A stretch of 64,000 nucleotides of DNA, taken from contig CALMIK010000009.1 of assembly GCA_937863995.1 (NCBI GenBank), forward strand, positions 31,577-95,576. Reading direction: 5' to 3'. The translations under genes were made by a program, and so were the position numbers. Shown here piece by piece: positions 1 through 64,000 of this stretch. Numbering within the stretch: position 1 is the stretch's first letter; each line of letters begins with the position of its first letter. The notes beneath the pieces were generated by a model. That model had not been told where the DNA came from and ran no database searches. It saw only the letters and a program-made list of their open reading frames with translations. The DNA comes from an uncultured Chelatococcus sp. Its GTDB lineage: Bacteria; Pseudomonadota; Alphaproteobacteria; Rhizobiales; Beijerinckiaceae.

Positions 1-353
1 GCACATCGTTCATGACGATGATGGTGCAGCCGGACCACATCCGGCTGATCCGCATGGTGATCGGCGCCGCCGAGAAATTTCCCCGCGCCGGCCAGGCGTT
101 CTACGACAGCGGCCCATGCATGGGGCGCAGCCGCCTTGGCGCGCTTCTCGCCGATCAGGTCCGGCAGGGACGCCTCGCGATAGACGATTGCGACACCGCC
201 GCCGCGCAGTTCTTCAACCTGTGCCAGGGCAACATCGTGAAGGAGCTTCTGTTCAGCGGCAACGGCGCACCCACGCCGGAGCTGATCGACGCCACGGTGA
301 CAAGCGCCATAAAGGTTTTCATGGCCGCCTACAGTCCCCGCGCCGCCGATTGA
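1..353 (+). CDS. TetR/AcrR family regulator, C-terminal domain (5' partial)
   Basis: The frame is open to the window start. HIRLIRMVIGAAEKFPRAGQAFYDSGP...AAAQFFNL...AIKVFMAAY is typical of TetR C-terminal domains. Confidence 0.75.
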   Translation, partial: TSFMTMMVQPDHIRLIRMVIGAAEKFPRAGQAFYDSGPCMGRSRLGALLADQVRQGRLAIDDCDTAAAQFFNLCQGNIVKELLFSGNGAPTPELIDATVTSAIKVFMAAYSPRAAD

Positions 354-383
354 CCCGCCTGATACGCGAGCGGAACTGCACCC

Positions 384-1403
384 TCAAGCCGCGCCGAAGC
401 CCTCCAGCACGATCTTGCCGCGCGCCTTGCCGCTGTCGACCAGCGCGTGAGCGCGGGTCAGGTTGTCGGCCGTGATGGGACCGAGCTGTTCCGACAGCGT
501 CGTGCGCAGCGTGCCCGCGTCCACCAGACGGGCGACCTCGTCGAGCAGTTCGCCCTGGCGCTCTATGTCGGCGGTCTGGAACATCGAGCGCGCGAACATG
601 AATTCCCAATGCACGGACAGCGATTTGCTCTTGAGCGGGACGATGTCGAAGCTCTGCGGATTATCGATGAGAGCCAGACGCCCCTGAGGCGCGATCAGCG
701 CGACGATCTCCGGCAGGTGATCCACTGTGTGCGTGGTGGACAGCACGAACCCCGGCGCCGCCAGCCCCAGCTTCGCCACTTCCTCGGACAGGGGCTGCGA
801 GTGGTCGAGGACATGATGAGCGCCGAGATCCTCCACCCAGGCACGCGTTTCCGGCCGCGAAGCCGTGCCGATAACGGTCAGATCGGTCAGTTGCCGAGCA
901 AGCTGGACGGCGATGGAACCCACGCCGCCGGCGGCGCCGATAATCAGGATGCCGGATGCCCCGGGAACAGCGCGCCTCACCTCCAGCCGGTCGAACAACG
1001 CCTCCCACGCGGTGATCGTGGTGAGCGGCAGCGCCGCCGCCTCGGCCCAGCCGAGCGATTTCGGCTTGTGGCCGACGATCCGCTCGTCGACGAGATGGAA
1101 TTCGGAATTGGCGCCGGGCCGGGTGATGTCGCCGGCATAGAAAACCTCGTCGCCGGGCCTGAAGCGCTTAACCTCCGGACCGGTTCCGACCACGACGCCG
1201 GTTGCGTCCCAGCCGAGCACTTTCCACTCGCCTTGGGGCGGCTGAACGCTCTTGCGCACCTTGATGTCGACGGGATTGACGGAGATGGCCCGCACCTCGA
1301 CCAGTATGTCGCGGCCGAAGGGAACCGGCTTCGGAAGCTCGATGTCGGTGAGGACCTGTGCCCCATCGCTTGAATCTGAGGCTTTATAGGCTACGGCGCG
1401 CAT
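384..1403 (-). CDS. Zinc-type alcohol dehydrogenase-like / NADPH:quinone oxidoreductase (MDR family)
   Basis: Contains SVNPVDIKVR, LGWDATGVV and IIGAAGGVGS. The start was moved to MRAVAYK (1403), which has a GGAG RBS. Confidence 0.9.
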   Translation of the reverse strand: MRAVAYKASDSSDGAQVLTDIELPKPVPFGRDILVEVRAISVNPVDIKVRKSVQPPQGEWKVLGWDATGVVVGTGPEVKRFRPGDEVFYAGDITRPGANSEFHLVDERIVGHKPKSLGWAEAAALPLTTITAWEALFDRLEVRRAVPGASGILIIGAAGGVGSIAVQLARQLTDLTVIGTASRPETRAWVEDLGAHHVLDHSQPLSEEVAKLGLAAPGFVLSTTHTVDHLPEIVALIAPQGRLALIDNPQSFDIVPLKSKSLSVHWEFMFARSMFQTADIERQGELLDEVARLVDAGTLRTTLSEQLGPITADNLTRAHALVDSGKARGKIVLEGFGAA

Positions 1404-1429
1404 ATCTGATCTCCCGCATATCTGATCTC
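1399..1429. repeat. 15-bp direct repeat duplicating RBS and start codon
   Basis: CGCATATCTGATCTC occurs at 1399-1413 and 1415-1429. Confidence 0.9.
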
Positions 1430-1532
1430 TCTTGGCTCGCAGGAGACGATATGTCATCTATGTCGAAATATCTCAAGAATGCACATATATCGCCCATAGT
1501 GTCGAAAATGATACCGTGGAAAGAGAAGGGCA

Positions 1533-1904
1533 ATGCCGCGCATCCGTCACAAGAACCTGGATTGCAGCCCCGGCTGCGTCGTCGAAGGCGCGCTGGCCCT
1601 GATCGGAGGCAAGTGGAAGGGCGTCGTCCTCTACCATCTCCTGAAAGAAGACGTGCTCCGTTTCAACGAGATCCGAAAGCGGCTGCCGAACGTGACCCAG
1701 CGCATGCTCACGACCCAGCTTCGCGAACTGGAGGCCGATGGGTTTGTCGAGCGCAAGGTCTATCCCGAGGTTCCGCCCAAGGTGGAATATCGCCTGACCG
1801 CGCACGGCCAGACCCTCGCGCCGATCATCGGCGCGCTGAAAGCCTGGGGCGACGAGCACATCGCGCCGGCGTCCGCCGTTTCCGATCTCGCAACAGCCGG
1901 CTGA
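1533..1904 (+). CDS. HxlR-family winged-helix regulator
   Basis: Contains C..V..AL.LIGGKWKGVVLYHL, RFNEI and VPPKVEYRLT; divergent from the MDR enzyme. Confidence 0.92.
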   Translation: MPRIRHKNLDCSPGCVVEGALALIGGKWKGVVLYHLLKEDVLRFNEIRKRLPNVTQRMLTTQLRELEADGFVERKVYPEVPPKVEYRLTAHGQTLAPIIGALKAWGDEHIAPASAVSDLATAG

Positions 1905-1945
1905 CCACTCCGTCGCGGTTCCCGGCGTGAGAGCGCGGCATGCGA

Positions 1946-3541
1946 TCAGCGGTTATCGGCGAGGATCATGTCCGCCGCCCGCTCCGCGATCATGATCGTG
2001 GGCGAATTGGTGTTGCCGGAAGTGATCGTCGGCATGACGGACGCATCCGCAACCCGGAGGCGTTCGAGGCCACGGAACCGCAGCCGGGCATCGACGACGC
2101 TCTGCGGGTCCCCGCCCATGCGCAGCGTGCCGACCGGATGGAAGATCGTCGTGCCGATGTCGCCTGCCGCGCGGGCAAGGTCACGATCGCTGTCGCAATC
2201 CGGCCCCGGCTTGTGTTCCTGCGGCCGAAAGCGCGCAAAGGCGGGCTGCGCGGTAATCCGGCGCGTCAGGCGGATGGCGTTCACAGCCACCTGACGGTCT
2301 GCCTCGGTCGACAGGTAGTTTGGCCGGATCGCAGGCTGCACGGAGGCGTCCGGCGCCTTGACATGCACGGACCCCCGGCTTTCCGGCCGCAGGTTGCATA
2401 CGCTGGCCGTGATCGCGGGAAACGTGTGAACCGGCTCCCCGAACCTGTCGAGCGAGACCGGCTGAACGTGATATTCGAGATCCGCGGTTGCCTTGTCCGG
2501 CGACGAGCGCGTGAAGATGCCGAGCTGGCTCGGCGCCATCGACATCGGCCCGGAGCGCTTGAGCGCGTATTCAAGCCCGATGCGCGCCTTGCCCATCAGG
2601 CTCGACGCCTGCTCGTTGAGGGTCGGGATGCCCGATACCTTGTACACGAGGCGCAGCTGCAGGTGATCCTGCAGGTTCTCGCCCACGCCCGGAATTTCCC
2701 GGCGGACATCGATACCCGCCGCCTTCAGCACATCGCCCCGTCCAACGCCTGACAGCTCGAGCAGATGCGGCGAGCCGATGGCCCCGGCCGCCAGCACCGT
2801 CTCCCGTCTGGCGCGCACGGTCTTCTCGACGCCACTGATCCGGAAGGTCGCGCCCGCAACCGCCCCCTCCTCGATGACGAGCCGCAGGACGTGCGCGTTG
2901 GTGAGCACGTCGAGATTGGCGCGGCCACGAACGGGCCGCAGGAACGCCTTGGCGGTGTTCCAGCGCCAGCCCGACCGCTGATTGACGTCGAAATAGCCTG
3001 AACCCTCGTTATCGCCGGTGTTGAAATCGTCGACAGCCGGGATGCCGGCTTCCCCGGCGGCCTGCTGGAAAGCGTCGAGCACGGCCCATCGCACCCGCGC
3101 CTTTTCCACCCGCCATTCGCCGCCCGCGCCGTGCAGCGGGCTCTCGCCGCGATAGAAATCCTCCGATTTGCGGAAGTAAGGCAGGACATCGTCCCACCCC
3201 CAGCCCTCGCAGCCCATCTGGCGCCAGGTGTCGTAATCGCGCGCCTGCCCGCGCATGTAGATCATGCCGTTGATGGAGGAACACCCGCCCAGCACCTTTC
3301 CGCGCGGATAATAGAGCGAGCGGCCGTTCAGGCCCTCCTCCTCCTCCGTGCGGAAGCACCAGTCGGTGCGCGGATTGTTGATACAGTAGAGGTAGCCGAC
3401 AGGAATATGGATCCAGTGATAGTTGTCCTTGCCTCCGGCCTCCAGCAACAACACCCGGTTGCGGGGGTCGGCGGACAGCCGGTTCGCGAGCACGCAGCCG
3501 GCGCTGCCGGCACCGATGACGATGTAATCGTACTCCTCCAT
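1946..3541 (-). CDS. GMC oxidoreductase (choline dehydrogenase-like)
   Basis: Contains [34 protein letters not shown] and [12 protein letters not shown]. Start set at MEEYDY. Confidence 0.92.
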
Positions 3542-3781
3542 GCTCCCCTCGCCCGTTTCCCTTCCCGTCGACATGGTGTCGACGCGCCCTTCTCAGCTCC
3601 GACCGCCTTGCAAGTTGCGAGGGATTCGGATCGGATGGGCGATCCACGCTTTTCCCGCATCTTTGCCAAGTTTGGATGCCGACACAAGATCGGCGAGCGC
3701 AAGGTGGGGCTCAACAAAGAGCTTTCGGCGTAATGCTGAACCGCGATCCGTTGTCCGATCCGGCCGCACTGTTCGGCGGCG

Positions 3782-4414
3782 TCACGAAGAGCGGCCATGC
3801 GCTGACGTGTCTCCCGGCTGGACGCCGCCGCCGTATTCCAGCACCGCCATGGTGAACGAGACAGGCCCATCGCCTTCCGCGGCGTAGGAATGCGGCCGGT
3901 CAGTCACGAGCCGCCCTGCCTCGCCGGCGTGGAACAGCATCGCCTCGGAACCGACAGTCACCCGGAGACATCCTTGCGAAACCGACACAAGCTCGCGGGT
4001 GCCCCGGCTATGAGCGCCGGCGGTGTAGATGTCGCCCGGCGCGATGATCCACGACCAGATCTCGAACATCGTCTGCCCCGATGTCGAGGCATCGAGCCGC
4101 GCCTCGGTACCCCCTTCGCTCCGCCACAGAACGGTCGGACGCGTCCTCTCGATCGGTTCGTCGGGAGTAACCGGCGACGCGTCTTCCAGCAGGTCGGGCA
4201 CCGACATGGAGAACGCAGCGGCCAGGCGGCACAGCACTCCGATGCTCGGATTGGCCTGTCCCCGCTCTATGGCGACAACCGTGCCTTTCGACAGTCCCGT
4301 ACTGGCGGCAAGACCGTCGAGACTGAGCTTCCGCTCGTGGCGCAACGCCTTGACCCTGCCGGCCAGAGCCGCCCCTAGTTCGCGCTCGATTGCGCCGCCG
4401 ATCCCGTCGGTCAT
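3782..4414 (-). CDS. XRE-family HTH plus cupin transcriptional regulator (SutR/PuuR-like)
   Basis: HTH_3 region LSLDGLAASTGLSKGTVVAIERGQANPS followed by a cupin region (AHSRGTRE...DRPHSY). Confidence 0.9.
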   Translation of the reverse strand: MTDGIGGAIERELGAALAGRVKALRHERKLSLDGLAASTGLSKGTVVAIERGQANPSIGVLCRLAAAFSMSVPDLLEDASPVTPDEPIERTRPTVLWRSEGGTEARLDASTSGQTMFEIWSWIIAPGDIYTAGAHSRGTRELVSVSQGCLRVTVGSEAMLFHAGEAGRLVTDRPHSYAAEGDGPVSFTMAVLEYGGGVQPGDTSAHGRSS

Positions 4415-4461
4415 TATATTGACTTTTCCCGCATTTGCCTTCTATGGTCATTATAATGACC
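4409..4461. promoter_or_regulatory. Two candidate operator palindromes for the XRE-cupin regulator
   Basis: Perfect palindrome GGTCATTATAATGACC (4446-4461, contains TATAAT) and a 14/16 copy GGTCATTATATTGACT (4409-4424) over the regulator start codon. Confidence 0.7.
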
Positions 4462-4516
4462 GATCGGGATAATTCAACACGCGGCCCGAACGCCGCTCCC
4501 AGGAAGGAACCTCGCG

Positions 4517-5652
4517 ATGCGACTTGAAACCAGGGCGATCCACGCCGGGCGCGGCATCGATCCGGCGACGGGGGCGGTCAGCGCTCCTCTGCACACCAGC
4601 ACCACCTTCGAGCGTGGCGCGGATGGGAGCTTTCCCTCCGGATACGTATACACCAGAGACGCGAACCCGACCCGCGACGCATTCGAGATCGCGCTCGCGG
4701 CCCTTGAAAACGGCCATTCCGCGATTGCCTTTGCCTCGGGCATGGCTGCGATCGCGGCCGTCATCGAGTCATGCCCCGCAGACAGGAAGCGCATCATTCT
4801 GCCGCAGGACATGTACTTCGGCATCCGGTCGCTGATCGACGAGACCGACATCGGACATCGCTTCGATTTCGTGGCCATCGACATGCGCGATCTCGACGCG
4901 CTGCGCGACGGAGTGCGCGACGCCCCGACCGGGCTCGTCTGGATCGAGACGCCGTCGAATCCCCTTATCCGCGTGGTGGATATCGGAATGGCCTGCGCAA
5001 TCACCCATGAATCCGGGGCGCTGGCCGTCGTCGACAACACATGGGCTACGCCGGTCCTGCAGCAGCCGTTCGCGCTCGGAGCCGATGTCATCGTCCATTC
5101 GGCGACGAAATATATCGGCGGCCATTCCGATCTCATGGCGGGTGCGGTGGTGCTTCCAGCGGGGTCGCCGCTCGAACACCCGATCCGTATGATCCAGCGC
5201 CACAAAGGCAGCGTCGCCGCTCCCTTCGACTGCTGGCTCGCCCTGCGCGGCCTCCAGAGCCTTCCCGTGCGCATGCGCGCGCATTGCAAGGCTGCGCTTG
5301 AGGTCGCCGAAGCCCTTGATGCGCATCCGCAGTCGAGACCGTTCTCTTTCCCGGGCTGGCATCGGACCCCGGCCATGCATTGGCGAAGCAGCAGATGCAG
5401 GGATATGGCGCCATGCTCTCCTTCGTGGTGAAGGGCGGCGCGGAGGCGGCAATGAAGGTGGCCGCAGGGCTGAAGCTCGTCGTCCGCGCCACGAGCCTTG
5501 GCGGCACGCACTCGCTGATCGAGCATCGCGCCTCAATCGAGGGTCCGAAATCCTTGGCGCCGGCAGGCCTGCTGCGGGTTTCCGTCGGCCTCGAACACCC
5601 CCAGGACATCATAGAGGACTTCAGCGAGGCTCTCTCGGCCCTCGCTGGCTGA
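4517..5652 (+). pseudogene. Cystathionine gamma-synthase/lyase family PLP enzyme, frameshifted
   Basis: Contains YVYTRDANPT, VWIETPSNP, VVDNTWATP and HSATKYIGGHSD. One base is missing near 5329-5331. The other frame continues VETVLFPGLASDPGHALAKQQM...ATSLGGTHSL...LLRVSVGLE to TGA at 5652. Confidence 0.85.
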
Positions 5653-5688
5653 CGAAAAAGCGGGGCCGGCGCATGTGGCGCCGGCCCC
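5653..5688 (-). terminator. Rho-independent terminator for the autotransporter gene
   Basis: 11-bp stem GGGGCCGGCGC/GCGCCGGCCCC (5662-5688) followed on the minus strand by TTTTT. Confidence 0.75.
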
Positions 5689-5756
5689 TCCATTACGCAA
5701 ACGCTATCGCACTTGATTGTCCCCGCAGGGGGCTGGCGACCCCTCGCGGTTCTCCG

Positions 5757-8700
5757 TCAGAACTTCCAGTTCAGGTTGGCCTTGAAGCCGTGGTCCTGCG
5801 CGTCGTCGCCGAGCTGTCCCGTGTAGGAAATGCCCACCGTCACGGCGTCGCTGACAGCAGCATCGAGCCCCGCTTCCAGCACAGCGACGTCACGGGCCAC
5901 CGGCACGCTGGTCGTCGTGAACGCGCTGCCCTTGCTGAACCAGAAGGTCGACTCGGGCGTGATGTCGTCGAAGGCATGGCGCCAGCCGACGAGGCCGCGC
6001 ACCGTGGCCTTGGTGCTGCCCAGATCGAACGCCGCCGAGAGCCGCAGGCCCAACGTGGAGTAGGTCACGTCGGTATCGTCGCTCTTGCTGTACAGCGCCG
6101 CGGCGCCCCCGCGCTCGAAGAAGCCATCCGTGTGCAGGTTGACGTAGGCAAGACCGGCGAAGGGCTCGAGCGCGACAGCGCCGACATCGAACCGGTAACC
6201 CACCTCGCCGAACACCTGCGCGGTGTAGGCGTCATGCGAACCGTTCAGGAAGTCGCTGAAACCCGCGAAGCTCGCGGTGCGGTCGGTCGAGATGTCGTGC
6301 CAGGTGTAAGCGCCGCCGAAGCGCAGCGAAAACGCGTTCCACTGCCCGCCGCCGTAGAGGCCGATGTGGAAGTTGTCGCTTTCCGCCGACGAGAGCCGCG
6401 CATCGACATCGACATCCGTCCGGCTGTAGCCGGCCAGGGCGCCCAGGCGCCAGTTATCGCTCACCACCGCGTCGGCGCCGATGAAGAAGCCGCCCGTGGT
6501 GCGGTCGACATCGCCGGCGTTGACGTTGCCGTCCGTTTCGCCCCACGATCCGAAGCCCTGGCCCCAGAAGGCGTAGGGTGCGTTCGCAGGCGTCGGCGTC
6601 GGGGTGGGCAGCGCGCCCTTCGTCACCGGCTTTGCGGCATCGTAGGTCACTGCGGTGCCCACACCGTCCTGCGCCGCGCGCAGGCGGCCCAGCGCGGCGT
6701 CGCGCACGAAGCGGCTGTCCTCGATGGCGGCAGTCTTGACCGCGCTGTGGACCTCGCCCGAAAGAGCGTCGAAGGCGACAATGGCCTCCGGCGTGCTGAG
6801 GCCGACGACGGCGTTGTAGATGCCGCTGTCCGCCCCGGCGCTCTGAACGCCGACTGCCGCGGCCGCCTGGTTGCCCGTCTGCGCGATGGTGGCGAACGAG
6901 ATGTCGTTGCGCGTCAGCGTCAGGAAGGCATTCGTCGCGCCATAGGAGAGCGAGGGCGTCAGAAAGGCGAGATTCGACGTCACTCCGTCGAAACGCCCGG
7001 CAACGCCGCCGTTTGCCGTCAGCACGGTGTAGCGGGTGCGCGGATTGTAGCTGCCGGTTTCCGCCAGCACCTGCACGAGGCCGCCTTCGATGGTGGCCTT
7101 GCCGGTGACGGCAAGATGATCCGACAGTCCGGCCGCGTTCGCGTCCACGACATAATAGGAGCCAGCCGAGAAGGTGGCGTTGCCGGAAACGGTGAAGTTG
7201 CCGATGGAATGGCCGGGCGCGAACGCGCCGCCGCTCCTGACCACAAGTCCGGCCGCCGAGCCGGTGCCGTTGAGGGCTGCGCCCCGCTCGACGGTGACGG
7301 AAGAGTTCTTCAGCGCGCCGTCGATCGTGAGCAGGCCGCCGGTGACGTAGGTGGGGCCGCTATAGGTGTTCTGCCCGGTGAGCGCCAGCACGCCCGAGCC
7401 GTCCTTGGTCAGGCCGCCGGCGCCGCCGATGTCGTTGTTCCACGAATCCCGCGCGTGGAAGCCGCCCTTGGCGGCGTCCATCGTGACCGTCACGTTGCCG
7501 TTGAAGGCGCCATAGCCGTCGCCGGCCTTGAACAGGTCGAGACGCGCCCAACCCGAGCCATCGTCCAGCGGACCGCCGGAGGGCAGTTCCGTCGTCGCCA
7601 GCACGTCGCGGCGCTGGGCGGCGTTGAGGTAGGGGAAGCGCGTGGACAGCAGCACCTCGGCGCCCTCGGGCACCACGGGCGCGAGATCGGTGCGGCCGAC
7701 GCTGCCGAGACCGTAGGTCAGGCGGTAGGTGTAGTCGGCCTTGTTCTGCGCCTTGGTGGAGAAGCGGTCGGGCTCGCCGCTCGCGGCGCAGGCGGCGATA
7801 CTCGTGCCGCAACCGGTCTCGAGCAGCTTGCGCACGTCCGCCTGCGCGGTGGCGAACAATTCAGGCTGTTCCAGCATGACGCGCACGACGTTCTGCGTGG
7901 CGATGATGCGCCCGCCGATCACGTCGAGCGGGTAGTGCACGCCGAGCACGATGCGGCTGTTGCCGAATTCGGAACCGCGCGTCACGTTCTCCTGAAAACG
8001 CTCCGGCACGAGGACGGCGAACAGGAGAGAAGAGGAAAAGCCGGCAGCCGTGTGGCCGCTGGGGAACGCCGCGCTGCCCTTGAGCGAGGCGTTCAGGATG
8101 TCTTTGCCGCTGTCGACAGGGTTACCCACGAAGTCGATGCCGCTGAAGCGCTCGATGCTGCCGCTCCTGACCTGGAAGGGACGGGAGTTGCCGGCGGTAT
8201 TCGCGGCTTCGGCCGGCGGATTGTAAGCTTCGTCATAGATGTTGAAGCGGCCGCCCGTCGGCAGGCTGACGCCCTGCGCCGGCGTGTTGTGAACGGTGCC
8301 GTCGGCGAAGAAGGTCTTCGCGGCCTCGGAGTCCGTCATCGCGGCGCCGGAAACGGCATTGCTGAAGATTGCAGCGGCTGCGGCAGAGACGTTCGTCGTG
8401 TTGTAGGGGACGCCGTAACCGGCATAAGGAGATTTCGGATCGGGGAAAATAGTGACCTTTTCCCGATAAACCTTGTTCAACGCCGTTCCCAGGCCGTCGG
8501 CGACGAACTGGCCGTTGGTGAACGACAGGAACAATGCCGCCAGCGTGTTGTCGCTGAGCGCCTGCGCGCGCTGGGCGCCAGTGGAGCCGTTGTTGATGCC
8601 GATGACCGTCGCGAGATTGCGGTCGAGCGCATCCTTGCCGGCCTGCGTGTTCAGCAGCGTGCTGAACGGAGAGAGCGTGTTGATCGCCTTGATACTGGTC

Positions 8701-8780
8701 GCAGTCTGCGCGGCTGCTGGCCCCATGCCTGCAATCAACAGCGAAATAGTGATGACAGAAGCGCTGTACATGTATCGCAC
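5757..8780 (-). CDS. PAP2 acid-phosphatase passenger autotransporter (type Va)
   Basis: GTG start 6 nt after AAGGAGG, then a signal peptide ending AAAQ. PAP2 motifs FPSGH and SRIVLGVHYPLD, a PATR repeat LTKDGSGVLALTGQNTYSG, and a beta-barrel ending LNWKF. Confidence 0.88.
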   Translation of the reverse strand: MRYMYSASVITISLLIAGMGPAAAQTATSIKAINTLSPFSTLLNTQAGKDALDRNLATVIGINNGSTGAQRAQALSDNTLAALFLSFTNGQFVADGLGTALNKVYREKVTIFPDPKSPYAGYGVPYNTTNVSAAAAAIFSNAVSGAAMTDSEAAKTFFADGTVHNTPAQGVSLPTGGRFNIYDEAYNPPAEAANTAGNSRPFQVRSGSIERFSGIDFVGNPVDSGKDILNASLKGSAAFPSGHTAAGFSSSLLFAVLVPERFQENVTRGSEFGNSRIVLGVHYPLDVIGGRIIATQNVVRVMLEQPELFATAQADVRKLLETGCGTSIAACAASGEPDRFSTKAQNKADYTYRLTYGLGSVGRTDLAPVVPEGAEVLLSTRFPYLNAAQRRDVLATTELPSGGPLDDGSGWARLDLFKAGDGYGAFNGNVTVTMDAAKGGFHARDSWNNDIGGAGGLTKDGSGVLALTGQNTYSGPTYVTGGLLTIDGALKNSSVTVERGAALNGTGSAAGLVVRSGGAFAPGHSIGNFTVSGNATFSAGSYYVVDANAAGLSDHLAVTGKATIEGGLVQVLAETGSYNPRTRYTVLTANGGVAGRFDGVTSNLAFLTPSLSYGATNAFLTLTRNDISFATIAQTGNQAAAAVGVQSAGADSGIYNAVVGLSTPEAIVAFDALSGEVHSAVKTAAIEDSRFVRDAALGRLRAAQDGVGTAVTYDAAKPVTKGALPTPTPTPANAPYAFWGQGFGSWGETDGNVNAGDVDRTTGGFFIGADAVVSDNWRLGALAGYSRTDVDVDARLSSAESDNFHIGLYGGGQWNAFSLRFGGAYTWHDISTDRTASFAGFSDFLNGSHDAYTAQVFGEVGYRFDVGAVALEPFAGLAYVNLHTDGFFERGGAAALYSKSDDTDVTYSTLGLRLSAAFDLGSTKATVRGLVGWRHAFDDITPESTFWFSKGSAFTTTSVPVARDVAVLEAGLDAAVSDAVTVGISYTGQLGDDAQDHGFKANLNWKF

Positions 8781-8832
8781 GATGATCCTCCTTGACGGCG
8801 CGATTGCCTTCCAACGGCCGTAGGATCCAGCG

Positions 8833-8850
8833 ATGACGCAGGTATGACGT
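8833..8850 (-). promoter_or_regulatory. Candidate Pho box
   Basis: Minus strand reads ACGTCAT-ACCT-GCGTCAT (11-bp period, versus CTGTCAT-N4-CTGTCAT), 53 nt upstream of the phosphatase start. Confidence 0.4.
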
Positions 8851-8970
8851 TTCGAATTCAACTTTAACTTAACCATATACAAACTGACCAACCTGATGCT
8901 GTTTCAACATTAATAATGATTTCGGGCAACGCTCCACGGCTCGCAGGCTTCGCCCCTTCAGGAACTGACC

Positions 8971-9117
8971 CGACTCGTTCCCGACAAGAACCTGTCCGGA
9001 ATGGCCACGCTTGTGGAGCGCCACGATATCGTGGAAAAAGGTCGTATCGTTTGGTCGGGAACGCCCACGGAACTGGCCGGTGCCCCAGATGTCGCGCGGC
9101 GCTATCTCAGTCTGTAG
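8971..9117 (+). pseudogene. 3' remnant of a LivF-type ABC ATP-binding gene
   Basis: Translates RLVPDKNLSGMATLVERHDIVEKGRIVWSGTPTELAGAPDVARRYLSL*, which resembles a LivF C-terminus. There are no Walker motifs upstream. Confidence 0.7.
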
Positions 9118-9122
9118 CGGAC

Positions 9123-9151
9123 GCAAAGGGCACGGCAAAGGGCACGGCAAG
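9123..9151. repeat. 12-bp tandem repeat (about 2.4 copies)
   Basis: GCAAAGGGCACG twice, then GCAAG. Confidence 0.9.
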
Positions 9152-9153
9152 TC

Positions 9154-10047
9154 ATGGGGCACTGCATGTCATTGAATAATCTCCTTTATCGCGATCTTGA
9201 CAAGGCAGCGCTCGAACGCGGGTACAACGCCCGCGAGAGCGTGCCTTCGTTCGACGCCGAATATGCCCGTTACGTGGCCGCAAGCGAGCGCGTGAAGCGC
9301 GAGATATCTCACCTCGCCGACATCGTCTACGATCCGCCAAGCGGCGAAACGCTCGATTTCTATCCCGCGCACCCCGGTGCTCCGGTGTTTTTGTGGATTC
9401 ATGGCGGGTATTGGCGCGCCACCTCGAAGAACGACAACGCCTTCGTCGTGCCGGGTCCGCGCGCGCACGGCATGGCGGTCGCCGTCGTCAACTACACGCT
9501 CGCCCCGGCGGTCACGCTGGACGAGATCGTGCGGCAAGTGCGGCAGGCGATTGCCTTTCTCCACGCAAACCGCGAGCGCTTCGCCATAGCGCCAGATCCG
9601 TTAGCCGTGGGCGGCTCGTCCGCCGGCGGGCATCTCGTCGGCATGCTGCTCGCAGGCGGATGGCACGGGGATTTCAACGTGCCGGAGAACACCATCGGCG
9701 CGGCGCTGGCGCTCTCGGGGCTGCATGACATCGAGCCGCTGCGCCACACGCAGGTCAATGACTGGCTTGGGCTCGATGACGATTCCATAGCGCGCAACAG
9801 TCCCATCCGCCACATTCCGCAGCGGTCCAGCGCCCGGCTCCTGGCATCGGTGGGCGGGCTGGAAACCGCGGAGTTCAAACGCCAGACCGCCGATTACCAC
9901 GCCGCCTGGATCGCCGCCGGCCACGCAGGCGCCCTGCTCGACATGCCACGGCACAATCATTTCGATATCGCCCTGAGCCTCGGCGACCCGGACGGGGTTC
10001 TCGCAAAGGCGATAGCGGAACTCGCCACCCTTACGGACAGAGACTGA
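9154..10047 (+). CDS. Alpha/beta hydrolase (arylformamidase/esterase-like)
   Basis: Contains IHGGYW, nucleophile elbow GSSAGG and RHNHFDI. The start may be 9166. Confidence 0.85.
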   Translation: MGHCMSLNNLLYRDLDKAALERGYNARESVPSFDAEYARYVAASERVKREISHLADIVYDPPSGETLDFYPAHPGAPVFLWIHGGYWRATSKNDNAFVVPGPRAHGMAVAVVNYTLAPAVTLDEIVRQVRQAIAFLHANRERFAIAPDPLAVGGSSAGGHLVGMLLAGGWHGDFNVPENTIGAALALSGLHDIEPLRHTQVNDWLGLDDDSIARNSPIRHIPQRSSARLLASVGGLETAEFKRQTADYHAAWIAAGHAGALLDMPRHNHFDIALSLGDPDGVLAKAIAELATLTDRD

Positions 10048-10048
10048 C

Positions 10049-10672
10049 ATGCTATTCGATCTGGAAGCGCTGGCGAAGCGAGATCGCTACAAAATTCTGG
10101 CCGCCTGCATCGTGCCCCGGCCGATTGCGTGGATCACGACGGTGTCGGAAAACGGCACCGTCAACGCCGCCCCGTTCAGCTTCTTCAACGTGATGGGCGA
10201 CGATCCGCCCACCGTCGCGATCGGGATCATGCCCGGCGCGGGGCGGCTGAAAGACACAGCCGCCAACATCCTGTCGACCGGCGAGTTCGTCATCAATCTG
10301 GTGGCGGAAGCGAATGCCGAAGCCATGAACCTCACATGCATCGATGCGCCGCCCGAAATCGACGAACTGGCGCTTGCCGGGCTGACGGCGGAGCCCTCTC
10401 ACGCCGTCGCGCCGCCGCGCATCCTCGAGTCACCGGTTTCGCTTGAATGCCGCATGCTGACGTCGCTCGTCACGGGTCCGCGCCAGACCATCGTCATCGG
10501 CCGCGTCGTCTGCGTCCATGTGGAGGATCGCTTCGTACAGGACGAAAAGCGCTGCCACATCGACACAGCCGCCCTGCACCTCATCGCCCGCATGCACGGC
10601 AGCGGCTACCTTCGCTCGACGGACATGTTTCAGCTCGAGCGCCCGACCTGGGCCGAATGGAAGGGCCGATGA
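10049..10672 (+). CDS. Flavin reductase-like FMN-binding protein
   Basis: Contains IVPRPIAWITT, NAAPFSFFN, KDTAANI and GEFVINLV. Confidence 0.88.
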   Translation: MLFDLEALAKRDRYKILAACIVPRPIAWITTVSENGTVNAAPFSFFNVMGDDPPTVAIGIMPGAGRLKDTAANILSTGEFVINLVAEANAEAMNLTCIDAPPEIDELALAGLTAEPSHAVAPPRILESPVSLECRMLTSLVTGPRQTIVIGRVVCVHVEDRFVQDEKRCHIDTAALHLIARMHGSGYLRSTDMFQLERPTWAEWKGR

Positions 10673-10806
10673 ACCGGGCGACCGCGCGCAACGCACAGCG
10701 GTTTCCGGATACGCGGGACGAACATGTCGTCAGGGCGCGATTGCGCGGGTAAGATGGCGGTCGTCCGCCGTTATCGAGCGGACGCTGTCCAGACAAGGAA
10801 TTCGGA

Positions 10807-11991
10807 ATGCCGGATAAGCCCAGGGAAGGCCTCGCGCGTCGGGACTTCATGCTTGCGTCCATCGCCTCTGTCGGCATGCCTGTGGCGTTGGCCGCCAATG
10901 CCGGCGCAGCCAGCGCGCAGGACGCGGCCGCACCGGCATCGCGAGGAACGGTCTATGTCGGCGATGTCATCGACGGGAAGAAAGTCGTCAGCGCGCTCGA
11001 CATCGACGACCTTGCCCCGGGACAGAAGCACTTCCTGTATTTCCAGGGCGTCGAGATGCCGACCGGGCAGCACTGGCATGTATCGGTGACGGTCGCCCGG
11101 GGCGCGAAGCCGGGCAAGCGCGGCGTGCTGGTCAGCGGCGTGCACGGCGACGAAATGAGTTCGATCCATACCGTCCAGACCGTCATGAACCAGCTCGACC
11201 CGGCGCAGATGTCGGGCACGGTGATGGCGGTCACGGACATATCGCGCCCGGCGCTGGAGAGCATGCAACGCCGGTGGCCCAATCAGGGCAGAGGCATCGA
11301 CCTGATCGACATGAACCGCGTGTGGCCCGGCAACGAGAATGGCGACACCGCGCCCGGCCGCCACGCCGGCCTGCTGTTCAACCGGCTGCTGCGGCCGAAC
11401 GCCGATTTCGCCATCGACTTCCACACCGGGACAACCGGCTTCGAGGTTACCGCATTCAACATCGGCGAGATGGATGTTCCCGAGGTCAGGGCGATGATCG
11501 AGCTCTACCCCGTTGGCCAGATCTTCGACAATCCCGTCTATAACGGCGTCCTGCATAACGCGTTCATGGAGGCGGGCATTCCGTCCTTCACGCCGGAGAT
11601 CGGCGCGGCGCGCGTGCTGGATCTCGACATGATACCGCTGTTCGTCGAGGGCACGATGAACGTCCTGAAGCATCACGGCATCCTCGCCGGCCCGATGGGC
11701 CGCACCGGCAAGGACGTGAGCGTCTTCATCGGCAACAACGCGTTTCCGATTCTGGCCACGGCGGGCGGGATCGTCGAATATCTGGTCAAGCTCAACGACA
11801 AGGTCGTGCCGGGGCAGAAGGTCGCCATCCAGCGCGACAACTTCGGCAACGTCGTTGCGGAGTACAGCAGCGGCGTGACCGGCGAGATCACGGGCCTGCG
11901 CAGCGACGCAATGTCCGAACCCGGCAACCCGCTGGCCTTCATCCTGTTCCACGCGGGAGCGCCTGACGACGACGAGACCTATCCGGAGTGA
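10807..11991 (+). CDS. Succinylglutamate desuccinylase/aspartoacylase (M14) family protein with Tat signal
   Basis: Tat signal ARRDFMLAS...ASA; motifs SGVHGDE, DMNRVWPG, DFHTG and TPEIG. Confidence 0.85.
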   Translation: MPDKPREGLARRDFMLASIASVGMPVALAANAGAASAQDAAAPASRGTVYVGDVIDGKKVVSALDIDDLAPGQKHFLYFQGVEMPTGQHWHVSVTVARGAKPGKRGVLVSGVHGDEMSSIHTVQTVMNQLDPAQMSGTVMAVTDISRPALESMQRRWPNQGRGIDLIDMNRVWPGNENGDTAPGRHAGLLFNRLLRPNADFAIDFHTGTTGFEVTAFNIGEMDVPEVRAMIELYPVGQIFDNPVYNGVLHNAFMEAGIPSFTPEIGAARVLDLDMIPLFVEGTMNVLKHHGILAGPMGRTGKDVSVFIGNNAFPILATAGGIVEYLVKLNDKVVPGQKVAIQRDNFGNVVAEYSSGVTGEITGLRSDAMSEPGNPLAFILFHAGAPDDDETYPE

Positions 11992-12091
11992 CGCATGGCG
12001 CGGCTGACCTTCAGCCCTGCCAGCAGCACATGCCGGCATGCTGGACATGCAAACATCCGCGACCTATCTAATCAACCGAAAGTGGCGTGAC

Positions 12092-12106
12092 ATTTGATAA
12101 TCAAAT
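12092..12106. promoter_or_regulatory. AT-rich palindrome upstream of the LLM gene
   Basis: ATTTGAT-A-ATCAAAT, ending 36 nt before the ATG at 12143. Confidence 0.45.
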
Positions 12107-12142
12107 CAAATGCGAGACGCCATTATCCGGAGCCGCGTCACC

Positions 12143-13165
12143 ATGAAAAAGATCGGTTTTCTCTCTTTCGGCCACTGGACGCCGTCCCAGCAGTCGCAAA
12201 CCCGCTCGGCGTCGGACACGCTGCTGCAATCGATCGATCTGGCCGTCGCGGCCGAGGAACTCGGGGCCGACGGCGCCTATTTCCGCGTGCATCACTTCGC
12301 CCGCCAGCTGGCCTCTCCGTTTCCGCTTCTCGCCGCCGTCGGGGCGAAGACCAGCCGCATCGAGATCGGCACGGCGGTCATCGACATGCGGTACGAAAAC
12401 CCGCTCTACATGGCCGAGGACGCCGGCGCGGCGGATCTCATCGCGCAGGGACGCCTTCAGCTCGGCATCAGCCGCGGCTCGCCGGAGCAGGTCATCGACG
12501 GCTGGCGGTATTTCGGCTATCGGCCCGACGAAGGCAAGACGGACGCCGACATGGGCCGCCAGCATACGGAAGTGCTGCTCCAGATTCTGAAAGGACAAGG
12601 CTTCGCCGAGCCCAATCCTCAGCCGATGTTCCCGAACCCGCCGGGACTGCTGCGCCTCGAGCCCTATTCCGAGGGGCTGCGCGAGCGCATCTGGTGGGGC
12701 GCGGGATCGAACGCCACCGCCGCGTGGGCCGCGAAGCTCGGCATGAACCTGCAAAGCTCCACGCTGAAGGACGACGAAACCGGCGAGCCGTTCCACATCC
12801 AGCAGGCGAAGCAGATCCGCGCCTATCGCGAGGCCTGGAAAGAGGCCGGTCACGCGCGGGAACCGCGTGTCTCCGTCAGCCGCAGCATTTTCGCGCTGGT
12901 CGACGACCGTGACCGCGCCTACTTCGGCCAAGGCGGAAAAGAGCAGGATTCCATCGGCTTCATCGACGACAAGACGCGCGCCATCTTCGGGCGCAGCTAC
13001 GCCGCGGAGCCCGACGCGCTCATCAAGCAGCTGAAGGCGGACGAGGCCATCGCCGAGGCCGACACGCTGCTGCTAACCGTTCCGAACCAGCTCGGTGTCG
13101 CGTACAACGCCCACGTCATCGAGGCGATCCTCAAGCACGTCGCGCCGGCTCTCGGGTGGCGCTGA
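12143..13165 (+). CDS. LLM-class flavin-dependent oxidoreductase (luciferase-like)
   Basis: Contains MKKIGFLSFGHW, YFRVHHFARQ, IEIGTAVIDMRYENP and LGISRGSPE. Confidence 0.9.
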   Translation: MKKIGFLSFGHWTPSQQSQTRSASDTLLQSIDLAVAAEELGADGAYFRVHHFARQLASPFPLLAAVGAKTSRIEIGTAVIDMRYENPLYMAEDAGAADLIAQGRLQLGISRGSPEQVIDGWRYFGYRPDEGKTDADMGRQHTEVLLQILKGQGFAEPNPQPMFPNPPGLLRLEPYSEGLRERIWWGAGSNATAAWAAKLGMNLQSSTLKDDETGEPFHIQQAKQIRAYREAWKEAGHAREPRVSVSRSIFALVDDRDRAYFGQGGKEQDSIGFIDDKTRAIFGRSYAAEPDALIKQLKADEAIAEADTLLLTVPNQLGVAYNAHVIEAILKHVAPALGWR

Positions 13166-13198
13166 TCCGGGCAGGCCGTATCGACTGGAGATTCTGAC

Positions 13199-13852
13199 AT
13201 GCACAAGCTGTTCTACTCCCCCGGCGCCTGTTCGCTCGCCGTGCATATCGTGCTGGAGGAAATCGGCGCACCTTACGAAGCGGAGGTTCGGTCCGCGCGC
13301 AACAGCGAGGGCACGGCCACGCCGGATTACCTCGCGCTCAATCCAAAAGGCCGCGTGCCCGCCCTCACCGGCGTCGGCGGCGACGCCGGCGGCGCGAAGG
13401 GGCTGCTGACCGAGGTCGGCGCCATTCTCACCTTTCTGGCGCGCAGCCATCCCGAGGCCGAACTGCTCCCGCCTACCCCGGAGGGCGCGGCGCGCTGCGC
13501 CGAATGGATGAGCTGGTTGTCGGTGGATCTGCACGGCGTCGGCTTCGGCCAGCTCTGGCGTCCGCACCGTTTCGTCGACGACCCGGCGCTCCATGAGGCG
13601 GTGTCGGCCAAGGGCCGCTCCAACATCGAAGCCGCCTACGATCATATCGAACGCATCCTGTCGGATGGCCGAGACTGGGCCGTGCCGAGCGCCTATTCCG
13701 TGGTCGATCCGTATCTTCTGGTTTTCTGGCTTTGGGGTGCGCGGGCAGGCTTTGACATGCAGGCTCGTTGGCCCCACTGGGCGCGCCTCATGGAGAAGGT
13801 GAAGGCGAGACCGGCGGTGACGCGCGCCCTGCAAATCGAGGGTCTGGCGTAA
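13199..13852 (+). CDS. Glutathione S-transferase (beta class-like)
   Basis: Contains LFYSPGACSLAVHI, NPKGRVPAL and LTEVGAIL. Confidence 0.9.
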   Translation: MHKLFYSPGACSLAVHIVLEEIGAPYEAEVRSARNSEGTATPDYLALNPKGRVPALTGVGGDAGGAKGLLTEVGAILTFLARSHPEAELLPPTPEGAARCAEWMSWLSVDLHGVGFGQLWRPHRFVDDPALHEAVSAKGRSNIEAAYDHIERILSDGRDWAVPSAYSVVDPYLLVFWLWGARAGFDMQARWPHWARLMEKVKARPAVTRALQIEGLA

Positions 13853-13874
13853 GCATCACAGCCATGCCGTCTGC

Positions 13875-14852
13875 TCAGGCCGGAACCGGGTGAGCCGTCT
13901 GCGTGCCGGCGGCTTTCGGTCGCGGCTGCGCTGACAACTCGTCCATCAGCATGCCGCGAAGGATCATGCCGCCGAGGCCCAGCGGGCGCGCCTTGCGGTG
14001 CACCAGATAACAGGTGTTGGCGGTGCGGCTGCCCTCGATCTGCAACTCGCGGATGTCGCCTTTCTCCACCCAGTGGCGGGCGAAGGCGATCGGCACGATG
14101 CCAAGATAGCGCGACGAGAGCACGAGCAGCATGCGCGACAGGATCGTGGGCGCCCTCGCCTTGATCTTCAGGCCGCGCACGAATTCGGAATACCCTTCCT
14201 CCTGCGTGACCTCGGCGGCGACGAAGCCGTGCCGGCGCAGTTCTTCCGGGGTCAGCGCCGCGTCGTCGCAGCCGAAAAGCGGGTGGTCCTTGCCGCAGAA
14301 GATGCCCATCCGCTCCTCGCACACCGGGGTGGCGACGAGCGCGTCGCTGTGCCGGCCCAGCGCCGTGAACGCCAGATCGGCCGTTCCCTCGAGTACCGAG
14401 GCATAGATGTGATCGGGCGAGGTCATGCGAATGTTCAGCGTCAGGTCGGCATAGCGTTCGCCGACGCGGGCAATCGCGCGCGTCAACGGTTCGCCGAATT
14501 CGAACAGGAAGCTGTCGTCGGCATAGAACGTGATCTTGTCTTCCAGTTTGTGAATCGCGGCACCGACGAAGTCGTTGAAGCGCCCGATCTCGGCCAGAAG
14601 CTGCACCGCCGCCGAATGCACCAGTTGCCCCTGCTCGGTAAGCTGGAATCCCGATCTTCCCCGCTCGCACAGGCGCATGGCAAGGCGTTCCTCCAACCGG
14701 GTCAATCCTAGGCTGATGGCCGACTTTCCCTTGCCCAACCGGGCCTGGGCCGCGGTGATGCCCCCAGCCTCGACGATTTCGACGAACTCGCGCAAGCCGG
14801 CGATGTCGGTGTCGGAAAGATTGCCGCGAAAGGGTTTCAGACTCGGGTTCAC
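13875..14852 (-). CDS. LysR-family regulator
   Basis: Contains EAGGITAAQARLG and LEERLAMRLCERG plus a substrate-binding domain; divergent from lhgO. Confidence 0.88.
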   Translation of the reverse strand: MNPSLKPFRGNLSDTDIAGLREFVEIVEAGGITAAQARLGKGKSAISLGLTRLEERLAMRLCERGRSGFQLTEQGQLVHSAAVQLLAEIGRFNDFVGAAIHKLEDKITFYADDSFLFEFGEPLTRAIARVGERYADLTLNIRMTSPDHIYASVLEGTADLAFTALGRHSDALVATPVCEERMGIFCGKDHPLFGCDDAALTPEELRRHGFVAAEVTQEEGYSEFVRGLKIKARAPTILSRMLLVLSSRYLGIVPIAFARHWVEKGDIRELQIEGSRTANTCYLVHRKARPLGLGGMILRGMLMDELSAQPRPKAAGTQTAHPVPA

Positions 14853-14979
14853 GCCACACTCCGGAATTTGGCCGATAGTTCCTATTTTATCAAACTTTGG
14901 TCAAGCAAACAGGTATCGACGTGGCGGAACGCATCGGCTACCCCATAAGGGTGGAAGATTGTGGCGAAAGTGAACAAGC

Positions 14980-16182
14980 GTGGCACGAGCGGATATCGTC
15001 GTTATCGGTGCAGGTATCGTTGGGCTTGCAACCGCCTTCTTTTTGAAGCGCTCGCGCCCGGAACTGAGCGTCGCGATCGTCGAGAAGGAACTGGAGCCGG
15101 GCAAGCACCAGACCGGTCATAACTCGGGCGTGATCCATGCCGGGATCTATTATGCGCCGGGCAGCCTCAAGGCCAACCTGTGCAAGGCCGGCGCCGCGCA
15201 GACCAAGCTTTTCTGCGAGGAAAACCACATTCCGTTCGATGTCTGCGGCAAGCTGATCGTCGCCACCGACGAGAAGGAACTGCCCGCTCTCGACAACCTG
15301 CGCCAGCGCTCCGAACAGAATGGCCTCGACACCCGCATGGTGGACAAGGCGGAGCTCGCCGAAATCGAACCCAATGTGGCGGGCGTGCGCGCGATTCTCA
15401 GCCCCGCCAGCGGCATCGTCAACTATGGCCTGATCTGCCGGGTGCTGCGCGACCGGCTATCGGAACAGGGCGTCACGTTCCATTTCGGCGCCCCGGTCAC
15501 GGGACTGCGCGAGACCTCGGGCGAAGTCACGGTCGAAACCGACAAGCTCAGCCTGACGGCCAGCCTGGTGGTGGCCTGCGCCGGCCTGCAGGCCGACCGC
15601 ATCGCCGACATGTCGGGCCTTGCCGACGACTTCCGCATCATTCCGTTCCGGGGCGAGTATTTCCGCCTGTCGGAGAAGGCCGGCAATCTGGTCAAGCACC
15701 TCATCTATCCCGTGCCCGACCCGTCGCTGCCCTTCCTCGGCGTGCATCTGACCAAGATGATCGGCGGCTACACGACAGTGGGCCCGAACGCGGTTTTCTC
15801 TTTCGGACGCGAGACTTACGACGGCAACGGCATCGTGCTGGCCGACACCGCGCGCAGCCTCGCCTTCCCCGGCTTCTGGAAGCTGATGGCGCGCTCCGTC
15901 AAGCCCGGCATCCACGAGATGCGCGGCACGCTCTCGCGACGCGTCTATCTGGAGCGCTGCCAGCGTTACTGCCCGTCGCTGGCGATGGATGACCTTCAGG
16001 CCTATCCGCCTGGCATCCGCGCCCAGGCTGTCGGCCGCGACGGCAAGATGATCGACGACTTCCTCATCCGCCAGACCGCGCGCACCGTGCATGTGTGCAA
16101 CGCGCCCTCGCCCGCGGCCACATCCGCATTCCCGATCGGCGCCGACATCGGCGGCCGGATTCTCGCGAAGCTCGCGAGCTGA
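14980..16182 (+). CDS. lhgO: L-2-hydroxyglutarate oxidase family FAD enzyme
   Basis: Contains IGAGIVGLA, HQTGHNSGVIHAGIYYAPGSLKA, PFRGEYF, LPFLGVH and NAPSPAATS. Confidence 0.85.
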   Translation: MARADIVVIGAGIVGLATAFFLKRSRPELSVAIVEKELEPGKHQTGHNSGVIHAGIYYAPGSLKANLCKAGAAQTKLFCEENHIPFDVCGKLIVATDEKELPALDNLRQRSEQNGLDTRMVDKAELAEIEPNVAGVRAILSPASGIVNYGLICRVLRDRLSEQGVTFHFGAPVTGLRETSGEVTVETDKLSLTASLVVACAGLQADRIADMSGLADDFRIIPFRGEYFRLSEKAGNLVKHLIYPVPDPSLPFLGVHLTKMIGGYTTVGPNAVFSFGRETYDGNGIVLADTARSLAFPGFWKLMARSVKPGIHEMRGTLSRRVYLERCQRYCPSLAMDDLQAYPPGIRAQAVGRDGKMIDDFLIRQTARTVHVCNAPSPAATSAFPIGADIGGRILAKLAS

Positions 16183-16270
16183 ATTTTCCCGCCATCCCGG
16201 CCTCCAGTCGGGACAGGCAGACCGCAATCCATGCGTGCCAGACGCATGCAATATAAAGGGAGCAACCGTC

Positions 16271-17650
16271 ATGAGCGAACTGAAGAACTTCGATCGCCCC
16301 CCCGAGGCGCGTGATATCGCCCACCATTTCCATGGCTATACCGATGCGAAGCGCCACGAGGAAATCGGGCCGCTGGTGATCGAGAGCGGTCAGGGAATTT
16401 ATGTCACGGACGCGTCCGGCAAACGCTACATCGAGGGGCTCTCGGGCCTGTGGAGCGTGGGCCTCGGCTTTCAGGAGCAACGGCTGATCGATGCCGCCAC
16501 GGCCCAGCTGAAGCGGCTGCCCTTCTACCATAACTTCGGCCACAAGAGCCACAACCCGGCCATCGATCTGGCCGAGCAGCTCATCGGGCTGGCTCATGTG
16601 CCGATGTCGAAGGTTTTCTACACGAACTCGGGTTCGGAAGCGAACGACACCGTGCTCAAGATGGTGTGGTACCGCTCCAACGCGCTCGGCAAGCCCGAGA
16701 AGAAGAAGGTCATCGCCCGCAACCGCGGCTATCACGGCGTGACCATCGCTTCCGCCAGCCTCACCGGCCTGCCGAACAACCACCGTTCGTTCGACCTGCC
16801 CATCGACCGTGTGCTGCACACCCTCGCGCCGCACTACTGGAAGGAGGGCCGCGACGGCGAGACCGAAGAGCAGTTCGCCACCCGCTGCGCCGAAGAGCTG
16901 GACGCGCTGATCCAGCGTGAGGGGCCCGACACCATCGCCGCCTTCTGGGCCGAACCTGTCATGGGCGCCGGCGGCGTCGTGGTTCCGCCGAAGACCTATT
17001 TCGAGAAGATTCAGGCGGTACTGGCGAAGTACGACATCCTCTTCGTCGCCGACGAGGTCATCTGCGGCTTCGGCCGCACGGGCGAGATGTTCGGCTCGAT
17101 CACCTACGGCATCAAGCCCGACGTCATCGTGCTGTCGAAGCAGATCACGTCGAGCTACGTGCCGTTCTCGGCCATCATGATGAACGACCGCTTCTACCAG
17201 CCCATCGCCGAGGAAAGCCACAAGATCAGCACCTTCGGCCACGGCTTCACCGCCGGCGGGCATCCGCTGGGCGCGGCTGTGGCGCTGGAGAACCTGGCGA
17301 TCATCAAGGAACGCGACCTCGTGGCCAACGCCCGGGACGTGGGCGCGCATTTCCGCGGCCGCCTGCAAACCCTGGCGGAAAGCCCGCTGATCGGCGAAGT
17401 GCGCGGCGTCGGCCTGATCGCCGCCATCGAGCTGGTCAACGACAAGGCCACGAAAACGGTCAAGACGCCCGGAGCGCTGGGCGGCCTGATGAACGCGGTG
17501 ATGCAGCGCAACGGCCTGATTTCGCGCAACATGGGCGACGCGGTGGCCTTCTGCCCGCCGCTGATCATCACGCGTGAGCAGGCCGATGAGCTGTTCGAGA
17601 TCATCGCCCGGTCGCTGCGCGACGTCGAAGCCGAAGCCGGCGTGGCTTGA
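16271..17650 (+). CDS. Class III PLP aminotransferase (omega-amine/putrescine transaminase-like)
   Basis: Contains YTNSGSEAND, GYHG, EPVMGAGG, ADEVICGFGRTG and LSKQITS. Start set at MSELKN. Confidence 0.9.
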   Translation: MSELKNFDRPPEARDIAHHFHGYTDAKRHEEIGPLVIESGQGIYVTDASGKRYIEGLSGLWSVGLGFQEQRLIDAATAQLKRLPFYHNFGHKSHNPAIDLAEQLIGLAHVPMSKVFYTNSGSEANDTVLKMVWYRSNALGKPEKKKVIARNRGYHGVTIASASLTGLPNNHRSFDLPIDRVLHTLAPHYWKEGRDGETEEQFATRCAEELDALIQREGPDTIAAFWAEPVMGAGGVVVPPKTYFEKIQAVLAKYDILFVADEVICGFGRTGEMFGSITYGIKPDVIVLSKQITSSYVPFSAIMMNDRFYQPIAEESHKISTFGHGFTAGGHPLGAAVALENLAIIKERDLVANARDVGAHFRGRLQTLAESPLIGEVRGVGLIAAIELVNDKATKTVKTPGALGGLMNAVMQRNGLISRNMGDAVAFCPPLIITREQADELFEIIARSLRDVEAEAGVA

Positions 17651-17665
17651 GACAGGATCACTTCA

Positions 17666-19111
17666 ATGTCACACACTGAAAACCTGAATTACATCAACGG
17701 CGAATGGGTTTCCGGCTCCGAATTCATCGACAACCGCAACCCGTCCGATCTGGACGATGTGATCGGCCGCTACGCCCAGGCGAGCCGTGAGCAGACCGAC
17801 GACGCCATCGCCGCCGCCAACGCCGCCCTGCCCGCATGGGCGGCGGCCACGCCGCAGTTCCGTGCCGAAATCCTTGAGCGGGTCGGCCTTGAGCTGATGG
17901 CGCGCCGCGAGGAGCTGGGCGAGCTGCTGTCGCGCGAAGAGGGCAAGATCCTCTCGGAGGGCATCGGCGAGGCCACGCGCGCGGCGCAGCTGTTCAAGTT
18001 CTATGCGCAGGAAGCCCTGCGCGTGGAAGGACTTGCGATCGCCTCGACCCGCCCCGGCGTGCGCATCGAAGTGCGCCATGAGCCTGTCGGCGTGGTCGGC
18101 ATGATTACGCCGTGGAACTTCCCCATCGCCATTCCGGCATGGAAGATCGCCCCGGCTCTGGCGTTCGGCAACACCGTGGTGTTCAAGCCGGCCGAGCTGA
18201 CGCCCGGCTGCGCATGGGCGCTGGCCGAGATCCTGTCGCGCGCCGGGGTGCCGGCTGGCGTGTTCAATCTGGTGATGGGCAGCGGCCGCATCGTCGGCGA
18301 CGCCATCGCGCGCTCGCCGGGCGTGAACGCCGTGACCTTCACCGGCTCGGAGGCGACGGGTCGCGGCGTGCGCAGCATCGTCGCCGAGCGTGGCGGCAAG
18401 GTGCAGCAGGAAATGGGCGGCAAGAGCCCGCTCGTGGTGCTGGACGACGCCGATCTGCAGAACGCCATCGACTGCGCCATCGGCGGATCGGTCATCTCGA
18501 CGGGGCAGCGCTGCACCTCGAACACCCGCATCATCGCGACGCCGGGCATTCACGACGCGCTCGTGGAAGGCATGGCGAAGCGGGCGCAGGGGCTGGTCGT
18601 GGGCAACGCGCTCGATCCCGCAAGCCAGATCGGCCCGGTGGTGGACCAGCGCCAGCTCGACACCAACCTGCGCTACATCGCCATCGCCGACGGCGAAGGC
18701 GCCGAGCGCCTGTGCGGCGGCGAGGTGCTGGAAAAGGCCCAGCGCGGCTTCTATCTGTCGCCGGCGGTCTACGCCAACTGCACCAACGAGATGGTCCACG
18801 TGCGCGAGGAAATCTTCGGGCCGGTGGTCAGCGTCCTCAAGGCGGCGGATTACGACGAGGCGCTTGCGATCGCCAACGACTCGAGCCTTGGCCTGTCGTC
18901 GGGCATCTGCACGAAATCGCTGAAATACGCCGAGGACTTCAAGACTCGCTCGACTTCGGGCATGGTGTTCGTCAACCTGGCGACGGCGGGCGTGGATTAT
19001 CATGTGCCGTTCGGCGGCCGCAAGGGATCGAGCTACGGCCCACGCGAACAGGGACGCGCGTCGCGCGAGTTCTTCACGACTTCGAAGACGGCCTATACCA
19101 ACCCGCTCTGA
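17666..19111 (+). CDS. Aldehyde dehydrogenase (2-oxoglutarate semialdehyde dehydrogenase/YcbD-like)
   Basis: Contains ITPWNFP, FTGS, EMGGK, GQRCT, EEIFGPV and VDYHVPFGGRKGSSYGPREQG. Confidence 0.88.
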   Translation: MSHTENLNYINGEWVSGSEFIDNRNPSDLDDVIGRYAQASREQTDDAIAAANAALPAWAAATPQFRAEILERVGLELMARREELGELLSREEGKILSEGIGEATRAAQLFKFYAQEALRVEGLAIASTRPGVRIEVRHEPVGVVGMITPWNFPIAIPAWKIAPALAFGNTVVFKPAELTPGCAWALAEILSRAGVPAGVFNLVMGSGRIVGDAIARSPGVNAVTFTGSEATGRGVRSIVAERGGKVQQEMGGKSPLVVLDDADLQNAIDCAIGGSVISTGQRCTSNTRIIATPGIHDALVEGMAKRAQGLVVGNALDPASQIGPVVDQRQLDTNLRYIAIADGEGAERLCGGEVLEKAQRGFYLSPAVYANCTNEMVHVREEIFGPVVSVLKAADYDEALAIANDSSLGLSSGICTKSLKYAEDFKTRSTSGMVFVNLATAGVDYHVPFGGRKGSSYGPREQGRASREFFTTSKTAYTNPL

Positions 19112-19233
19112 CGGGCCTACACTGCGCGGCGGGGCTCCCTGAAGGAGCGCCCGCCGTCGGGCCGTTCGTGCCACGCCATAAAGATAATGCATGTCGCCGT
19201 CAGGCTGTTTCATGCGGGAACACGGAGGACTCA

Positions 19234-20685
19234 ATGGTTGCACTTCTGGACAAGCGCAAGTTCTACATCAACGGGGAATGGGTCGATCCCGCCGTCGCGA
19301 ACGACCTCGAAGTCATCGACCCGTCCACCGAGGAACCGATCGCCGTGATCAGCCTCGGCGCGCAGGCCGATACCGACCGCGCGGTCGCCGCCGCGAAGGC
19401 AGCCTTCCCGGCATGGTCGAAGACGCCGCCGGCCGAACGCCTCGCATACGTGGAAAAGATCCTCGAGATCTACAAGCGCCGCGCCGCCGAGATGGCGGAA
19501 GCCATGACCCTTGAGATGGGCGCGCCGCAGGACATGTCGCTGGCGTCGCAGACGGGCGCGGGCGCCTATCACATCGAAACCTTCATCACGGCATTCAAGG
19601 ACTTCGAGTTCATCCGGCCCCTCGGCCCGCATGCGCCCACCACCATGATCGCCTGGGAGCCCATCGGCGTGGTCGGCCTCATCACGCCGTGGAACTGGCC
19701 GATGAACCAGGTCACGTTGAAGGTGATCCCGGCACTGCTGGGCGGCAACACCTCGGTGCTGAAGCCGTCCGAAATCGCGCCGCTCTCCTCGTTGCTGTTC
19801 GTCGAGATCGCGCATGAAGCCGGGCTGCCGGCGGGCGTGCTCAACCTCGTCAACGGCGATGGCCCGGGTGTCGGCACGCAGCTGTCGACCCATCCCGATG
19901 TCGACATGATCAGCTTCACGGGCTCGGCCCGCGCCGGCATCGCGATCTCGAAGGCTGCCGCCGACACGCTGAAAAAGGTGGCACTGGAACTGGGCGGCAA
20001 GGGCGGCAACCTCGTCTTCGCCGACGCCGACGCCGATGCGGTCGCGCGCAGCACGCGCCACTGCTTCAACAACTCGGGCCAGTCGTGCAACGCGCCCACC
20101 CGCATGCTCGTCCAGCGCGACATCTACGAGCAGGCCGTCGAAACCGCGGCCCGCGTCGCCAACGAGACCGTCGTCGCGAGCGCCCATCTGCCGGGCAAGC
20201 ACATCGGCCCCGTGGTCAGCAAGCAGCAGTGGGACAAGATCCAGGGTCTCATCCAGAAGGGCATCGAGGAAGGCGCGCGCCTGGTCGCGGGCGGCCCCGG
20301 CCTGCCCGAAGGCGTGAACCGCGGCTATTTCGTGCGCCCCACCGTGTTCGCCGATGTCGACAACCAGATGACCGTCGCCCGGGAAGAGATCTTCGGCCCC
20401 GTCCTGTCGATCATTCCCTTCGACACGGAAGAGGAAGCCGTCGAGATCGCCAACGATACGGACTACGGCCTGACCAACTACGTCCAGACGGCGGACGGCG
20501 CCCGCCGCAATCGTCTCGCCCGCCAGTTGCGCGCGGGCATGATCGAGATGAACGGCGAGGCACGCGGCGCGGGCGCAGCCTTCGGCGGCGTCAAGGCTTC
20601 CGGCAGGGCGCGCGAAGGCGGCGTCATGGGCCTCGAGGAGTTCATGGATTCGAAGTCCATCTCGGGCTGGAGCCTCAAGGACTGA
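19234..20685 (+). CDS. Second aldehyde dehydrogenase (different subfamily)
   Basis: Contains ITPWNWP, SFTGS, ELGGK, NSGQSCNAPTRM and EEIFGPV. Start set at MVALLDK, with a GGAGG RBS. Confidence 0.9.
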   Translation: MVALLDKRKFYINGEWVDPAVANDLEVIDPSTEEPIAVISLGAQADTDRAVAAAKAAFPAWSKTPPAERLAYVEKILEIYKRRAAEMAEAMTLEMGAPQDMSLASQTGAGAYHIETFITAFKDFEFIRPLGPHAPTTMIAWEPIGVVGLITPWNWPMNQVTLKVIPALLGGNTSVLKPSEIAPLSSLLFVEIAHEAGLPAGVLNLVNGDGPGVGTQLSTHPDVDMISFTGSARAGIAISKAAADTLKKVALELGGKGGNLVFADADADAVARSTRHCFNNSGQSCNAPTRMLVQRDIYEQAVETAARVANETVVASAHLPGKHIGPVVSKQQWDKIQGLIQKGIEEGARLVAGGPGLPEGVNRGYFVRPTVFADVDNQMTVAREEIFGPVLSIIPFDTEEEAVEIANDTDYGLTNYVQTADGARRNRLARQLRAGMIEMNGEARGAGAAFGGVKASGRAREGGVMGLEEFMDSKSISGWSLKD

Positions 20686-20733
20686 TCCTGCGGCGGAAAA
20701 AGTCGCGGCAGAACAAGTCGTATCATGCAAAGC

Positions 20734-20763
20734 CCCTGCCCCGCGCAAAGCCGCGGGGCAGGG
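20734..20763. terminator. GC-rich hairpin, probable terminator
   Basis: 12-bp stem CCCTGCCCCGCG/CGCGGGGCAGGG downstream of the ALDH gene; no strong U tract. Confidence 0.5.
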
Positions 20764-20912
20764 AAAGTAACGGACGTGTGCGGCCATACAGCAGGCGCCG
20801 CATCATTTCACGAACTGCAATTTTGCAAGAAAAGCCCGCTCATCGCCGCACCGCCACAGGGTTGGCGGCTGTTTTCGCTTGTCGAAATTCGAGCGAATTC
20901 GCGCATGAACAA

Positions 20913-20922
20913 TGATGCATCA
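20913..20922. promoter_or_regulatory. Upstream operator-like palindrome
   Basis: TGATGCATCA shares the GATGCATC core with the site at 21028-21043. Confidence 0.45.
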
Positions 20923-21016
20923 AAAATTTCGTCAAAATTTGTGCACTGCGAGAATTATTGTGTCTTTTCTTTTTTATTCAAAGAATTAACAATTTCACCT
21001 GACTGCTATTAAATTA

Positions 21017-21045
21017 TTGACAGTCATTTAAGATGCATCTTAATG
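21017..21045 (+). promoter_or_regulatory. Sigma70-like promoter with overlapping 16-bp palindromic operator
   Basis: TTGACA at 21017-21022; perfect palindrome TTAAGATGCATCTTAA at 21028-21043 overlapping a CTTAAT -10 candidate. Confidence 0.7.
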
Positions 21046-21109
21046 TAATGCTCAATGAGCGGCGATGCATAACACCATACGGGACGTCGCTTACAAGGGA
21101 GAGATATCA

Positions 21110-22705
21110 ATGCGGAAAGTCGTCACCCGGCTGGTAACAGCCGCCTTTTTGGGATGCGCGTTCGTCACTGGCGCCGCCGTGGCGCAGGACAGCGCCACCC
21201 CCGCCGCGATCACCAAGGGCGGCACGCTGAACCTGATCGTGCAGCCCGAGCCGCCGATGCTTATCGTCGGCCTCAACACCCAGGGCCCCACGCTTTACGT
21301 GGCCGGACAGATCTATCAGAGCCTCCTGACCTACGACAAGGATCTGAAGCCGCTGCCGCAGCTCGCCAAGAGCTGGGAAGTCTCCCCCGATGGCCTCACC
21401 TACACCTTCAAGCTGCAGGACGGCGTCAAGTGGCACGACGGCAAGCCCTTCACGGCCAATGACGTGGTGTTCGCCGCCACCGAATTTCTCGTCAACGCTC
21501 ATCCGCGCTGGCGCCTGATCCGCGAAGCCTATGTCGAGAGCGTGACCGCGCCCGACGATCTGACCGTGGTGTTCAAGCTGAAGAAGCCTTTCTCGGCCTT
21601 CCTTTACGGCTTCGAGCTCAGCTCGTTCCCCATCATGCCGGCGCACATCTACAAGGGCACCGACTACCGCACCAATCCGGCCAATGCCACGCCCGTCGGC
21701 ACCGGCCCCTACAAGCTCAAGGAATGGCGGCGCGGCAGCTTCGTTCATCTCGTGCGCAACGAGGATTACTGGAAAAAAGATCAGCCTTATATCGATGATC
21801 TGTACTTCCGCGTGATTCCGGATGCGGCCTCGCGCGCCATCGCCTTCGAGCAGGGCACGGTCGACATGCTGCGCGGCGGCGATGTCGAGGGCTTCACCAT
21901 CAACAGCCTGTCCTCGCAGCCGGGTATCCAGACCACCACCGCCGGCTGGGAATACTTCTCGCCGCAGATGTTCCTGCAGCCGAACCTGCGTCTTGAGGTC
22001 TTCAAGAACAAGAACGTCCGCAAGGCGATGTATCACGCGCTCGACCGCGACTTCATCGTGAACGCGATCTTCTTCGGCCAGGGCAAGCCGTCCACCGGTC
22101 CCTTCGCGGAAAGCATGCTGTTCCACGATCCCAACATCCAGCAGTATCCGTTCGATATGGACCTGGCGAAGAAGCTGATTGCCGAATCGGGCGTCGATCT
22201 CTCCAAGCATCCGATCCGTCTGCTGGGCCTGCCCTATGGTTCGAGCTGGGACCGCCTCACCGAATACGTGAAGCAGCAGCTTGAGGAACTTGGCTTCGTC
22301 GTCAGCATCCAGGCTGTGGACGCGGGCGGCTGGCTGCAGAGCATCGGCAAGTTCGATTTCGACCTCGCCTTCAGCTTCCTGTACCAGTTCGGCCACCCGG
22401 CGCAGGGCGTGTCGCGCATCTACTACAGCGACAACCAGGTGCAGGGCACCCACGCGGGCAACAACGGCGGCTTCGAGAACGCGGAAGTCGACGCGCTGTT
22501 CCGCAAGGCCGCCGATGCGCTGACCGACGCCGAAGCCGCGGCTGCCTACACCAAGGTGCAGCAGGTTCTGGCCGAGGAAGTGCCGATCCTGTGGATCTTC
22601 GACATGAAGAACACCACCATCTACCGCGACAAGGTGAAGAACCCGGTTCGGACCGCCATCGGCTTGAACGAACCGATGGACGACGTCTGGCTGTCCAAGA
22701 AGTAA
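21110..22705 (+). CDS. Dpp/Opp-family (family 5) ABC substrate-binding protein
   Basis: Signal peptide ending AVAQ; LAKSWEVSPDGLTYTFKL, KWHDGKPFTANDV and PVGTGPY. Confidence 0.92.
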   Translation: MRKVVTRLVTAAFLGCAFVTGAAVAQDSATPAAITKGGTLNLIVQPEPPMLIVGLNTQGPTLYVAGQIYQSLLTYDKDLKPLPQLAKSWEVSPDGLTYTFKLQDGVKWHDGKPFTANDVVFAATEFLVNAHPRWRLIREAYVESVTAPDDLTVVFKLKKPFSAFLYGFELSSFPIMPAHIYKGTDYRTNPANATPVGTGPYKLKEWRRGSFVHLVRNEDYWKKDQPYIDDLYFRVIPDAASRAIAFEQGTVDMLRGGDVEGFTINSLSSQPGIQTTTAGWEYFSPQMFLQPNLRLEVFKNKNVRKAMYHALDRDFIVNAIFFGQGKPSTGPFAESMLFHDPNIQQYPFDMDLAKKLIAESGVDLSKHPIRLLGLPYGSSWDRLTEYVKQQLEELGFVVSIQAVDAGGWLQSIGKFDFDLAFSFLYQFGHPAQGVSRIYYSDNQVQGTHAGNNGGFENAEVDALFRKAADALTDAEAAAAYTKVQQVLAEEVPILWIFDMKNTTIYRDKVKNPVRTAIGLNEPMDDVWLSKK

Positions 22706-22720
22706 TCCGGCTGGCGACAA

Positions 22721-22743
22721 CCCCGGAAGCTCTGCTTCCGGGG
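22721..22743 (+). terminator. Intergenic hairpin after the SBP gene
   Basis: 10-bp stem CCCCGGAAGC/GCTTCCGGGG followed by a pyrimidine tract. Confidence 0.55.
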
Positions 22744-22810
22744 CCTTCTTCCCGATTTCGAATCAAGACTATCCCATTCAAGTCCAAGCGTAGTATGGAG
22801 CCGAGATCCT

Positions 22811-23779
22811 ATGCTGAACTTCACCTTGCAACGGATCGGCAAGGCGTTCGTGGTGATCGTAGGTGTGATCATCCTGAACTTCCTTCTGATCAAGCTTGCA
22901 CCGGGCGATCCGGCGGCAATTCTTGCCGGCGAGGCAGGTTCCGGCGACCCTCAGTTCGTTGAAAACCTCCGGCGTCAGTTCGGTCTGGACCAGCCGGTGC
23001 CCGTGCAGCTCTGGAACTATCTCTCCGGCGTGCTGACGGGGGACCTGGGCTTTTCCTATCGCAACCAGGTTCCTGTTCTCGACCTCATCCTGCAACGCCT
23101 GCCCGCGACCTTGCTGCTGACGGGCGCCGCCTTCGTCTTTTCGCTGGCCACGGGCATGCTGTTCGGCGTGCTGGCTGCCCGCCATCGCGGCACCGTTCTG
23201 GACAGCATGATCACCACTCTCGCGCTGATCTTCTACGCGACACCGCTGTTCTGGATCGCGCTGATGTCGGTGCTGCTGTTCTCGATCAACCTCGGCTGGC
23301 TTCCGCCCTTCGACATGGAGACCATCGGCGCGGGCTACACCGGCTGGCGGCGCGTGCTCGACATCGCCCACCACCTGATACTGCCCACCGTGACGCTGGG
23401 GCTGTTCTACACCGCCATCTACACCCGCCTGACCCGCGCCTCGATGCTCGAAGTCATGGGTCTCGATTTCGTCAAGACAGCGCGCGCCAAGGGCGTGCCG
23501 GGCCAGCGCATCATCCGCCGCCACGTGCTGCGCAACGCTGTCCTGCCGGTCTTCACCTTCGCCAGCATGCAAGCCGGCCAACTCGTGGGCGGCGCGATCC
23601 TCACCGAAACCGTCTTCGCCTGGCCCGGCATCGGCCGGCTGATGTTCGATGCCCTGATGCAGCGCGACTATCCGGTGCTTCTGGGGGTGTTTCTGATTAC
23701 CGCCATCGTCGTGGTCGTGGTCAATTTCATCACCGATCTGCTTTATCGCGTCGTCGACCCGCGCATCGGCATCTCCTGA
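22811..23779 (+). CDS. Dpp/Opp ABC permease (DppB-like)
   Basis: Contains APGDPA, FGLDQP and the EAA-loop TARAKG...HVLRNA. Confidence 0.92.
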   Translation: MLNFTLQRIGKAFVVIVGVIILNFLLIKLAPGDPAAILAGEAGSGDPQFVENLRRQFGLDQPVPVQLWNYLSGVLTGDLGFSYRNQVPVLDLILQRLPATLLLTGAAFVFSLATGMLFGVLAARHRGTVLDSMITTLALIFYATPLFWIALMSVLLFSINLGWLPPFDMETIGAGYTGWRRVLDIAHHLILPTVTLGLFYTAIYTRLTRASMLEVMGLDFVKTARAKGVPGQRIIRRHVLRNAVLPVFTFASMQAGQLVGGAILTETVFAWPGIGRLMFDALMQRDYPVLLGVFLITAIVVVVVNFITDLLYRVVDPRIGIS

Positions 23780-23788
23780 GGTCAGAGC

Positions 23789-24621
23789 ATGCAGTTCATC
23801 AAACGCTTCTCACAAAACTACGGTGCCGTTCTCGGGCTGATCATTCTGGCAGCCATCGTGTTCCTCGCCGTCGCCGCGCCGCTGCTCTATCCCGGCAATC
23901 CGTGGAAGACCGTGGGCATGCCGCTGCTGCGCCCGCTGCAGGACGCCAAGTTCCTGCTCGGCACCGACATGCTGGGCCGCGACATCGCCGCCGGCATCGC
24001 CCACGGCGCCAAGGTCTCGCTCCTGATCGGCGTGGTCTCGACGCTGGTCGCGGTGCTGATCGGGGTGACGATCGGCGCGGTCGCCGGCTTCTATGGCGGG
24101 CGCGTCGACGACATCCTGATGCGCTTCACCGAGTTCTTCCAGATCATCCCGACCTTCGCCATGGCGGTGGTGCTGGTGGCGATCTTCAGCCCGAACTTCA
24201 TCTCGATCACGCTCGCTATCGCGGTCGTCTCGTGGCCCAGCGTGGCGCGCCTCGTGCGGGCTGAGTTCCTGTCGCTGCGCCAGCGCGAATTCGTGCAGGC
24301 CGCCGTGGTTATCGGCCAGAGCGGGCCGCGCATCATCCTCACCCAGATCCTGCCGAACGCGGTTTCCCCGATCATCGTCACCGCCTCGCTGATGGTGGCG
24401 ACGGCGATCCTGACCGAAAGCGCCCTGTCGTTCCTGGGCCTCGGCGACCGCAACATGATGAGCTGGGGCTTCATGATCGGCGCGGCGCGCACCATGCTGC
24501 GCGAAGCGTGGTGGATGAGCTTCTTCCCCGGCTTTGCAATCCTGCTCGCGGTGCTGGCGATCAACCTGATCGGCGAAGGCATCAACGACGTGATGAACCC
24601 CCACCTGCGCGGGAGGAAGCA

Positions 24622-24625
<4 letters not shown>
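23789..24625 (+). CDS. Dpp/Opp ABC permease (DppC-like)
   Basis: Contains LGTDMLGRDI, REFVQAA...G and ILPNA. Confidence 0.92.
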
Positions 24626-26285
<1,660 letters not shown>

Positions 26286-26286
<1 letters not shown>

Positions 26287-27995
26287 TGTCCGCAACCGAT
26301 ATTGCTCCGACGGAAGACCATGGCGGAGAAATCCTTGTAAGGCAGCTTGCACTGCACGGGGTCGATACCGTCTTCATGGTTCCGGGCGAGAGCTTCCTGC
26401 CCTGCATCGACGCGCTCGGCGAGCGCCGGGACACGATCCGCACGGTCCCCTTCCGTCAGGAAGGCGGCGCCGCCTATGCCGCCGAGGCATATGGCAAGCT
26501 CACCGGCAAGCCCGGCGTGTGTTTCGTGACGCGCGGGCCGGGCGCTACCAACGCTTCCATCGGCCTGCATGTCGCCCATCAGGACGGCACGCCGCTGATC
26601 CTGTTCGTCGGCCAGATCGGCTCGGATACCACGGAGCGCGCCTGCTTCCAGGAAATCGACTACCGCCAGATGTTCGGCCCGGTGACGAAATGGGTCGCGC
26701 AGATCGACCGGACCGACCGCATCCCGGAATTCGTCGCCCGCGCCTTCGCCATCAGCCGCAGCGGCCGCCCCGGCCCGGTCGTTCTGGCGCTTCCTGAAGA
26801 CACGCTCTGGGGCCGCGCCGCGGTGGCGGACGTGCAGCCGTTCGAACGCCCGCATCCCCGCCCCGCCGCAAGCGACATGGCGGCGCTGGCCGCCCTGCTG
26901 CAGAAGGCGCAGCGTCCCTTCGTCATCGCGGGCGGAACCGGCTGGACCGACGAGGCGCGCGCGAACCTCGCGGCCTTCGCTGAACGCTTCGACCTGCCGG
27001 TCGGCGTGTCGTGGCGCCGGCAGGAGGTTTTCGACAACCGCCACCCGCACTTTGCCGGCCACATCGGCTATGGCGTCGACCGGGCGCTGGCGCAGCGCAT
27101 CACGGATTCGGATCTGCTGATCTCGGTCTGCTCGCGTCTCGACGAGCCGACGACCGAGGGCTACAAGCTGGTTGAGAGCCCGCTGCCGCGCCAGACGCTG
27201 GTGCACATCCATCCCGACAGCAACGAGCTCGGCCATGTCTATCGTCCGGCGCTGGCGATCAACGCCGATCCGGTGGGCGCGGCGGCCGCGCTTGCCGAGT
27301 TGCAGCCCGCCGGCGCGCTAAACTGGTCCGGCCTGGCGAAATCGGCCAACGACGACTACCGGCAATCGCGCCAGCCTCATCCGACCACCTCGGCCTTCGA
27401 TCTGGCGCAAGCCTGCCTGCACATGGCCGAGGTGCTGCCCGAGGATGTGTTCGTGTCGGTGGGCGCGGGCAACTTCGCGCTGTTCCCGCACCAGTTCCTG
27501 CAGTTCTCGCACCTGGGCACGCAGGCGTCTCCCATCTGCGGCTCGATGGGCTATGGCCTGCCGGCCGCCATCGCCGCGAAGCTCGCCTTCCCCGCGCGCG
27601 AGGCCATCGCCTTCGCCGGCGACGGCTGCTACCAGATGACGATGCAGGAGTTCGGCACCGCCAGCCAGCACCGTCTGGGGATCGTGGTTCTGGTGTGCAA
27701 CAACCGCGCCTGGGGCACGATCAAGGCGCATCAGGAGCGCGAATACCCCGCGCGCGCCTTCGCGCTGGAGCTTGAAAACCCCGATTTCGCGGCCATCGCC
27801 CGAGCCTATGGCTCCCACGGCGAGGTGGTCGAGAAGACGGAGGACTTCGCCGCCGCCTTCGCCCGCGCCCGCGCCTTCGCCCGCGAGCAGCAGCGCCCGG
27901 CCCTGCTCGAGCTGCGCTACGACGTGGAATACATCACGCCCGACACCCGCCTGAGCCAGATCACCGAAAGATCGCTGGCCAAGGCTGCAAAGTAA
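26286..27995 (+). CDS. Thiamine-diphosphate-dependent enzyme (acetolactate synthase-like superfamily)
   Basis: Contains VPGESFL, RQEGGA, TRGPGATN and the ThDP motif GDG...NN. The start overlaps the upstream TAA. Confidence 0.88.
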
Positions 27996-28017
27996 CCGCT
28001 TGTAAGGAGCCCGCACC

Positions 28018-29067
28018 ATGCGCGCCTTTTATCATCCCGATCAGGCAATCCATAATCCGCTGCAGTTCATGCGGTACGGACGCATCTGCGACGCGACCGA
28101 CGTGCCCGCGCGCACCGAAGAGCTGCTGAAGGCGTTGGCGCGGCTTGGCGTAACGCCCGAGGAGCCCGAGGACTACGGCCGCGCGCCGGCCGAGGCCGTG
28201 CACGCCACGCATTATCTCGACTATCTGGAAACCGCCTATCAGCGCTGGATTCAGCTGCCGGAGCACGGCCCCGAGGTTCTGCCGAACACCTTCCCCTACT
28301 GGAACGGCGATCCCTCGCGCGACTCGCGCCCGCCCTGCCCCACCGATCAGCTTCTCGCTCAGACAGGCTACTATCTGGGCGATCTGGCGGTGCCGATCGG
28401 CGAGCACACGTGGCTCTCGGTGCTGCGCTCCAGCCACACCGCCAGCGCCGGCGCGGATGCGCTGCTGGCGGGTGAGCGCCTCGCCTACGCGCTGTGCCGC
28501 CCCTCGGGCCACCACTGCCGCGTCGACCGCGCGACGGGCTTTTGCTACATGAACAATTCCGCCATCGCCGCGCAGCGCCTGCGCGGCAAGTACGGCAAGG
28601 TCGCGGTCCTCGACATCGACGCCCACCACGGCGACGGCACGCAGCAGATCTTCTATCGCCGGAACGATGTCCTGACGGTCTCGGTGCATGTCGACCCCGA
28701 CCACTACAACCCGTTCTTCACCGGGCGCGTCGATGAAACCGGACACGGCGACGGCGTGGGCTTCAACCTGAACATCCCGCTTGCGCCGCACACCGGCAAC
28801 GACGCTTTCCTCGCGGGCGTGCGCAGCGGCGTCGAGGCGGTTCGGGCCTATGGCGCCGAAGCCCTCGTGCTGGCGCTCGGCTACGACACCCACATCGAAG
28901 ACCCGCTCAGCATCGTCGAAGTCACGACCGAAGCCTTCAGCCAGGCCGGCACACTGGTCGGCAGTCTTGATCTTCCCGTACTTGTTGTGCAGGAAGGCGG
29001 CTATCAGGTATCGGTTATTGGCGATTGTCTTGAGGGTTTTCTTCGGAGCCTGCAAACTCGTGCTTGA
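28018..29067 (+). CDS. HDAC-fold amidohydrolase (acetylpolyamine amidohydrolase-like)
   Basis: Contains RPSGHH, GFCYMNN, LDIDAHHGDGTQ, LGYD and QEGGY. Confidence 0.88.
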   Translation: MRAFYHPDQAIHNPLQFMRYGRICDATDVPARTEELLKALARLGVTPEEPEDYGRAPAEAVHATHYLDYLETAYQRWIQLPEHGPEVLPNTFPYWNGDPSRDSRPPCPTDQLLAQTGYYLGDLAVPIGEHTWLSVLRSSHTASAGADALLAGERLAYALCRPSGHHCRVDRATGFCYMNNSAIAAQRLRGKYGKVAVLDIDAHHGDGTQQIFYRRNDVLTVSVHVDPDHYNPFFTGRVDETGHGDGVGFNLNIPLAPHTGNDAFLAGVRSGVEAVRAYGAEALVLALGYDTHIEDPLSIVEVTTEAFSQAGTLVGSLDLPVLVVQEGGYQVSVIGDCLEGFLRSLQTRA

Positions 29068-29107
29068 AACATTGAGAAGGATGGGGGCCTCCGGATTGAA
29101 AGAAAGC

Positions 29108-29812
29108 ATGGGCGACAAGACCAGCCTTGCCGAGGAGGTCTATGACCGGCTTGCCTACGATCTGATGACGGGGGCGCTTCCTCCGGGCACCCGGCTGAAG
29201 ATCCGGGATCTCGCGGACAAGATGGGGGTCAGCGTGACCCCCATCCGGGACGCGGTTCTGCGGCTGGTCAACAACGGCGGCCTGCTGTTCCAGAGCCCCC
29301 GCGACATCCGCGTGCCCTTGCTGGAGCGCTCGCGTTACCTCGAGATCCGCACGATCCGCATCGAGCTGGAGGGCCTCGCCGCCGAACGCGCGGCGCAGTT
29401 CGCCGACTCGGACGACATCGCTTATCTGGAAAGCATCCTCGCCGAAAACGAAGAAGCGATGGCGGCGAGGGATCATCTGCGCGCGCTGCGGACGAACCAG
29501 AAGTTCCATCTCGCGCTGCCGGAAATCGCCGACATGGCCACGTTGCGCAGCCTGCTCGAAAACCTGTGGCTGCAGATGGGGCCGCTGATCTCGTCGGGCT
29601 ACGACGCAGGCGGACGCGTGATGATCGACCATCACTACACCATTCTGGAGGCGATCCGCATGGCCGACGGCGCGGCCGCGCGCGCGGCGATCCGCAACGA
29701 CATCATGATCGGCGGCGAGGTGCTTCTGCTGCGCGGCGCGCTCGCCGGCGAACTGGGGCGGGGAACCGGCCTCGCGGCGGCAAAGCGCCCCTCTCCGTTG
29801 CTGGCCAAATAG
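29108..29812 (+). CDS. GntR-family (FCD) regulator
   Basis: Contains LPPGTRLKIRDLADKMGVSVTPIRDAV plus an FCD region (NQKFH...DHHYTI). Confidence 0.9.
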   Translation: MGDKTSLAEEVYDRLAYDLMTGALPPGTRLKIRDLADKMGVSVTPIRDAVLRLVNNGGLLFQSPRDIRVPLLERSRYLEIRTIRIELEGLAAERAAQFADSDDIAYLESILAENEEAMAARDHLRALRTNQKFHLALPEIADMATLRSLLENLWLQMGPLISSGYDAGGRVMIDHHYTILEAIRMADGAAARAAIRNDIMIGGEVLLLRGALAGELGRGTGLAAAKRPSPLLAK

Positions 29813-29825
29813 CTGGCCAAATAGC
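29800..29825. repeat. 12-bp tandem duplication across the gntR stop codon
   Basis: GCTGGCCAAATA at 29800-29811 and 29812-29823. Confidence 0.9.
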
Positions 29826-29850
29826 CCGCCTGCCGCTGACGAAGCCGGCG

Positions 29851-30678
29851 TCAGCCGTTCCCGGTTGCTTCGGCGATCTCCAGCGAGCGCTGGACGAGGG
29901 CGCGCAGTTCGCCGCCGATCCCGCTCGCGCAACCGAGCACCGGGCCACCGGCGAGAAGCTCCGCGCCTGTTGACGGGAACGGAGCCGTCCATCCGCCCGC
30001 CTCGCGGATCATGAGCAGCCCGGCCACGCAATCCCACGCATTCATGTGCGCCTCGTAGTAGCCGGCAAGCCGGCCGCTCGCGACTTCCGCCAGCATGAGC
30101 GCGCCGGAACCATTGCGCACGAACATTCCGCCGGCTTCGAGCAGCAGCCGGACAAAGGCCGCGATGCGCTCCGCCGGCACGCGGAAGTTGGCGCCAACAC
30201 CGATGAGGCCGGTGTCGATGCCGGCAGTAGCGTCGACACGCATCGGCTCGCCGTTCAGGAAGGCGCCGCCGTTGCGGCGCGCCACGAAGAGATCGCCCGT
30301 CGTCGGCCTGTGGATCAGGCCCAGAACCGTCTCGTCGCCGTCCATCACCCCGATGGAAATGCACCACTGGTCCAGCCCGTGCACGAAGCAGCTCGTGCCG
30401 TCGATGGGATCGACCACCCACAGGAAGCCCGACGAGCCGGCGGCAAGCCCCTGTTCCTCGCCGAGAATGCCGTCGCCCGGAAACGCCGCGCCGACACGCG
30501 CGCGGATCAGTTCCTCCACCGTCCTGTCGGCCTCGCTGACGATGTCCTGCCCGCTCAGCTTGGCCTCGGTTTGCAGCGACGAACGGTCGGCATAGTAGGC
30601 AAGCGCCTTCCGGCCGGCTTCGAGAACGATGTCCCTCGAGAGGACAAATCGCGGATCGTCGGCAAATTCGTTGCTCAT
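29851..30678 (-). CDS. Inositol monophosphatase family protein
   Basis: Contains ILGEE, WVVDPIDGT and AWDCVAG. Start set at MSNEF. Confidence 0.9.
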   Translation of the reverse strand: MSNEFADDPRFVLSRDIVLEAGRKALAYYADRSSLQTEAKLSGQDIVSEADRTVEELIRARVGAAFPGDGILGEEQGLAAGSSGFLWVVDPIDGTSCFVHGLDQWCISIGVMDGDETVLGLIHRPTTGDLFVARRNGGAFLNGEPMRVDATAGIDTGLIGVGANFRVPAERIAAFVRLLLEAGGMFVRNGSGALMLAEVASGRLAGYYEAHMNAWDCVAGLLMIREAGGWTAPFPSTGAELLAGGPVLGCASGIGGELRALVQRSLEIAEATGNG

Positions 30679-30707
30679 GATTTCCTTTGAGACAGTTGGG
30701 AGCGGCA

Positions 30708-31736
30708 TCAGGCGGGCGTGAAGCTGCGGCGCACGATGAAATCCGGAATGACGCGCTCGAAAGCAGGCGGCATGTCGGGATCGGCGAGCCGGCGGCCGAT
30801 CAGCTCGACCGCGCGCCCGGCCATGATGGCGGGGTCCTGACGGAAGGTCGTCAGCATGTAGCTGAGCCACGCGGCCTCCGGCACATCGTCGAAGCCGATG
30901 ATGGCGACGTCGCGGGGCACGCTGAGCCCGAGCTCGGCACGCACGACATCCATCACGCCGAAGGCAATCTGGTCGTTGGCGCAGAACACGCCCTCGGGCC
31001 GCTCGCCACCGGCGAACAGCGCGCGCGCCGCGACGAGCCCGCCGCCATAATCGGAATCGGCGCCGCGTCCGATCGTGACGCTTGCGCCGAGATGTTCAGC
31101 CTCCGCCTGGAAGGCCGCCTCGCGCTCGCGGATGCTGGGCGTCGCCGACTCCGATCCCGCGACCGCGAGCCGCAGGCGGCCGCCGCGCACGAATGCCGCC
31201 GCCGCCTTGCGCGACGCCTCCGAATTGCCGACGCGCACGTGGTCGGCCCCCGGTTCCGAACGGCCGATAACGACGAGCGGCTGGCCGTTGCGGCGGGCGA
31301 GATCGAAAAAACTCTCGGGCGGCGAACCTGAAAGGATGATCGTCGCGGCGGCGCGGTGGCCGATGAGCGTGCGCTGGGCCGCCAGCAGTTCCTGTTCCGT
31401 CTGGCCGGTGTTGATGAGCACCGGAACATTGCCCCGGGCGATGAGCGCCTTGGAGAGCGCCGCCGCCAGATGAGCGCGAAAGCCGACTTCCGGCTTCGTC
31501 GCCACGATACCGACCAGCCGGCTCTGGTTCGCGAGCACGCCGCGCGCCAGATCGTTCACGTGGTAGCCCAACTCGTGCGCCACCTCCAGCACCCGCTCGC
31601 GGGTCGCGGGCGAAACGCTTGCGCCGGGGGTGAAGGTGCGCGAGACGGCGGACCGGGAAACGCCGGCCCGCTGCGCCACCTGCTCGGCGCTGACGAAACG
31701 CATGCGCTGCTGCGGCTTGCCGTCTTCATCGCCCAT
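30708..31736 (-). CDS. LacI-family regulator
   Basis: Contains VAQRAGVSRSAVSRTF, FCANDQIA and IIGFDD. Confidence 0.92.
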   Translation of the reverse strand: MGDEDGKPQQRMRFVSAEQVAQRAGVSRSAVSRTFTPGASVSPATRERVLEVAHELGYHVNDLARGVLANQSRLVGIVATKPEVGFRAHLAAALSKALIARGNVPVLINTGQTEQELLAAQRTLIGHRAAATIILSGSPPESFFDLARRNGQPLVVIGRSEPGADHVRVGNSEASRKAAAAFVRGGRLRLAVAGSESATPSIREREAAFQAEAEHLGASVTIGRGADSDYGGGLVAARALFAGGERPEGVFCANDQIAFGVMDVVRAELGLSVPRDVAIIGFDDVPEAAWLSYMLTTFRQDPAIMAGRAVELIGRRLADPDMPPAFERVIPDFIVRRSFTPA

Positions 31737-31746
31737 GACCGTCTCC

Positions 31747-32613
31747 TCAGCGCCCGACGCGCGACAGGACGTCCGCCTTCAGGAATCGCTCCACGACGAG
31801 CATAAAGAGCACGGAGGGGATGAGCAAAAGCAGCGCCGTGATCGACGCGACCTGATAATTGCCGCCGGCGCCGGCCGTGTAGAGAAGCAGCGGCAGCATG
31901 GGCACGTCCGGGGCGCCGACGAAGTAGCTGCCGGTAAACTCGTCGAGGCTTTCGAGGAAAACGAAAATGGCGCTCGCCATCAGCCCCGGCGCGGCGAGCG
32001 GCAGCGTCACGTCGGCGAAGGCGCGCAGCCGCCCCGCGCCCGCGCAGCGCGCCGCCTGCTCCAGCTCGCTCTCGACGGCCGCGAAAGCCGCGGTCGCGAT
32101 CCACACCGCATAAACCAGCCCGTGCGAGACATGCACCAGCACCACGCCGGGTATCGTGCCGTTGAGGCGGATCTCGTAGAAGATGCGCGCGATGTTGACG
32201 TAGACCGTGAGGCTCGGAAAAGCCTGCGGGATCAGGAAGGCGAGCAGGATCAGGCCGCGCATCGGCAGGTTCAACCGCGCCAGCGCGTAGCCCGCCGGGA
32301 TCGCCAGCGCGAGCGACACGACGACCGTGAGAACCGCCACCAGCAGCGAGTTATGCAGCGATTCCAGCGCCCCGCCCCGCGGCGCGAACACGTTTTCCCA
32401 ATGGCTCAGCCCATATTGCAGCGGCAGCGCGTGGGGAAAATACCACTTCTCCGCCACCGTCCACAGCAGCATGTTCATCAGCGGGCCGAAGATGAAGAAG
32501 GCCAGCACGCCGAGGATCAGGCCGCGCAGCACCCATTTGAGCGCCGGCGCCAGCCGGCCCCAGAGAGGAAGCCGCCAAAATCTCGCGGCAGGGAGTTGCG
32601 CCGGCATGCTCAT
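31747..32613 (-). CDS. ABC permease
   Basis: Hydrophobic TM segments and the EAA loop ELEQAARCAGA. Confidence 0.88.
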   Translation of the reverse strand: MSMPAQLPAARFWRLPLWGRLAPALKWVLRGLILGVLAFFIFGPLMNMLLWTVAEKWYFPHALPLQYGLSHWENVFAPRGGALESLHNSLLVAVLTVVVSLALAIPAGYALARLNLPMRGLILLAFLIPQAFPSLTVYVNIARIFYEIRLNGTIPGVVLVHVSHGLVYAVWIATAAFAAVESELEQAARCAGAGRLRAFADVTLPLAAPGLMASAIFVFLESLDEFTGSYFVGAPDVPMLPLLLYTAGAGGNYQVASITALLLLIPSVLFMLVVERFLKADVLSRVGR

Positions 32614-33434
32614 GCGCGTTCCTTCAGGCTCTGACGCAGGTAGATCCAGCCCACGCAGGCGGCGAACGCCAGCGATATGAGGCCCAGCGCGTTGGCCACG
32701 CCGTAATCGCCATAGGCGTTGACGCGGAAGGCAATGTCAGCGGTCAGCATGGTCGGCGACTGGGCGTTGATCATCAGCGGCACCGACAGCACCGACAGCA
32801 TCGTCACGAACGACAGGATGAGCCCGACGGTGACCGTCATCATCACCTGCGGAACCAGGATCTCGAACAGGATGCGCAGCCGCGAGGCGCCGAGATTGCG
32901 CGCCGCCTCGATGGTTTCCCGGTTCACCGACGCCATGGCCCCGGCGACGAGCAGCGCGACGAAAGGCGTCTGCTTCCACACGAAGGCGATAACGATGCCG
33001 CGCCAGTCGAGAAAGCTCTGGGCGTCCAGCGGCGCGATCAGGCCGAGGCCCACGGCCACGTTGTTCATGATGCCGTTCTTGGCCAGGAACGTGCGCAGGA
33101 TCTGCCCGACGACGATGAACGGAATGAACAGCGGCCAGCGATAGAGCCAGCGCAGAATGGCCACCGCCGTCCTGTTCTCGCCAAGGGTGAGGTAGCCACC
33201 GATGGCGATCGCGGCAAGGCCGGTGAGAACCGTCGACAGCGCGACGATCACCACCGTGAACACGATGTCCGGCGCATAGAGGTCGACGCTCTTGACGAAA
33301 TTGTCCAGGCCGAAGCCGCCGCCCTCAACCCTGAACGCGCCAACAGCCGACAGCACCAGCGGCACGATGAAGAAGAGCACGATCACCACGAGAGCAGGCG
33401 CCACGAGGGCGAGACCGAGAAAACGTCTGGACAT
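32610..33434 (-). CDS. ABC permease
   Basis: EAA loop IEAARNLGAS. Start set at MSRRFL. Confidence 0.88.
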   Translation of the reverse strand: MSRRFLGLALVAPALVVIVLFFIVPLVLSAVGAFRVEGGGFGLDNFVKSVDLYAPDIVFTVVIVALSTVLTGLAAIAIGGYLTLGENRTAVAILRWLYRWPLFIPFIVVGQILRTFLAKNGIMNNVAVGLGLIAPLDAQSFLDWRGIVIAFVWKQTPFVALLVAGAMASVNRETIEAARNLGASRLRILFEILVPQVMMTVTVGLILSFVTMLSVLSVPLMINAQSPTMLTADIAFRVNAYGDYGVANALGLISLAFAACVGWIYLRQSLKERA

Positions 33435-33466
33435 GGCAAGTTCCTGCTGCGCCGCACAGGCCTGGA

Positions 33467-33494
33467 GCAACTCCCCGGCTGGCCGGGGAGTTGC
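33467..33494. other. Intergenic hairpin between SBP and permease genes (mRNA stabiliser or attenuator)
   Basis: Inverted repeat GCAACTCCCCGGC/GCCGGGGAGTTGC. Confidence 0.6.
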
Positions 33495-33503
33495 GGGGCC
33501 GTT

Positions 33504-34637
33504 TTACTTCACCGAACGCTCGTAAGCTTCGAGGATAGCGGTGTTGTAAGGGGCGATCGGGAACGGCCGGCCCTTGGTGGCGAGGTCTTCAGGCGTGATG
33601 TCGACGAACAGCCGGTTCCAGGTGGCGTCGTCGAGCTTGGCCTTCACGTGCTCGGCGTCGATGCCCGGATACCAGTTGAAGCGCTTGACGATGCCTTCGG
33701 CCTGCACCTCGGGGCTGGTCGCGAGCTCGATGAACTTGCGCGCCAGATCCTTGTTCGCGGCCTTCTCGGGAACCACGTAGTGCATCGGCTGGCCGGGCAT
33801 GCCGGGCGCGGGCAGGAAGAGCTTCAGGTCAGGCGAGAGCTGGCCGTTGGCCTGCCAGGAGTAGAACATGTCCACCCAAACCGGGCCCATGGCGATCTCG
33901 CCGCGGCTCAGCTGGTCGAGCGTGCCGGCGTTGCCGGGCGTCAGCGTCGCGTTCTTGGTGAAGTCGGCGAGGCTCTTGAAGGCGCCGTCCCACTTCTTGG
34001 TTTCTTCTTCCTTGAAGGGACCCGCTTCCAGGATCTTGGCGTCGCCGTCGCCGAAGGCGTAGACCCAGCCCATCACGAAGCTCACGCCGGAAGCGCCGCC
34101 CTTGATGCCGTTGTAGCCGAACTGCTTGGGATGCGCCTTGGCCCAATCCGCGATTTCCGCGTAGCTCTTGGGCGGGTTGGGCACCAGCGCCGGATTGTAG
34201 GCCACGGCCGTCTGGCTGTTGAACATCGGCATCACGTAGCCGTCGACATTGGCGCCGAGCGCGTTCTTCGCGTTCTCGCGGGTGACGAGCTTGCCGGTCG
34301 AGATCGCGTCGCGGTACTTGTCGAGGTAGCCCTTGGCGACCATCGGACCCACGAACTTCTCATGCACCACGGCGACGTCCACGTCCCACGCGGGCACGTT
34401 GGCGGCGGCCTGCGCGTCGAAGCGCTCCAGCAGCTTCTGCGAACCGGCATCGCCGGGGCCGGTGCCGATGGCGCGCACGGTGTTACCCGGATTGGCCTTC
34501 TCGAACAGCGGCCCGAGGTACTGGTTGATGTAGTCGACCATGTTCTGGTCGCCGGCGGTGGCGACCGTCAGTTCCGCGGCCCTGACGGGAAAGGCGGCGA
34601 CTATGAGGGCAAGCGCCGCGCAGGACATTCTCTTCAT
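33504..34637 (-). CDS. ABC extracellular solute-binding protein (possibly sugar or inositol phosphate)
   Basis: Signal peptide ending VRA and an SBP-like sequence. The ligand is inferred only from the co-encoded IMPase. Confidence 0.8.
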   Translation of the reverse strand: MKRMSCAALALIVAAFPVRAAELTVATAGDQNMVDYINQYLGPLFEKANPGNTVRAIGTGPGDAGSQKLLERFDAQAAANVPAWDVDVAVVHEKFVGPMVAKGYLDKYRDAISTGKLVTRENAKNALGANVDGYVMPMFNSQTAVAYNPALVPNPPKSYAEIADWAKAHPKQFGYNGIKGGASGVSFVMGWVYAFGDGDAKILEAGPFKEEETKKWDGAFKSLADFTKNATLTPGNAGTLDQLSRGEIAMGPVWVDMFYSWQANGQLSPDLKLFLPAPGMPGQPMHYVVPEKAANKDLARKFIELATSPEVQAEGIVKRFNWYPGIDAEHVKAKLDDATWNRLFVDITPEDLATKGRPFPIAPYNTAILEAYERSVK

Positions 34638-34664
34638 GGGATAGGCTCCAGCGTTGACTGAGGG

Positions 34665-35810
34665 TTAGGCAGGGACCTTCCCGGCGGGGATCGGGGAATT
34701 TTGCCGGGAAACTTGAGCGACCGGAGGCCGGATGTCCGGCCGGTCGAAGAGAAAAAGGGCGTCCGGCGCGACATGCACCGCAACGCGCGCTCCGGGCGGA
34801 AAGGCGCGCCCGGCGTCGGCCAGGATCTCCGTCTCGCCGACACGGATGGTGTGGCGCCAGTGGCCGCCGGGATAGCTGACGGCAACGACCTCGCCGTGGA
34901 AGGCGAAGCCGCCATCGTCCGCAGGCTCGCCTGCCTCGTCGATGCGCGCGGCTTCCGGCCGGAAGCGCGCCTCGACCGCCCCCGCGCCGAGCCGGCGGCC
35001 GGCGAGCGGCACGCTGCCCTCCCCGTTGGCGGGACCGGCGGCGATGGCGAACCGTCCGCCCACGGGCGCGCCCGCGAGCTGGACGACGTTCTCCGCGCCC
35101 ATGAAGGCCGCGACGAATGCGGAAGCGGGGCGGTTGTAGACTTCCTCGGGCGAGCCCTGCTGGACGATCCGGCCGGCGTTCAGGATGACGACGCGGTCCG
35201 CCATCACCATGGCCTCCTCGCGGTCGTGCGTGACGTGGACGGCGGTGATGCCCAGACGGCGCTGCAACGCGCGCAGCTCATGACGCACCGAGAGCCGGAT
35301 GCGGACATCGAGATTGGACAGCGGCTCGTCGAGCAGCAGGATTTCCGGATCGACGGCGAGCGCGCGGCCAAGCGCGACGCGCTGGCGCTGGCCGCCCGAA
35401 AGCGCCGACGGCTTGCGCTCGCCAAGGCCGTCGAGGCCGAGCATCGACTGGATCGCGTCGACGCGCGCCGCCCGCTCGGCTTTCGTCACGCCCCTCAGGC
35501 GCAGGCCGTAGCCGATGTTCTGCGCCACCGTCATGTGCGGCCACAGCGCATAGGACTGGAACACCATCGACACGCCGCGCCGGTCGGGCGGCATGTCCGT
35601 CACGTCCTCGCCGCGCAGCATGACCTTGCCGGCGGACGGCGACACCAGCCCCGCCAGCACGCGCAGCAGCGTCGTCTTCCCGCAGCCCGACGAACCCAGC
35701 AGGGCCACGAACTCGCCCCGGCCCACGGCAAGGTCGATGTCGTCCAGGACCCGGGTCTTGCCGTAGCCGCAGGCGATGCCGTCGAGTTCGAGAAAGGTAT
35801 CCGGCTGCAT
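34665..35810 (-). CDS. ABC ATP-binding protein (MalK/PotA-like)
   Basis: Contains GSSGCGKT, LSGGQRQR and LLDEPLSNLD. Start set at MQPDTF. Confidence 0.92.
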   Translation of the reverse strand: MQPDTFLELDGIACGYGKTRVLDDIDLAVGRGEFVALLGSSGCGKTTLLRVLAGLVSPSAGKVMLRGEDVTDMPPDRRGVSMVFQSYALWPHMTVAQNIGYGLRLRGVTKAERAARVDAIQSMLGLDGLGERKPSALSGGQRQRVALGRALAVDPEILLLDEPLSNLDVRIRLSVRHELRALQRRLGITAVHVTHDREEAMVMADRVVILNAGRIVQQGSPEEVYNRPASAFVAAFMGAENVVQLAGAPVGGRFAIAAGPANGEGSVPLAGRRLGAGAVEARFRPEAARIDEAGEPADDGGFAFHGEVVAVSYPGGHWRHTIRVGETEILADAGRAFPPGARVAVHVAPDALFLFDRPDIRPPVAQVSRQNSPIPAGKVPA

Positions 35811-35820
35811 GTCCACCTCG

Positions 35821-35838
35821 ATTGCACAGGTGTGCAAT
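35821..35838. promoter_or_regulatory. Candidate LacI-family operator
   Basis: ATTGCACA-GG-TGTGCAAT inverted repeat just upstream of the 35810 start. Confidence 0.6.
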
Positions 35839-35905
35839 TGCGTTCGCGACTGGATAGAGCCTTTCGTTGACACAGGCATGACAGCCGGCGGTCATCTCCA
35901 TCGCA

Positions 35906-35944
35906 GGCGGTGCATCCAGGGGCGGTGCATCCAGGGGCGGCGCA
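35906..35944. repeat. 15-bp tandem repeat (about 2.6 copies) in the divergent promoter region
   Basis: GGCGGTGCATCCAGG twice, then GGCGGCGCA. Confidence 0.9.
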
Positions 35945-36012
35945 CCGTCGTGGATTTGTAACAAGACGTGTCTAGCCTGAGGCGACCGATCAAACGCAAG
36001 GATGTTCCTGCA

Positions 36013-37140
36013 ATGACAACGATCCACAGACGCGCCATTCTCAAGGGCGCGGCCGCTCTCGCGAGCGCTTCCGCCGTTGGCCCCTTCATCTCGCGCGGCG
36101 CGTTCGCGCAGGCTTCGTCCGGCACGGTCAACATCTTCGGGTGGGCGGGCTACGTCACCGACCCGCTCCTCGCCGCCTTCGAGAAGGCGACCGGCATCAA
36201 GGCCAAGTTCACGCCCTACGGCACCAACGACGAGCTGCTGAACCAGCTGCGCGCCAACCAGGGCAAGGGTTTCGACATCGTCTGGCCGACCGTGGACCGC
36301 GTGCCTAACTACGTCGAATTCGGCCTCATCCAGCCGATCGACGAATCGAAGGTCGAGGTGTCGCGCGTCCTGCCCGCCATCTGGAAGAACTCGGAAAAAT
36401 TCGGCGCCGTCGTGAACGGCAAGCGTTACCAGGTTCCCGCCGACTGGGGCACCGAGGCGCTGGCGTTCGACCGCAACAAGTCGCCGCTGGAATACGGCAA
36501 GGCCTCCTACGGCGACATCTGGAAGCCCGAGAGCGCCGGCAAGGCGACGGTGCGCGGCCACTCCAGCCTCGTCGGCCTCGGCCTGTGGCTGGAGAAGGAA
36601 GGCAAGCTGCCGCGCCCGCTGCTCGACGCGTTCAAGACCCCCGAAGCGCAGGTCGAGATCTTCGACGTGATCCTCGCCGAGGCCATCGCGCGCAAGGGCA
36701 ACATCGTGCAGTTCTGGTCGAACGAGAACGAAGCCCAGGGCGCGTTCCGCGTCAACGGCGCGACCATCGGCCAGACGTGGGATTCGACCGGCGCGGCACT
36801 TGCCAAGGAAGGCCTGCCCGTCGGCTTCATCGCCCCCACCGAGGGTGCGCTCGCGTGGCTCGAGGGCTTCGCCATTCCGGTCGGCGCCGAGAACGTCGAA
36901 CAGGCCTATGCCTTCATCAACTGGTTCCTGACGCCGGAAGCCGGCGCGCTGTACTCCAACGCCACCTCGATCAACTCGACCGCTGTCGGCGCCGCCGACC
37001 TGCTCGACGACAAGGCCAAGACGTTCTTCGCGAACGCCTATCCGGGCGACGCGCTCGAGCGCCTGTGGTGGTGGCCGGTGCAGGAAAACTGGTACGTGTC
37101 GAAGCGCAACGAGTATCAGGACCGCTTCCTCTCGGCCTGA
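36013..37140 (+). CDS. PotD/PotF-like ABC substrate-binding protein with Tat signal
   Basis: Tat signal HRRAILKG...AFA; motifs FGWAGY, FEKATGIK and EGALAW. Confidence 0.88.
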   Translation: MTTIHRRAILKGAAALASASAVGPFISRGAFAQASSGTVNIFGWAGYVTDPLLAAFEKATGIKAKFTPYGTNDELLNQLRANQGKGFDIVWPTVDRVPNYVEFGLIQPIDESKVEVSRVLPAIWKNSEKFGAVVNGKRYQVPADWGTEALAFDRNKSPLEYGKASYGDIWKPESAGKATVRGHSSLVGLGLWLEKEGKLPRPLLDAFKTPEAQVEIFDVILAEAIARKGNIVQFWSNENEAQGAFRVNGATIGQTWDSTGAALAKEGLPVGFIAPTEGALAWLEGFAIPVGAENVEQAYAFINWFLTPEAGALYSNATSINSTAVGAADLLDDKAKTFFANAYPGDALERLWWWPVQENWYVSKRNEYQDRFLSA

Positions 37141-37152
37141 AGTGACAAATCC

Positions 37153-37176
37153 GGAGGCGGCGCCCAAGCCGCCTCC
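37153..37176. other. Intergenic hairpin after the SBP gene
   Basis: GGAGGCGGC/GCCGCCTCC stem. Confidence 0.5.
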
Positions 37177-37259
37177 CTTACGGGGAGCGCCCCGGCGGAA
37201 GCGGTGCCCGCTTCTGCCGGCGTTGCTGCTTCCGCCGGCAATACCCTTGCGGAGTTTGC

Positions 37260-38324
37260 ATGCATTCGGTTGAGCTTGACAGGGTCGGCATGGCCTTCGG
37301 CGCCACGCGCGCCGTCGACAACGTGTCGCTGACGGTGGCCGGGGGAGAGTTCTTCTCCATTCTCGGCCCCTCCGGCTGCGGCAAGACGACCGTGCTGCGG
37401 ATGATCGCCGGTTTTCTCGAACCCACCTCCGGCACCATCGCCATCGCCGGACGCGCCATGAAGGGGCTGGGGCCGAACCAGCGCCCCACGGCGATGATCT
37501 TTCAGTCGCTGGCGCTGTTTCCGCTGATGCCGGTGTGGGAGAACATCGCATTCGGTCTGGAGGCGCGCGGTGTCGCGCGGGCGAAGCGGCGGGCGAGAGC
37601 CGAGGAACTGCTGGAGTTGATCGCGCTGAAAGGCTACGGCGACCGGCTGCCGGGCGAGCTTTCGGGCGGCCAGCGCCAGCGTGTCGCCATCGCGCGGGCG
37701 CTCGCCATCGAGCCGCAGGTGCTGCTGCTCGACGAGCCGCTTTCGGCGCTCGACCTCAAGCTGCGCCAGCACATGCGGGCGGAGCTTCGCGCCCTGCAGA
37801 AGCGCACCGGCATCACCTTCATCTACATCACCCACGACCAGTCCGAGGCGCTGGCGATGTCGGACCGCATCGCGGTCATGAACGGCGGAGCGGTGGAGCA
37901 GGTCGGCACGCCACACGACCTCTACGACAACCCGGCGACGCCGTTCATCGCCACTTTCGTGGGCGAGAACAACGCCATCGCGGGCCGGGTGAGCGCCATC
38001 GCGGACGGGATCGCGACGGTGGACACCGGCGCGGAAGCCCTGCGCGGCCGGGCGGGCCCGGGCCTCGCCGTGGGCTCGGCGGCGCGGCTCTACGTGCGCC
38101 CCGAGGCGCTGGCCGCGGATGGCGCGGCCGAGAACGGCGTGAGCGCGCGGATCGATCGCATCGATTTCGAAGGCGCCTTCGCCCTTGCCTACGGAACGCG
38201 GCCCAACGGCGCGCCGCTCATCGCCTCCATCGCCAGCACCGCGCTCGCGAGCGCCCCCGCGGTTGGGGTGGCGGCGGCGTTCTCCTTCCGCACCGGCCAC
38301 GCAACGGTGCTTCCCGATGCCTGA
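37260..38324 (+). CDS. PotA-like ABC ATP-binding protein
   Basis: Contains GPSGCGKT, LSGGQRQR, LLDEPLSALD and THDQSEA. Confidence 0.92.
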   Translation: MHSVELDRVGMAFGATRAVDNVSLTVAGGEFFSILGPSGCGKTTVLRMIAGFLEPTSGTIAIAGRAMKGLGPNQRPTAMIFQSLALFPLMPVWENIAFGLEARGVARAKRRARAEELLELIALKGYGDRLPGELSGGQRQRVAIARALAIEPQVLLLDEPLSALDLKLRQHMRAELRALQKRTGITFIYITHDQSEALAMSDRIAVMNGGAVEQVGTPHDLYDNPATPFIATFVGENNAIAGRVSAIADGIATVDTGAEALRGRAGPGLAVGSAARLYVRPEALAADGAAENGVSARIDRIDFEGAFALAYGTRPNGAPLIASIASTALASAPAVGVAAAFSFRTGHATVLPDA

Positions 38325-39198
38325 GGTCCTGCGGCGCTTCGGCCATGGTTCCGGCACGATCATCCTCGCACTGGTGTTCCTGTGGCTCGCGGGCATGGTG
38401 CTCGCCCCCAACCTGACGATGATCGACTACGCCCTGCGGCCCAACCTGCCGCCCGCGCGCATCGGCGGGCCGGACGACGTCTACTCGCTCGACAACATCC
38501 TGTATCTGTTCAACGAGCCGGTGCACCGCGCGATCTTCGTGAAAACTATCTGGGCGAGCGCGCTCGTCGCCTTCGCCACGTTCGCGGTGTGTTACCCGCT
38601 GGCTTTCTGGCTGGCGCAGCGCGCCACGCGCAACCAGACGGCGCTGGCGCTGCTGGCGCTGACGATTCCCTTCTGGATCAACGAGGTGTTGCGCACGCTG
38701 GCGTGGTACATCCTGCTCGCCTATCGCGGACCGTTGAACGAGGCGCTGCTCGGCCTCGGCCTCATCGACGAGCCGGTGCGCTGGCAAGGCAACGCCGGCG
38801 TGCTCGCCGGCATGGTTTATGCTTACATCCTCTTCATGCTGTTTCCGATCTACAACGCCATCGAGAGCCTCGACAAGGCGCAGGTCGAGGCCGCCCGCGA
38901 CCTCGGCGCGCCGACGTGGCGCATTCACTGGCGCGTGGTGATGCCCCACGCCAAGGCCGGCATCGCCACGGGCTGCGTCTTCACCTTCATGCTCGCGGCC
39001 GGTTCCTACGTGGCGCCGGCGCTGCTGGGCGCGCCGGGAAGCCGCTGGTTCACCGAGATCATCTACAACTGGTTCTTCGAGGGCGGCGACTGGAACAGGG
39101 GCGCGGCCTACGCGCTGGTCCTGCTGGTGCTGTGCCTCGTCGTCGTGCTGGCGGCCCTCAGGCTCGCCCGCGTCAGCCTGGCCGAGGTGACGAAATGA
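38317..39198 (+). CDS. PotB-like ABC permease
   Basis: Contains IPFWINE..R and EAARDLGA. Start set at MPEVLR. Confidence 0.88.
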   Translation: MPEVLRRFGHGSGTIILALVFLWLAGMVLAPNLTMIDYALRPNLPPARIGGPDDVYSLDNILYLFNEPVHRAIFVKTIWASALVAFATFAVCYPLAFWLAQRATRNQTALALLALTIPFWINEVLRTLAWYILLAYRGPLNEALLGLGLIDEPVRWQGNAGVLAGMVYAYILFMLFPIYNAIESLDKAQVEAARDLGAPTWRIHWRVVMPHAKAGIATGCVFTFMLAAGSYVAPALLGAPGSRWFTEIIYNWFFEGGDWNRGAAYALVLLVLCLVVVLAALRLARVSLAEVTK

Positions 39199-39992
39199 GC
39201 AGCGGAAGCTGGATCGCCAAGGCGCTGTTCCGCTTCTATTTGGCGGCGTTCTTCCTGTATCTTTTCCTGCCGCTCGCGTTGATGAGCGCCGCCACCTTCA
39301 ACACCAGCCGCTTTCCCACCGTCACCCCCTGGCAGGGCACCACGTTGCAGTGGTTCCAGGCCCTGTGGACCGATCAGGCCATGTGGAACGCGGTCTGGAC
39401 CTCGGCGGCCATCGCCCTGCTTGTGGTGGCGATAGCGCTGCCGGTGGGCACTGCGGCAGCACTCCTGCTCACCAGTCTGCACGGGCGCGCCCGCAACGTG
39501 CTCTACGCGGTCATGGTGTCGCCGCTGCTCACGCCCGGCGTGGTCGTCGGCATCGCGACACTGGTTCTGTGGCGGCAGCTTGGTGTCGGCGGCGGCCTGT
39601 TCCTGATCGTGATGGCGCAGGCGAGCTTCATCATCTGCTACGTGATGCTGATGGTTTCCGCCCGCCTCCAGCGCTTCGACCGCACCCAGGAAGACGCCGC
39701 GCTCGGCCTCGGCGCGTCGAAGTTCATGGTGTTCCGCCGCGTGCTGCTGCCGTTCCTGAAGCCCGCGCTGGTCGCATCGGGGTTCCTCGCGCTGCTGCAA
39801 TCGGTCGAGAACTACAACACCACGCTTTTCGTGCGCGGTTTCGAGACGCCGCTGACGGTTTTCATCGCCACGAAGGTGCGAACGGGCCTTACCCCCGCCG
39901 TGAACGCGCTCGCGCTCGTCATGATCGCAGCCGCCATCGTCGGCGCCACCGCTTACGAGCTTTACCGCCGCAGGCCGCCGCGCGCATCTTGA
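39195..39992 (+). CDS. PotC-like ABC permease
   Basis: Contains FYLAAFFLYLFLPL and EDAALGLGA; ATGA overlap with the upstream gene. Confidence 0.88.
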   Translation: MSSGSWIAKALFRFYLAAFFLYLFLPLALMSAATFNTSRFPTVTPWQGTTLQWFQALWTDQAMWNAVWTSAAIALLVVAIALPVGTAAALLLTSLHGRARNVLYAVMVSPLLTPGVVVGIATLVLWRQLGVGGGLFLIVMAQASFIICYVMLMVSARLQRFDRTQEDAALGLGASKFMVFRRVLLPFLKPALVASGFLALLQSVENYNTTLFVRGFETPLTVFIATKVRTGLTPAVNALALVMIAAAIVGATAYELYRRRPPRAS

Positions 39993-39999
39993 TGCCCGG

Positions 40000-40800
40000 T
40001 CAGTTCGCGGCCGCACGCCGCCAGCGTTCGGCGTTCATCTCCCATGGCCGGATCAGCAGATGCTCCACCGCCAGCATCACAACCACGAAGGCAAGCGCGT
40101 AAGCGATCACGTGGGCGATCTGAAACAGCTGGAAATACATGTGGATGCGAAAGCCGATGCCGCTCGATCGGCCGAGGAACTCGACCACGAGCACGATTTT
40201 CCAGATCACCGCGATACCGTTGCGCGCGGCGACGATGAAAAACGGCGCCAGCTGCGGCACGACGATGTGACGCAAGCGCCGCCCGGCCGGCAGCCGCGCC
40301 ACCTGGGCCAGTTCGTCGAGCGCGGGGTCGAGGGCGCGCGCGCCCTGACGCATCGTGACCAGCACCATCGCCGTCTTGTTGAGCGTCACGGCGGTGATCG
40401 CCGCCACCTCGTTGAGGCCGATCCACAGGTAGCATAACACGATCAGCACCAGCGCCGGCAGGTTCAGGAACACCGTCACCCACGGATCGGCCCAGCGGTC
40501 CAGCCACGGACAGCGCCCCAGCAGAACGCCGAGCACCGACCCCGCCGCCATCGCCAGACCGAACGCGACGGCCACGCGCACGAGCGTCGCCAGAAGGTCG
40601 CGCGGCAGCCGCCCCGCAGCGACCTCGTCCGCGAACACCCGCGCGACGGTCCAAGGCCCGGGCAGCACGGACGGGTCGGCCTTCGCCGCCGCCAGCGCCG
40701 CCCAGAGCGCGATCAGGGCGAGGATCGACAGGACGAAAATCCCCAGCGAGGTATCGTTGGCCGAGGTTGTTGCCCCGCCGCCGGCCGATTTTCCGATCAT
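40000..40800 (-). CDS. NitT/TauT-family ABC permease (partner of 50055-51621)
   Basis: Contains LPGPWTV, LNLPALV and WKIVLVVEFLGRSSGIG. Confidence 0.85.
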   Translation of the reverse strand: MIGKSAGGGATTSANDTSLGIFVLSILALIALWAALAAAKADPSVLPGPWTVARVFADEVAAGRLPRDLLATLVRVAVAFGLAMAAGSVLGVLLGRCPWLDRWADPWVTVFLNLPALVLIVLCYLWIGLNEVAAITAVTLNKTAMVLVTMRQGARALDPALDELAQVARLPAGRRLRHIVVPQLAPFFIVAARNGIAVIWKIVLVVEFLGRSSGIGFRIHMYFQLFQIAHVIAYALAFVVVMLAVEHLLIRPWEMNAERWRRAAAN

Positions 40801-40848
40801 CGTTTTTCTCCCCCTCCACTATAGCCTCGGCGCGGCGTGGCCTGCCTC

Positions 40849-40863
40849 GCGACCTTGGTCGTA
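40849..40863. promoter_or_regulatory. PQQ-island operator motif, copy 1
   Basis: GCGACCTTGGTCGTA in the divergent intergenic region. Confidence 0.75.
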
Positions 40864-40958
40864 TGTCGCTCGGCGCGCCGCCAGCCTATCTTTTCGTCGG
40901 GGAATGCCGGCGAAAAAGAACCGGCTCCGGAAAGTACGGCCCCTGGAGGAAACAGCCG

Positions 40959-43064
40959 ATGGGGAGGAGACTGGCGCTCCGGCTGGCCGCAGCGCTGTTC
41001 GCGTTGTGCGCCGCCGCCTTGTGCGCGGTGGCGGCTCCGCTGCCGCGCGAGGCGCTGGCGCCGATGATCGTGCCGCCCTACGCGCTGGGGGAGCCGGTCA
41101 ACGACAAAGGCGTGTGGACGCTGCTCAACTCCGGCGGCGCCGAGGCCGGCTACGTGTTCGAGACCGGCCCGCTCGCGCCCCTGCCGGGCTTTTCCGGCGC
41201 GCCGATCGACATGCTGGTCATGCTCGATCTCGGCGGGCGCTTTCTCGACGTGCGGCTCATCGCGCACAACGAACCCATCTTCGTGTCCGGCCTGGGGGAA
41301 GCGCCGTTCCGCGCCTTTCTGGAGCAGTATCGGGGCCGTTCGATCCGCGAGCCGCTCGTCGTCGGCACCCCTTACGGCACGGGCGGGAGCGGGTCCGAAC
41401 AGGTGCATCTCGACGGCGTGACCAAGGCCACGGCGTCGGTGCGGATCGCGCACGATTCGATCATGGCCGCCGCCTTCACCGTCGCCCGCGAGAAGATGGC
41501 CGGCATCGGCAACGCAGCGCCCGTGCGTCCCGCTCCTTCAGTAGACGAAGCGCTCGACTGGCAGGCGCTGGTGGACCAGGGCCTTGCCCGCAACCTGCGC
41601 GTGACCAACCGCGAAGTCGACGCGGCCTTCGCCGGCACGATCTGGGCCGACGACGATCCCGAGGCGGCGTCCGACCCCGACGTGCTCTACCTCGATCTGT
41701 GGGCCGTGGACCTCGGCCCGCCCTCCGTCGCCCGCGCGGTGCTGGACGACGCCAGCCTCAAGGATCTGCGGCGCTTCCTCGATGTCGCGGGCGACGACGA
41801 GCCGCTGCTGCTCATCGAGGCCGGCCGCCATGGCCTCGTGTCCGACGAATTCGTGCGCAACACCGCGCCCGACCGCTTGCTGGCGGAACAGGGCGGACTG
41901 CCGCTCCCGCTGCGCGACGCCGATATGTCGGTCTCGACGCGCCCCGGCGTTCCCGAAGGCAAGGCGATGGTCCTGCGCATCGACAGGCGGCTTGGCTTCG
42001 ATCCCACGCACGACTGGACGCTGTTCGCCCTCGCCACCCGCGCCCATGGCATGCTGCAGCCCGAAAACGGCTCGAAGCGCTTTCCGCTCGTGCTGCGCGC
42101 CGACCCGCGCTTCTATACGCGCGTCGAGGTTGCCGAGGCGCTCCCGCCCTGGCGGGAGGCCATGCTGCACCGCAAGTACGATCTCGCCGCGCTCGCCCTC
42201 TTCCTGCTGCCGCTGCTCGCGGCGCTCGGTCCCGGCATGCGCCCTCTGGCGGGAAGCAAACATTTCACCCCTGCCCGGCTGGCGATCCTGGCTGTCATGA
42301 TCGGCCTTGTCGGCTGGTGGGGACAGGGTCAGCTCTCCATCGTCACTGTTCTTGCGACGCTGCGCGCGGCGGCGGGCAACGGCTCGCTCACCGTCCTGCT
42401 CTACGATCCGTTCTCGCTGGTGGTGTGGGCTGCGGCCCTCACCGGCTTCGTGCTGTGGGGCCGGGGCCTGTTCTGCGGCTGGCTGTGCCCCTTCGGCGCG
42501 ATGCAGGAATTCGCCCACCACGCCGGGCGTCTGCTGCGGCTGCCGGAATACAACCCCTCGCCGCGTTGGGACGCGCGGCTGAAAGCGGGCAAATACGTCG
42601 CGCTCGCGGGGCTGGTCGCCGTCGCCTTTCTGCTGCCCGACGAAGCGGAGCGGGTCGCCGAGATCGAGCCGTTCAAGACCGCCGTCACCACGGGCTTTCA
42701 GCGCGAATGGTATTATGTCGCTTACGCGGCGGGGTGGCTGGTGCTGGGCATGGTCACCTTCAAGGGGTTCTGCCGCTACGTCTGCCCGCTCGGCGCCCTG
42801 ATGGCGATAGGCGGCCTGCTGCGGCTGCGCAACTGGATACCGCGCCGGGCCGAATGCGGCTCGCCCTGCCAGCTATGCAAGGTGCGCTGCCGCTACGGCG
42901 CGATCGAGAAAACCGGAAAGATCGCCTATTCCGAATGTTTTCAATGCCTTGACTGCGTCACGATCCACGACGACACGGCGCAATGCGTTCCGCTGGTGCT
43001 GGCCGCGAAAAGGCGGCAAACGGGCGAGCGAGCAAGACGCGCGCCGCGGGAGGCCACGATATGA
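40959..43064 (+). CDS. NosR/NirI-like membrane protein with FMN-binding and 4Fe-4S domains
   Basis: GGAGG RBS; DGVTKATAS; CGWLCPFG; FCRYVCPLG; CGSPCQLCKVRC; CFQCLDC. Confidence 0.85.
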   Translation: MGRRLALRLAAALFALCAAALCAVAAPLPREALAPMIVPPYALGEPVNDKGVWTLLNSGGAEAGYVFETGPLAPLPGFSGAPIDMLVMLDLGGRFLDVRLIAHNEPIFVSGLGEAPFRAFLEQYRGRSIREPLVVGTPYGTGGSGSEQVHLDGVTKATASVRIAHDSIMAAAFTVAREKMAGIGNAAPVRPAPSVDEALDWQALVDQGLARNLRVTNREVDAAFAGTIWADDDPEAASDPDVLYLDLWAVDLGPPSVARAVLDDASLKDLRRFLDVAGDDEPLLLIEAGRHGLVSDEFVRNTAPDRLLAEQGGLPLPLRDADMSVSTRPGVPEGKAMVLRIDRRLGFDPTHDWTLFALATRAHGMLQPENGSKRFPLVLRADPRFYTRVEVAEALPPWREAMLHRKYDLAALALFLLPLLAALGPGMRPLAGSKHFTPARLAILAVMIGLVGWWGQGQLSIVTVLATLRAAAGNGSLTVLLYDPFSLVVWAAALTGFVLWGRGLFCGWLCPFGAMQEFAHHAGRLLRLPEYNPSPRWDARLKAGKYVALAGLVAVAFLLPDEAERVAEIEPFKTAVTTGFQREWYYVAYAAGWLVLGMVTFKGFCRYVCPLGALMAIGGLLRLRNWIPRRAECGSPCQLCKVRCRYGAIEKTGKIAYSECFQCLDCVTIHDDTAQCVPLVLAAKRRQTGERARRAPREATI

Positions 43065-43933
43065 ACCGCCGCCGTTTCATGACCATCTGCGCCGCCGTCG
43101 CGGCCTCGCCGGCGCTGGCGCAGACCCACAGCTGGCAGGCGCAGGCACTCGGCGGCACCGTCAGCATAGACCTGCGCGGCCCCCGCCCCCTCGCAGCAGA
43201 AACCGGGCGGGCGATCGCCGACGCCATCGAGGCGGTGGAGGCGGCTGCAAGCCTCTTCCGGTCGGATTCCGCCCTGTCGCGGCTCAACCGCGCCGGCCGC
43301 CTCGACCACCCGCCGCCCATGCTGCGCGATCTGCTGGCGCTGGCAAGCCGGATGCACGCGGCAACGGGCGGCGTGTTCGATGCCAGCGTCCAGCCGCTGT
43401 GGCAGGCGCTGGCGGAAGGAGCGGACCCCGCCGCGGCCCGCGCCCGCATCGGCTGGGAGCATGTCCGCGTCGGGACATCCGTCGTTCTGGGCAACGGACA
43501 GGCGCTGACGCTGAACGGCATCGCGCAGGGCTATGCCGCCGACAAGATCCGCGCGATGCTGCAAGGGGCGGGATACGAACAGGTGCTCGTGGACATGGGC
43601 GAGTACGCGGCGCTCTCCGGCCCGTTCCGCATCGGCGTCGAGGACCCTGAGCTTGGCCTGATCGCTATCCATGCGTTGCGCGGCGACGCCATAGCCACCT
43701 CCAGCCCCGGCGCGATGCGGCTTGGCGCGGGCGGCCACATTCTGGGCCCGGCAGGTCAGCAGCCTGTGTGGTCCACGGTGTCGGTGCAAGCCGCCAGCGC
43801 CGGCGTGGCCGATGGCCTCTCCACCGCGTTTTGCCTGATGGGCACAGCGGCGATCCGCACGGCGATGCGTATGCTGCCGGAAGTGTCGGCCGTCACGGCG
43901 GTGGATCTGAAAGGAGACGTGACGACGTTTTGA
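43061..43933 (+). CDS. apbE: FAD:protein FMN transferase with Tat signal
   Basis: Tat signal MNRRRFM; SLFRSDSALSRLN, LNGIAQGYAAD, DMGE, ATSS and ADGLSTA. Confidence 0.88.
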   Translation: MNRRRFMTICAAVAASPALAQTHSWQAQALGGTVSIDLRGPRPLAAETGRAIADAIEAVEAAASLFRSDSALSRLNRAGRLDHPPPMLRDLLALASRMHAATGGVFDASVQPLWQALAEGADPAAARARIGWEHVRVGTSVVLGNGQALTLNGIAQGYAADKIRAMLQGAGYEQVLVDMGEYAALSGPFRIGVEDPELGLIAIHALRGDAIATSSPGAMRLGAGGHILGPAGQQPVWSTVSVQAASAGVADGLSTAFCLMGTAAIRTAMRMLPEVSAVTAVDLKGDVTTF

Positions 43934-43965
43934 CCCGGGTCATCGGATTTCATCGCCGAAGAAGT

Positions 43966-44880
43966 TCAGCGGCTGGGCGCCTCGAAATCCAGCCCGTGTT
44001 CCTTGAATATCGCGGCGATGCGCCCGTCCGCCAGCGCAGCTTCGATCGCCGCATCGACGGCATACGCGAGGTCGCGGTGCTGGAAGTTGACGCCGACGCC
44101 GATCGTCCACCGCCCCCGGGCAAAGCCCGTGAACGGCGGCTCGTGCACCTTGATACCGGCTTCCGGGTGCAGGGCGGCGCCCGCCTGCAACTCGCCGCGC
44201 GGTCCCATCGCGGCTTTCGTCTCGCCTCCGGCCAGTGCGCCCACGGCGAGCAGCGTGCTGCGAAAGCGATGAATGTTGTCCACCGGGCCGATGAGCGATG
44301 TCAGGTAGAAATCCGAGATGGAATCGTTCTCCACCGCCACCGTGTCGAACCGGAAATAAGGCGCGGTCGGCCCCTTCTCGGGAAAATCCTTGGCCTTGTA
44401 GGCAATCGCGATGGCCTCGGTGGCGTACTGGCCGGTGAACACCACCTGCTCTATGCGGCAGGTCAGCAGGCTGTCGTAGGGCACGTGCAGCATCACGTCG
44501 CTGACGCGCCCGCCGATCACCGCGCCTTTCCAGACGTAATTGAACAGGTCGGCGTCGAGGTTGTCGCCCGCCTGCACCAGACGGAAGCGCGGCTCCACGC
44601 CGAGCTCGGCCGCGATGAGACGGCCGATGTCGATGTCGATCCCGCGCGCCTTGCCGCGCTCTTCCCACGACCACGGACGGAAATCCGCGTAGACGGCGAA
44701 TTCGATCCATCCGTCCTGCACGATACGGTCGAACGTGCGTCCCACATCCTGCGCGAACGTGTTCTGGGGTTTGGGCTGCGGCGGGAAATCCTCGCAGCGC
44801 GCCAGCGCGCCGTGAGGAAAGACAGCGCCGAGCCCCAGCGCCAGAACGGCGGCCGTGAGTGCGCGGGTGAGCCGAGACAT
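43966..44880 (-). CDS. Periplasmic binding protein of PQQ-ADH systems (MxaJ/XoxJ-like role)
   Basis: Family-3 SBP features (FAVYADFRPWS, GIDIDIGR); directly follows the cytochrome c550 gene. Confidence 0.75.
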   Translation of the reverse strand: MSRLTRALTAAVLALGLGAVFPHGALARCEDFPPQPKPQNTFAQDVGRTFDRIVQDGWIEFAVYADFRPWSWEERGKARGIDIDIGRLIAAELGVEPRFRLVQAGDNLDADLFNYVWKGAVIGGRVSDVMLHVPYDSLLTCRIEQVVFTGQYATEAIAIAYKAKDFPEKGPTAPYFRFDTVAVENDSISDFYLTSLIGPVDNIHRFRSTLLAVGALAGGETKAAMGPRGELQAGAALHPEAGIKVHEPPFTGFARGRWTIGVGVNFQHRDLAYAVDAAIEAALADGRIAAIFKEHGLDFEAPSR

Positions 44881-44883
44881 GCC

Positions 44884-45570
44884 TTACTCCGTTGCCGAAA
44901 GGCCGACCGTCAGGATTTCGCCCGCCCTCTTCCAGCTTTCAGGGGCGTCGCCCAGCGTGCGTGCGGCCTCGTAGGCCACGCTGTCCGCCACCGGCGCGCC
45001 GGAAGCCGTCTTCACCTGGCTTGCAATGCCCTCGAGCTCCTTCTTCAGCGCCGCCGGGTCCGCCACCTTGCCGGAAGCCAGCTCGTTGCGGATCGCATGC
45101 AGGCGGGCGGCGTGGTCGTCGAGAGCGCCGTCCTCGGGGCGGCTTTCGATGTAGGTTCGGATGGCCCATGCCGCCTTCTGGCCGAGAATGTCGCCGAAGG
45201 CCGGCATCTTCGTCACTCCGTCCTGCGTATAGCCGTGGCGGAAGCGGTCCACGTACCATTCGTCGCCATGCTCCTCCGCCTCGACGAAGCGCAGGTCGGG
45301 AGCGAGGCCGCCGGAGACAACGCCCAGTCCGTGGCAGCGGGCGCAGTTCTGGGTGTAGCCCGACGCGCCGATCTCGACCGCCTTGAGCCAGACATCGTGC
45401 CCGGCCTTGGCCTCGCGGTACGGGTTCTCGGTCAGCCATTCCTCGCCCACTTCGGGCAGGCCGTCTGTGTTCATCGGCTGCGGGGCCACGTCACCGTGAG
45501 CAACGGCCAGACTGACCGTCGCCACGAGCGCCAGCGCGGCAAGGCCGCCGCGAATGCGGGTCCTGGACAT
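44884..45570 (-). CDS. pedF: Cytochrome c550 (PedF/ExaB-type electron acceptor)
   Basis: Contains HGDVAPQPMNT, the heme motif CARCH, APDLR and the axial KMPAF. Confidence 0.85.
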   Translation of the reverse strand: MSRTRIRGGLAALALVATVSLAVAHGDVAPQPMNTDGLPEVGEEWLTENPYREAKAGHDVWLKAVEIGASGYTQNCARCHGLGVVSGGLAPDLRFVEAEEHGDEWYVDRFRHGYTQDGVTKMPAFGDILGQKAAWAIRTYIESRPEDGALDDHAARLHAIRNELASGKVADPAALKKELEGIASQVKTASGAPVADSVAYEAARTLGDAPESWKRAGEILTVGLSATE

Positions 45571-45654
45571 CTCTCCTCCTGCGTAATTTCTGGCTTACTT
45601 CGACGTTTTTCTACTTGTTCAAATGTGTAATGCCGCGCGGCTGGCGCGCGATAT

Positions 45655-45692
45655 GCGACCTTGGTCGCGGTCCGCATGGGACCTTGGTCGTA
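45655..45692. promoter_or_regulatory. PQQ-island operator motif, copies 2 and 3
   Basis: GCGACCTTGGTCGC (45655-45668) and GACCTTGGTCGTA (45680-45692). Confidence 0.78.
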
Positions 45693-45745
45693 TTTTCGCC
45701 AGCCGCGGTTCACGCCTACTCTTTCAGCAAGGGGAGGAAACAATC

Positions 45746-46969
45746 ATGCGTAAAGCGTGTGCGCGGCAGGGGGCGAGAGCTTCCCTGCTCATGATGGCGC
45801 GGGCCATGGCGATCGCCACGGCGACTGTCGGGCCGGGAGCCGCCACACTGGCGACCGCTGCCGAAATCGCCGTTCCCCTGACGTATCTCAGGCAGGAAGT
45901 CGAGGCGCCCCCCGTCCTCTCCAACCTCGACCCCATCCCGGAAGACCTGGGCGTCGCCGGCGCGGAGGTCGCGCTCGCGGACACGAAGACCACCGGCCGC
46001 TTCCTCGGCCATGCCTACAGCCTGGAGGTGGTTTCGGTGGAACCGGGCGGCGACCTCGCCGGCGCGGCGAAAGCGGCGCTCGCGGCCTCGCCCGCGTTGT
46101 TCGTCGATGCGCCGGCCGACGACATCCTCGCCATCGCCGACCTGCCCGAGGCCGCAGGCAAGCTCATCTTCAACGTGGCGTCGGGCGACCGCAAGCTGCG
46201 CGACGGCGACTGCCGCGCGAACGTGCTGCACACAATCCCCGAGGACGCCATGCGCGCCGACGCGTTGATGCAGGTGCTGAAAGCCCGCCGCTGGACACGC
46301 ACCGCGCTCATCGTGGGGCCGAAGCCGCAGGACGCGGCTTTCGCGGCGACATTGCGCGCCTCGGCGGCGAAGTTCGGCGTCACGATCGCGGCCGAGAAGG
46401 CGTGGACGTTCGACACCGACCTGCGCCGGGCGGCCGGTCAGGAAATTCCGCTGTTCACACAAGGTTTTCCGGATCACGACATCCTGCTCGTGGCGGACGA
46501 GGCCGACGATTTCGCCCGCTACGTGGAGCACAACACCTGGCTTCCCCGCCCGGTCGCGGGCTCGGACGGGTTGCGCGGCGAGGGCTGGGCGCCGGTGCTG
46601 GAACAATGGGCCGCCGTGCAGCTCCAGAACCGTTTCGAGAAAGCGGCGAAGCGCGAGATGCGCAGCCGCGACTACGCCGCCTGGACCGCGCTGCGCACCG
46701 TCGGCGAAGCGGTGACGCGCACGAACTCCGCCGATCCCGCGACATTGCGCGGCTTCATCCTGTCGGATGCCTTCGCGCTCGACGGCTTCAAGGGCCGCAC
46801 GCTGACCTACCGCCGGTGGAACGGGCAGTTACGCCAGCCGATGGCGGTGGTGAATGCCCGGGCGCTGGTCGAGCTCGCGCCGCTCGAGGGCTACCTGCAC
46901 CAGATCAACGAGATGGACACGCTCGGCCTCGACAAGCCGGAAAGTGCCTGCAAAGCCTTTGGAGGATGA
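45746..46969 (+). CDS. ABC substrate-binding protein of the PQQ-ADH system (LutA-like)
   Basis: GGAGG RBS; LR..DCRANVLHTIP, MRADALMQ, LQNRFEK and FKGRTLTYRRWNGQLRQP. Confidence 0.8.
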   Translation: MRKACARQGARASLLMMARAMAIATATVGPGAATLATAAEIAVPLTYLRQEVEAPPVLSNLDPIPEDLGVAGAEVALADTKTTGRFLGHAYSLEVVSVEPGGDLAGAAKAALAASPALFVDAPADDILAIADLPEAAGKLIFNVASGDRKLRDGDCRANVLHTIPEDAMRADALMQVLKARRWTRTALIVGPKPQDAAFAATLRASAAKFGVTIAAEKAWTFDTDLRRAAGQEIPLFTQGFPDHDILLVADEADDFARYVEHNTWLPRPVAGSDGLRGEGWAPVLEQWAAVQLQNRFEKAAKREMRSRDYAAWTALRTVGEAVTRTNSADPATLRGFILSDAFALDGFKGRTLTYRRWNGQLRQPMAVVNARALVELAPLEGYLHQINEMDTLGLDKPESACKAFGG

Positions 46970-46970
46970 G

Positions 46971-47939
46971 ATGAAAACCCGCACCGGCCTCGCCGCGTTC
47001 CTCATGATGACCGCATTGCCGCTGGCGGCTGGCGCGGGCGAAATCTGGGTCACCAACGAAAAAGACGACACGATATCGGTCATCGATATCGACAAGCTGG
47101 AAGTCGTGCGCACGATCAAGACGGGCGAGCGCCCGCGCGGCATCACCTTCAGCTCGGACCACAGCCGCGTATACATCTGCGCCTCCGATAGCGACACCGT
47201 GCAGGTGATGGATCCCGCCACCGGCCAGGTTCTCCACGACCTCCCCTCGGGCGAGGACCCGGAGCAGTTCGTGCTCTCGCCCGACGACCGGCACCTGTGG
47301 ATCGCCAACGAGGACAACGCCGTGACCACGGTCGTCGATGTCGAAACCCGGCAGGTGGTGGCGCAGATCGATGTCGGCATCGAGCCGGAGGGCATGGCGA
47401 TCTCGCCCGATGGCAAGATCGCGATCACCACCTCCGAAACCACGAACATGGCCCACTGGATCGACACCGCCACCCACAAGGTTTTCGCCAACACCCTCGT
47501 CGACAGCCGCCCCCGCCACGCGGAATTCACCAAGGGAGGCAGCGAACTCTGGGTGTCGTCGGAAATCGGCGGCACGGTGACCGTGTTCAACACGGCGGAC
47601 CAAAGCGAAAAGGGCAAAATCCGCTTTGCGATCAAGGGCGTTAACCCGGACCTCATCCAGCCGGTGGGTTTCGAGTTCACCCCCGACGAAAAAACCGCCT
47701 TCGTGGCGCTCGGCCCGTCCAACCACGTCGCCGTGGTCAACGCCGAGACGCTGGAGGTCGAGAGCTACATCCTCGTCGGCCGCCGGGTGTGGCACCTCGC
47801 CTTTTCGCCCGACCACAGCAAGCTGTTCACGACGAACGGCGTTTCCGGCGATGTCACGGTAATCGACGTCGCGACGCGCGAACCCGTGAAATCGATCAAG
47901 GTCGGCCGCTTCCCGTGGGGCGCGGCGACACGGCCCTGA
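46971..47939 (+). CDS. YVTN beta-propeller protein (PedA1/LutB-like)
   Basis: Signal peptide, WVTNEKDDTISVID and repeated GxxPxG blades. Confidence 0.85.
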   Translation: MKTRTGLAAFLMMTALPLAAGAGEIWVTNEKDDTISVIDIDKLEVVRTIKTGERPRGITFSSDHSRVYICASDSDTVQVMDPATGQVLHDLPSGEDPEQFVLSPDDRHLWIANEDNAVTTVVDVETRQVVAQIDVGIEPEGMAISPDGKIAITTSETTNMAHWIDTATHKVFANTLVDSRPRHAEFTKGGSELWVSSEIGGTVTVFNTADQSEKGKIRFAIKGVNPDLIQPVGFEFTPDEKTAFVALGPSNHVAVVNAETLEVESYILVGRRVWHLAFSPDHSKLFTTNGVSGDVTVIDVATREPVKSIKVGRFPWGAATRP

Positions 47940-48001
47940 CGCAAGCGTTCCATAAACAACGGCATCCCGTGCATGCCGGAATCACATAAACGGAGGACTG
48001 A

Positions 48002-48454
48002 ATGAAGCGCATGACCGTGATCGCGGCCCTGATGGCAGCAACCCTGCCTTTCGGCGCATCGGCGAACGACGACGACGACAAGGGCAAGCTGGGCCTCGCG
48101 GGCCTCTTGTCGTCGCAGAACCGCGAGGTGCTGCCGAAGCTCACGCTTTCCGCCGGAGCGCCTCTGGCCGCGGCCCCGCTGAAGCTGAAATCCGGCAAGT
48201 ACTACAAGCTGCAGATCCAGGCCGACGGCAGCCAGGAACTCGCGCTGGAAGGGCCGGGCTTCTTCCGCTCCATCTGGGTCAACGAAGTTGTCATCGAGGG
48301 CATCGAGATCCGGCCGCTGGGCATCGATTCGCTGGAGTTCGACGAGGCGGGTGAGGCCGAGATCAGCTTCATCGCCATCAAGCCCGGCAGCTACCACCTG
48401 AAGGTACCCGGCACGACGGGCGATTTGCAGACCGTCGCCATCACCATCGAGTAA
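48002..48454 (+). CDS. Small exported acidic protein of unknown function (possibly cupredoxin-like fold)
   Basis: Signal peptide ending ASA, mature N-terminus NDDDD, FIAIKPGSY, and no Cys. GGAGG RBS. Confidence 0.75.
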   Translation: MKRMTVIAALMAATLPFGASANDDDDKGKLGLAGLLSSQNREVLPKLTLSAGAPLAAAPLKLKSGKYYKLQIQADGSQELALEGPGFFRSIWVNEVVIEGIEIRPLGIDSLEFDEAGEAEISFIAIKPGSYHLKVPGTTGDLQTVAITIE

Positions 48455-48462
48455 GCGGCCGT

Positions 48463-49200
48463 ATGCGGACGGACAGCAGAGCAGAAGGCCTCGTCGCCGA
48501 AGGGCTGACGCACGACTGGGGCGGAAAGCGCGCCCTGGACGATGTTGGTTTTTCGATTGCGGCAGGCCGGTTTTGCGCTCTGCTCGGGCCGAACGGCGCG
48601 GGGAAATCCACGCTGTTCGGCCTGCTGACGCGTCTCTTTGTGCCACGCACCGGCCGCATCGCCATCGCCGGACACGACCTTGCCCGCGAGCCGCTCGCCG
48701 CGTTGTCGCGCATCGGCGTCGTGTTCCAGCAATCGACGCTCGATCTCGACCTGACGGTGCGGCGCAACCTGTTTTACTTCGCCGCACTGCACGGCCTTTC
48801 CGGGCGCGAGGCGGAGGCGCGCGTCATGGCGGCGCTGGAGCGGCTCGGCATGGCGGAAAGAGCGCACGAGCGCGCCGGCGCGCTCAACGGCGGCCATCGC
48901 CGGCGCATGGAAATCGCGCGCGCATTGATCCACCGCCCGTCCGTGCTGCTGCTCGACGAGCCGACGGTCGGCCTCGACGCCGCCTCGCGCCGCGCGATTA
49001 CCGACCACGTCCATGCCCTCGCCCGCGACGAAGGCCTCACCGTGCTGTGGGCCACGCATCTCGTGGACGAGATCGCTTCGGACGACCGGCTGGTGATCCT
49101 GCACCGGGGCCGCGTGCTTGCCGATGGCGAGGCGGGAGACATCGGCGGCGCGGACCTGACCACCCGCTTCATCGCCCTCACCGATGGAGCGCCGGCATGA
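48463..49200 (+). CDS. ABC ATP-binding protein of the PQQ-ADH system (PedB/LutE-like)
   Basis: Contains GPNGAGKST, LNGGHRRR, LLDEPTVGLD and WATH. Confidence 0.88.
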   Translation: MRTDSRAEGLVAEGLTHDWGGKRALDDVGFSIAAGRFCALLGPNGAGKSTLFGLLTRLFVPRTGRIAIAGHDLAREPLAALSRIGVVFQQSTLDLDLTVRRNLFYFAALHGLSGREAEARVMAALERLGMAERAHERAGALNGGHRRRMEIARALIHRPSVLLLDEPTVGLDAASRRAITDHVHALARDEGLTVLWATHLVDEIASDDRLVILHRGRVLADGEAGDIGGADLTTRFIALTDGAPA

Positions 49201-50027
49201 CGGCTCCGCCGCGCGGCAACGCCGTTCGCGCAACCGCGCGTCACGCGCTGGTGGCGCTGGCCGCCATACTCCACCGCGAGGCGCTGCGCTTTCTGGGCCA
49301 ACGGGGCAGGCTCGTCGCGGCGCTGGTGCGGCCGCTGGTCTGGCTCATCGTGTTCGCTTCCGGCTTCCGCGCGGCGTTGGGGCTGTCGATCACGCCGCCC
49401 TACCAGACCTACATCACCTACGAAATCTACATCGTGCCCGGCCTCGCCGGCATGATCCTGCTGTTCAACGGCATGCAGTCTTCGCTGAGCCTCGTCTACG
49501 ACCGCGAGATGGGCTCCATGCGCCTGCTGCTGACCGCGCCGCTGCCGCGCTGGTGGCTGCTGCTGTGCAAGCTCATCGCGGGCGCGCTCATCTCCACGCT
49601 GCAAGCCTATGCCTTTCTCGCCATCGCCGCGGCCTGGGGAGTGCGCTTTCCGTGGTGGGGCTATCTCAATGCCCTGCCGGCGATCTTCCTGGCGGCACTC
49701 ATGCTGGGATCGCTCGGCATGCTGCTGTCCTCCCTGATCCGGCAGCTGGAAAACTTCGCCGGGGTGATGAACTTCGTCATCTTCCCGATGTTCTTCATGT
49801 CCTCGGCGCTTTATCCGCTGTGGAAGATGGCGGAAGCGTCGGCGCTCCTGCACGACATATGCGCCGCCAATCCCTTCACGCACGCCGTGGAGCTGATCCG
49901 CTTCGCGCTCTACGGACAGGCGAACTGGCTGGCGGCGGCGGTCACGCTCGGGGCGCTCATCGTGTTCGGAGCGGGTGCGATATGGGGCTACGACCCCGCA
50001 CGCGGCCTCGCGGCCCGCAAGGCGTGA
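49197..50027 (+). CDS. ABC-2 type permease of the PQQ-ADH system (PedC/LutF-like)
   Basis: Contains ALVRPLVWL, YIVPGL, LFNGMQSSLSLVYDREMG and NFVIFP. Confidence 0.88.
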   Translation: MTAPPRGNAVRATARHALVALAAILHREALRFLGQRGRLVAALVRPLVWLIVFASGFRAALGLSITPPYQTYITYEIYIVPGLAGMILLFNGMQSSLSLVYDREMGSMRLLLTAPLPRWWLLLCKLIAGALISTLQAYAFLAIAAAWGVRFPWWGYLNALPAIFLAALMLGSLGMLLSSLIRQLENFAGVMNFVIFPMFFMSSALYPLWKMAEASALLHDICAANPFTHAVELIRFALYGQANWLAAAVTLGALIVFGAGAIWGYDPARGLAARKA

Positions 50028-50054
50028 GGCTGACATCGGAACAAGGCACGGCGG

Positions 50055-50678
50055 CTACTCGGCGTCCTCAAGTCGCGCCGGACGGCCGGCGAGCCGCAGT
50101 TGCCGGGATGCCAGCCGCCGCGCCTCGGCGGCGACATGGGTGACGAGGATCGTGGCCACCGGCGTCGTCTGCCGCAGCCGCTCGAACAGCGCCATCATGG
50201 CTTCCGCCAGCTCCGGGTCGAGACTGACGAACGGTTCGTCCATCAACAGCAACTCCGGGCGCGACGCGAAGGCACGGGCCAGCGCCAGCCGGCGCTGCTG
50301 GCCGAGCGATAGCTGGGCGGGAAAACGCGCTTCGCAGCCCGCAAGCCCCACGTCGCCCAGCCAACGCCGCGCCTCGGGCGCGGATATGCCAGCGATGATC
50401 GACAGATTCTGCGCCGCGTCGCGCCAAGGCAGCAGCGCCGGTTCCTGAAACACCATGGCGATGCGCGCCGGGGCTTGGAGACGCCCGTGAAAGCGCCGTT
50501 CCAGCCCGGCGATAATCCGCAGCAGTGTGGTCTTGCCGACGCCCGATGGGCCCGTCAGCGCCAAGGTCTCGCCGGGCGCAAGCGTCAGGGAGAGAGGGCC
50601 GAGCACATCACCCGGCCCGCCGCGCTCCAGGTCGAGGCGCAGGCAGGGCTCAGATGCCGGAATCGACGAAAACGCCAT
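50055..50678 (-). CDS. NitT/TauT-family ABC ATP-binding protein
   Basis: Contains GPSGVGKTT, VFQEPALLPW, LSLGQQRR and LMDEPF. The start is uncertain. Confidence 0.85.
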   Translation of the reverse strand: MAFSSIPASEPCLRLDLERGGPGDVLGPLSLTLAPGETLALTGPSGVGKTTLLRIIAGLERRFHGRLQAPARIAMVFQEPALLPWRDAAQNLSIIAGISAPEARRWLGDVGLAGCEARFPAQLSLGQQRRLALARAFASRPELLLMDEPFVSLDPELAEAMMALFERLRQTTPVATILVTHVAAEARRLASRQLRLAGRPARLEDAE

Positions 50679-51621
50679 CGGGCAGTTCCTTGAGGTCACC
50701 TGCGAGATCCGCGCCGCCGAGTTCGACCATCAGCCCCAGCAGCCGCTGCGCCGCCGCCCTGTCGACGGGCCCGGGCTTGGGTATCCCGTCCAGAAAGCCC
50801 GCCTTCAGGGCCGCGAACTCCGCGTCGGACGCCGCGTTCATCAGCGGCCGGATGCGGTCCCACGCCGCCGGATCGGAGGCGAGCTTGTCCTTGGCGGCGC
50901 GAGAGGCCGCAGCAAGCCCGGCGGCGAGGCCGGGATGCGCGCGCAATACCTCGCCGCGCACCACGTAGCCGAGAAGCGGCGTGTCGGGATCGAGGCCAAG
51001 CGCCGTCGCCGCCGCGGAAACGGTGATGAGCGGGCGCATGCCCGCCGCCTGCATCCTGGCGCCGAAATGCCAAAAATTGACGGCGGCGGCGAATTCGCCG
51101 CCGAGCGCCGCCTTGAAGATGAGCGGCGGCGCGCCGAAGACCTGCTCCGTCTGGCCGGCCAGATCGAAGCCCTCTGCCTGCCTGGCGTAGGCGCGCAGGA
51201 TCAGCCAGCTCTTGTCCACCGGGCCGCCGGCGACCCCGATCCGTTGTCCGCGCAGATCGGCAAGCGCTTTCGCGCCGCTCCCGCCCGGCACCAACAGCGC
51301 GCCGACGGCGCGGGAATATGGGATGAACACGACATCGCGGCCGGCGGCGCGCTCACGCGCGACCCAGAGCCAGTCGGAGACGATCACGTCCACCTCCCCG
51401 GCCATCAGCGCGATCTGCGCGGCCGGCGTTCCCGCCATGTCCGTGACGGCGAGCGAAAAGCCGTTGGCCTTGTCGAAGCCGTTGTGGCGGATGGTGTCGA
51501 CTTCCCAGTTGACGGTGCCCGTAAGCTGAAGCGCCGCCCGCAGGCGCGGATGCTCCGCCAGCGCCGCCGAACAGGATAACGCGACCGCGACCGCCGCCCC
51601 GACAAGCGCCCGGATGTTCAT
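50650..51621 (-). CDS. NMT1/TauA-like substrate-binding protein, PqqT-like (candidate PQQ binder)
   Basis: Signal peptide; [22 protein letters not shown] and PYSRAVG; divergent from the PQQ-ADH gene. Confidence 0.75.
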
Positions 51622-51672
51622 GCCAATTCCTCCTTTTTTCCTGTATCCTATTGGCAATACGGCAGCGGGATA

Positions 51673-51728
51673 TACGACCAAGGTCCCGTATCGGATGCCG
51701 GCCCGCGGGCAATGTTACGACCAAGGTG
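51673..51728. promoter_or_regulatory. PQQ-island operator motif, copies 4 and 5
   Basis: TACGACCAAGGTC (51673-51685) and TACGACCAAGGTG (51716-51728), 43 bp apart. Confidence 0.78.
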
Positions 51729-51827
51729 CAATATACCGCCCCGTTGCACGCACCAATAATGACGGAAATGGCTGGACGACCTGCGGCAAAGCTCCGTGAT
51801 CCGCGCCATGATCCGAGGGAGGATATA

Positions 51828-53594
51828 ATGAAACGGTTCTTGCTGGCCGCTGTCACGGCCATGGCCTGCGTCGGAATGGCCCAGGCACAGGTGACTGAAG
51901 AAGATCTGGCGAACGACGCCGAAACCGTCAACAACGTGCTCACGAACGGCCTCGGCCGGGGGTTGCAGCGCTACTCGCCCCTGCAGACGCTCAACAAGGC
52001 CAACGTGAAGGGCCTCGTCCCGGCATGGGCCTTCAGCCTCGGCGGCGAAAAGCAGCGCGGGCAGGAAAGCCAGGCGATCGTCTACGACGGCGTGATGTAT
52101 ATCACCGGTTCCTACAGCCGCATCTTCGCCATCGACGTCGCCACCGGGCGCAAGCTGTGGCAGTACGACGCTCGCCTGCCCGAGGGCATCCTGCCCTGCT
52201 GCGACGTCGTCAACCGCGGCGCGGCGATCTTCGGCGACAACGTCTATTTCGGCACGCTCGACGCGCGTCTCATCGCGCTCAACCGCAAGACCGGCCGCGT
52301 GGTCTGGAACAAGAAGCTCGCCGAGTACAAGGAAGGCTATTCGTACACCGCCGCGCCGCTCATCGTGAAGGGCCTCGTCATCACCGGCAATTCCGGCGGC
52401 GAGTTCGGCGTGGTCGGCGAGGTGCAGGCTCGCGATGCGGCCACGGGCGAGCTGGTGTGGTCGCGCCCCACCATCGAAGGCCACAAGGGCACCTTCAAGG
52501 GTAAGGAATCGAGCACCACCGGAACCCTCAACGCCACCTGGCCGGGCGATGCGTGGAAGACCGGCGGCGGCGCGACGTGGCTCGGCGGCTCCTATGACGC
52601 CGACACCGACACGCTCGTCTTCGGCGCCGGCAACCCCTCGCCGTGGAACAGCCATCTGCGCGGCGCCGGCAAGCCCATGGAAGGCAACAAGGGCGACAAC
52701 CTCTACGCCGCCAGCCGTCTCGGCATCGACCCCGCGACCGGCGAGATCAAGTGGCACTTCCAGACCACCCCGCGCGAGGGCTGGGATTTCGACGGCGTGA
52801 ACGAGGTCGTGCCCTTCGTCGCGGCGGACGGGACGAAGCGCTACGCCACGGCCGACCGCAACGGCTTTTTCTACATCCTGAACCGCGAGGACGGAAAATA
52901 CGTCAATGCCTGGCCGTTCGTGAAGAACATCAACTGGGCCAAGGGCATCGACAAGGACGGCCGCCCGATCTTCAACGAAGAGAACCGCCCCGGCGATCCC
53001 GCCGCCGCGGCAGACGGCGCCAAGGGCCAGCAGATCTTCTCCGTGCCGTCCTTCCTCGGCGGCAAGAACTGGATGCCCATGGCCTATAGCCAGAAGACCG
53101 GGCTGTTCTACGTGCCTTCCAACGAATGGGGCATGGACATCTGGAACGAGCCGATCAACTTCAAGAAGGGCGCTGCCTTCCTCGGCGCGGGCTTCACCAT
53201 CAAGCCCCTGTTCGAGGACTACATCGGCAGCCTGAAGGCGATCGACCCGAACACCGGCGACATCAAGTGGGAATACAAGAACGGCGCGCCGCTGTGGGCG
53301 GGCGTGATGACCACCGCCGGCGGACTGGTCTTCACCGGCAATCCGGAAGGCGAGTTCCTCGCGCTCGATGACGAAACCGGCGAAGTGCTGTGGAAATTCC
53401 AGACCGGGTCGGGCATCGTGGGCCAGCCGGTGACGTGGGAACAGGACGGCGAGCAGTACGTCTCCGTCATCTCCGGCTGGGGCGGCGCGGTGCCGCTGTG
53501 GGGCGGCGAAGTGGCGAAGAAGGTCAACTACCTCAACCAGGGAGGCATGGTCTGGACCTTCCGCCTGCCGAAGGAACTGGCCAAGGCCAACTGA
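51828..53594 (+). CDS. pedH: PQQ-dependent alcohol dehydrogenase, lanthanide type (PedH/ExaF-like)
   Basis: Signal peptide ending AQA, vicinal [16 protein letters not shown], the active-site WDFDGVNE (D-x-D) motif, and GGKNW. Confidence 0.88.
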
Positions 53595-53600
53595 TGCCTG

Positions 53601-53637
53601 ACGAAGGAGGCGGGCCGTCCTGCCCCGCCTCCTTCGT
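53601..53637 (+). terminator. Hairpin after the ADH gene
   Basis: 14-bp stem ACGAAGGAGGCGGG/CCCGCCTCCTTCGT. Confidence 0.65.
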
Positions 53638-53672
53638 TCCGATTTCGGGCCAGGATCGAGCGGAGTATCGAC

Positions 53673-54395
53673 ATGTCCGGCTCTTTCGATTTCTTCCGGG
53701 ATTCCCGCATTCCCCTCGCGGCCGAGCCGGCGCCGGGCGCCGTCGACATGCGCTCGATGCTGATCGTCGACGATCACCCGCTGTTTTGCGACGCGCTCGC
53801 CATGACACTGACACGCCTCGTCGGCATCGAGACGGTGGAAGCCGTCGGCACGCTCGAGATGGCGCTCATGCGGCTTGAAGCCGGCCCGACGCCCGACGTC
53901 GTGGTGCTCGATCTCAACCTGCCCGACGTGAGCGGCCTCGACGGCGTGGTGCGCCTGCGCAAGGCGATCCCCTCGACGCCGATCGTCGTGGTGTCGTCGC
54001 TCGACGAACTGCGCGTGACGCGGGCGGCGCTGCGGGCGGGCGTCAACGCCTTCGTGCCCAAGCATGCCGAGCGCGAGGAATTCCGCGCCGCCTTCGCGGC
54101 CATCAGCCGGGGCGAGGTGTATGCCGGACGCATGGCGCTGGAGGTCACGGCGCCCTCCCCCTCCGAGCACGTCATCGCGCGGCTGGCGCTGCTCACGCGG
54201 CAGCAGGCCAAGATACTGGAGATGGTCTGCGAGGGACTGATGAACAAGCAGATCGCCTACGAGCTCTCCATCGCCGAAACCACGGTGAAAGCGCATCTGA
54301 CGGCAATCATGCGCAAGCTCGGCGTCCAGACGCGCATGCAGGCCGTGCTGTTCGTGAAAGAGGCCAGTTTTTCCGCCCTCACGCCGGAAGGCTAA
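53673..54395 (+). CDS. NarL/LuxR-family response regulator (ErbR/PedR1/FlhR-like)
   Basis: Contains IVDDHPL, VLDLNLPD and the HTH NKQIAYELSIAETTVKAH. Confidence 0.92.
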   Translation: MSGSFDFFRDSRIPLAAEPAPGAVDMRSMLIVDDHPLFCDALAMTLTRLVGIETVEAVGTLEMALMRLEAGPTPDVVVLDLNLPDVSGLDGVVRLRKAIPSTPIVVVSSLDELRVTRAALRAGVNAFVPKHAEREEFRAAFAAISRGEVYAGRMALEVTAPSPSEHVIARLALLTRQQAKILEMVCEGLMNKQIAYELSIAETTVKAHLTAIMRKLGVQTRMQAVLFVKEASFSALTPEG

Positions 54396-54558
54396 GCCTT
54401 CCGCCGGGCGCAGCCTGCGCCGACATCGCCGACAACCGGCTGAACGCAACCTATTGGCATTCCTCGCCGCCCGTGCGACGTTCGGGCAATGCCCACCGGC
54501 GACCGGCCAAAGAACCGGCGTATCGTGACGACCGGCGGCTTTGCAGGGAAAACGCTCG

Positions 54559-55734
54559 ATGAAACAGGCCGGACGGCCTACGGATGCTCACGCATCGATT
54601 ATCCGCAGGGCCTGCGTGCCGGCGGCAAACCTGCGCGCCGCCGAGGACCTTGCCGGGATGCTCGGGCCGGGGCCTTTCGCGCTCGTCATCGTGTTCACCT
54701 CTCCCGACGCCGATCTGGCGCGGCTGTCGGCGCAGGCGGCGCAAGTCTTCGCCGGGGCGAGGCTCATCGGCTGCACCACGGCGGGAGAGATTTCCGACGC
54801 CGGCTACGACGACAACACGATCGTCGCGGTGGCGCTGCCCGCATCGCATTTCGGCGCGGAAACCCTCACCATTCCCGACCTGTCGCGGCTTGAGCCGCGC
54901 GACCTCACGACGGCCGTGGCGCGGGCGCGCGAGGCGCTGGCACGCGATTATCCCACTCTCCCGCACGCGTTCGCCATGCTGCTCGTCGATGGGCTTTCGG
55001 TGAAGGAGGACGAGCTCGCATCGGCGCTCTCGGCAGGCCTCGGGTCAATGCCGCTGCTGGGCGGCTCCGCCGGCGACGGCACACGCTTCCAGCAGACGTT
55101 CGTCATCGACGGCGACCGGCTGCTGCGGAACGCGGCGGTGCTGGCTTTCGTGCGCAGCGCGTGCCCGATGCGGATATTCAACCTCGACCACCTGATACCG
55201 ACCAAGAAGCGCATGGTGGTGACGCTGGCGGAGCCGCGCCGGCGCATCGTGCGCCGGATCAACGACGAACCGGCGGCGCAGGAATATGCGCGCCTGCTGG
55301 GCAAGGACCCGCTACAACTCACGCCCTTCAACTTCGCCGCGCATCCGCTGGCCGTGCGCATGGGCGAGCGCCACCACGTGCGCGCGGTGCAGCAGGTGAC
55401 GCCGGATGGCGATCTGGTGTTCTTCTCCGCCATCGACGAGGGCGTCGTGCTGACGCTCGCCGAGCCGCAAGACATCGCCCAGCATCTCGAACACGAGCTC
55501 GACCGGCTGAGTGAACCGGCGCAACCCGTTGCGGTCGTCGCCTTCGATTGCATCCTGCGCCGGCTCGAGGCGCAGGAAAGGCAGGTCACGGGCCGCGTGT
55601 CGGACATCCTGCGCAGGCATGGCGTGACGGGTTTCTCGACCTACGGCGAGCAGTTCGGCGCGCTGCACGTCAACCACACGATGACCGGGATCGCGTTCTA
55701 CGCACCCGGCACCGCGCTGCCCGAGGACGGCTGA
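54559..55734 (+). CDS. FIST N/C-domain sensory protein
   Basis: Contains GCTTAGEI, LVDGLS, GGSAGD, AFDCILR and GFSTYGEQ. Confidence 0.9.
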   Translation: MKQAGRPTDAHASIIRRACVPAANLRAAEDLAGMLGPGPFALVIVFTSPDADLARLSAQAAQVFAGARLIGCTTAGEISDAGYDDNTIVAVALPASHFGAETLTIPDLSRLEPRDLTTAVARAREALARDYPTLPHAFAMLLVDGLSVKEDELASALSAGLGSMPLLGGSAGDGTRFQQTFVIDGDRLLRNAAVLAFVRSACPMRIFNLDHLIPTKKRMVVTLAEPRRRIVRRINDEPAAQEYARLLGKDPLQLTPFNFAAHPLAVRMGERHHVRAVQQVTPDGDLVFFSAIDEGVVLTLAEPQDIAQHLEHELDRLSEPAQPVAVVAFDCILRRLEAQERQVTGRVSDILRRHGVTGFSTYGEQFGALHVNHTMTGIAFYAPGTALPEDG

Positions 55735-57965
55735 TGGCGCGCATTTCCGAATGGCTGATCGACCCCGACGACACGCCCGAGCGCACGATCGAAAAGCTCC
55801 TGACCATCACCGAGGTGCTGATGCGCCAGGTCGAGCAGGCTTCGGGCGAGCGCGGCGCGGCCTATGAACAGTTTCGCCGCGCGGCGTTGCTGGAAGACCG
55901 CGTGCGCCAGCGAACGCTCGACCTGGAATACGCCCTGCGCCTGCTGGGCGAGACCAATTCCCGCCTCACCACCGCGAAGCGCACGGCGGAACGGGCGCAG
56001 CGCGATCTCGCCAACGCCATCGAGGCCGTGCAGGAAGGCTTCGCGCTGTTCGACGAGACGGACACGCTGGTGCTGCACAACTCCCGCTTCTGCCGTGACT
56101 TGCCGGATGTCCGCCGTGGCCTGCGCGCGGGCATGGCGCTGTCCGAATACGTGGATCTCGTCGGCTATTCCGCCTCGCTCTCCCTGCCCGCCGACCAGAC
56201 ACGCGAGGAGTGGGTGAAGGAGCGGATGCAGCGCCACCACGACCGGCAGGTGTTCAACGTGGCCCTCACCGGCGACCGCTGGCTGCAGGTCAGCTCCCAG
56301 CGCATCAACGGCGGCGGCACGGTGATGCTCCAGACCGACGTCACGGACATCATCCGGCTGGAACGGATCGAACGCGGCAAGATGCTCGACAATCAGGCGC
56401 GGATCATCCGCGCCACGCTCGAACACATCAGCCAGGGCGTCTGCATCGTCGATGTCAACCTGCGTCTCGTGGGCTGGAACAAGCGGCTCGCCCAGCTTCT
56501 GGACATGCCCCCCGCCTCGCTGCGCCAGGGCGCGGGGTTCGACAGCCTTCTGCGCCACTTCGGCAACGACAGCATCTACCAGGAACATGTGTCGTTCGAG
56601 GCGCTCGCCATCTGGGCGCGTCAGGCAAGGCCGCGTCCGCCGCAGTCGTTCGAGATACGCCGCGCGTCGGGCGTGATACTCGACGGATACGCGCGGGAAA
56701 CGCCCGAGGGCGGATTCGTGATTTCCTTCAGCGACGTCACGCGCGAGCGGCTGGCGGTGCAGGCCATGCTGCGCGCCAACGCCTCGCTGGAGGCGCGGGT
56801 GGCCGCGCGGACGCTCGACCTGGAGGCGGCGCTGGAAGACGCTGAACGGGCCAATGCCTCGCGCGTGCGCTTCGTGGCGGCGGCGAGCCACGATCTGCTG
56901 CAGCCGCTCTCGGCAGCCAAGCTTTTCATCGCCTCCGCTCGCGACGACGACCCCAGCCCGCTGGTGCGCTCGACGCTGGGAAAGGCGCTCAACGCGTTGG
57001 TCAGCGTGGAGGGAATCCTGCACGCGCTGCTCGACATCTCCCGGCTGGAGGTAGGCGAATCCGCCGTCGAGATCGTGCCGGTGCGGCTCGTGCCCCTGCT
57101 CGCCCAGCTCACGGACGAGTTCGCGCCTGTCGCCGCCGGAAAGGGACTGCGGCTGACGATCGTGCCAAGCCGGCTCACCGTGGCGAGCGACCCGGCCTAC
57201 CTGCGGCGCATCCTGCAAAACCTGATCGGCAACGCCATCCGCTACACGCGCACGGGGCGGGTGCTGGTCGGCGCGCGGCGCTCGGGCGGGAAAATCCGCA
57301 TCGAAGTGCATGACACCGGCCCCGGCATCGCCCCCGAGGACCAGCAGCTCATCTTCCGCGAGTTCCACCGGCTCAACGGCTCGGCGTCCGCGTCGGAGGG
57401 CATGGGCCTCGGCCTCGCCATCGTGCAGCGGGCGTGCGCGCTGCTCAACCACAGGCTGTCGCTAACGTCGGAACCGGGGCGCGGCACGTCGTTCTCGGTC
57501 GAGATGGCGTTGTCGGCGCCCGATTCCATGCTGTCGTGCCCGGGCCTGATCGTCACCGGCGCCGATGAACCGCGCGACGGCAGCAACCGGATCGCGCTGC
57601 TTGTCGGCAGCGCTCCCGACCTGCGGCGGGAGCTGGGCATGCAGCTTGAGCGGCGCAACATCACCGCGTGGGAGGTCGGCAACGGCGATGAGGCGCTGGC
57701 GCTGCTGGAGGAAATCGGCATCGTGCCCGACTTCTACCTCGTGGATCAAGACCTTGACGCAGGCGCGGGCTGCATCGAGACGGTGCGCGCGCTCCACGAA
57801 GGCTGGGGCGAGCGGCCGACACGCATCCTGACCGTGGAGCCGGCCTGCGGATCGTTGGCGGAGAGCGGAATCGAGTGCCTGCGCAAGCCCGTGGAGGACG
57901 CGGCGCTGGATGCCTTCATCGCCGGCGCGGCCTCGTTCTCTCCACCGCTTTCCCCCGCGCGCTGA
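55734..57965 (+). CDS. PAS-fold hybrid sensor histidine kinase (FlhS/ErcS/PedS1-like)
   Basis: H-box [10 protein letters not shown]-box NLIGNA, DTGPGI, GMGLGL and a C-terminal receiver domain. Confidence 0.9.
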
Positions 57966-57966
57966 C

Positions 57967-57992
57967 TACGACCAAATCGCGACCAAGGTCGC
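57967..57992. promoter_or_regulatory. PQQ-island operator motif, copies 6 (degenerate) and 7
   Basis: TACGACCAAATCG followed by GCGACCAAGGTCGC (57979-57992), upstream of pseudoazurin. Confidence 0.75.
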
Positions 57993-58051
57993 ATTGTTCG
58001 CCGGCCCGTTTCCATGTCCTCTGTAACCAACGAATAATCACGGAGGAACGG

Positions 58052-58498
58052 ATGCGCGCAAGTTTGGCAATCGCCATCAACGCCGGGCTCGTAACGGCAT
58101 GGCTGGCGACCGGAGCAGCGCTGGCGGCCGAGCACGAAGTCAAGATGCTCAACCAGGGCCCGAACGGGACCATGGAATTCCAGCCTGCCGCGATCAAGGC
58201 CGCACCGGGCGATACCGTCCGCTTCATTCCCACCGACAAGAGCCATAACGTCGAGGGAATCAAGGGGATGCTGCCGGAGGGCGTCGCGCCTTTCAAAAGC
58301 AAGATCAACGAGGAATTCGTGCTGACGCTGACCGAGCCCGGCATCTACGGTGTGAAATGCACGCCGCATTTCGCCATGGGAATGGTCGCGGTCATCCAGG
58401 CCGGAGACGCGCCGGCCAATCTCGAGGCGGCAAAGGCTGTGAAGCTGCCGAAAAAGGCCGCGGAACGGATAGAGGCGGCATTCGCGGAACTGCCGTGA
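58052..58498 (+). CDS. Pseudoazurin (type I copper protein)
   Basis: Contains VKMLN, the Cu ligands SHN and CTPH..M, and a GGAGG RBS. Start set at MRASL. Confidence 0.92.
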
Positions 58499-58583
58499 GC
58501 AGCGGAAATCAGCAATCCGCCAGCGGGCACCATGCGTAAACACAGTTTAGTTACATCGCAATCGATCACTTTACAATAGATAG

Positions 58584-58647
58584 CCATCAATATATACTAT
58601 CGTAATGGCTGATTACGTATCATCCATTAGGGTAACCCATCAATATA
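58584..58647. repeat. 11-bp direct repeat in the AT-rich pqqA upstream region
   Basis: CCATCAATATA at 58584-58594 and 58637-58647. Confidence 0.8.
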
Positions 58648-58659
58648 AAGGAGGGAAGA

Positions 58660-58743
58660 ATGGCCTGGAATACACCTTTTATTGTCGAAATCTGCGTCGG
58701 CCTTGAGGTCAACGCCTATTTTCCGGCTGACATCGAAAACTGA
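58660..58743 (+). CDS. pqqA: PQQ precursor peptide
   Basis: Translates MAWNTPFIVEICVGLEVNAYFPADIEN*, with the E-x3-Y motif and an AAGGAGG RBS; directly upstream of pqqB. Confidence 0.95.
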   Translation: MAWNTPFIVEICVGLEVNAYFPADIEN

Positions 58744-58767
58744 CGCAAGCCGGGAACGAAGCGGGCC

Positions 58768-59694
58768 ATGACGATGTCTGACCCGTCCTCCCGCCTGCGG
58801 CTCGTGGTACTCGGCTCAGCGGCCGGCGGGGGTTTCCCCCAGTGGAATTGCCGCTGCCCCGTCTGCTCGCTGGCATGGAGCGGAGACCCACGTGTCCGCA
58901 GGCGGACCCAGACATCCATCGCGGTCAGCGTGGATGGCGAGCGGTGGGCGCTGGTGAACGCCGCACCGGAGATCCTGTCCCAGATTCAGGCTGTGCCCGT
59001 GCTGCATCCACGGGTGCCGGGCCGGTGCACGCCGGTGGTTTCCGTGCTGCTCACCAACGCCGACATCGATCACGTCGCGGGGCTGCTAAGCCTGAGGGAG
59101 GCGCAATCGTTTTCCCTATACGCGACGCATGCAGTCCATGACGTGATCGCCGCCAACAGCGTGTTCGACGTTCTCGCGGCCGGCGTGGTCGAAAGGCCAC
59201 GCGTGGCCCTGAACACGCCTTTTCCGCTGCTCGACGGTCTCACCGCCGAGATATTCCCGGTGCCAGGCAAGGTCGCGCTCTATCTGGAACGCGGCGAGGT
59301 CGACACCGCGGCGGAGGGCGAGCAGACCGTGGGGGTGGAGTTCAACCACGGCACGCGCCGCATCCTGTTCATTCCGGGCTGCGCCCTCATGACGGATGCC
59401 TTGCGCGCGCGCATCGACGGAGCGAACGTGGTGCTGTTCGACGGCACCGTATGGCGCGACGACGAGATGATCGTCGCCGGTGTCGGCAGCAAGACCGGCA
59501 AGCGCATGGGCCATATGGCGATATCGGGCGCGGACGGCTCCATGGCGGCCTTTGAGGGACTGCGCGTCAGCCGCAAGGTTTATGTGCATCTCAACAACAC
59601 CAACCCGGTGCTCGTCGAGGGATCGCCCGAACGGCGCGCGGTGGAACGCGCGGGCTGGGAAGTGGCGGAAGACGGAATGGAGCTTGCAGGATGA
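58768..59694 (+). CDS. pqqB: PQQ biosynthesis protein B
   Basis: Contains LGSAAGGGFPQWNC, RTQTSIA, DIDHVAGL, MGHM and HLNNTNP. Confidence 0.95.
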   Translation: MTMSDPSSRLRLVVLGSAAGGGFPQWNCRCPVCSLAWSGDPRVRRRTQTSIAVSVDGERWALVNAAPEILSQIQAVPVLHPRVPGRCTPVVSVLLTNADIDHVAGLLSLREAQSFSLYATHAVHDVIAANSVFDVLAAGVVERPRVALNTPFPLLDGLTAEIFPVPGKVALYLERGEVDTAAEGEQTVGVEFNHGTRRILFIPGCALMTDALRARIDGANVVLFDGTVWRDDEMIVAGVGSKTGKRMGHMAISGADGSMAAFEGLRVSRKVYVHLNNTNPVLVEGSPERRAVERAGWEVAEDGMELAG

Positions 59695-60446
59695 CAGGAT
59701 TGCTCTCCCCTCAGGAGCTGGAGGCGGCGCTGCGCGATGTCGGGACGCGGCGCTATCACAACCTGCATCCGTTCCACAGGCTGTTGCATGGCGGCCGGCT
59801 CGATGTCGGGCAGGTGCGGGCATGGGCGCTCAACCGCTATTATTATCAGGCGATGATTCCGGTGAAGGATTCCTCGATCCTCGCCCGCATGGAAGAGCCC
59901 GAGCTGCGGCGCAGCTGGCGCCAGCGCATCATCGATCACGACGGCGAACACGAAGGCGAAGGCGGCATCGCGCGCTGGCTCAGGCTCACCGACGGCCTCG
60001 GGCTCGACCGCGAATACGTCACGTCGCTGCGCGGCCTGCTGCCCGCCTCCCGCTTCGCGGTCGAGGCCTATGTGCATTTCGTGCGCGAAAAAACGCTTCT
60101 CGAAGCCATCGCCTCCTCTCTCACCGAGATGTTCTCGCCGAACATCATCGAGGAGCGCGTCGCCGGCATGCTGAAGAATTACGATTTCATCTCGCCGGAA
60201 ACGCTGGCCTACTTCAACAACCGCCTCACGCAGGCCCCGCGCGACGCCGATTTCGCGCTGGACTACGTCAAGAGCCACGCCCGCACGCCCGAGCAGCAAC
60301 AGGCGGCGATCCGCGCCCTCGAATTCAAGTGCGACGTGCTCTGGGTGCAGCTCGACGCCCTCTACTTCGCCTACGTGGACCCGAAGGCAGGTTATCCGGG
60401 CGCGTTCGTCCCCGCTGCCGGCGACAGCCCGGAGGAAAGGCCGTGA
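59691..60446 (+). CDS. pqqC: PQQ synthase
   Basis: Contains [25 protein letters not shown] and FKCDVLW. Confidence 0.95.
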
Positions 60447-60754
60447 GCGCCCCCCTGCCCGCCGACTGCGTGCCGAAGCTGGCGCGCGGCGTGCGCCTGC
60501 GCCGCGACGAGGCGCGCGAACAATGGGTGCTGCTCGCGCCCGAGCGTGTGCTGCAGCCCGATCCCGTCGGCGTCGAAATTCTCAGGAAGGTCGATGGCGT
60601 GCGCACGTTCACGGTCATCGTCGACGAGCTCGCGGCCGCCTTCACCGCCGACCGCACGCGCATCGCCACCGATGTCGGCGCCTTTCTCGCCGGTCTGGTG
60701 GAAAAGGGAATGGTCGAGATCGTCACGCCGTCATCGGAACAGGCAGCGCCATGA
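60443..60754 (+). CDS. pqqD: PqqA-binding chaperone
   Basis: GTG start overlapping the pqqC stop; PKLARGVRL...WVLLAPERV. Confidence 0.9.
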
Positions 60755-61872
60755 GCGCCGTCGCCGACAGCGGCGCGCCGGCAAAGGCGCCAGCCCCGCT
60801 GCCCGTGCCCTACGGCATGCTGGCGGAACTCACGCATCGCTGTCCGCTGCAATGCCCCTATTGCTCCAACCCGGTGGAGCTGGAACGCCGCACCGGCGAG
60901 CTCGACACCGAAACATGGCTGCGCGTGTTCACTGAGGCGGCGAAGCTCGGCGTGCTCCAGGTTCACCTGTCCGGCGGCGAGCCGACAGCGCGGCGCGATC
61001 TCGAGCAGATGATCGCGCATTGCGTCGAGGTGGGGCTTTACACCAACCTCATCACGGCCGGAGTGGGCGTCACGCCGGAACGCCTGCGGGCGATATCGGA
61101 CGCGGGCGTCGACCACGTCCAGCTCTCCTTCCAGGGAGCGGATGCGCCAACCACCGATCATGTGTCGAATTTCTCAGGCGCGCACGAACGCAAGCTCGCC
61201 GTCGCCCGTGAAGTACGCCGGCTCGGCTTGCCCCTCACCGTCAACGCGGTTGTGCACCGGGCGAACATCCACCAGATCCCGGCCTTCATCGACCTGGCGC
61301 TCGCGCTGGACGCGCGGCGCATCGAGATCGCCCACGCGCAGTATTACGGCTGGGCGCTGCGCAACCGCGGCGCGCTCATGCCGACGCGCGACCAGGTTTT
61401 CGAAGCTCTCGCCACGGTCGAGGAAGCGCGGGAGCGGCTGAAGGGCAGGCTCACCATCGATGCTGTGGTTCCGGACTATTACGCGAAATATCCAAAGCCG
61501 TGCATGAACGGCTGGGGCCGGCAGTCCCTCAACGTCACGCCTTCCGGCAAGGTGTTGCCGTGCCACGCGGCGGAAACCATCCCGAACCTCGACTTCTGGA
61601 ACGTGCGCGACCACGGCCTGGCGGAAATATGGACCGGCTCGCCGGCCTTCCACGCCTATCGCGGCACGCACTGGATGCCGCACCTGTGCCAGACCTGCGA
61701 GCGCCGCGAGATCGACTGGGGCGGCTGCCGCTGCCAGGCGATGGCCATCGCGGGCGATGCGGCGGCCACCGATCCGGCCTGCCATAAATCGCCGCTCCAC
61801 GCGCGCATGCTCGCTCTCGCCGAGACGGACGCCTCTACGGCAAGCGCCTACGACTACCGGCGCTATAGCTGA
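60751..61872 (+). CDS. pqqE: Radical SAM PqqA cyclase
   Basis: Contains [31 protein letters not shown] and GGCRCQA. Confidence 0.95.
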
Positions 61873-61994
61873 GGCGTCCCGCTTCTTGTCGTTGAAAACA
61901 CCGCACGGGGCCGCGCCATGCGAGCGCCCGTTGAGCGAACAATCCGGCAGGGAGTGACGGCCGGACGGATGCCGGCCGCCACCGATGCGGATCG

Positions 61995-64000
61995 TCAGAA
62001 TTTCAGCCCGAGCTTGACGCCGCCGCCATACTCGACGTTGTCCTTGCCGACGCGCGTGAAGCCGTTGACCCCGAAGCTGAAGCTTTCCTGAGAAACGAGA
62101 TCGACACCGGCCTTGAAGTCGAAGCTGGTGCGGTCGATCTCGCTCGTCGTCTTGAACGAGACGCCGGGAGCCGTCGCGAAAGCGGACGATACGGTTCCCT
62201 TCGGGTCGGTCAGGTACTGCGTCAGGCCAACGCTGAAATGCGGGCTGACACGGAAACCGTTGCCTGCGTCGAACCAGCCGCCGAACTCGATGGCGGGCTG
62301 AAGCGAGACGAACGTCTCGTTGCTGCCGTGGACGATGAGGTTCGTCTGCAGGCCGTTGCGCTCGTGCACGGCGCGCGCGCTGACGTAGGTCAGGTTCAGA
62401 TCCGTCTGCGGACGCACGTACCAGTTTCCGAAGCCGAACGTGTGCCCGACCCGCAGCTGGCCGCCGGCGAACCAGACGTCCTGATCGCCGCGCGCCTGCC
62501 GGTAGGGCAGCGTGTTGCGCTTCGTCTCGACATCCGCGTGGCCGCCGCTGATCGAGGCCGCGACGAACGTGTCGCCGAATTGGCGCTTGAGCGAGAGGCC
62601 GGCCTGGAACTGGTCGGCCTTGCTGCTCCAGATGTCGCGGTCGGCCTCGGCCGTCCAGCGCTCGTAGGAGACGCCGAAACCGGCGGCCCAGCCGTCTCCG
62701 AAGGCCTTCTCGCCGGAGACGGAGAACTGCCCGGTGGTGACCTCGTAACCCTGGCCGCTGACGTTGTTCTGCATGCGCCGCGCCTGGGCGCCGACGCGCA
62801 GGCAACCACCGTCGCCGACGATGCTGACATCGCCCGCGCCAGCGATGCGGCAATCGAGCAGGCTGTCGTTGAACCGGTCGCTCGACCGGGCGACGACGGT
62901 CTGCGTCATCGCGTAGGGAACCGGCGTCAGGCGTTCCAGCAGGCGGCTGTAGTCGTGGAGGCTGGCGACCTGCAGCAGCGGCAGGAAGTCCGCGTCGATC
63001 GTGCGCCCGGCATAAACCTGCCTGAGCGCCCCGGCCACCGCGCCCTGGTTGGCCGGCAGCCCCGCGAGCACCTCGGCGCGGGCGAAGTCGATGTCGTAGT
63101 TCAGGCTGAGCTTGTTGCCGAACCGGTGCAGCAGGGCAAACCGGGACACGGGTCCGTTGAGACCGTTGCTGAGCCGGGCCGTGGAGGCGGGATCGAGGCC
63201 GCCGCCGGCCGCGACGATGTCGACGTCGCCGGCACCGACCGTCTGGTTGGCAAGGTCGACGTCGATCTCGCCGTGAACCTCGGCGGTGCCGCTGACCGAC
63301 AGCAGCGGCGCGTCATACGTCTTGCCCGCCTCGACGGCGACCGACAGGACGCCGGTTTCGGTCTGCAGCAGGTTGCCGGTGAGGCTGACCGGACCTTCCG
63401 CGAGCGCTTCCCGCGCGATATTGATGGTGCCGCTGTTGGTGACGGTGCCGCCCGCGCCGACGCTCGACGCGCCGCCAAGGTCCATGACGCCGCCGAACAG
63501 GTTGACGACCTGCGAGGGACCGCTCGCGACAGCCGCTTCCTCGCCGCCAGCTTCAGCCACGCTCAGGACGCTGCTGACCTGGTTGATCTGCTTGCCGTCG
63601 TCTCCCAGATTCCAGAAGCCGCGCAGCGTGCCTGAGTTGATCAGCGTCGTCTGCCCTCCGTTGCGCACGTCGATGATCATGCCGTTCTGGCCCTTCGTCG
63701 ACTCGATCGTGCCGGCGTTGGTGATCACGTTCTGCTTGCCGCCGTCGATGACGATGGCCGGTGCGACGCGCCCGTAGGTCGGCGGCGTTTCCGTCTCGCT
63801 GCTGCGGATATAGGCGCCCTTGGCGATGTCGATGGTGATGTTGCCGGTGTTGCCGCCACTCGAGTAACTCTGGGTATAGATGGCATACGTGTCATATGTT
63901 TTCGGAACGACCTGTCCATCGACGGAGACGCTGACGTTGCCGGAACCGGTGGTGCCGACGCTCTGCGCGAAAATACCGTGCGCGCCCGCCCCATAGGTGT
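61995..64000 (-). CDS. Autotransporter outer-membrane protein (5' part lies beyond the window)
   Basis: The frame stays open from 63728 to the window end (TYGAGAHGIFAQSV...). The beta-barrel ends GVKLGLKF. Confidence 0.85.
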   Translation of the reverse strand, partial: TYGAGAHGIFAQSVGTTGSGNVSVSVDGQVVPKTYDTYAIYTQSYSSGGNTGNITIDIAKGAYIRSSETETPPTYGRVAPAIVIDGGKQNVITNAGTIESTKGQNGMIIDVRNGGQTTLINSGTLRGFWNLGDDGKQINQVSSVLSVAEAGGEEAAVASGPSQVVNLFGGVMDLGGASSVGAGGTVTNSGTINIAREALAEGPVSLTGNLLQTETGVLSVAVEAGKTYDAPLLSVSGTAEVHGEIDVDLANQTVGAGDVDIVAAGGGLDPASTARLSNGLNGPVSRFALLHRFGNKLSLNYDIDFARAEVLAGLPANQGAVAGALRQVYAGRTIDADFLPLLQVASLHDYSRLLERLTPVPYAMTQTVVARSSDRFNDSLLDCRIAGAGDVSIVGDGGCLRVGAQARRMQNNVSGQGYEVTTGQFSVSGEKAFGDGWAAGFGVSYERWTAEADRDIWSSKADQFQAGLSLKRQFGDTFVAASISGGHADVETKRNTLPYRQARGDQDVWFAGGQLRVGHTFGFGNWYVRPQTDLNLTYVSARAVHERNGLQTNLIVHGSNETFVSLQPAIEFGGWFDAGNGFRVSPHFSVGLTQYLTDPKGTVSSAFATAPGVSFKTTSEIDRTSFDFKAGVDLVSQESFSFGVNGFTRVGKDNVEYGGGVKLGLKF

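Follow-up and report, generated by a model that had tools for sequence, protein, structure and literature searches.

Conserved synteny supports the assignment of a NosR-like/ApbE gene pair to a PQQ/lanthanide alcohol-oxidation island in an uncultured Chelatococcus sp., where it occupies positions 40959-43933 of the 64,000-nt stretch of DNA that we analyzed (hereafter, the window). On balance, we lean towards a reading in which the pair is a dedicated NosR/NirI plus NosX/ApbE paralogue that gives the PQQ system a flavinylated electron conduit across the membrane. The original prediction, made from the DNA letters alone, implied that finding NosR and ApbE in an alcohol dehydrogenase (ADH) cluster was new, but the association with PQQ-ADH was already published in silico in 2021, when Méheust et al. 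(eLife 10:e66878, PMC8238504) described NapH-like/ApbE flavinylation clusters with exaA in 172 genomes. As a redox component of the PQQ system, the pair is a well-supported lead, not a discovery.

The first gene (P0001; 40959..43064, forward strand) begins with an ATG at 40959, preceded by GGAGG 9 nt upstream, ends with a TGA at 43064, and encodes a NosR/NirI-family membrane FMN/Fe-S protein of 701 aa. In a profile search, the NCBIfam NosR model NF046105 covered positions 30-680 with 432 bits, Pfam Fer4_5 matched with 57 bits, and residues 492-674 were matched by NapH models. The NF046105 score lies below the equivalog cut-off of 1000 bits, a value that does not discriminate in this class, where the top alphaproteobacterial NosR-like genes score only 856 bits; since genuine-looking alphaproteobacterial NosR proteins miss it too, we dropped it as a membership criterion. 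A newer Pfam release names these proteins PF27538 'NosR'. The protein displays the full NosR/NirI architecture, all encoded on the forward strand: an N-terminal signal/anchor helix (residues 9-27, 40983..41039; hydropathy peak 2.29, model helix 3-20), a periplasmic FMN_bind-like domain (residues 28-192, 41040..41534), two CX3CP motifs (C506-GWL-C510-P, 42474..42491, and C605-RYV-C609-P, 42771..42788), and a cytoplasmic, ferredoxin-like C-terminal region with eight Cys (42855..42986; C633-x3-C637-x2-C640-x3-C644 and C660-x2-C663-x2-C666-x9-C676). Both CX3CP motifs and all eight C-terminal Cys are invariant in 70 orthologues, and through these Cys the tail would bind two [4Fe-4S] clusters in the manner of NosR/NapH. 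The domain order (i.e., signal/anchor, periplasmic FMN_bind-type domain, second periplasmic domain, polytopic CX3CP part, and 2x[4Fe-4S] tail) is that of NosR from Pseudomonas stutzeri and Paracoccus denitrificans, which is likewise partnered by a flavin transferase (ApbE or NosX) that matures it.

The N-domain was assigned from a sub-threshold Pfam match, an AF2 model, and Foldseek. FMN_bind (PF04205) scored 17.7 bits (E=0.006) on the isolated domain and 18.6 bits when the genome was scanned, in both cases short of the gathering threshold of 22; canonical NosR scores 29.8. An AF2 model of the isolated domain (pTM 0.74, with low confidence in the motif loop) returned RnfG as its top five Foldseek matches (E 1.4e-4 to 3.8e-4, probability 1.0, TM(query) up to 0.51) and NqrC as the sixth (probability 0.85). 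We take RnfG and NqrC to be the two covalently flavinylated FMN_bind subunits of known structure. With a full-length AF2 model (pLDDT 75.8), the RnfG match was marginal (E=1e-3), and the isolated-domain model was needed for a clear Foldseek answer; a PDB sequence search with the protein produced no match at E<=0.01, leaving no solved NosR-family structure for comparison. As modelled, the N-domain adopts an RnfG/NqrC-type fold, with the acceptor Thr at the start of a long helix. Unlike the protein studied here, RnfG and NqrC are subunits of the ion-pumping Rnf and Na+-NQR complexes; sequence identity to them is about 21%, and the pair has no linked Rnf or Nqr genes.

The second gene (P0002; 43061..43933, forward strand) encodes an ApbE-family FAD:protein FMN transferase of 290 aa. 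Its ATG at 43061 overlaps the nosR-like TGA as ATGA, its own TGA stop lies at 43933, and most of the 78 orthologous apbE genes begin at, or a few bases from, the nosR-like stop; apbE is translationally coupled to the nosR-like gene. The product scores 142 bits against PF02424 (cut-off 25.6) and carries a twin-arginine signal (MNRRRFM..., encoded at 43061-43123) whose RRxF motif recurs in all 78 orthologues scanned. Its top PDB match is P. stutzeri ApbE (5mgy), the enzyme that flavinylates NosR, to which the conserved active-site stretches GYA, H-x-x-x-P, and ADGLSTA could be aligned. By tblastn, an ApbE homologue lies directly 3' of the nosR-like gene in 77 of 80 loci. A conserved 152-aa ORF that seemed to lie at this 3' position was discarded as an antisense shadow of apbE. 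The coordinates first proposed for the pair were exact, and the two genes do form a NosR-like/ApbE unit. In the whole assembly (3.53 Mb, 97% complete), we found neither a second ApbE gene nor an FMN_bind-like domain other than the one in the NosR-like protein.

NosR is required for N2O respiration, and its electron recipient and mechanism are still argued. The gene described here is not encoded with nosZ. The absence of nos genes, first noted for the window, holds for the whole assembly, in which we found no nosZ (the best TIGR04244 match reached 20 bits), no nosDFYL, and no second NosR-family gene; nor was nosZ present among the recognized genes of related loci. In addition, ~85 relatives from species-level genomes form one clade on a long stem (SH-aLRT 100), apart from the other alphaproteobacterial NosR/NirI-family proteins and not grouped with bona fide NosR; the NosR-like protein is only about 30% identical to alphaproteobacterial NosR. 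Besides this separate clade, the differences from NosR lie in a T-K-A-T in place of S-G-A-T, in the invariant R162 and H165, and in the PQQ-ADH neighbors. There is precedent for such a reassignment: in the nir cluster of Paracoccus denitrificans, NirI/NirX arose by duplication of the NosR/NosX module and came to serve a different periplasmic respiratory enzyme. Its partner is cd1 nitrite reductase, in contrast to the present pair, to which none is linked.

The site at which FMN would be attached reads D152-G-V-T-K156-A-T158 (41412..41432, forward strand; T158 codon at 41430-41432), just as originally read, and it is a real, conserved variant. The alphaproteobacterial NosR motif is D-x-[IV]-S-G-A-T, and T158 aligns with the FMN-acceptor Thr of its SGAT. 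Compared with the consensus D-x-x-[S/T]-G-A-[S/T], D, T, A, and T agree, whereas the Gly at -2 is replaced by Lys. Among 85 clade members, K156 and T158 are invariant (85/85 each), D152 is retained in 84, and the A and S residues flanking the acceptor are also invariant, under clear purifying selection. The Lys is kept in relatives as distant as 35% identity, and two distant Lys-bearing relatives are orphans. Taken together, DGVTKAT reads as a clade signature rather than an oddity. The Gly at -2 is not universal in the NosR-like superfamily (other lineages have S, R, M, or T), and about 50% flavinylation was retained when G was changed to A in a fumarate reductase target (review PMC12052999), so the variant is no argument against flavinylation. 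T158 would be expected to carry covalent FMN. R162 and H165, which are specific to the clade, are invariant beside the site together with K156, and the three residues change the net charge near the FMN by about +1.75.

The pair does lie among genes of a PQQ system. A lone ABC permease gene (BPD_transp_1; 40000..40800, reverse strand) diverges from the nosR-like gene, and a gene for a PedG/XoxJ-like SBP_3 periplasmic protein (43966..44880, reverse strand) converges with apbE, followed by one for cytochrome c-550 PedF (44884..45570, reverse strand; TIGR04494, 188 bits versus a cut-off of 122). Farther along lie an ABC ATPase gene of a PqqT-type transporter (Pfam ABC_tran; 50055..50699, reverse strand), a gene for a PqqT-like PQQ-binding SBP (Pfam NMT1; 50650..51681, reverse strand), and a PQQ-dependent ADH gene of the methanol/ethanol family (51651..53594, forward strand; TIGR03075, 761 bits over residues 78-612), the true start of which is probably downstream of 51651. 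The window also encodes members of the LutA and LutB families (TIGR03863 and TIGR03866), a histidine kinase and a response regulator of the LuxR type, and pqqBCDE. The ADH gene is 7.7 kb downstream of the pair, about 11 genes away but within the same island, and is closer in many related loci. The SBP matched Methylorubrum extorquens PqqT (PDB 9B1U) with E=4.6e-67 and 230 bits over residues 53-341, and the divergent permease, judging from its gene associations, belongs to the same PqqT-type (PQQ-binding) ABC importer as the genes at 50055-51681. In three loci (L020, L021, and L071), the permease gene adjoins those for the ATPase and the NMT1-type SBP, and its association with the pair is also seen in L134; its homologue lies directly upstream and divergent in 44 of 80 loci. 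PqqT is unrelated to NosR; its relevance, through the homologue that serves the transporter of the neighboring permease, is confined to PQQ as a possible substrate.

The membership of the pair in a PQQ-ADH island, as originally proposed, is borne out by synteny across ~85 species-level genomes, and the association extends to hundreds of alphaproteobacterial species. Full flanks (>=9 kb on both sides) are available for 51 loci, of which 45 have an island gene near the pair (pedF/pedG, lutAB, pqq, or PQQ-ADH) and 41 have PedF together with LutA/B; a PedG/XoxJ-like SBP_3 gene occurs within 10 kb in 53 of 80 loci. The synteny is retained at identities from 84% to as low as 39%, through Hyphomicrobiales, Rhodobacterales, Pelagibius, and a gammaproteobacterial MAG, while gene orders differ: pedF-pedG-nosRlike-apbE are all co-directional in one locus (L115, 54% identity), as are ADH-cyt c-SBP3-nosRlike in another (L138, 39% identity). 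Where the pair is unlinked, eight of ten such genomes encode PQQ-ADH elsewhere. In a 301-genome sample of the class, the clade was present in five genomes, all of them among the 40 with the LutB family TIGR03866 (hypergeometric p about 3e-5 by our own arithmetic on this sample). Since only about 5 of these 40 Lut-positive alphaproteobacterial genomes have the pair, it is an accessory component and not a core PQQ-ADH requirement. We also considered whether the true partner is encoded in a 5-kb insert between apbE and pedG in roseobacters, which encodes a CoxG/CoxSML-type molybdenum hydroxylase (probably an aldehyde oxidoreductase), and rejected this idea, as the insert is found in only 26 of 80 loci and is absent from the window. 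The island is often located on plasmids or chromids, which shuffle genes.

The pair also shares a candidate operator with the island, in agreement with what had been noted for its promoter. The divergent permease gene is separated from the nosR-like ATG by 158 bp, which contain the palindrome GACCTTGGTC (40851..40860; extended form CGACCTTGGTCGTAT; consensus GACCWWGGTC). The window holds five exact copies of GACCTTGGTC, all in intergenic regions of the island, and the motif is common to the pedF/lutA, ADH, and pseudoazurin/pqq intergenic regions. When one mismatch was allowed, we counted 14 matches in the window versus 4.95 +/- 2.2 in shuffled sequences, none of 100 shuffles reaching 14. At the same stringency, 56 of 80 loci have the motif in the 200 nt that precede the nosR-like gene (0.06 expected per locus), including loci that lack the divergent permease. 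Scans of positions 40700-44100 for sigma-70 promoters and intrinsic terminators gave no matches, which is uninformative for an alphaproteobacterium at 66% G+C.

The locus shares with the published exaA clusters a PF12801 membrane Fe-S protein, ApbE, and a K00114-type PQQ-ADH in one cluster. Méheust et al. required exaA within 5 genes, whereas the ADH gene of the window lies beyond that distance, and they drew their model for an 'R. thiooxidans' cluster (PMC8238504). The Ciceribacter thiooxidans locus has the gene order of the window and a 69% identical protein, and judging from the locus rather than from their table, it is probably the example of their Figure 5A. Their account consists of one paragraph and the model, without PQQ, lanthanides, the Lys variant, a PqqT-type transporter, or the adjacent c550. 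Our literature search found no experimental work on a NosR-like/ApbE pair with PQQ or lanthanide systems.

We envisage that the operon would be switched on together with pedF/pedG, lut, ADH, and pqq through the common GACCWWGGTC operator, probably bound by the LuxR-type response regulator of the island. ApbE, exported by Tat, would attach FMN from FAD to T158 in the periplasm through a phosphoester bond. The NosR-like protein would thereby become a transmembrane electron wire, with the two [4Fe-4S] clusters and the NapH-type CX3CP module on the inside and the covalent FMN on the outside, its inner side presumably exchanging electrons with quinol or a cytoplasmic donor. We infer both the direction of flow and the partner: outward flow is taken by analogy with NosR, NirI, NapH, and PceC, and the likely purpose would be to hold some periplasmic part of the PQQ system in the redox state it needs to work, the candidates being PedF c550, enzyme-bound PQQ, and free PQQ. 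The functions suggested originally, namely ADH activation, PQQ redox maintenance, and an alternative electron exit, are each compatible with what we observed.

Electrons could instead enter through this protein. The published proposal for exaA-associated NapH-like clusters is that the flavinylated protein takes electrons from ADH or c550 to quinone, replacing the Pseudomonas cytochrome c (PMC8238504), and we give it a minor though real chance. The catalytic genes of the island are all oxidative, K156, R162, and H165 could equally well raise the flavin potential towards that of PQQ or c550, favoring inward flow, and in a separate NosR-like lineage (L117, P0141) the protein is fused to a cytochrome c domain and adjoins a PQQ-dehydrogenase-like gene, suggesting that such modules talk to c-type haem. 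However, the idea of a substitute for a cytochrome agrees badly with the near-constant adjacency of c550 PedF, which is seen in the window, at the C. thiooxidans locus, and in most full-flank loci. Moreover, the characterized relatives NosR, NapH, and PceC are all thought to move electrons outward (PMC12052999), and a path from PQQH2 or c550 through ferredoxin-type [4Fe-4S] clusters to ubiquinone would be thermodynamically unattractive.

It is also conceivable, if unlikely, that what the Lys-bearing subfamily acts on is PQQ itself, not a partner protein, with K156, R162, and H165 docking the tricarboxylate. In PqqT, PQQ is docked by K142, and the permease of the PqqT-type importer is the most persistent neighbor of the pair. 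If this were so, the covalent FMN would reduce or re-oxidize free periplasmic PQQ with membrane or cytoplasmic electrons and, together with the importer, would govern the redox state of PQQ, how stable it is, or how it is taken up or loaded into lanthanide-dependent dehydrogenases.

The first accounts of NosR and NirI had them as requirements for the transcription of nosZ and nirS, respectively, and annotators still give the family 'transcriptional regulator' names; to our knowledge, how either affects transcription has never been explained. By extension, the NosR-like protein might sense redox conditions in the membrane or periplasm, and the ADH island might depend on it for expression; in some loci (L016, L037, L075, L074, and L136) the pair directly adjoins its response regulator, FIST, and kinase genes (e.g., nosRlike-apbE-FIST-PAS7 kinase in L136). 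We find this role quite improbable, since a Pfam scan revealed no DNA-binding or signaling output domain in the protein and the complete conservation of its redox cofactor sites suggests that it primarily transfers electrons.

A degenerate N-domain, in which the Lys marks a lost site and ApbE acts elsewhere, seems very improbable to us. The Pfam score is sub-threshold, the canonical Gly is replaced, and G-to-A alone already halves flavinylation in the model substrate (PMC12052999); against this stand the conservation of the acceptor Thr and its flanking residues in 85 sequences, the near-constant 3' apbE with no other FMN_bind target in this genome, and the S, R, M, or T at -2 elsewhere in the superfamily. 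That the pair is a chance or hitch-hiking neighbor is scarcely credible, for although six of the 51 full-flank loci have no other island gene within 10 kb (five of them keeping the permease) and the island often rides on gene-shuffling replicons, the synteny survives great divergence and varied gene orders, the operator motif is shared, and the clade is nested within the LutB profile.

For the PQQ/lanthanide field, the pair is a conserved, co-regulated component of the island of which we found no mention in the PQQ or lanthanide literature, and the membrane-spanning redox wire predicted for it hints that cytochrome c550 is not the only redox input or output that periplasmic alcohol oxidation requires. 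With the invariant Lys, the range of substrates known for ApbE would widen, a point of interest to developers of flavin-tagging tools. Finally, a sister module tied to a different, aerobic periplasmic system may offer a second, simpler handle on the function of the NosR family, in carriers that are easily grown (Phaeobacter, Shinella, Ensifer, and Ruegeria) and often bear the pair on plasmids.

The nosR-like gene extends on the plus strand from an ATG at 40959, with a GGAGG located 9 nt 5' of it, to a TGA at 43064 and encodes a 701-aa protein, P0001. Its stop codon overlaps the start of apbE as ATGA, and apbE (ATG 43061 to TGA 43933, plus strand) encodes the 290-aa partner, P0002. P0001 matches positions 30-680 of the 680-position NCBIfam NosR model (432 bits), its residues 492-674 are matched by NapH models, and Pfam Fer4_5 is matched as well. 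Hydropathy together with cysteine mapping revealed an N-terminal anchor (residues 9-27) followed by ~380 periplasmic residues, then a polytopic membrane section that contains two CX3CP motifs (C506GWLCP and C605RYVCP), and a C-terminal tail carrying C-x3-C-x2-C-x3-C and C-x2-C-x2-C-x9-C. The twelve cysteines of the CX3CP motifs and the tail are invariant among 70 orthologues. P0002 belongs to the ApbE family (PF02424, 142 bits) and bears a twin-arginine signal, MNRRRFM; its closest solved relative is P. stutzeri ApbE, the flavinylator of NosR (5mgy, E=7e-14), with which its GYA, H-x-x-x-P, and ADGLSTA stretches align. A conserved 152-aa minus-strand ORF without a Pfam match (window 43534-43779; L064:12564-13022 in a related locus) was discarded as an antisense shadow of apbE. 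The absence of nos genes, noted in the original prediction for the window, extends to the whole genome: the 3.53-Mb assembly (97% complete) contains no nosZ and a single NosR-family gene, that of P0001.

The Pfam FMN_bind model scores 17.7 bits (E=0.006) on the N-terminal domain of P0001, compared with 29.8 bits for canonical alphaproteobacterial NosR. Since the cut-off is 22, a Pfam-based screen would overlook this domain. Residues 28-192 were modelled with AF2 from 73 orthologues (pTM 0.74), and a Foldseek comparison of the model with the PDB gave RnfG for each of the top five matches (E 1.4e-4 to 3.8e-4, probability 1.0, TM up to 0.51), with NqrC next. RnfG and NqrC are the two covalently flavinylated FMN_bind subunits of known structure. 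In the model, T158 lies at the N-terminus of a long helix (residues 158-180), and it aligns with the acceptor threonine of the NosR S-G-A-T motif. The predicted fold thus supports an N-terminal FMN domain that falls below the Pfam threshold.

The variant motif DGVTKAT, reported in the original prediction, is encoded exactly at 41412-41432. We compared it across the window protein and its relatives (n = 85), high-scoring alphaproteobacterial NosR proteins (n = 30), and other family members (n = 14), and found that the clade shares the consensus L-D-G-V-T-K-[A/G]-T-A-S-V-R-I-A-H-E-S, with K156, T158, and R162 each present in all 85 sequences and H165 in 84. The canonical group reads D-x-[IV]-S-G-A-T-V-T, without basic residues at the K156, R162, and H165 positions, and the net charge of the 19-residue segment is +0.5 in the clade versus -1.2 in the rest. 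Across 1.84 billion representative proteins searched, Lys at -2 is kept in relatives down to 35% identity, and other NosR-like lineages have M, R, S, T, Q, or H there; Gly is therefore no universal requirement in the superfamily. For the ApbE consensus D-x-x-[S/T]-G-A-[S/T], G-to-A or A-to-V substitution leaves ~50% flavinylation, and loss of the Thr abolishes it (PMC12052999). We infer from sequence that T158 is the putative FMN attachment site of P0001. This is argued for by the apbE homologue lying directly 3' of the nosR-like gene in 77 of 80 related loci, by a Tat signal in all 78 scanned ApbE orthologues, and by the tight coupling of the two genes, with apbE starting at, or a few bases from, the nosR-like stop in most of those 78. 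It is further argued for by the genome itself, in which P0002 is the sole ApbE and the N-terminal domain of P0001 is the sole FMN_bind-like match.

As the original prediction proposed, the genes surrounding the pair form a PQQ alcohol-oxidation island: convergent with apbE are genes for an SBP_3 protein (PedG/XoxJ-like) and cytochrome c550 PedF, and the island further comprises LutA/LutB/LutC with an ABC-2 transporter, a second ABC ATPase with its binding protein, a PQQ-ADH, a LuxR-type regulator, a FIST protein, a PAS kinase, and pqqBCDE. With each GTDB species represented by a single genome, a scan identified at least 441 relatives, of which the best 80 (60-74% identical) were analyzed with 10-kb flanks; they derive from Rhizobiaceae, Paracoccaceae/Roseobacteraceae, Pelagibius, and one gammaproteobacterial MAG (Abyssibacter), whose gene order is the same. 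Searching these 80 loci, many of them truncated, with the window proteins (tblastn) revealed PedG and PedF in 53, LutA/LutB in 52, pqqB in 16, pqqC and pqqE in 14 each, and PQQ-ADH in 17. Of the 51 loci flanked on each side by 9 kb or more, 45 contain an island gene, and PedF and LutA/B occur in 41. The link survives both rearrangement and sequence divergence: pedF-pedG-nosRlike-apbE are all co-directional in a 54%-identical relative (L115), as are ADH-cyt c-SBP3-nosRlike in one of 39% identity (L138), and a third (L136, 51%) has the order nosRlike-apbE-FIST-PAS kinase. Among 301 sampled alphaproteobacterial genomes, the LutB family occurs in 40, which include all 5 clade carriers (hypergeometric p ~3e-5), and none of these 5 encodes a second NosR-family gene. 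Where the pair is unlinked to the island, a PQQ-ADH is encoded elsewhere in 8 of 10 such genomes. Maximum-likelihood analysis of 77 family members placed the 33 sequences from PQQ contexts together, separated from the rest by a long branch (SH-aLRT 100).

Orthologues of 60-76% identity were also found on 67 plasmid or chromid records in PLSDB (e.g., NZ_CP021048.1 192343-195185), with carriers in Pseudosulfitobacter, Phaeobacter, Sulfitobacter, Ruegeria, Shinella, Ensifer/Sinorhizobium, and Thioclava. The island seems to move with the pair as one unit, because the rest of it accompanies the pair in both replicons examined; plasmid pP128_a of Phaeobacter gallaeciensis, for example, carries pqqABCDE, the permease, the pair, a molybdenum hydroxylase, SBP3, pedF, and lut genes. 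In 26 of the 80 loci, mostly from roseobacters and spanning L009-L079, CoxG and a 2Fe-2S/MoCo/FAD molybdenum hydroxylase separate apbE from pedG and are transcribed in the direction of pedF-pedG (e.g., L038:12975-17200, minus strand; also L132:15229-18891); this insert is missing from the window. The enzyme is probably an aldehyde oxidoreductase, and its 161-aa small subunit, seemingly too short to bear a Tat signal, suggests a cytoplasmic location. In 22 of the 80 loci (including L001:10172 and L002:18909), the lut ABC-2 permease gene is followed by a conserved ~200-aa gene that lacks a Pfam match and for which tblastn found no homologue in the window at E<=1e-5. The window FIST gene (54649-55707, plus strand) lies between those for the LuxR-type regulator and the PAS_7 kinase and matches the FIST protein of locus L051 (tblastn, 51% identity, E=2e-108); in L016, L037, L075, and L136, such FIST-kinase pairs adjoin the nosR-like pair.

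The island also shares a palindrome, GACCWWGGTC. All five exact copies in the window lie in intergenic regions of the island, and with up to one mismatch the window holds 14, versus 4.95 +/- 2.2 in shuffled sequences (0 of 100 shuffles reach 14). The promoter copy that had been predicted is present as GACCTTGGTC at 40851-40860, in the gap that separates the divergent permease gene from the nosR-like ATG, 108 nt before the latter. With up to one mismatch, the palindrome occurs within 200 nt 5' of the nosR-like gene in 56 of the 80 loci (0.06 expected), some of which lack the divergent permease; in relatives, whose starts were estimated from alignments with the window protein, it lies ~30-70 nt before the start. 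Its 3' extension G-N-A-T, often GTATG or GCATAG, is conserved upstream of the nosR-like genes of L001-L080, giving the consensus GACCWWGGTCG-N-AT (window 40846-40866). This conservation points to a candidate operator common to island and pair, and together with the synteny it supports the predicted membership of the pair in the PQQ-ADH island.

The most persistent neighbour of the pair is the lone permease gene (40000-40800, minus strand), which is divergent from the nosR-like gene in 44 of the 80 loci and kept in 5 of 6 loci detached from the island. In L020, L021, and L071, it lies between homologues of the window ATPase (50055-50699) and binding protein (50650-51681), and a 46%-identical relative (L134) has a contiguous ATPase/permease/binding-protein trio convergent with nosRlike-apbE. 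In the window, this PqqT-type ABC system is split: nosRlike-apbE, pedGF, and the lut operon separate its permease from the ATPase and binding protein (50055-51681, minus strand), 9 kb away. The binding protein is clearly homologous to PqqT (PDB 9B1U, E=4.6e-67), the periplasmic PQQ-binding protein of M. extorquens (Kd ~60 nM), in which Lys142 stands in for the metal ion on PQQ (PMC11331073). Ending 8 nt from the convergent permease gene is the gene for a 536-aa permease (38382-39992, plus strand) with one BPD_transp_1 match (residues 353-531), which belongs to an unrelated SBP-ATPase-permease operon (35968-39992).

We propose that P0001 would carry covalent FMN on T158 and pass electrons between its cytoplasmic-side Fe-S/CX3CP module and the periplasmic FMN, with a partner within the PQQ system. 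The direction of flow is the least secure part of this model. The analogy with NosR, NirI, NapH, and PceC and the ferredoxin-type clusters favour outward flow, which, if true, would fit reductive maintenance; inward flow is possible, because the island is oxidative in nature and the surroundings of the flavin are positively charged. Action of the pair on the cofactor PQQ is kept open as a secondary and rather improbable reading because of the PqqT-type neighbour and the clade-specific basic residues by the flavin. A separate NosR-like lineage (~30% identical; L117:5489-8983, plus strand, L120, and P0141) is a 1160-aa fusion of a cytochrome c (CIACH), a NapH-like module with two CX3CP motifs, and a NosR-like module, and a PQQ-dehydrogenase-like gene (37% identical to the window ADH) lies directly 3' of it. 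NosR-like modules are thus recruited to PQQ enzymes repeatedly, and they probably trade electrons with c-type haem.

The association of NosR-like/ApbE genes with PQQ-ADH is not new: a survey of flavinylation-associated clusters listed NapH-like (PF12801) clusters with 'ethanol oxidase' (exaA) in 172 genomes (Méheust et al. 2021, eLife 10:e66878). The published cytochrome-replacement argument is weak, since the PedF c550 gene is found with the pair in ~80% of full-flank loci. The Ciceribacter thiooxidans locus, encoding a 69%-identical protein, has exactly the gene order of the window, with a c550 gene by the pair. Our literature search found no experimental link of NosR-like genes to PQQ, lanthanides, xoxF, exaA, or pedH, and a newer Pfam release names these proteins PF27538 'NosR'. 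What the current study adds is the T-K-A-T signature, accompanied by R162 and H165, across the clade, an FMN domain that scores below threshold yet has structural support, the argument from a sole ApbE with a sole target, the conserved operator-like palindrome, the persistent tie to a PqqT-type transporter, and the c550 co-occurrence that undercuts the published model. Collectively, the pair is unexceptional within a subfamily that is widespread, already catalogued, and uncharacterised; its association with PQQ-ADH holds little surprise in itself, and it provides a good experimental lead.

Follow-up and report, generated by a model that had tools for sequence, protein, structure and literature searches.

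The window analysed here, a stretch of 64,000 nucleotides, carries on its plus strand a gene for a small protein of 150 amino acids, which is the third gene of the operon pedA1-pedA2-target-pedB-pedC (Table 1). The start codon of this gene is preceded, at a distance of 8 nt, by a GGAGGA ribosome-binding site. Neither a sigma-70 promoter nor a plus-strand terminator was found inside the operon, and the spacer between pedA2 and the target gene folded no better than shuffled sequence. Like the gene for cytochrome c-550, a gene for a MoxJ-like binding protein is divergent from the operon and lies upstream of pedA1, and a gene for a LuxR-type regulator lies downstream of the operon, alongside that for the PQQ alcohol dehydrogenase. 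That the small gene sits in a lut-type locus had been proposed in the original prediction; the family assignments of the two genes flanking it (TIGR03866 and TIGR03864) and the D-x-D motif of the nearby alcohol dehydrogenase bore this out.

The same PQQ island harbors a second ABC system, of the NitT/TauT type, on the minus strand at positions 50055-51681 and 40000-40800 of the window; its parts are an NMT1-like binding protein, an ATPase and a distant BPD_transp_1 permease. In many related loci, the stretch from pedC to the dehydrogenase gene likewise contains the genes for this binding protein and ATPase, recorded there as TauA/TauB matches. A short distance upstream in the island, positions 40767-43933 of the window encode a NosR-like Fer4_5 membrane protein and an ApbE flavin transferase.

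Table 1. Genes of the operon and its surroundings and features of the target protein, with positions in the window.
Feature	Position	Strand	Basis
lutC-like gene; 150-aa precursor, predicted secreted copper-less cupredoxin	48002..48454 (including stop codon)	+	ORF, homologues, AF2, Foldseek
Predicted Sec signal peptide, residues 1-21, MKRMTVIAALMAATLPFGASA	48002..48064	+	Read from sequence
Acidic tail N22-D23-D24-D25-D26, N-terminal in the mature protein	48065..48079	+	Sequence, alignment
Predicted cupredoxin-like beta-sandwich domain, residues ~40-150	48119..48451	+	AF2, Foldseek
D75-G-S-Q-E79 loop	48224..48238	+	E79 directly before first His copper-ligand position (alignment A4)
E112-F-D114-E115-A-G-E-A-E120 acidic motif	48335..48361	+	Conservation across identity tiers
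V135-PGTTGDLQ143 loop, probable remnant of the Cys-His-Met copper-ligand loop	48404..48430	+	Alignment A4
pedA1/lutA, periplasmic substrate-binding protein gene	45746..46969	+	TIGR03863, E=9.5e-141, above curated cut-off
pedA2/lutB, YVTN beta-propeller gene	46971..47939	+	TIGR03866, E=1.2e-155; 62 nt upstream of target
pedB/lutE, ABC ATPase gene	48463..49200	+	TIGR03864, E=3.2e-103; starts 8 nt past target stop codon
pedC/lutF, ABC-2 type permease gene	49197..50027	+	PF01061 ABC2_membrane, E=5.9e-30, and synteny; ATGA overlap with pedB
PQQ alcohol dehydrogenase gene, lanthanide-type D-x-D motif GWDFDGVNE	51828..53594	+	TIGR03075, E=4.6e-229; motif in translation
Cytochrome c-550 PedF gene, divergent from the pedA1 operon	44884..45570	-	TIGR04494, E=6.1e-56

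The precursor begins with MKRMTVIAALMAATLPFGASA, followed after the predicted cleavage site by NDDDDKGK, and this N terminus shows an n-region with K/R residues, a hydrophobic core and an A-S-A cleavage motif; inspection of the signal peptide sequence revealed neither a twin-Arg motif nor a lipobox Cys. The mature protein of about 129 amino acids (about 13.7 kDa, pI 4.7) contains no Cys, no Met and a single His that is not conserved. These data confirmed the predicted small, acidic, exported protein, the mature form of which starts with NDDDD (NDDDDK in full). The protein further contains the stretch DSLEFDEAGEAE (residues 109-120), with the motif EFDEAGEAE, and the segment FIAIKPGSY (residues 123-131). 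A search of the target against Pfam (E≤1) and NCBIfam (E≤10) gave no family match, and its profile produced chance matches alone (E>0.7), none of them to landiscernin, against the sequences in the PDB.

Homologues of the target were nonetheless abundant. At E≤1e-3 we retrieved 995 of them, all about 150 amino acids long; a library of 1.8 billion proteins contained 298 family clusters at 50% identity, and a search with the family alignment (A3) placed relatives in at least 578 species genomes. An alignment of 30 sequences contained 49 invariant columns, including D75, E79, E95, E102, D109, E112, D114 and E120. On the strength of the homologues, the species genomes and the invariant columns, the target ORF is a real gene and not a chance ORF. 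The family was found in Rhizobiales, Rhodobacterales, small marine alphaproteobacterial genomes and another proteobacterial class, and a distant member (P0139) used as the query recovered homologues in Dongiaceae, Inquilinus and Rhodomicrobium, with no Methylobacterium among the matches. In the source records the homologues are annotated as 'hypothetical', 'cupredoxin domain-containing', 'copper-binding protein' or 'MSP domain'. Three giant proteins of 2014-5070 amino acids (P0199, P0203 and P0251) carry 13-19 repeated stretches that match the family profile; these stretches probably represent a related beta-sandwich domain in tandem copies of the kind known from adhesins.

In P. putida, the four-gene operon PedA1A2BC is required for rare-earth-dependent growth (PMC6839425), and in M. 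extorquens the corresponding LutABEF are required for lanthanide-dependent growth (PMC7391723, PMC6850437). One of the two hypothetical genes that separate the transporter genes in M. extorquens PA1 was reported to have a putative cupredoxin fold (Ochsner 2019, PMC6850437), and the genes of the AM1 cluster have been named lutA-B-C-D-E-F-G-H (Roszczenko-Jasinska 2020, PMC7391723). Genomes from the taxonomic family of the window show exactly this order, as in locus L124, where lutA and lutB are followed by the gene for a 141-aa target homologue, by an 80-aa gene overlapping lutE, by lutE and lutF themselves and by genes for a LutG-like protein and a TonB-dependent receptor. The 141-aa protein in the lutC position (L124, 4918-5340) aligned with the target at a BLASTP E value of 5e-23 and 48% identity over 79 aa, and the 80-aa protein in the lutD position matched landiscernin (PDB 9c8w, E=5e-19). 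The L124 homologue thus fits both the published hypothetical gene with the cupredoxin fold (PMC6850437) and lutC (PMC7391723). Since a homologue of the target occupies the lutC position of a LanD-containing lutA-H cluster, the target is very probably a LutC-family protein of the lut/ped operon, the comparison having been made through the L124 gene and not with the AM1 protein itself. The target shares with the family the pedA1A2BC/lutABEF operon, homology to the protein in the lutC position and export of a protein with a predicted cupredoxin fold.

In consequence, one element of the original prediction had to be abandoned, namely that the protein is new. It is not a new kind of protein but a member of the LutC family, which has already been named and genetically probed (PMC7391723), and a putative cupredoxin fold had been noted before for one of the two hypothetical genes in PA1 (PMC6850437). 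Deletion of lutC in M. extorquens caused a mild defect during growth with La, with a lag of 9 h and a growth rate of 0.11 h-1 compared with 0.16 h-1 of the wild type (PMC7391723). The prediction had also located the gene where lut loci encode small lanthanide-handling proteins. This was correct insofar as the target occupies the same operon position as LanD; however, LanD is an unrelated three-helix bundle and is absent here. The product of lutD, LanD or landiscernin, is a 6.8-kDa three-helix-bundle lanthanide binder encoded by a gene that overlaps the ATPase gene, and it holds Ln3+ at a surface site with only four protein ligands (PMC11551332). The possibility that the target itself is a landiscernin was rejected, given its all-beta model and the lack of a landiscernin match in the PDB profile search.

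To place the protein structurally, we modeled it by AF2 from the family alignment. The model is an all-beta sandwich with strands at residues 41-149, a mean pLDDT of 82 and values of 82-97 in the core blocks; residues 1-28 had low pLDDT. Foldseek matched it in the PDB to the cupredoxin domains of Cu-nitrite reductase, laccase, CuA and NosZ, with E values from 7e-7 to 3e-5 and a TMq of about 0.5. The modeled fold of the target is therefore a cupredoxin Greek-key beta-sandwich, and the structure prediction with Foldseek that had been proposed as a check agreed with the cupredoxin-like FIAIKPGSY strand. The same model, together with the absence of a Pfam EF-hand match at E≤1, agrees with the earlier statement that the protein has no EF-hand, and the target was rejected as a lanmodulin or another EF-hand binder.

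The relationship to cupredoxins could also be followed in sequence. A group of copper-binding cousins (L153-L162) matched the family profile at E values of 1e-17 to 1e-25, scored above the cut-off for PF13473 Cupredoxin_1 as well as matching PF00127, and retained the full His...Cys...His...Met ligand set; as judged from these matches, the cousins are a bridge from the LutC family to Pfam Cupredoxin_1. In an alignment of the target family with the cousins (A4), the Cys ligand fell inside a 2-residue deletion of the LutC family, the positions of the His ligands corresponded to L80 and T138 of the target, and that of the Met ligand corresponded to Q143, a position at which many distant LutC members have Met. 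An hhalign comparison of the family profile with a pseudoazurin encoded elsewhere in the window was not significant (E=0.2), although it aligned the same ligand loop. Collectively, these observations are best explained by descent of LutC from blue-copper proteins (cupredoxins) with loss of the copper ligands.

With the fold established at this level, we had to consider that LutC might be a blue-copper protein carrying electrons among the alcohol dehydrogenase, cytochrome c-550 and the respiratory chain. The cupredoxin fold, the records that name homologues as cupredoxin domain-containing or copper-binding proteins and the presence of the pseudoazurin gene in the window would all accommodate such a carrier. 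However, the mature target has neither Cys nor Met, all 89 members of the close subfamily are free of Cys, and a type-1 copper site is excluded by the deletion at the Cys ligand and by the substitution of both His ligands, as the original prediction had anticipated from the missing Cys. We consider a redox role exceedingly improbable and rejected it on the grounds that the copper ligands are absent from the sequence.

The cousins have a neighborhood of their own. In two Pfam-scanned loci from another proteobacterial class (L157, 7509-8908, and L162, 7468-8825), the gene for the cousin, a true copper cupredoxin, is followed by one for an EB_dh ethylbenzene-dehydrogenase-type haem-domain protein and preceded by one for a GGDEF or GGDEF-EAL sensor, and a similar neighbor of about 290 aa lies beside the copper-binding cousin in L159 and L160. 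This neighborhood may constitute a periplasmic redox-sensing module for c-di-GMP signaling.

We then compared the genomic surroundings of lutC in 80 fetched loci (Rhizobiaceae, Rhodobacterales and Pelagibius). The PedA2 gene lay directly upstream of the target homologue in 79 of the 80 loci, the genes for PedB/PedC lay directly downstream in 71, and a D-x-D dehydrogenase was encoded inside the fetched span in 67, so the co-occurrence with such dehydrogenases that had been suggested as a check was indeed observed. The sole exception with respect to PedA2 was a locus of a Roseovarius MAG (L068, 3582-9940), in which inserted TauA/TauB-like genes separate pedA2 from lutC. In broader samples the position of lutC varied: it followed pedC in 11 loci, preceded pedA1 in one (L134), occurred in the order LutC-A2-A1 in three and was divergent from pedA1A2BC in three loci of another proteobacterial class. 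Despite this shuffled gene order, the linkage of lutC to the PedA1A2BC genes is very strong. Among 401 alphaproteobacterial genomes, a strong LutC match was present in 23, of which 22 also encoded PedA2, compared with 58 of the 401 overall (Fisher p=1e-19). The converse did not hold, as pedB directly followed pedA2 in 50 of the 63 PedA2-positive genomes of the taxonomic family of the window; the many loci arranged in this way indicate that LutC is an optional accessory of the transporter. LutC is also dispensable for core transport, because P. putida (PMC6839425) and many genomes of the same taxonomic family as the target run pedA1A2BC without it and because the defect of the lutC deletion is mild.

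LutC was far more common than LanD in the sampled genomes, and no LanD was present in the window, elsewhere in the genome or in any of the 80 close loci. Where both occur, their genes are repeatedly adjacent. Pairs of LanD-like and LutC genes isolated from pedA1A2BC were found on the minus strand of L127 (about 5074-6850) and L163 (7345-8174); L127 contains two LanD-like copies, and its PedA2 gene is on the opposite strand at a distance of about 9 kb. In loci of high GC content, the picking of ORFs near orphan family members was unreliable and served only to spot a LanD-like C terminus. Such isolated pairs connect LutC with a protein proven to bind lanthanides and suggest that the two constitute a separate module.

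Loss of conservation of the acidic residues had been named in the original prediction as an outcome that would speak against it. We therefore divided 189 distinct family members into tiers by their identity to the target and found the opposite: in every tier, at least 85% of the members had an acidic residue at the positions of E79, E102, E112 and D114. The values for E79 were 100, 92 and 85% in the close, mid and far tiers, respectively, and E112 and D114 reached at least 86% in each. Position 115 was acidic in 59-96% across the tiers, and position 141 (D/E) in 99% of the close and 72% of the mid-tier members. Since E102 and E112 are kept in the copper-binding cousins as well, these two may be structural residues and not metal ligands. 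E79, D114 and E115, in contrast, distinguish LutC from the cousins, which do not keep D114 and E115, and D/E141 and Q143 lie in the old copper-ligand loop. Topology and the ligand alignment would place the 114-117 loop at the 'northern', formerly copper-binding end, with the carboxylates clustered there.

The acidic character is particularly pronounced in the close subfamily of the target, which has a median net charge of -15 and a pI of 4.15. In 70 of its 89 members, but in only 1 of 24 and 4 of 59 members of the more distant tiers, the first 10 residues of the mature protein included at least three D/E. The poly-Asp tail is absent from LanD-linked LutCs and also from most LanD-free LutCs of other operon arrangements, and for the latter reason we regard it as a trait of the subfamily and not as a simple replacement for LanD. 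Taken together, E79, D114, E115 and D/E141, along with the poly-Asp tail of the subfamily, suggest either a site for a hard cation or an acidic docking face.

A docking face would be in keeping with a metal-free LutC that acts as a protein-protein adaptor, its acidic 'northern' face binding a basic partner (PedA2/LutB, PedA1, the periplasmic loops of PedC or the dehydrogenase) and thereby assembling or stabilizing the periplasmic part of the transporter. Cupredoxins dock to their partners by the 'northern' face, and the cupredoxin domain of NosZ packs on a beta-propeller. In the operon, PedA2 followed by the cupredoxin (window 46971-48454) mirrors this propeller and cupredoxin architecture of N2O reductase; NosZ was among the Foldseek matches of the target, PedA2 weakly matched an L-NosZ model and PedBC is of the ABC-2 type. 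A search for a relationship of LutC to NosZ in sequence gave none, and the resemblance is a structural analogy only. The linkage of LutC is also tighter to PedA1/PedA2 than to PedBC, as seen in the LutC-A2-A1 order of three loci and in six full-length loci (L005, L027, L041, L047, L064 and L066; target homologue at about 8001-8450 or 4192-4545) that keep pedA1-pedA2-lutC without adjoining pedB/pedC. In four of the six genomes with such a split locus, a PedB orthologue above the TIGR03864 cut-off was present elsewhere, which indicates that the periplasmic and membrane halves are separable. An adaptor would further agree with the conservation of the N-terminal segment G-x-L-A/S...LP.L across the tiers and with the mild phenotype of the lutC knockout (PMC7391723). 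However, it leaves unexplained why LutC recurs next to LanD away from the transporter and why the LanD-free subfamily carries an extreme net charge and a poly-Asp tail, and no fusions of LutC with PedA2 or PedA1 were seen among the family clusters. We regard the adaptor as possible, though rather unlikely.

The reading we prefer, which we judge to stand at about an even chance of being correct as a whole, is that LutC assists lanthanide acquisition in the periplasm without being essential for it, binding Ln3+ or a Ln-chelate at a weak oxygen-donor site at the former copper end and handing it on. LutC would be co-transcribed with pedA1-pedA2-pedB-pedC (lutA-B-E-F) and exported by Sec, and the ABC system PedA1A2BC would here serve the D-x-D, lanthanide-type PQQ alcohol dehydrogenase. 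Ln3+ or a Ln-chelate would be held transiently on a surface site made up of E79, D114, E115 and D/E141, with Q78 and Q143, to which the flexible N-terminal poly-Asp tail would add in the subfamily of the target. The metal may thus travel from its entry through the outer membrane via LutC to the PedA1 binding protein, the PedA2 propeller, the PedBC importer or the dehydrogenase. In clusters of the Methylobacterium type LutC is paired with the proven lanthanide binder LanD, whereas the present genome lacks LanD and has a more acidic LutC. The operon context, the frequency of D-x-D dehydrogenases in the related loci and the isolated LanD-LutC pairs speak for a lanthanide role, and the link of LutC to lanthanide uptake is well supported; the role of a 'lanthanide chaperone', with the putative binding that it entails, is plausible but unproven.

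Alternatively, LutC may bind another ligand of the pathway, such as Ca2+, a lanthanophore/siderophore-metal complex or PQQ, and take part in the cofactor loading of PQQ dehydrogenases generally. NCBIfam names TIGR03863, TIGR03864 and TIGR03866 for a PQQ-dependent alcohol dehydrogenase or catabolism system, the window contains the second ABC system in the PQQ island, and the true substrate of PedA1A2BC lacks a biochemical definition (PMC6839425). On the other hand, every neighboring dehydrogenase seen in the close loci was of the D-x-D lanthanide type, genetics tie the transporter to lanthanide-dependent growth (PMC6839425, PMC7391723), and the tiered family alignment revealed no conservation of aromatic or basic residues fit for a PQQ pocket. 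Such a ligand therefore seems improbable to us.

Within the preferred reading of LutC as a lanthanide accessory, a more specific version can be advanced tentatively, as its chance of being right is well below even. A cupredoxin may have been repurposed, its soft N2S(S) copper site having been rebuilt as a hard oxygen-donor site (E79, Q78, D114, E115, D/E141 and Q143) with weak but selective binding of Ln3+, so that in LanD-free bacteria such as the present one PedA1A2BC would be fed by a single periplasmic lanthanide chaperone, namely LutC with its poly-Asp tail. Lanthanide uptake is a young field, and to our knowledge only lanmodulin and LanD have been characterized as periplasmic lanthanide-handling proteins. 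If this version is true, LutC would represent the third structurally distinct class of natural lanthanide-binding proteins after the EF-hand lanmodulins and the helical LanD. Direct binding of a lanthanide would also make LutC a new engineerable beta-sandwich scaffold for rare-earth separation and would help to explain how lanthanides are handled in non-methylotrophs without LanD. If LutC is an adaptor instead, it would provide a clue to the assembly of an unusual importer composed of a substrate-binding protein, a propeller and an ABC-2 system. For annotation, we propose 'LutC-family copper-less cupredoxin' in place of 'hypothetical' or 'copper-binding protein'.

The target can be set against four known systems. 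With type-1 cupredoxins (plastocyanin, pseudoazurin and amicyanin; PF00127, PF13473) it has in common the predicted Greek-key beta-sandwich, and their C-terminal motif P-G-x-Y...G-M-x-G-x-h-x-V is recognizable in many members of the LutC family. These proteins, however, bind copper by a His-Cys-His-Met (or Gln) ligand set, from which the target lacks Cys and both His and has Gln at the axial Met position, and the genomic context of the target is a transporter and not a redox chain. LanD (PDB 9c8w) and the target are alike in being small, acidic and periplasmic and in having their genes directly before that for the ABC ATPase of the lanthanide importer. No sequence similarity between the two was found, and LanD is a disulfide-stabilized three-helix bundle of about 60 residues and 6.8 kDa, whereas the target is a Cys-free protein of 13.7 kDa that is predicted to be all-beta.

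The PedA1A2BC system of P. putida KT2440 shares with the target operon the four flanking families (TIGR03863, TIGR03866, TIGR03864 and the ABC-2 permease). As described, it is without a LutC-type gene (PMC6839425), while in the target operon this gene is a fifth one placed between pedA2 and pedB. The closest parallel is LutC of M. extorquens (MexAM1_META1p1780 / Mext_1848 region), which, like the target, is a small, exported protein encoded between the genes for LutB/PedA2 and the ABC ATPase. The identity of the target to the homologue in the lutC position of L124 is only about 48% over the core, and in comparison with M. extorquens LutC the target is more negatively charged and carries the poly-Asp tail at its N terminus. 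Unlike the lut cluster of M. extorquens, the target operon has no adjoining lanD, lutG or lutH, and it is situated in an island with an ExaF/PedH-type ethanol dehydrogenase, whereas the lut genes of M. extorquens belong to a XoxF methanol island.

Follow-up and report, generated by a model that had tools for sequence, protein, structure and literature searches.

An alcohol dehydrogenase of the PedH/ExaF kind, predicted to depend on lanthanides, in a ped-like gene island of an uncultured Chelatococcus

Introduction

Since 2014, textbooks have treated the second aspartate of a D-x-D motif as a marker of PQQ dehydrogenases that depend on lanthanides, and experiments published between 2017 and 2020 validated it. 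A gene for a PQQ-dependent alcohol dehydrogenase (ADH) with such a motif is present in a stretch of 64,000 nucleotides from an uncultured Chelatococcus sp. (contig CALMIK010000009.1), which we analysed as a whole and call the window. An earlier note on this DNA had recognised the motif and concluded that the enzyme uses lanthanides and that a default annotation as exaA would miss this. The question raised by the locus is therefore whether the ADH belongs with the lanthanide enzymes PedH and ExaF or with the calcium enzymes ExaA and PedE, and what its neighbourhood and the rest of the genome tell about the metal it uses. The aspartate is an established marker (Good et al. 2020), and it has been used in ocean-wide surveys (PMC11996626).

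Results

The motif lies in an intact gene

Positions 52782 to 52805 of the plus strand read TGG GAT TTC GAC GGC GTG AAC GAG, which translates to W-D-F-D-G-V-N-E in frame with a long open reading frame (51651-53594); the motif with its aspartate codons at 52785 and 52791 is thus exactly as the earlier note had given it. The true start of the gene is the ATG at 51828 rather than the edge of the reading frame at 51651. This ATG is preceded by GGGAGG (51817-51822) and the five bases ATATA, and it is also the start in an identical public metagenome contig. By inspection, the N-terminus consists of MKR, a hydrophobic core and AQA/Q and can be aligned with the leader of PedH; this is typical of an export leader (residues 1-20), and the enzyme is predicted to be periplasmic. 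The features of the locus are collected in Table 1.

Table 1. Features of the ADH gene and its surroundings, with the PedE-type paralogues of two congeners. Fractions are loci of other species in which the gene is found near the ADH orthologue.
Feature	Position	Strand	Remarks
PedG/XoxJ-like periplasmic binding protein	43966-44880	-	Pfam SBP_bac_3; 36/57
Cytochrome c550 PedF	44884-45570	-	TIGR04494, 188 bits (cut-off 122); 40/57
PedA1	45746-46969	+	TIGR03863, 469 bits, over cut-off; 46/57
PedA2, beta-propeller	46971-47939	+	TIGR03866, 518 bits, over cut-off; 49/57
150-aa exported protein	48002-48454	+	function unassigned by family; between PedA2 and PedB
PedB ATPase	48463-49200	+	TIGR03864, 344 bits, over cut-off; 42/57
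PedC permease	49197-50027	+	TIGR03861, 426 bits, over cut-off; 39/57
ABC ATPase and NMT1/SsuA-like binding protein	50055-50678, 50650-51621	-	between pedC and the ADH gene
Palindrome GACCAAGGTC	51676-51685	.	upstream of the ADH gene
Near-copy GACCAAGGTG	51719-51728	.	upstream of the ADH gene
PQQ alcohol dehydrogenase gene, very probably PedH/ExaF-type	51828-53594	+	intact; 588 aa including predicted signal peptide 1-20
Cys124-Cys125	52197-52202	+	vicinal pair, PQQ-ADH disulfide ring; kept with PedH and ExaA
Glu192	52401-52403	+	predicted metal ligand; equivalent to PedH E199
Asn269	52632-52634	+	predicted metal ligand; equivalent to PedH N281
Loop residues 279-288	52662-52691	+	10 residues, not in PedH; common to the alphaproteobacterial clade
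D320	52785-52787	+	GAT; predicted catalytic/metal Asp, aligned with PedH D323
D322	52791-52793	+	GAC; predicted extra lanthanide-ligand Asp (D-x-D), aligned with PedH D325
LuxR-type response regulator (AgmR/ErbR/ErdR-like)	53673-54395	+	NF041830, 159 bits, below cut-off; P. putida gene table
NosP-like FIST protein	54658-55734	+	below equivalog cut-off; 37/57
NahK/ErcS'-like histidine kinase	55734-57965	+	below equivalog cut-off; 35/57
Pseudoazurin gene	58052-58498	+	TIGR02375, over cut-off; between kinase gene and pqqA
pqqA	58660-58743	+	found by translation
pqqB	58768-59694	+	part of pqqABCDE
pqqC	59691-60446	+	part of pqqABCDE
pqqD	60443-60754	+	part of pqqABCDE
pqqE	60751-61872	+	part of pqqABCDE
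PedE-type paralogue L100	G001:C1:18474-20138		TWDFSGNNE
PedE-type paralogue L101/L114	G004:C7:213820-215484		TWDFSGNNE

The nearest characterised structure is PedH

By its profile match the protein is a member of the PQQ methanol/ethanol dehydrogenase family: TIGR03075 (PQQ-dependent dehydrogenase, methanol/ethanol family) was matched with 762 bits (cut-off 480) over positions 3-530 of 530, and the Pfam family PQQ was matched as well. Among all PDB sequences, the best matches were PedH of Pseudomonas putida KT2440 (6ZCV and 6ZCW, 832 and 827 bits), followed by ExaA (1FLG, 680 bits). Scores were lower for the quinohaemoprotein ADHs, at about 317-353 bits, for XoxF, at about 307-338 bits, and for MxaF, at about 236-278 bits. 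Sequence identity is 64% to PedH over the full length, 56% to ExaA and 30-34% to the XoxF and MxaF structures (33-34% for XoxF). An AlphaFold2 model, calculated from a 40-sequence alignment (pTM 0.85, mean pLDDT 78.5), predicts an eight-bladed beta-propeller with PedH, ExaA, XoxF and MxaF as best structural matches (TM 0.80-0.94). PedH 6ZCW was closest (TM 0.90/0.94, rmsd 2.2 Å), with ExaA at TM 0.89/0.90 and XoxF and MxaF at about 0.80-0.84. PedH is thus the top match in sequence as well as in fold.

The metal in the PedH structure 6ZCW, Pr3+, is bound by Glu199, Asn281, Asp323 and Asp325, the last of which binds bidentately (PMC11845868). Counted along the 6ZCV chain, all four ligands are kept in the ADH (E192, N269, D320 and D322), and the aligned stretch GWDFDGVNE is identical in the two proteins, whereas ExaA has AWDFSGNNE. 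The residues aligned with PedH Phe412 and Trp561, at which two deposited PedH sequences disagree, are likewise kept. The loop of residues 279-288 resembles a loop of ExaA; model confidence is low here and throughout residues 270-287, beside Asn269.

The diagnostic aspartate is invariant among close relatives

The motif WD[FY]DGVNE was found in all of the 120 database clusters closest to the ADH (79-92% identity; Rhizobiales and Rhodobacterales), and D-x-D in 79/79 orthologue loci extracted from different species. Since it is invariant in both sets, D322 is not a chance feature. The search for these loci used a mixed PedH/ExaA/ADH alignment and yielded only PedH-type loci; the diversity of the ExaA type was therefore taken from a separate homologue search, in which 119 of the 120 clusters closest to ExaA had WDFSGNNE (D-x-S). 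In the wider family D-x-D was the commonest state (80/111), with D-x-T, which is quinohaemoprotein-like, in 20/111; this set, made up of 104 full-length representatives at 50% identity, the ADH, PedH, ExaA and four close homologues, cannot split type 2a from type 2b, as the two types share a cluster or lie close to it. The census agrees with the published view, in a discussion citing Keltjens 2014, that the lanthanide type of enzyme is more widespread than the other.

A quick maximum-likelihood tree was calculated from 59 sequences, with PedH and ExaA from the PDB as references and the ExaF, PedE, XoxF and MxaF references left out. The super-clade of ExaA and PedH (type 2) had an SH-aLRT support of 100. 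Within it, the ADH was placed in a clade of 20 rows (support 98), which is in turn part of the PedH-side clade (support 92). The sequence nearest to the ADH is a protein of Pseudochelatococcus lubricantis with 92% identity. The D-x-S sequences, which are ExaA-like, formed one separate clade (support 100) that does not include the ADH, and XoxF-like representatives were located in the outgroup. The phylogeny that had been suggested as a check of the lanthanide assignment thus places the enzyme on the PedH side, in a tree of 59 sequences without ExaF.

The three-way contrast on which that assignment had been based was also found in our data, with D-x-A in the MxaF-like paralogues of related genomes, W-D-F-S-G-N-N-E in ExaA (1FLG) and serine in all but one of its 120 neighbours, and W-D-F-D-G-V-N-E in PedH (6ZCV/6ZCW). 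Homologues with more than 79% identity are abundant in public databases and carry generic names, so that a default exaA-like annotation does miss the type.

Two long-branch relatives among the PedH-type sequences of the representative library have lost ligands: in P0123 the catalytic Asp is replaced by Gly and Glu/Asn by Thr/His, and in P0124 Asn is replaced by Ala. Degenerate or catalytically inactive paralogues are one possible explanation, errors in the gene models another.

The gene is part of a ped-like island

For comparison of the neighbourhood we used 57 loci of other species, each with a flank of 8 kb on either side, and a gene table of Pseudomonas (PMC12997753). By this comparison, the island is arranged like the ped/exa (ethanol) regulon of Pseudomonas. 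PedA1, PedA2, PedB and PedC are linked with the ADH orthologue in 39-49 of the 57 loci. In P. putida, PedA1A2BC is required for PedH-dependent growth, and P. aeruginosa has neither the lanthanide enzyme nor PedA1A2BC (PMC12997753); the tight linkage therefore fits the use of lanthanides. The response regulator is found near the orthologue in 38/57 loci, and the pairing of NosP and NahK occurs in the Pseudomonas clusters, too (PP_2663-PP_2665 and PA1975-PA1978; PMC12997753). Neither a PedS2/PedR2-type pair nor a PedE partner was found within the island, which has one LuxR-type regulator and the NosP/NahK-like pair instead.

Other parts of the island vary more between species. The 150-aa protein had no match in Pfam or NCBIfam; it is kept at the same position in 25/57 loci with a median identity of 67%. 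The segment with the ABC ATPase and the NMT1/SsuA-like protein (50030-51714) is near the ADH in 25-27/57 loci, and a congener (G004) has 118 bp in its place; the segment is an indel within the genus. A pseudoazurin gene is rare at this position (4/57 loci).

A NosR-like protein and ApbE are encoded beside the island (40959-43933, plus strand) and near the ADH orthologue in 12-14/57 loci. An assignment of these two to an N2O-reductase cluster was considered and rejected, as no nos genes are nearby and only ABC transporters are located upstream. At the other end (61995-64000, minus strand), a gene for a very large protein, 2183 aa long in the public contig, runs off the edge of the window; the C-terminal part encoded here has an autotransporter beta-domain.

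The palindrome upstream of the ADH gene belongs to a motif, GACCWWGGTC, which has five exact matches in the window against 0.17 expected (at 40851, 45657, 45680, 51676 and 57981). All copies lie in intergenic regions of the island: 5' of the NosR-like gene, in the gap that separates pedF from pedA1, 5' of the ADH gene and 5' of the pseudoazurin gene. The motif is probably a shared operator of the island, and it is perhaps read by the adjacent LuxR-type regulator.

The rest of the genome and the congeners

The assembly comprises 3.53 Mb in 99 contigs and is 97% complete. It contains exactly one match to TIGR03075, the ADH itself. Eight diverse PQQ-ADHs, namely PedH, ExaA and sequences representing groups outside the ExaA/PedH clade of the tree, were used as tblastn queries against the assembly; they matched the ADH gene alone, showing no second PQQ-ADH and neither XoxF nor MxaF.

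Two of four genomes of the same genus (G001 and G004) carry an orthologue of the ADH with 92% identity and WDFDG. Both also carry a PedE-type paralogue with 53% identity to the ADH, followed by a gene for a PedD-like pentapeptide-repeat protein and adjoined by CopCD-like and OmpR/histidine kinase genes. In G004, about 24 kb separate the PedH-type from the PedE-type gene. The synteny with G004 spans the whole island and ends directly after pqqE, at the gene for the large protein, and the PedE region of G004 has no counterpart anywhere in the 99 contigs. This comparison was made to see whether a PedE-type gene had been lost at a contig end; the gene is likely absent from the organism, which on present evidence would have the lanthanide-type enzyme only.

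The TonB-dependent receptor family had seven matches in the genome, six of them over the cut-off and none near the island, and none of the seven was assignable as an outer-membrane lanthanide receptor. A crude regular expression for lanmodulin-like multi-EF-hand proteins had no match in any of the six reading frames of the genome.

Discussion

A probable lanthanide enzyme of the PedH/ExaF kind

We regard it as very probable that the ADH is a periplasmic enzyme which depends on PQQ and a lanthanide and belongs with PedH and ExaF in Keltjens type 2b. Beyond the match to PedH, the four ligands, the position in the tree and the adjoining PedA1A2BC genes support what the earlier note had read from the motif. 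Its metal, its substrates and its electron path are proposed here by analogy with the biochemistry of PedH and ExaF, and its regulation is likewise a proposal; no biochemical data were found for the ADH or for any member of its group of 79-92% identity. On this analogy, a trivalent light lanthanide, and not Ca2+, would sit beside PQQ, held by Glu192, Asn269, Asp320 and the carboxylate of Asp322, with Asp322 completing the higher coordination number of Ln3+. Acting as a Lewis acid, the lanthanide would polarise the C5 carbonyl of PQQ, and Asp320 would be the base. The enzyme might oxidise ethanol as well as further short alcohols and aldehydes. Its electrons would pass to the adjoining cytochrome c550 PedF as the likely acceptor and from there to the respiratory chain, while PQQ would be supplied by the adjoining pqqABCDE genes. 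As in P. putida, PedA1A2BC might have a part in importing lanthanides or in signalling.

It is also conceivable, although in our view unlikely, that the ADH is promiscuous for its metal and has useful activity with Ca2+ as well as with lanthanides in spite of D-x-D. Such an enzyme would allow the genome to do without a PedE-type paralogue, and indeed the ADH is the sole PQQ-ADH of this nearly complete genome, while both congeners keep the D-x-S paralogue. In addition, D-x-D is not a perfect predictor, since it is also present in a membrane glucose dehydrogenase that uses Ca or Mg (PMC11996626), and PedH has been reported to coordinate Ca if grown without rare earths (PMC11845868). However, characterised enzymes of this type, such as XoxF1, have little or no activity when loaded with Ca, and the D319S exchange in ExaF lowers La-dependent function; the aspartate is described as essential for lanthanide function in both XoxF1 and ExaF (all according to Good et al. 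2020). The active-site stretch of the ADH is identical to that of PedH, and the linkage with PedA1A2BC is conserved, which also speaks against useful activity with calcium. The missing calcium-type backup could thus reflect true reliance on lanthanides or an ADH that also works with Ca.

That the enzyme is a calcium-dependent ethanol dehydrogenase of the ExaA/PedE type (type 2a), as a default annotation might imply, is very improbable. The identity to ExaA, the shared fold (TM 0.89) and the ExaA-like loop that PedH does not have would fit such an assignment, but both sequence and tree already contradict it: the position two residues after the catalytic aspartate is Asp and not Ser (or Thr), the ADH is not a member of the D-x-S clade, which has strong support, and the true PedE-type gene of the congeners is only 53% identical and located elsewhere, beside the PedD-like gene. 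A primary role as methanol dehydrogenase in methylotrophy, similar to XoxF, is just as improbable: ExaF supports growth of M. extorquens on methanol if other methanol dehydrogenases are missing (PMC11845868) and the adjoining PedG is XoxJ-like, but the XoxF and MxaF structures are only distantly related to the ADH (XoxF 310-338 bits against 832 for PedH), the genome has neither enzyme and the island is organised like an ethanol regulon.

Implications

The ADH is an ordinary representative of an enzyme group that is well known and very widespread, and the differences from the P. putida system leave the kind of system unchanged. Its clade has hundreds of near-identical members in Alphaproteobacteria from soil, freshwater and the sea, and the ADH adds little new basic knowledge. 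The label of the gene should be PedH/ExaF-type (lanthanide-dependent) and not exaA. Since no calcium-type backup was found, the organism is expected to need trace rare earths for the PQQ-dependent oxidation of ethanol and related alcohols, which bears on cultivation media and on the reading of rare-earth-linked metabolism in metagenomes.

As a tentative proposal, which we consider possible but rather doubtful, this bacterium might oxidise alcohols with PQQ on lanthanides only, having kept the PedH-type enzyme, PedA1A2BC and the pqq genes under one operator for the island and having lost, or never gained, the PedE-type and PedD-like genes. The presence of the candidate operator at NosR/ApbE and pseudoazurin as well hints at a regulon in which rare-earth alcohol oxidation is wired to electron carriers of the copper/denitrification type.

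Comparison with known systems

The closest characterised relative is PedH (PP_2679 of P. putida KT2440; 6ZCW/6ZCV), with which the ADH shares 64% identity, GWDFDGVNE, the E/N/D/D ligands, the Cys-Cys pair and the fold. As in P. putida's ped cluster, the enzyme is found together with PedF, PedG, PedA1A2BC, an AgmR-like regulator and a NosP/NahK pair. Unlike PedH, the ADH has the 10-residue surface loop (279-288), and unlike the situation in P. putida, the island has no PedE partner and no visible PedS2/PedR2-type pair, it includes pqqABCDE and a pseudoazurin gene, and its host is an alphaproteobacterium.

ExaA (PA1982; 1FLG) and PedE (PP_2674), the calcium enzymes of type 2a, belong to the same family and share the fold, the Glu/Asn/Asp ligands and the Cys-Cys pair with the ADH at 56% identity, but they have Ser where the ADH has Asp322 and form a separate, fully supported clade. 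In the congener, the PedE-type gene is a distinct paralogue at about 24 kb from the PedH-type gene.

Characterised alphaproteobacterial members of type 2b are ExaF of Methylorubrum extorquens AM1 and ExaF/PedH of Methylopila sp. M107 (PMC11845868), which we compared by their published descriptions. The ADH has in common with them the diagnostic aspartate (D319 in ExaF), the alphaproteobacterial host and the flanking PedF/PedG-like genes. Their hosts, however, are methylotrophs with XoxF/MxaF, whereas the genome that carries the ADH has neither.
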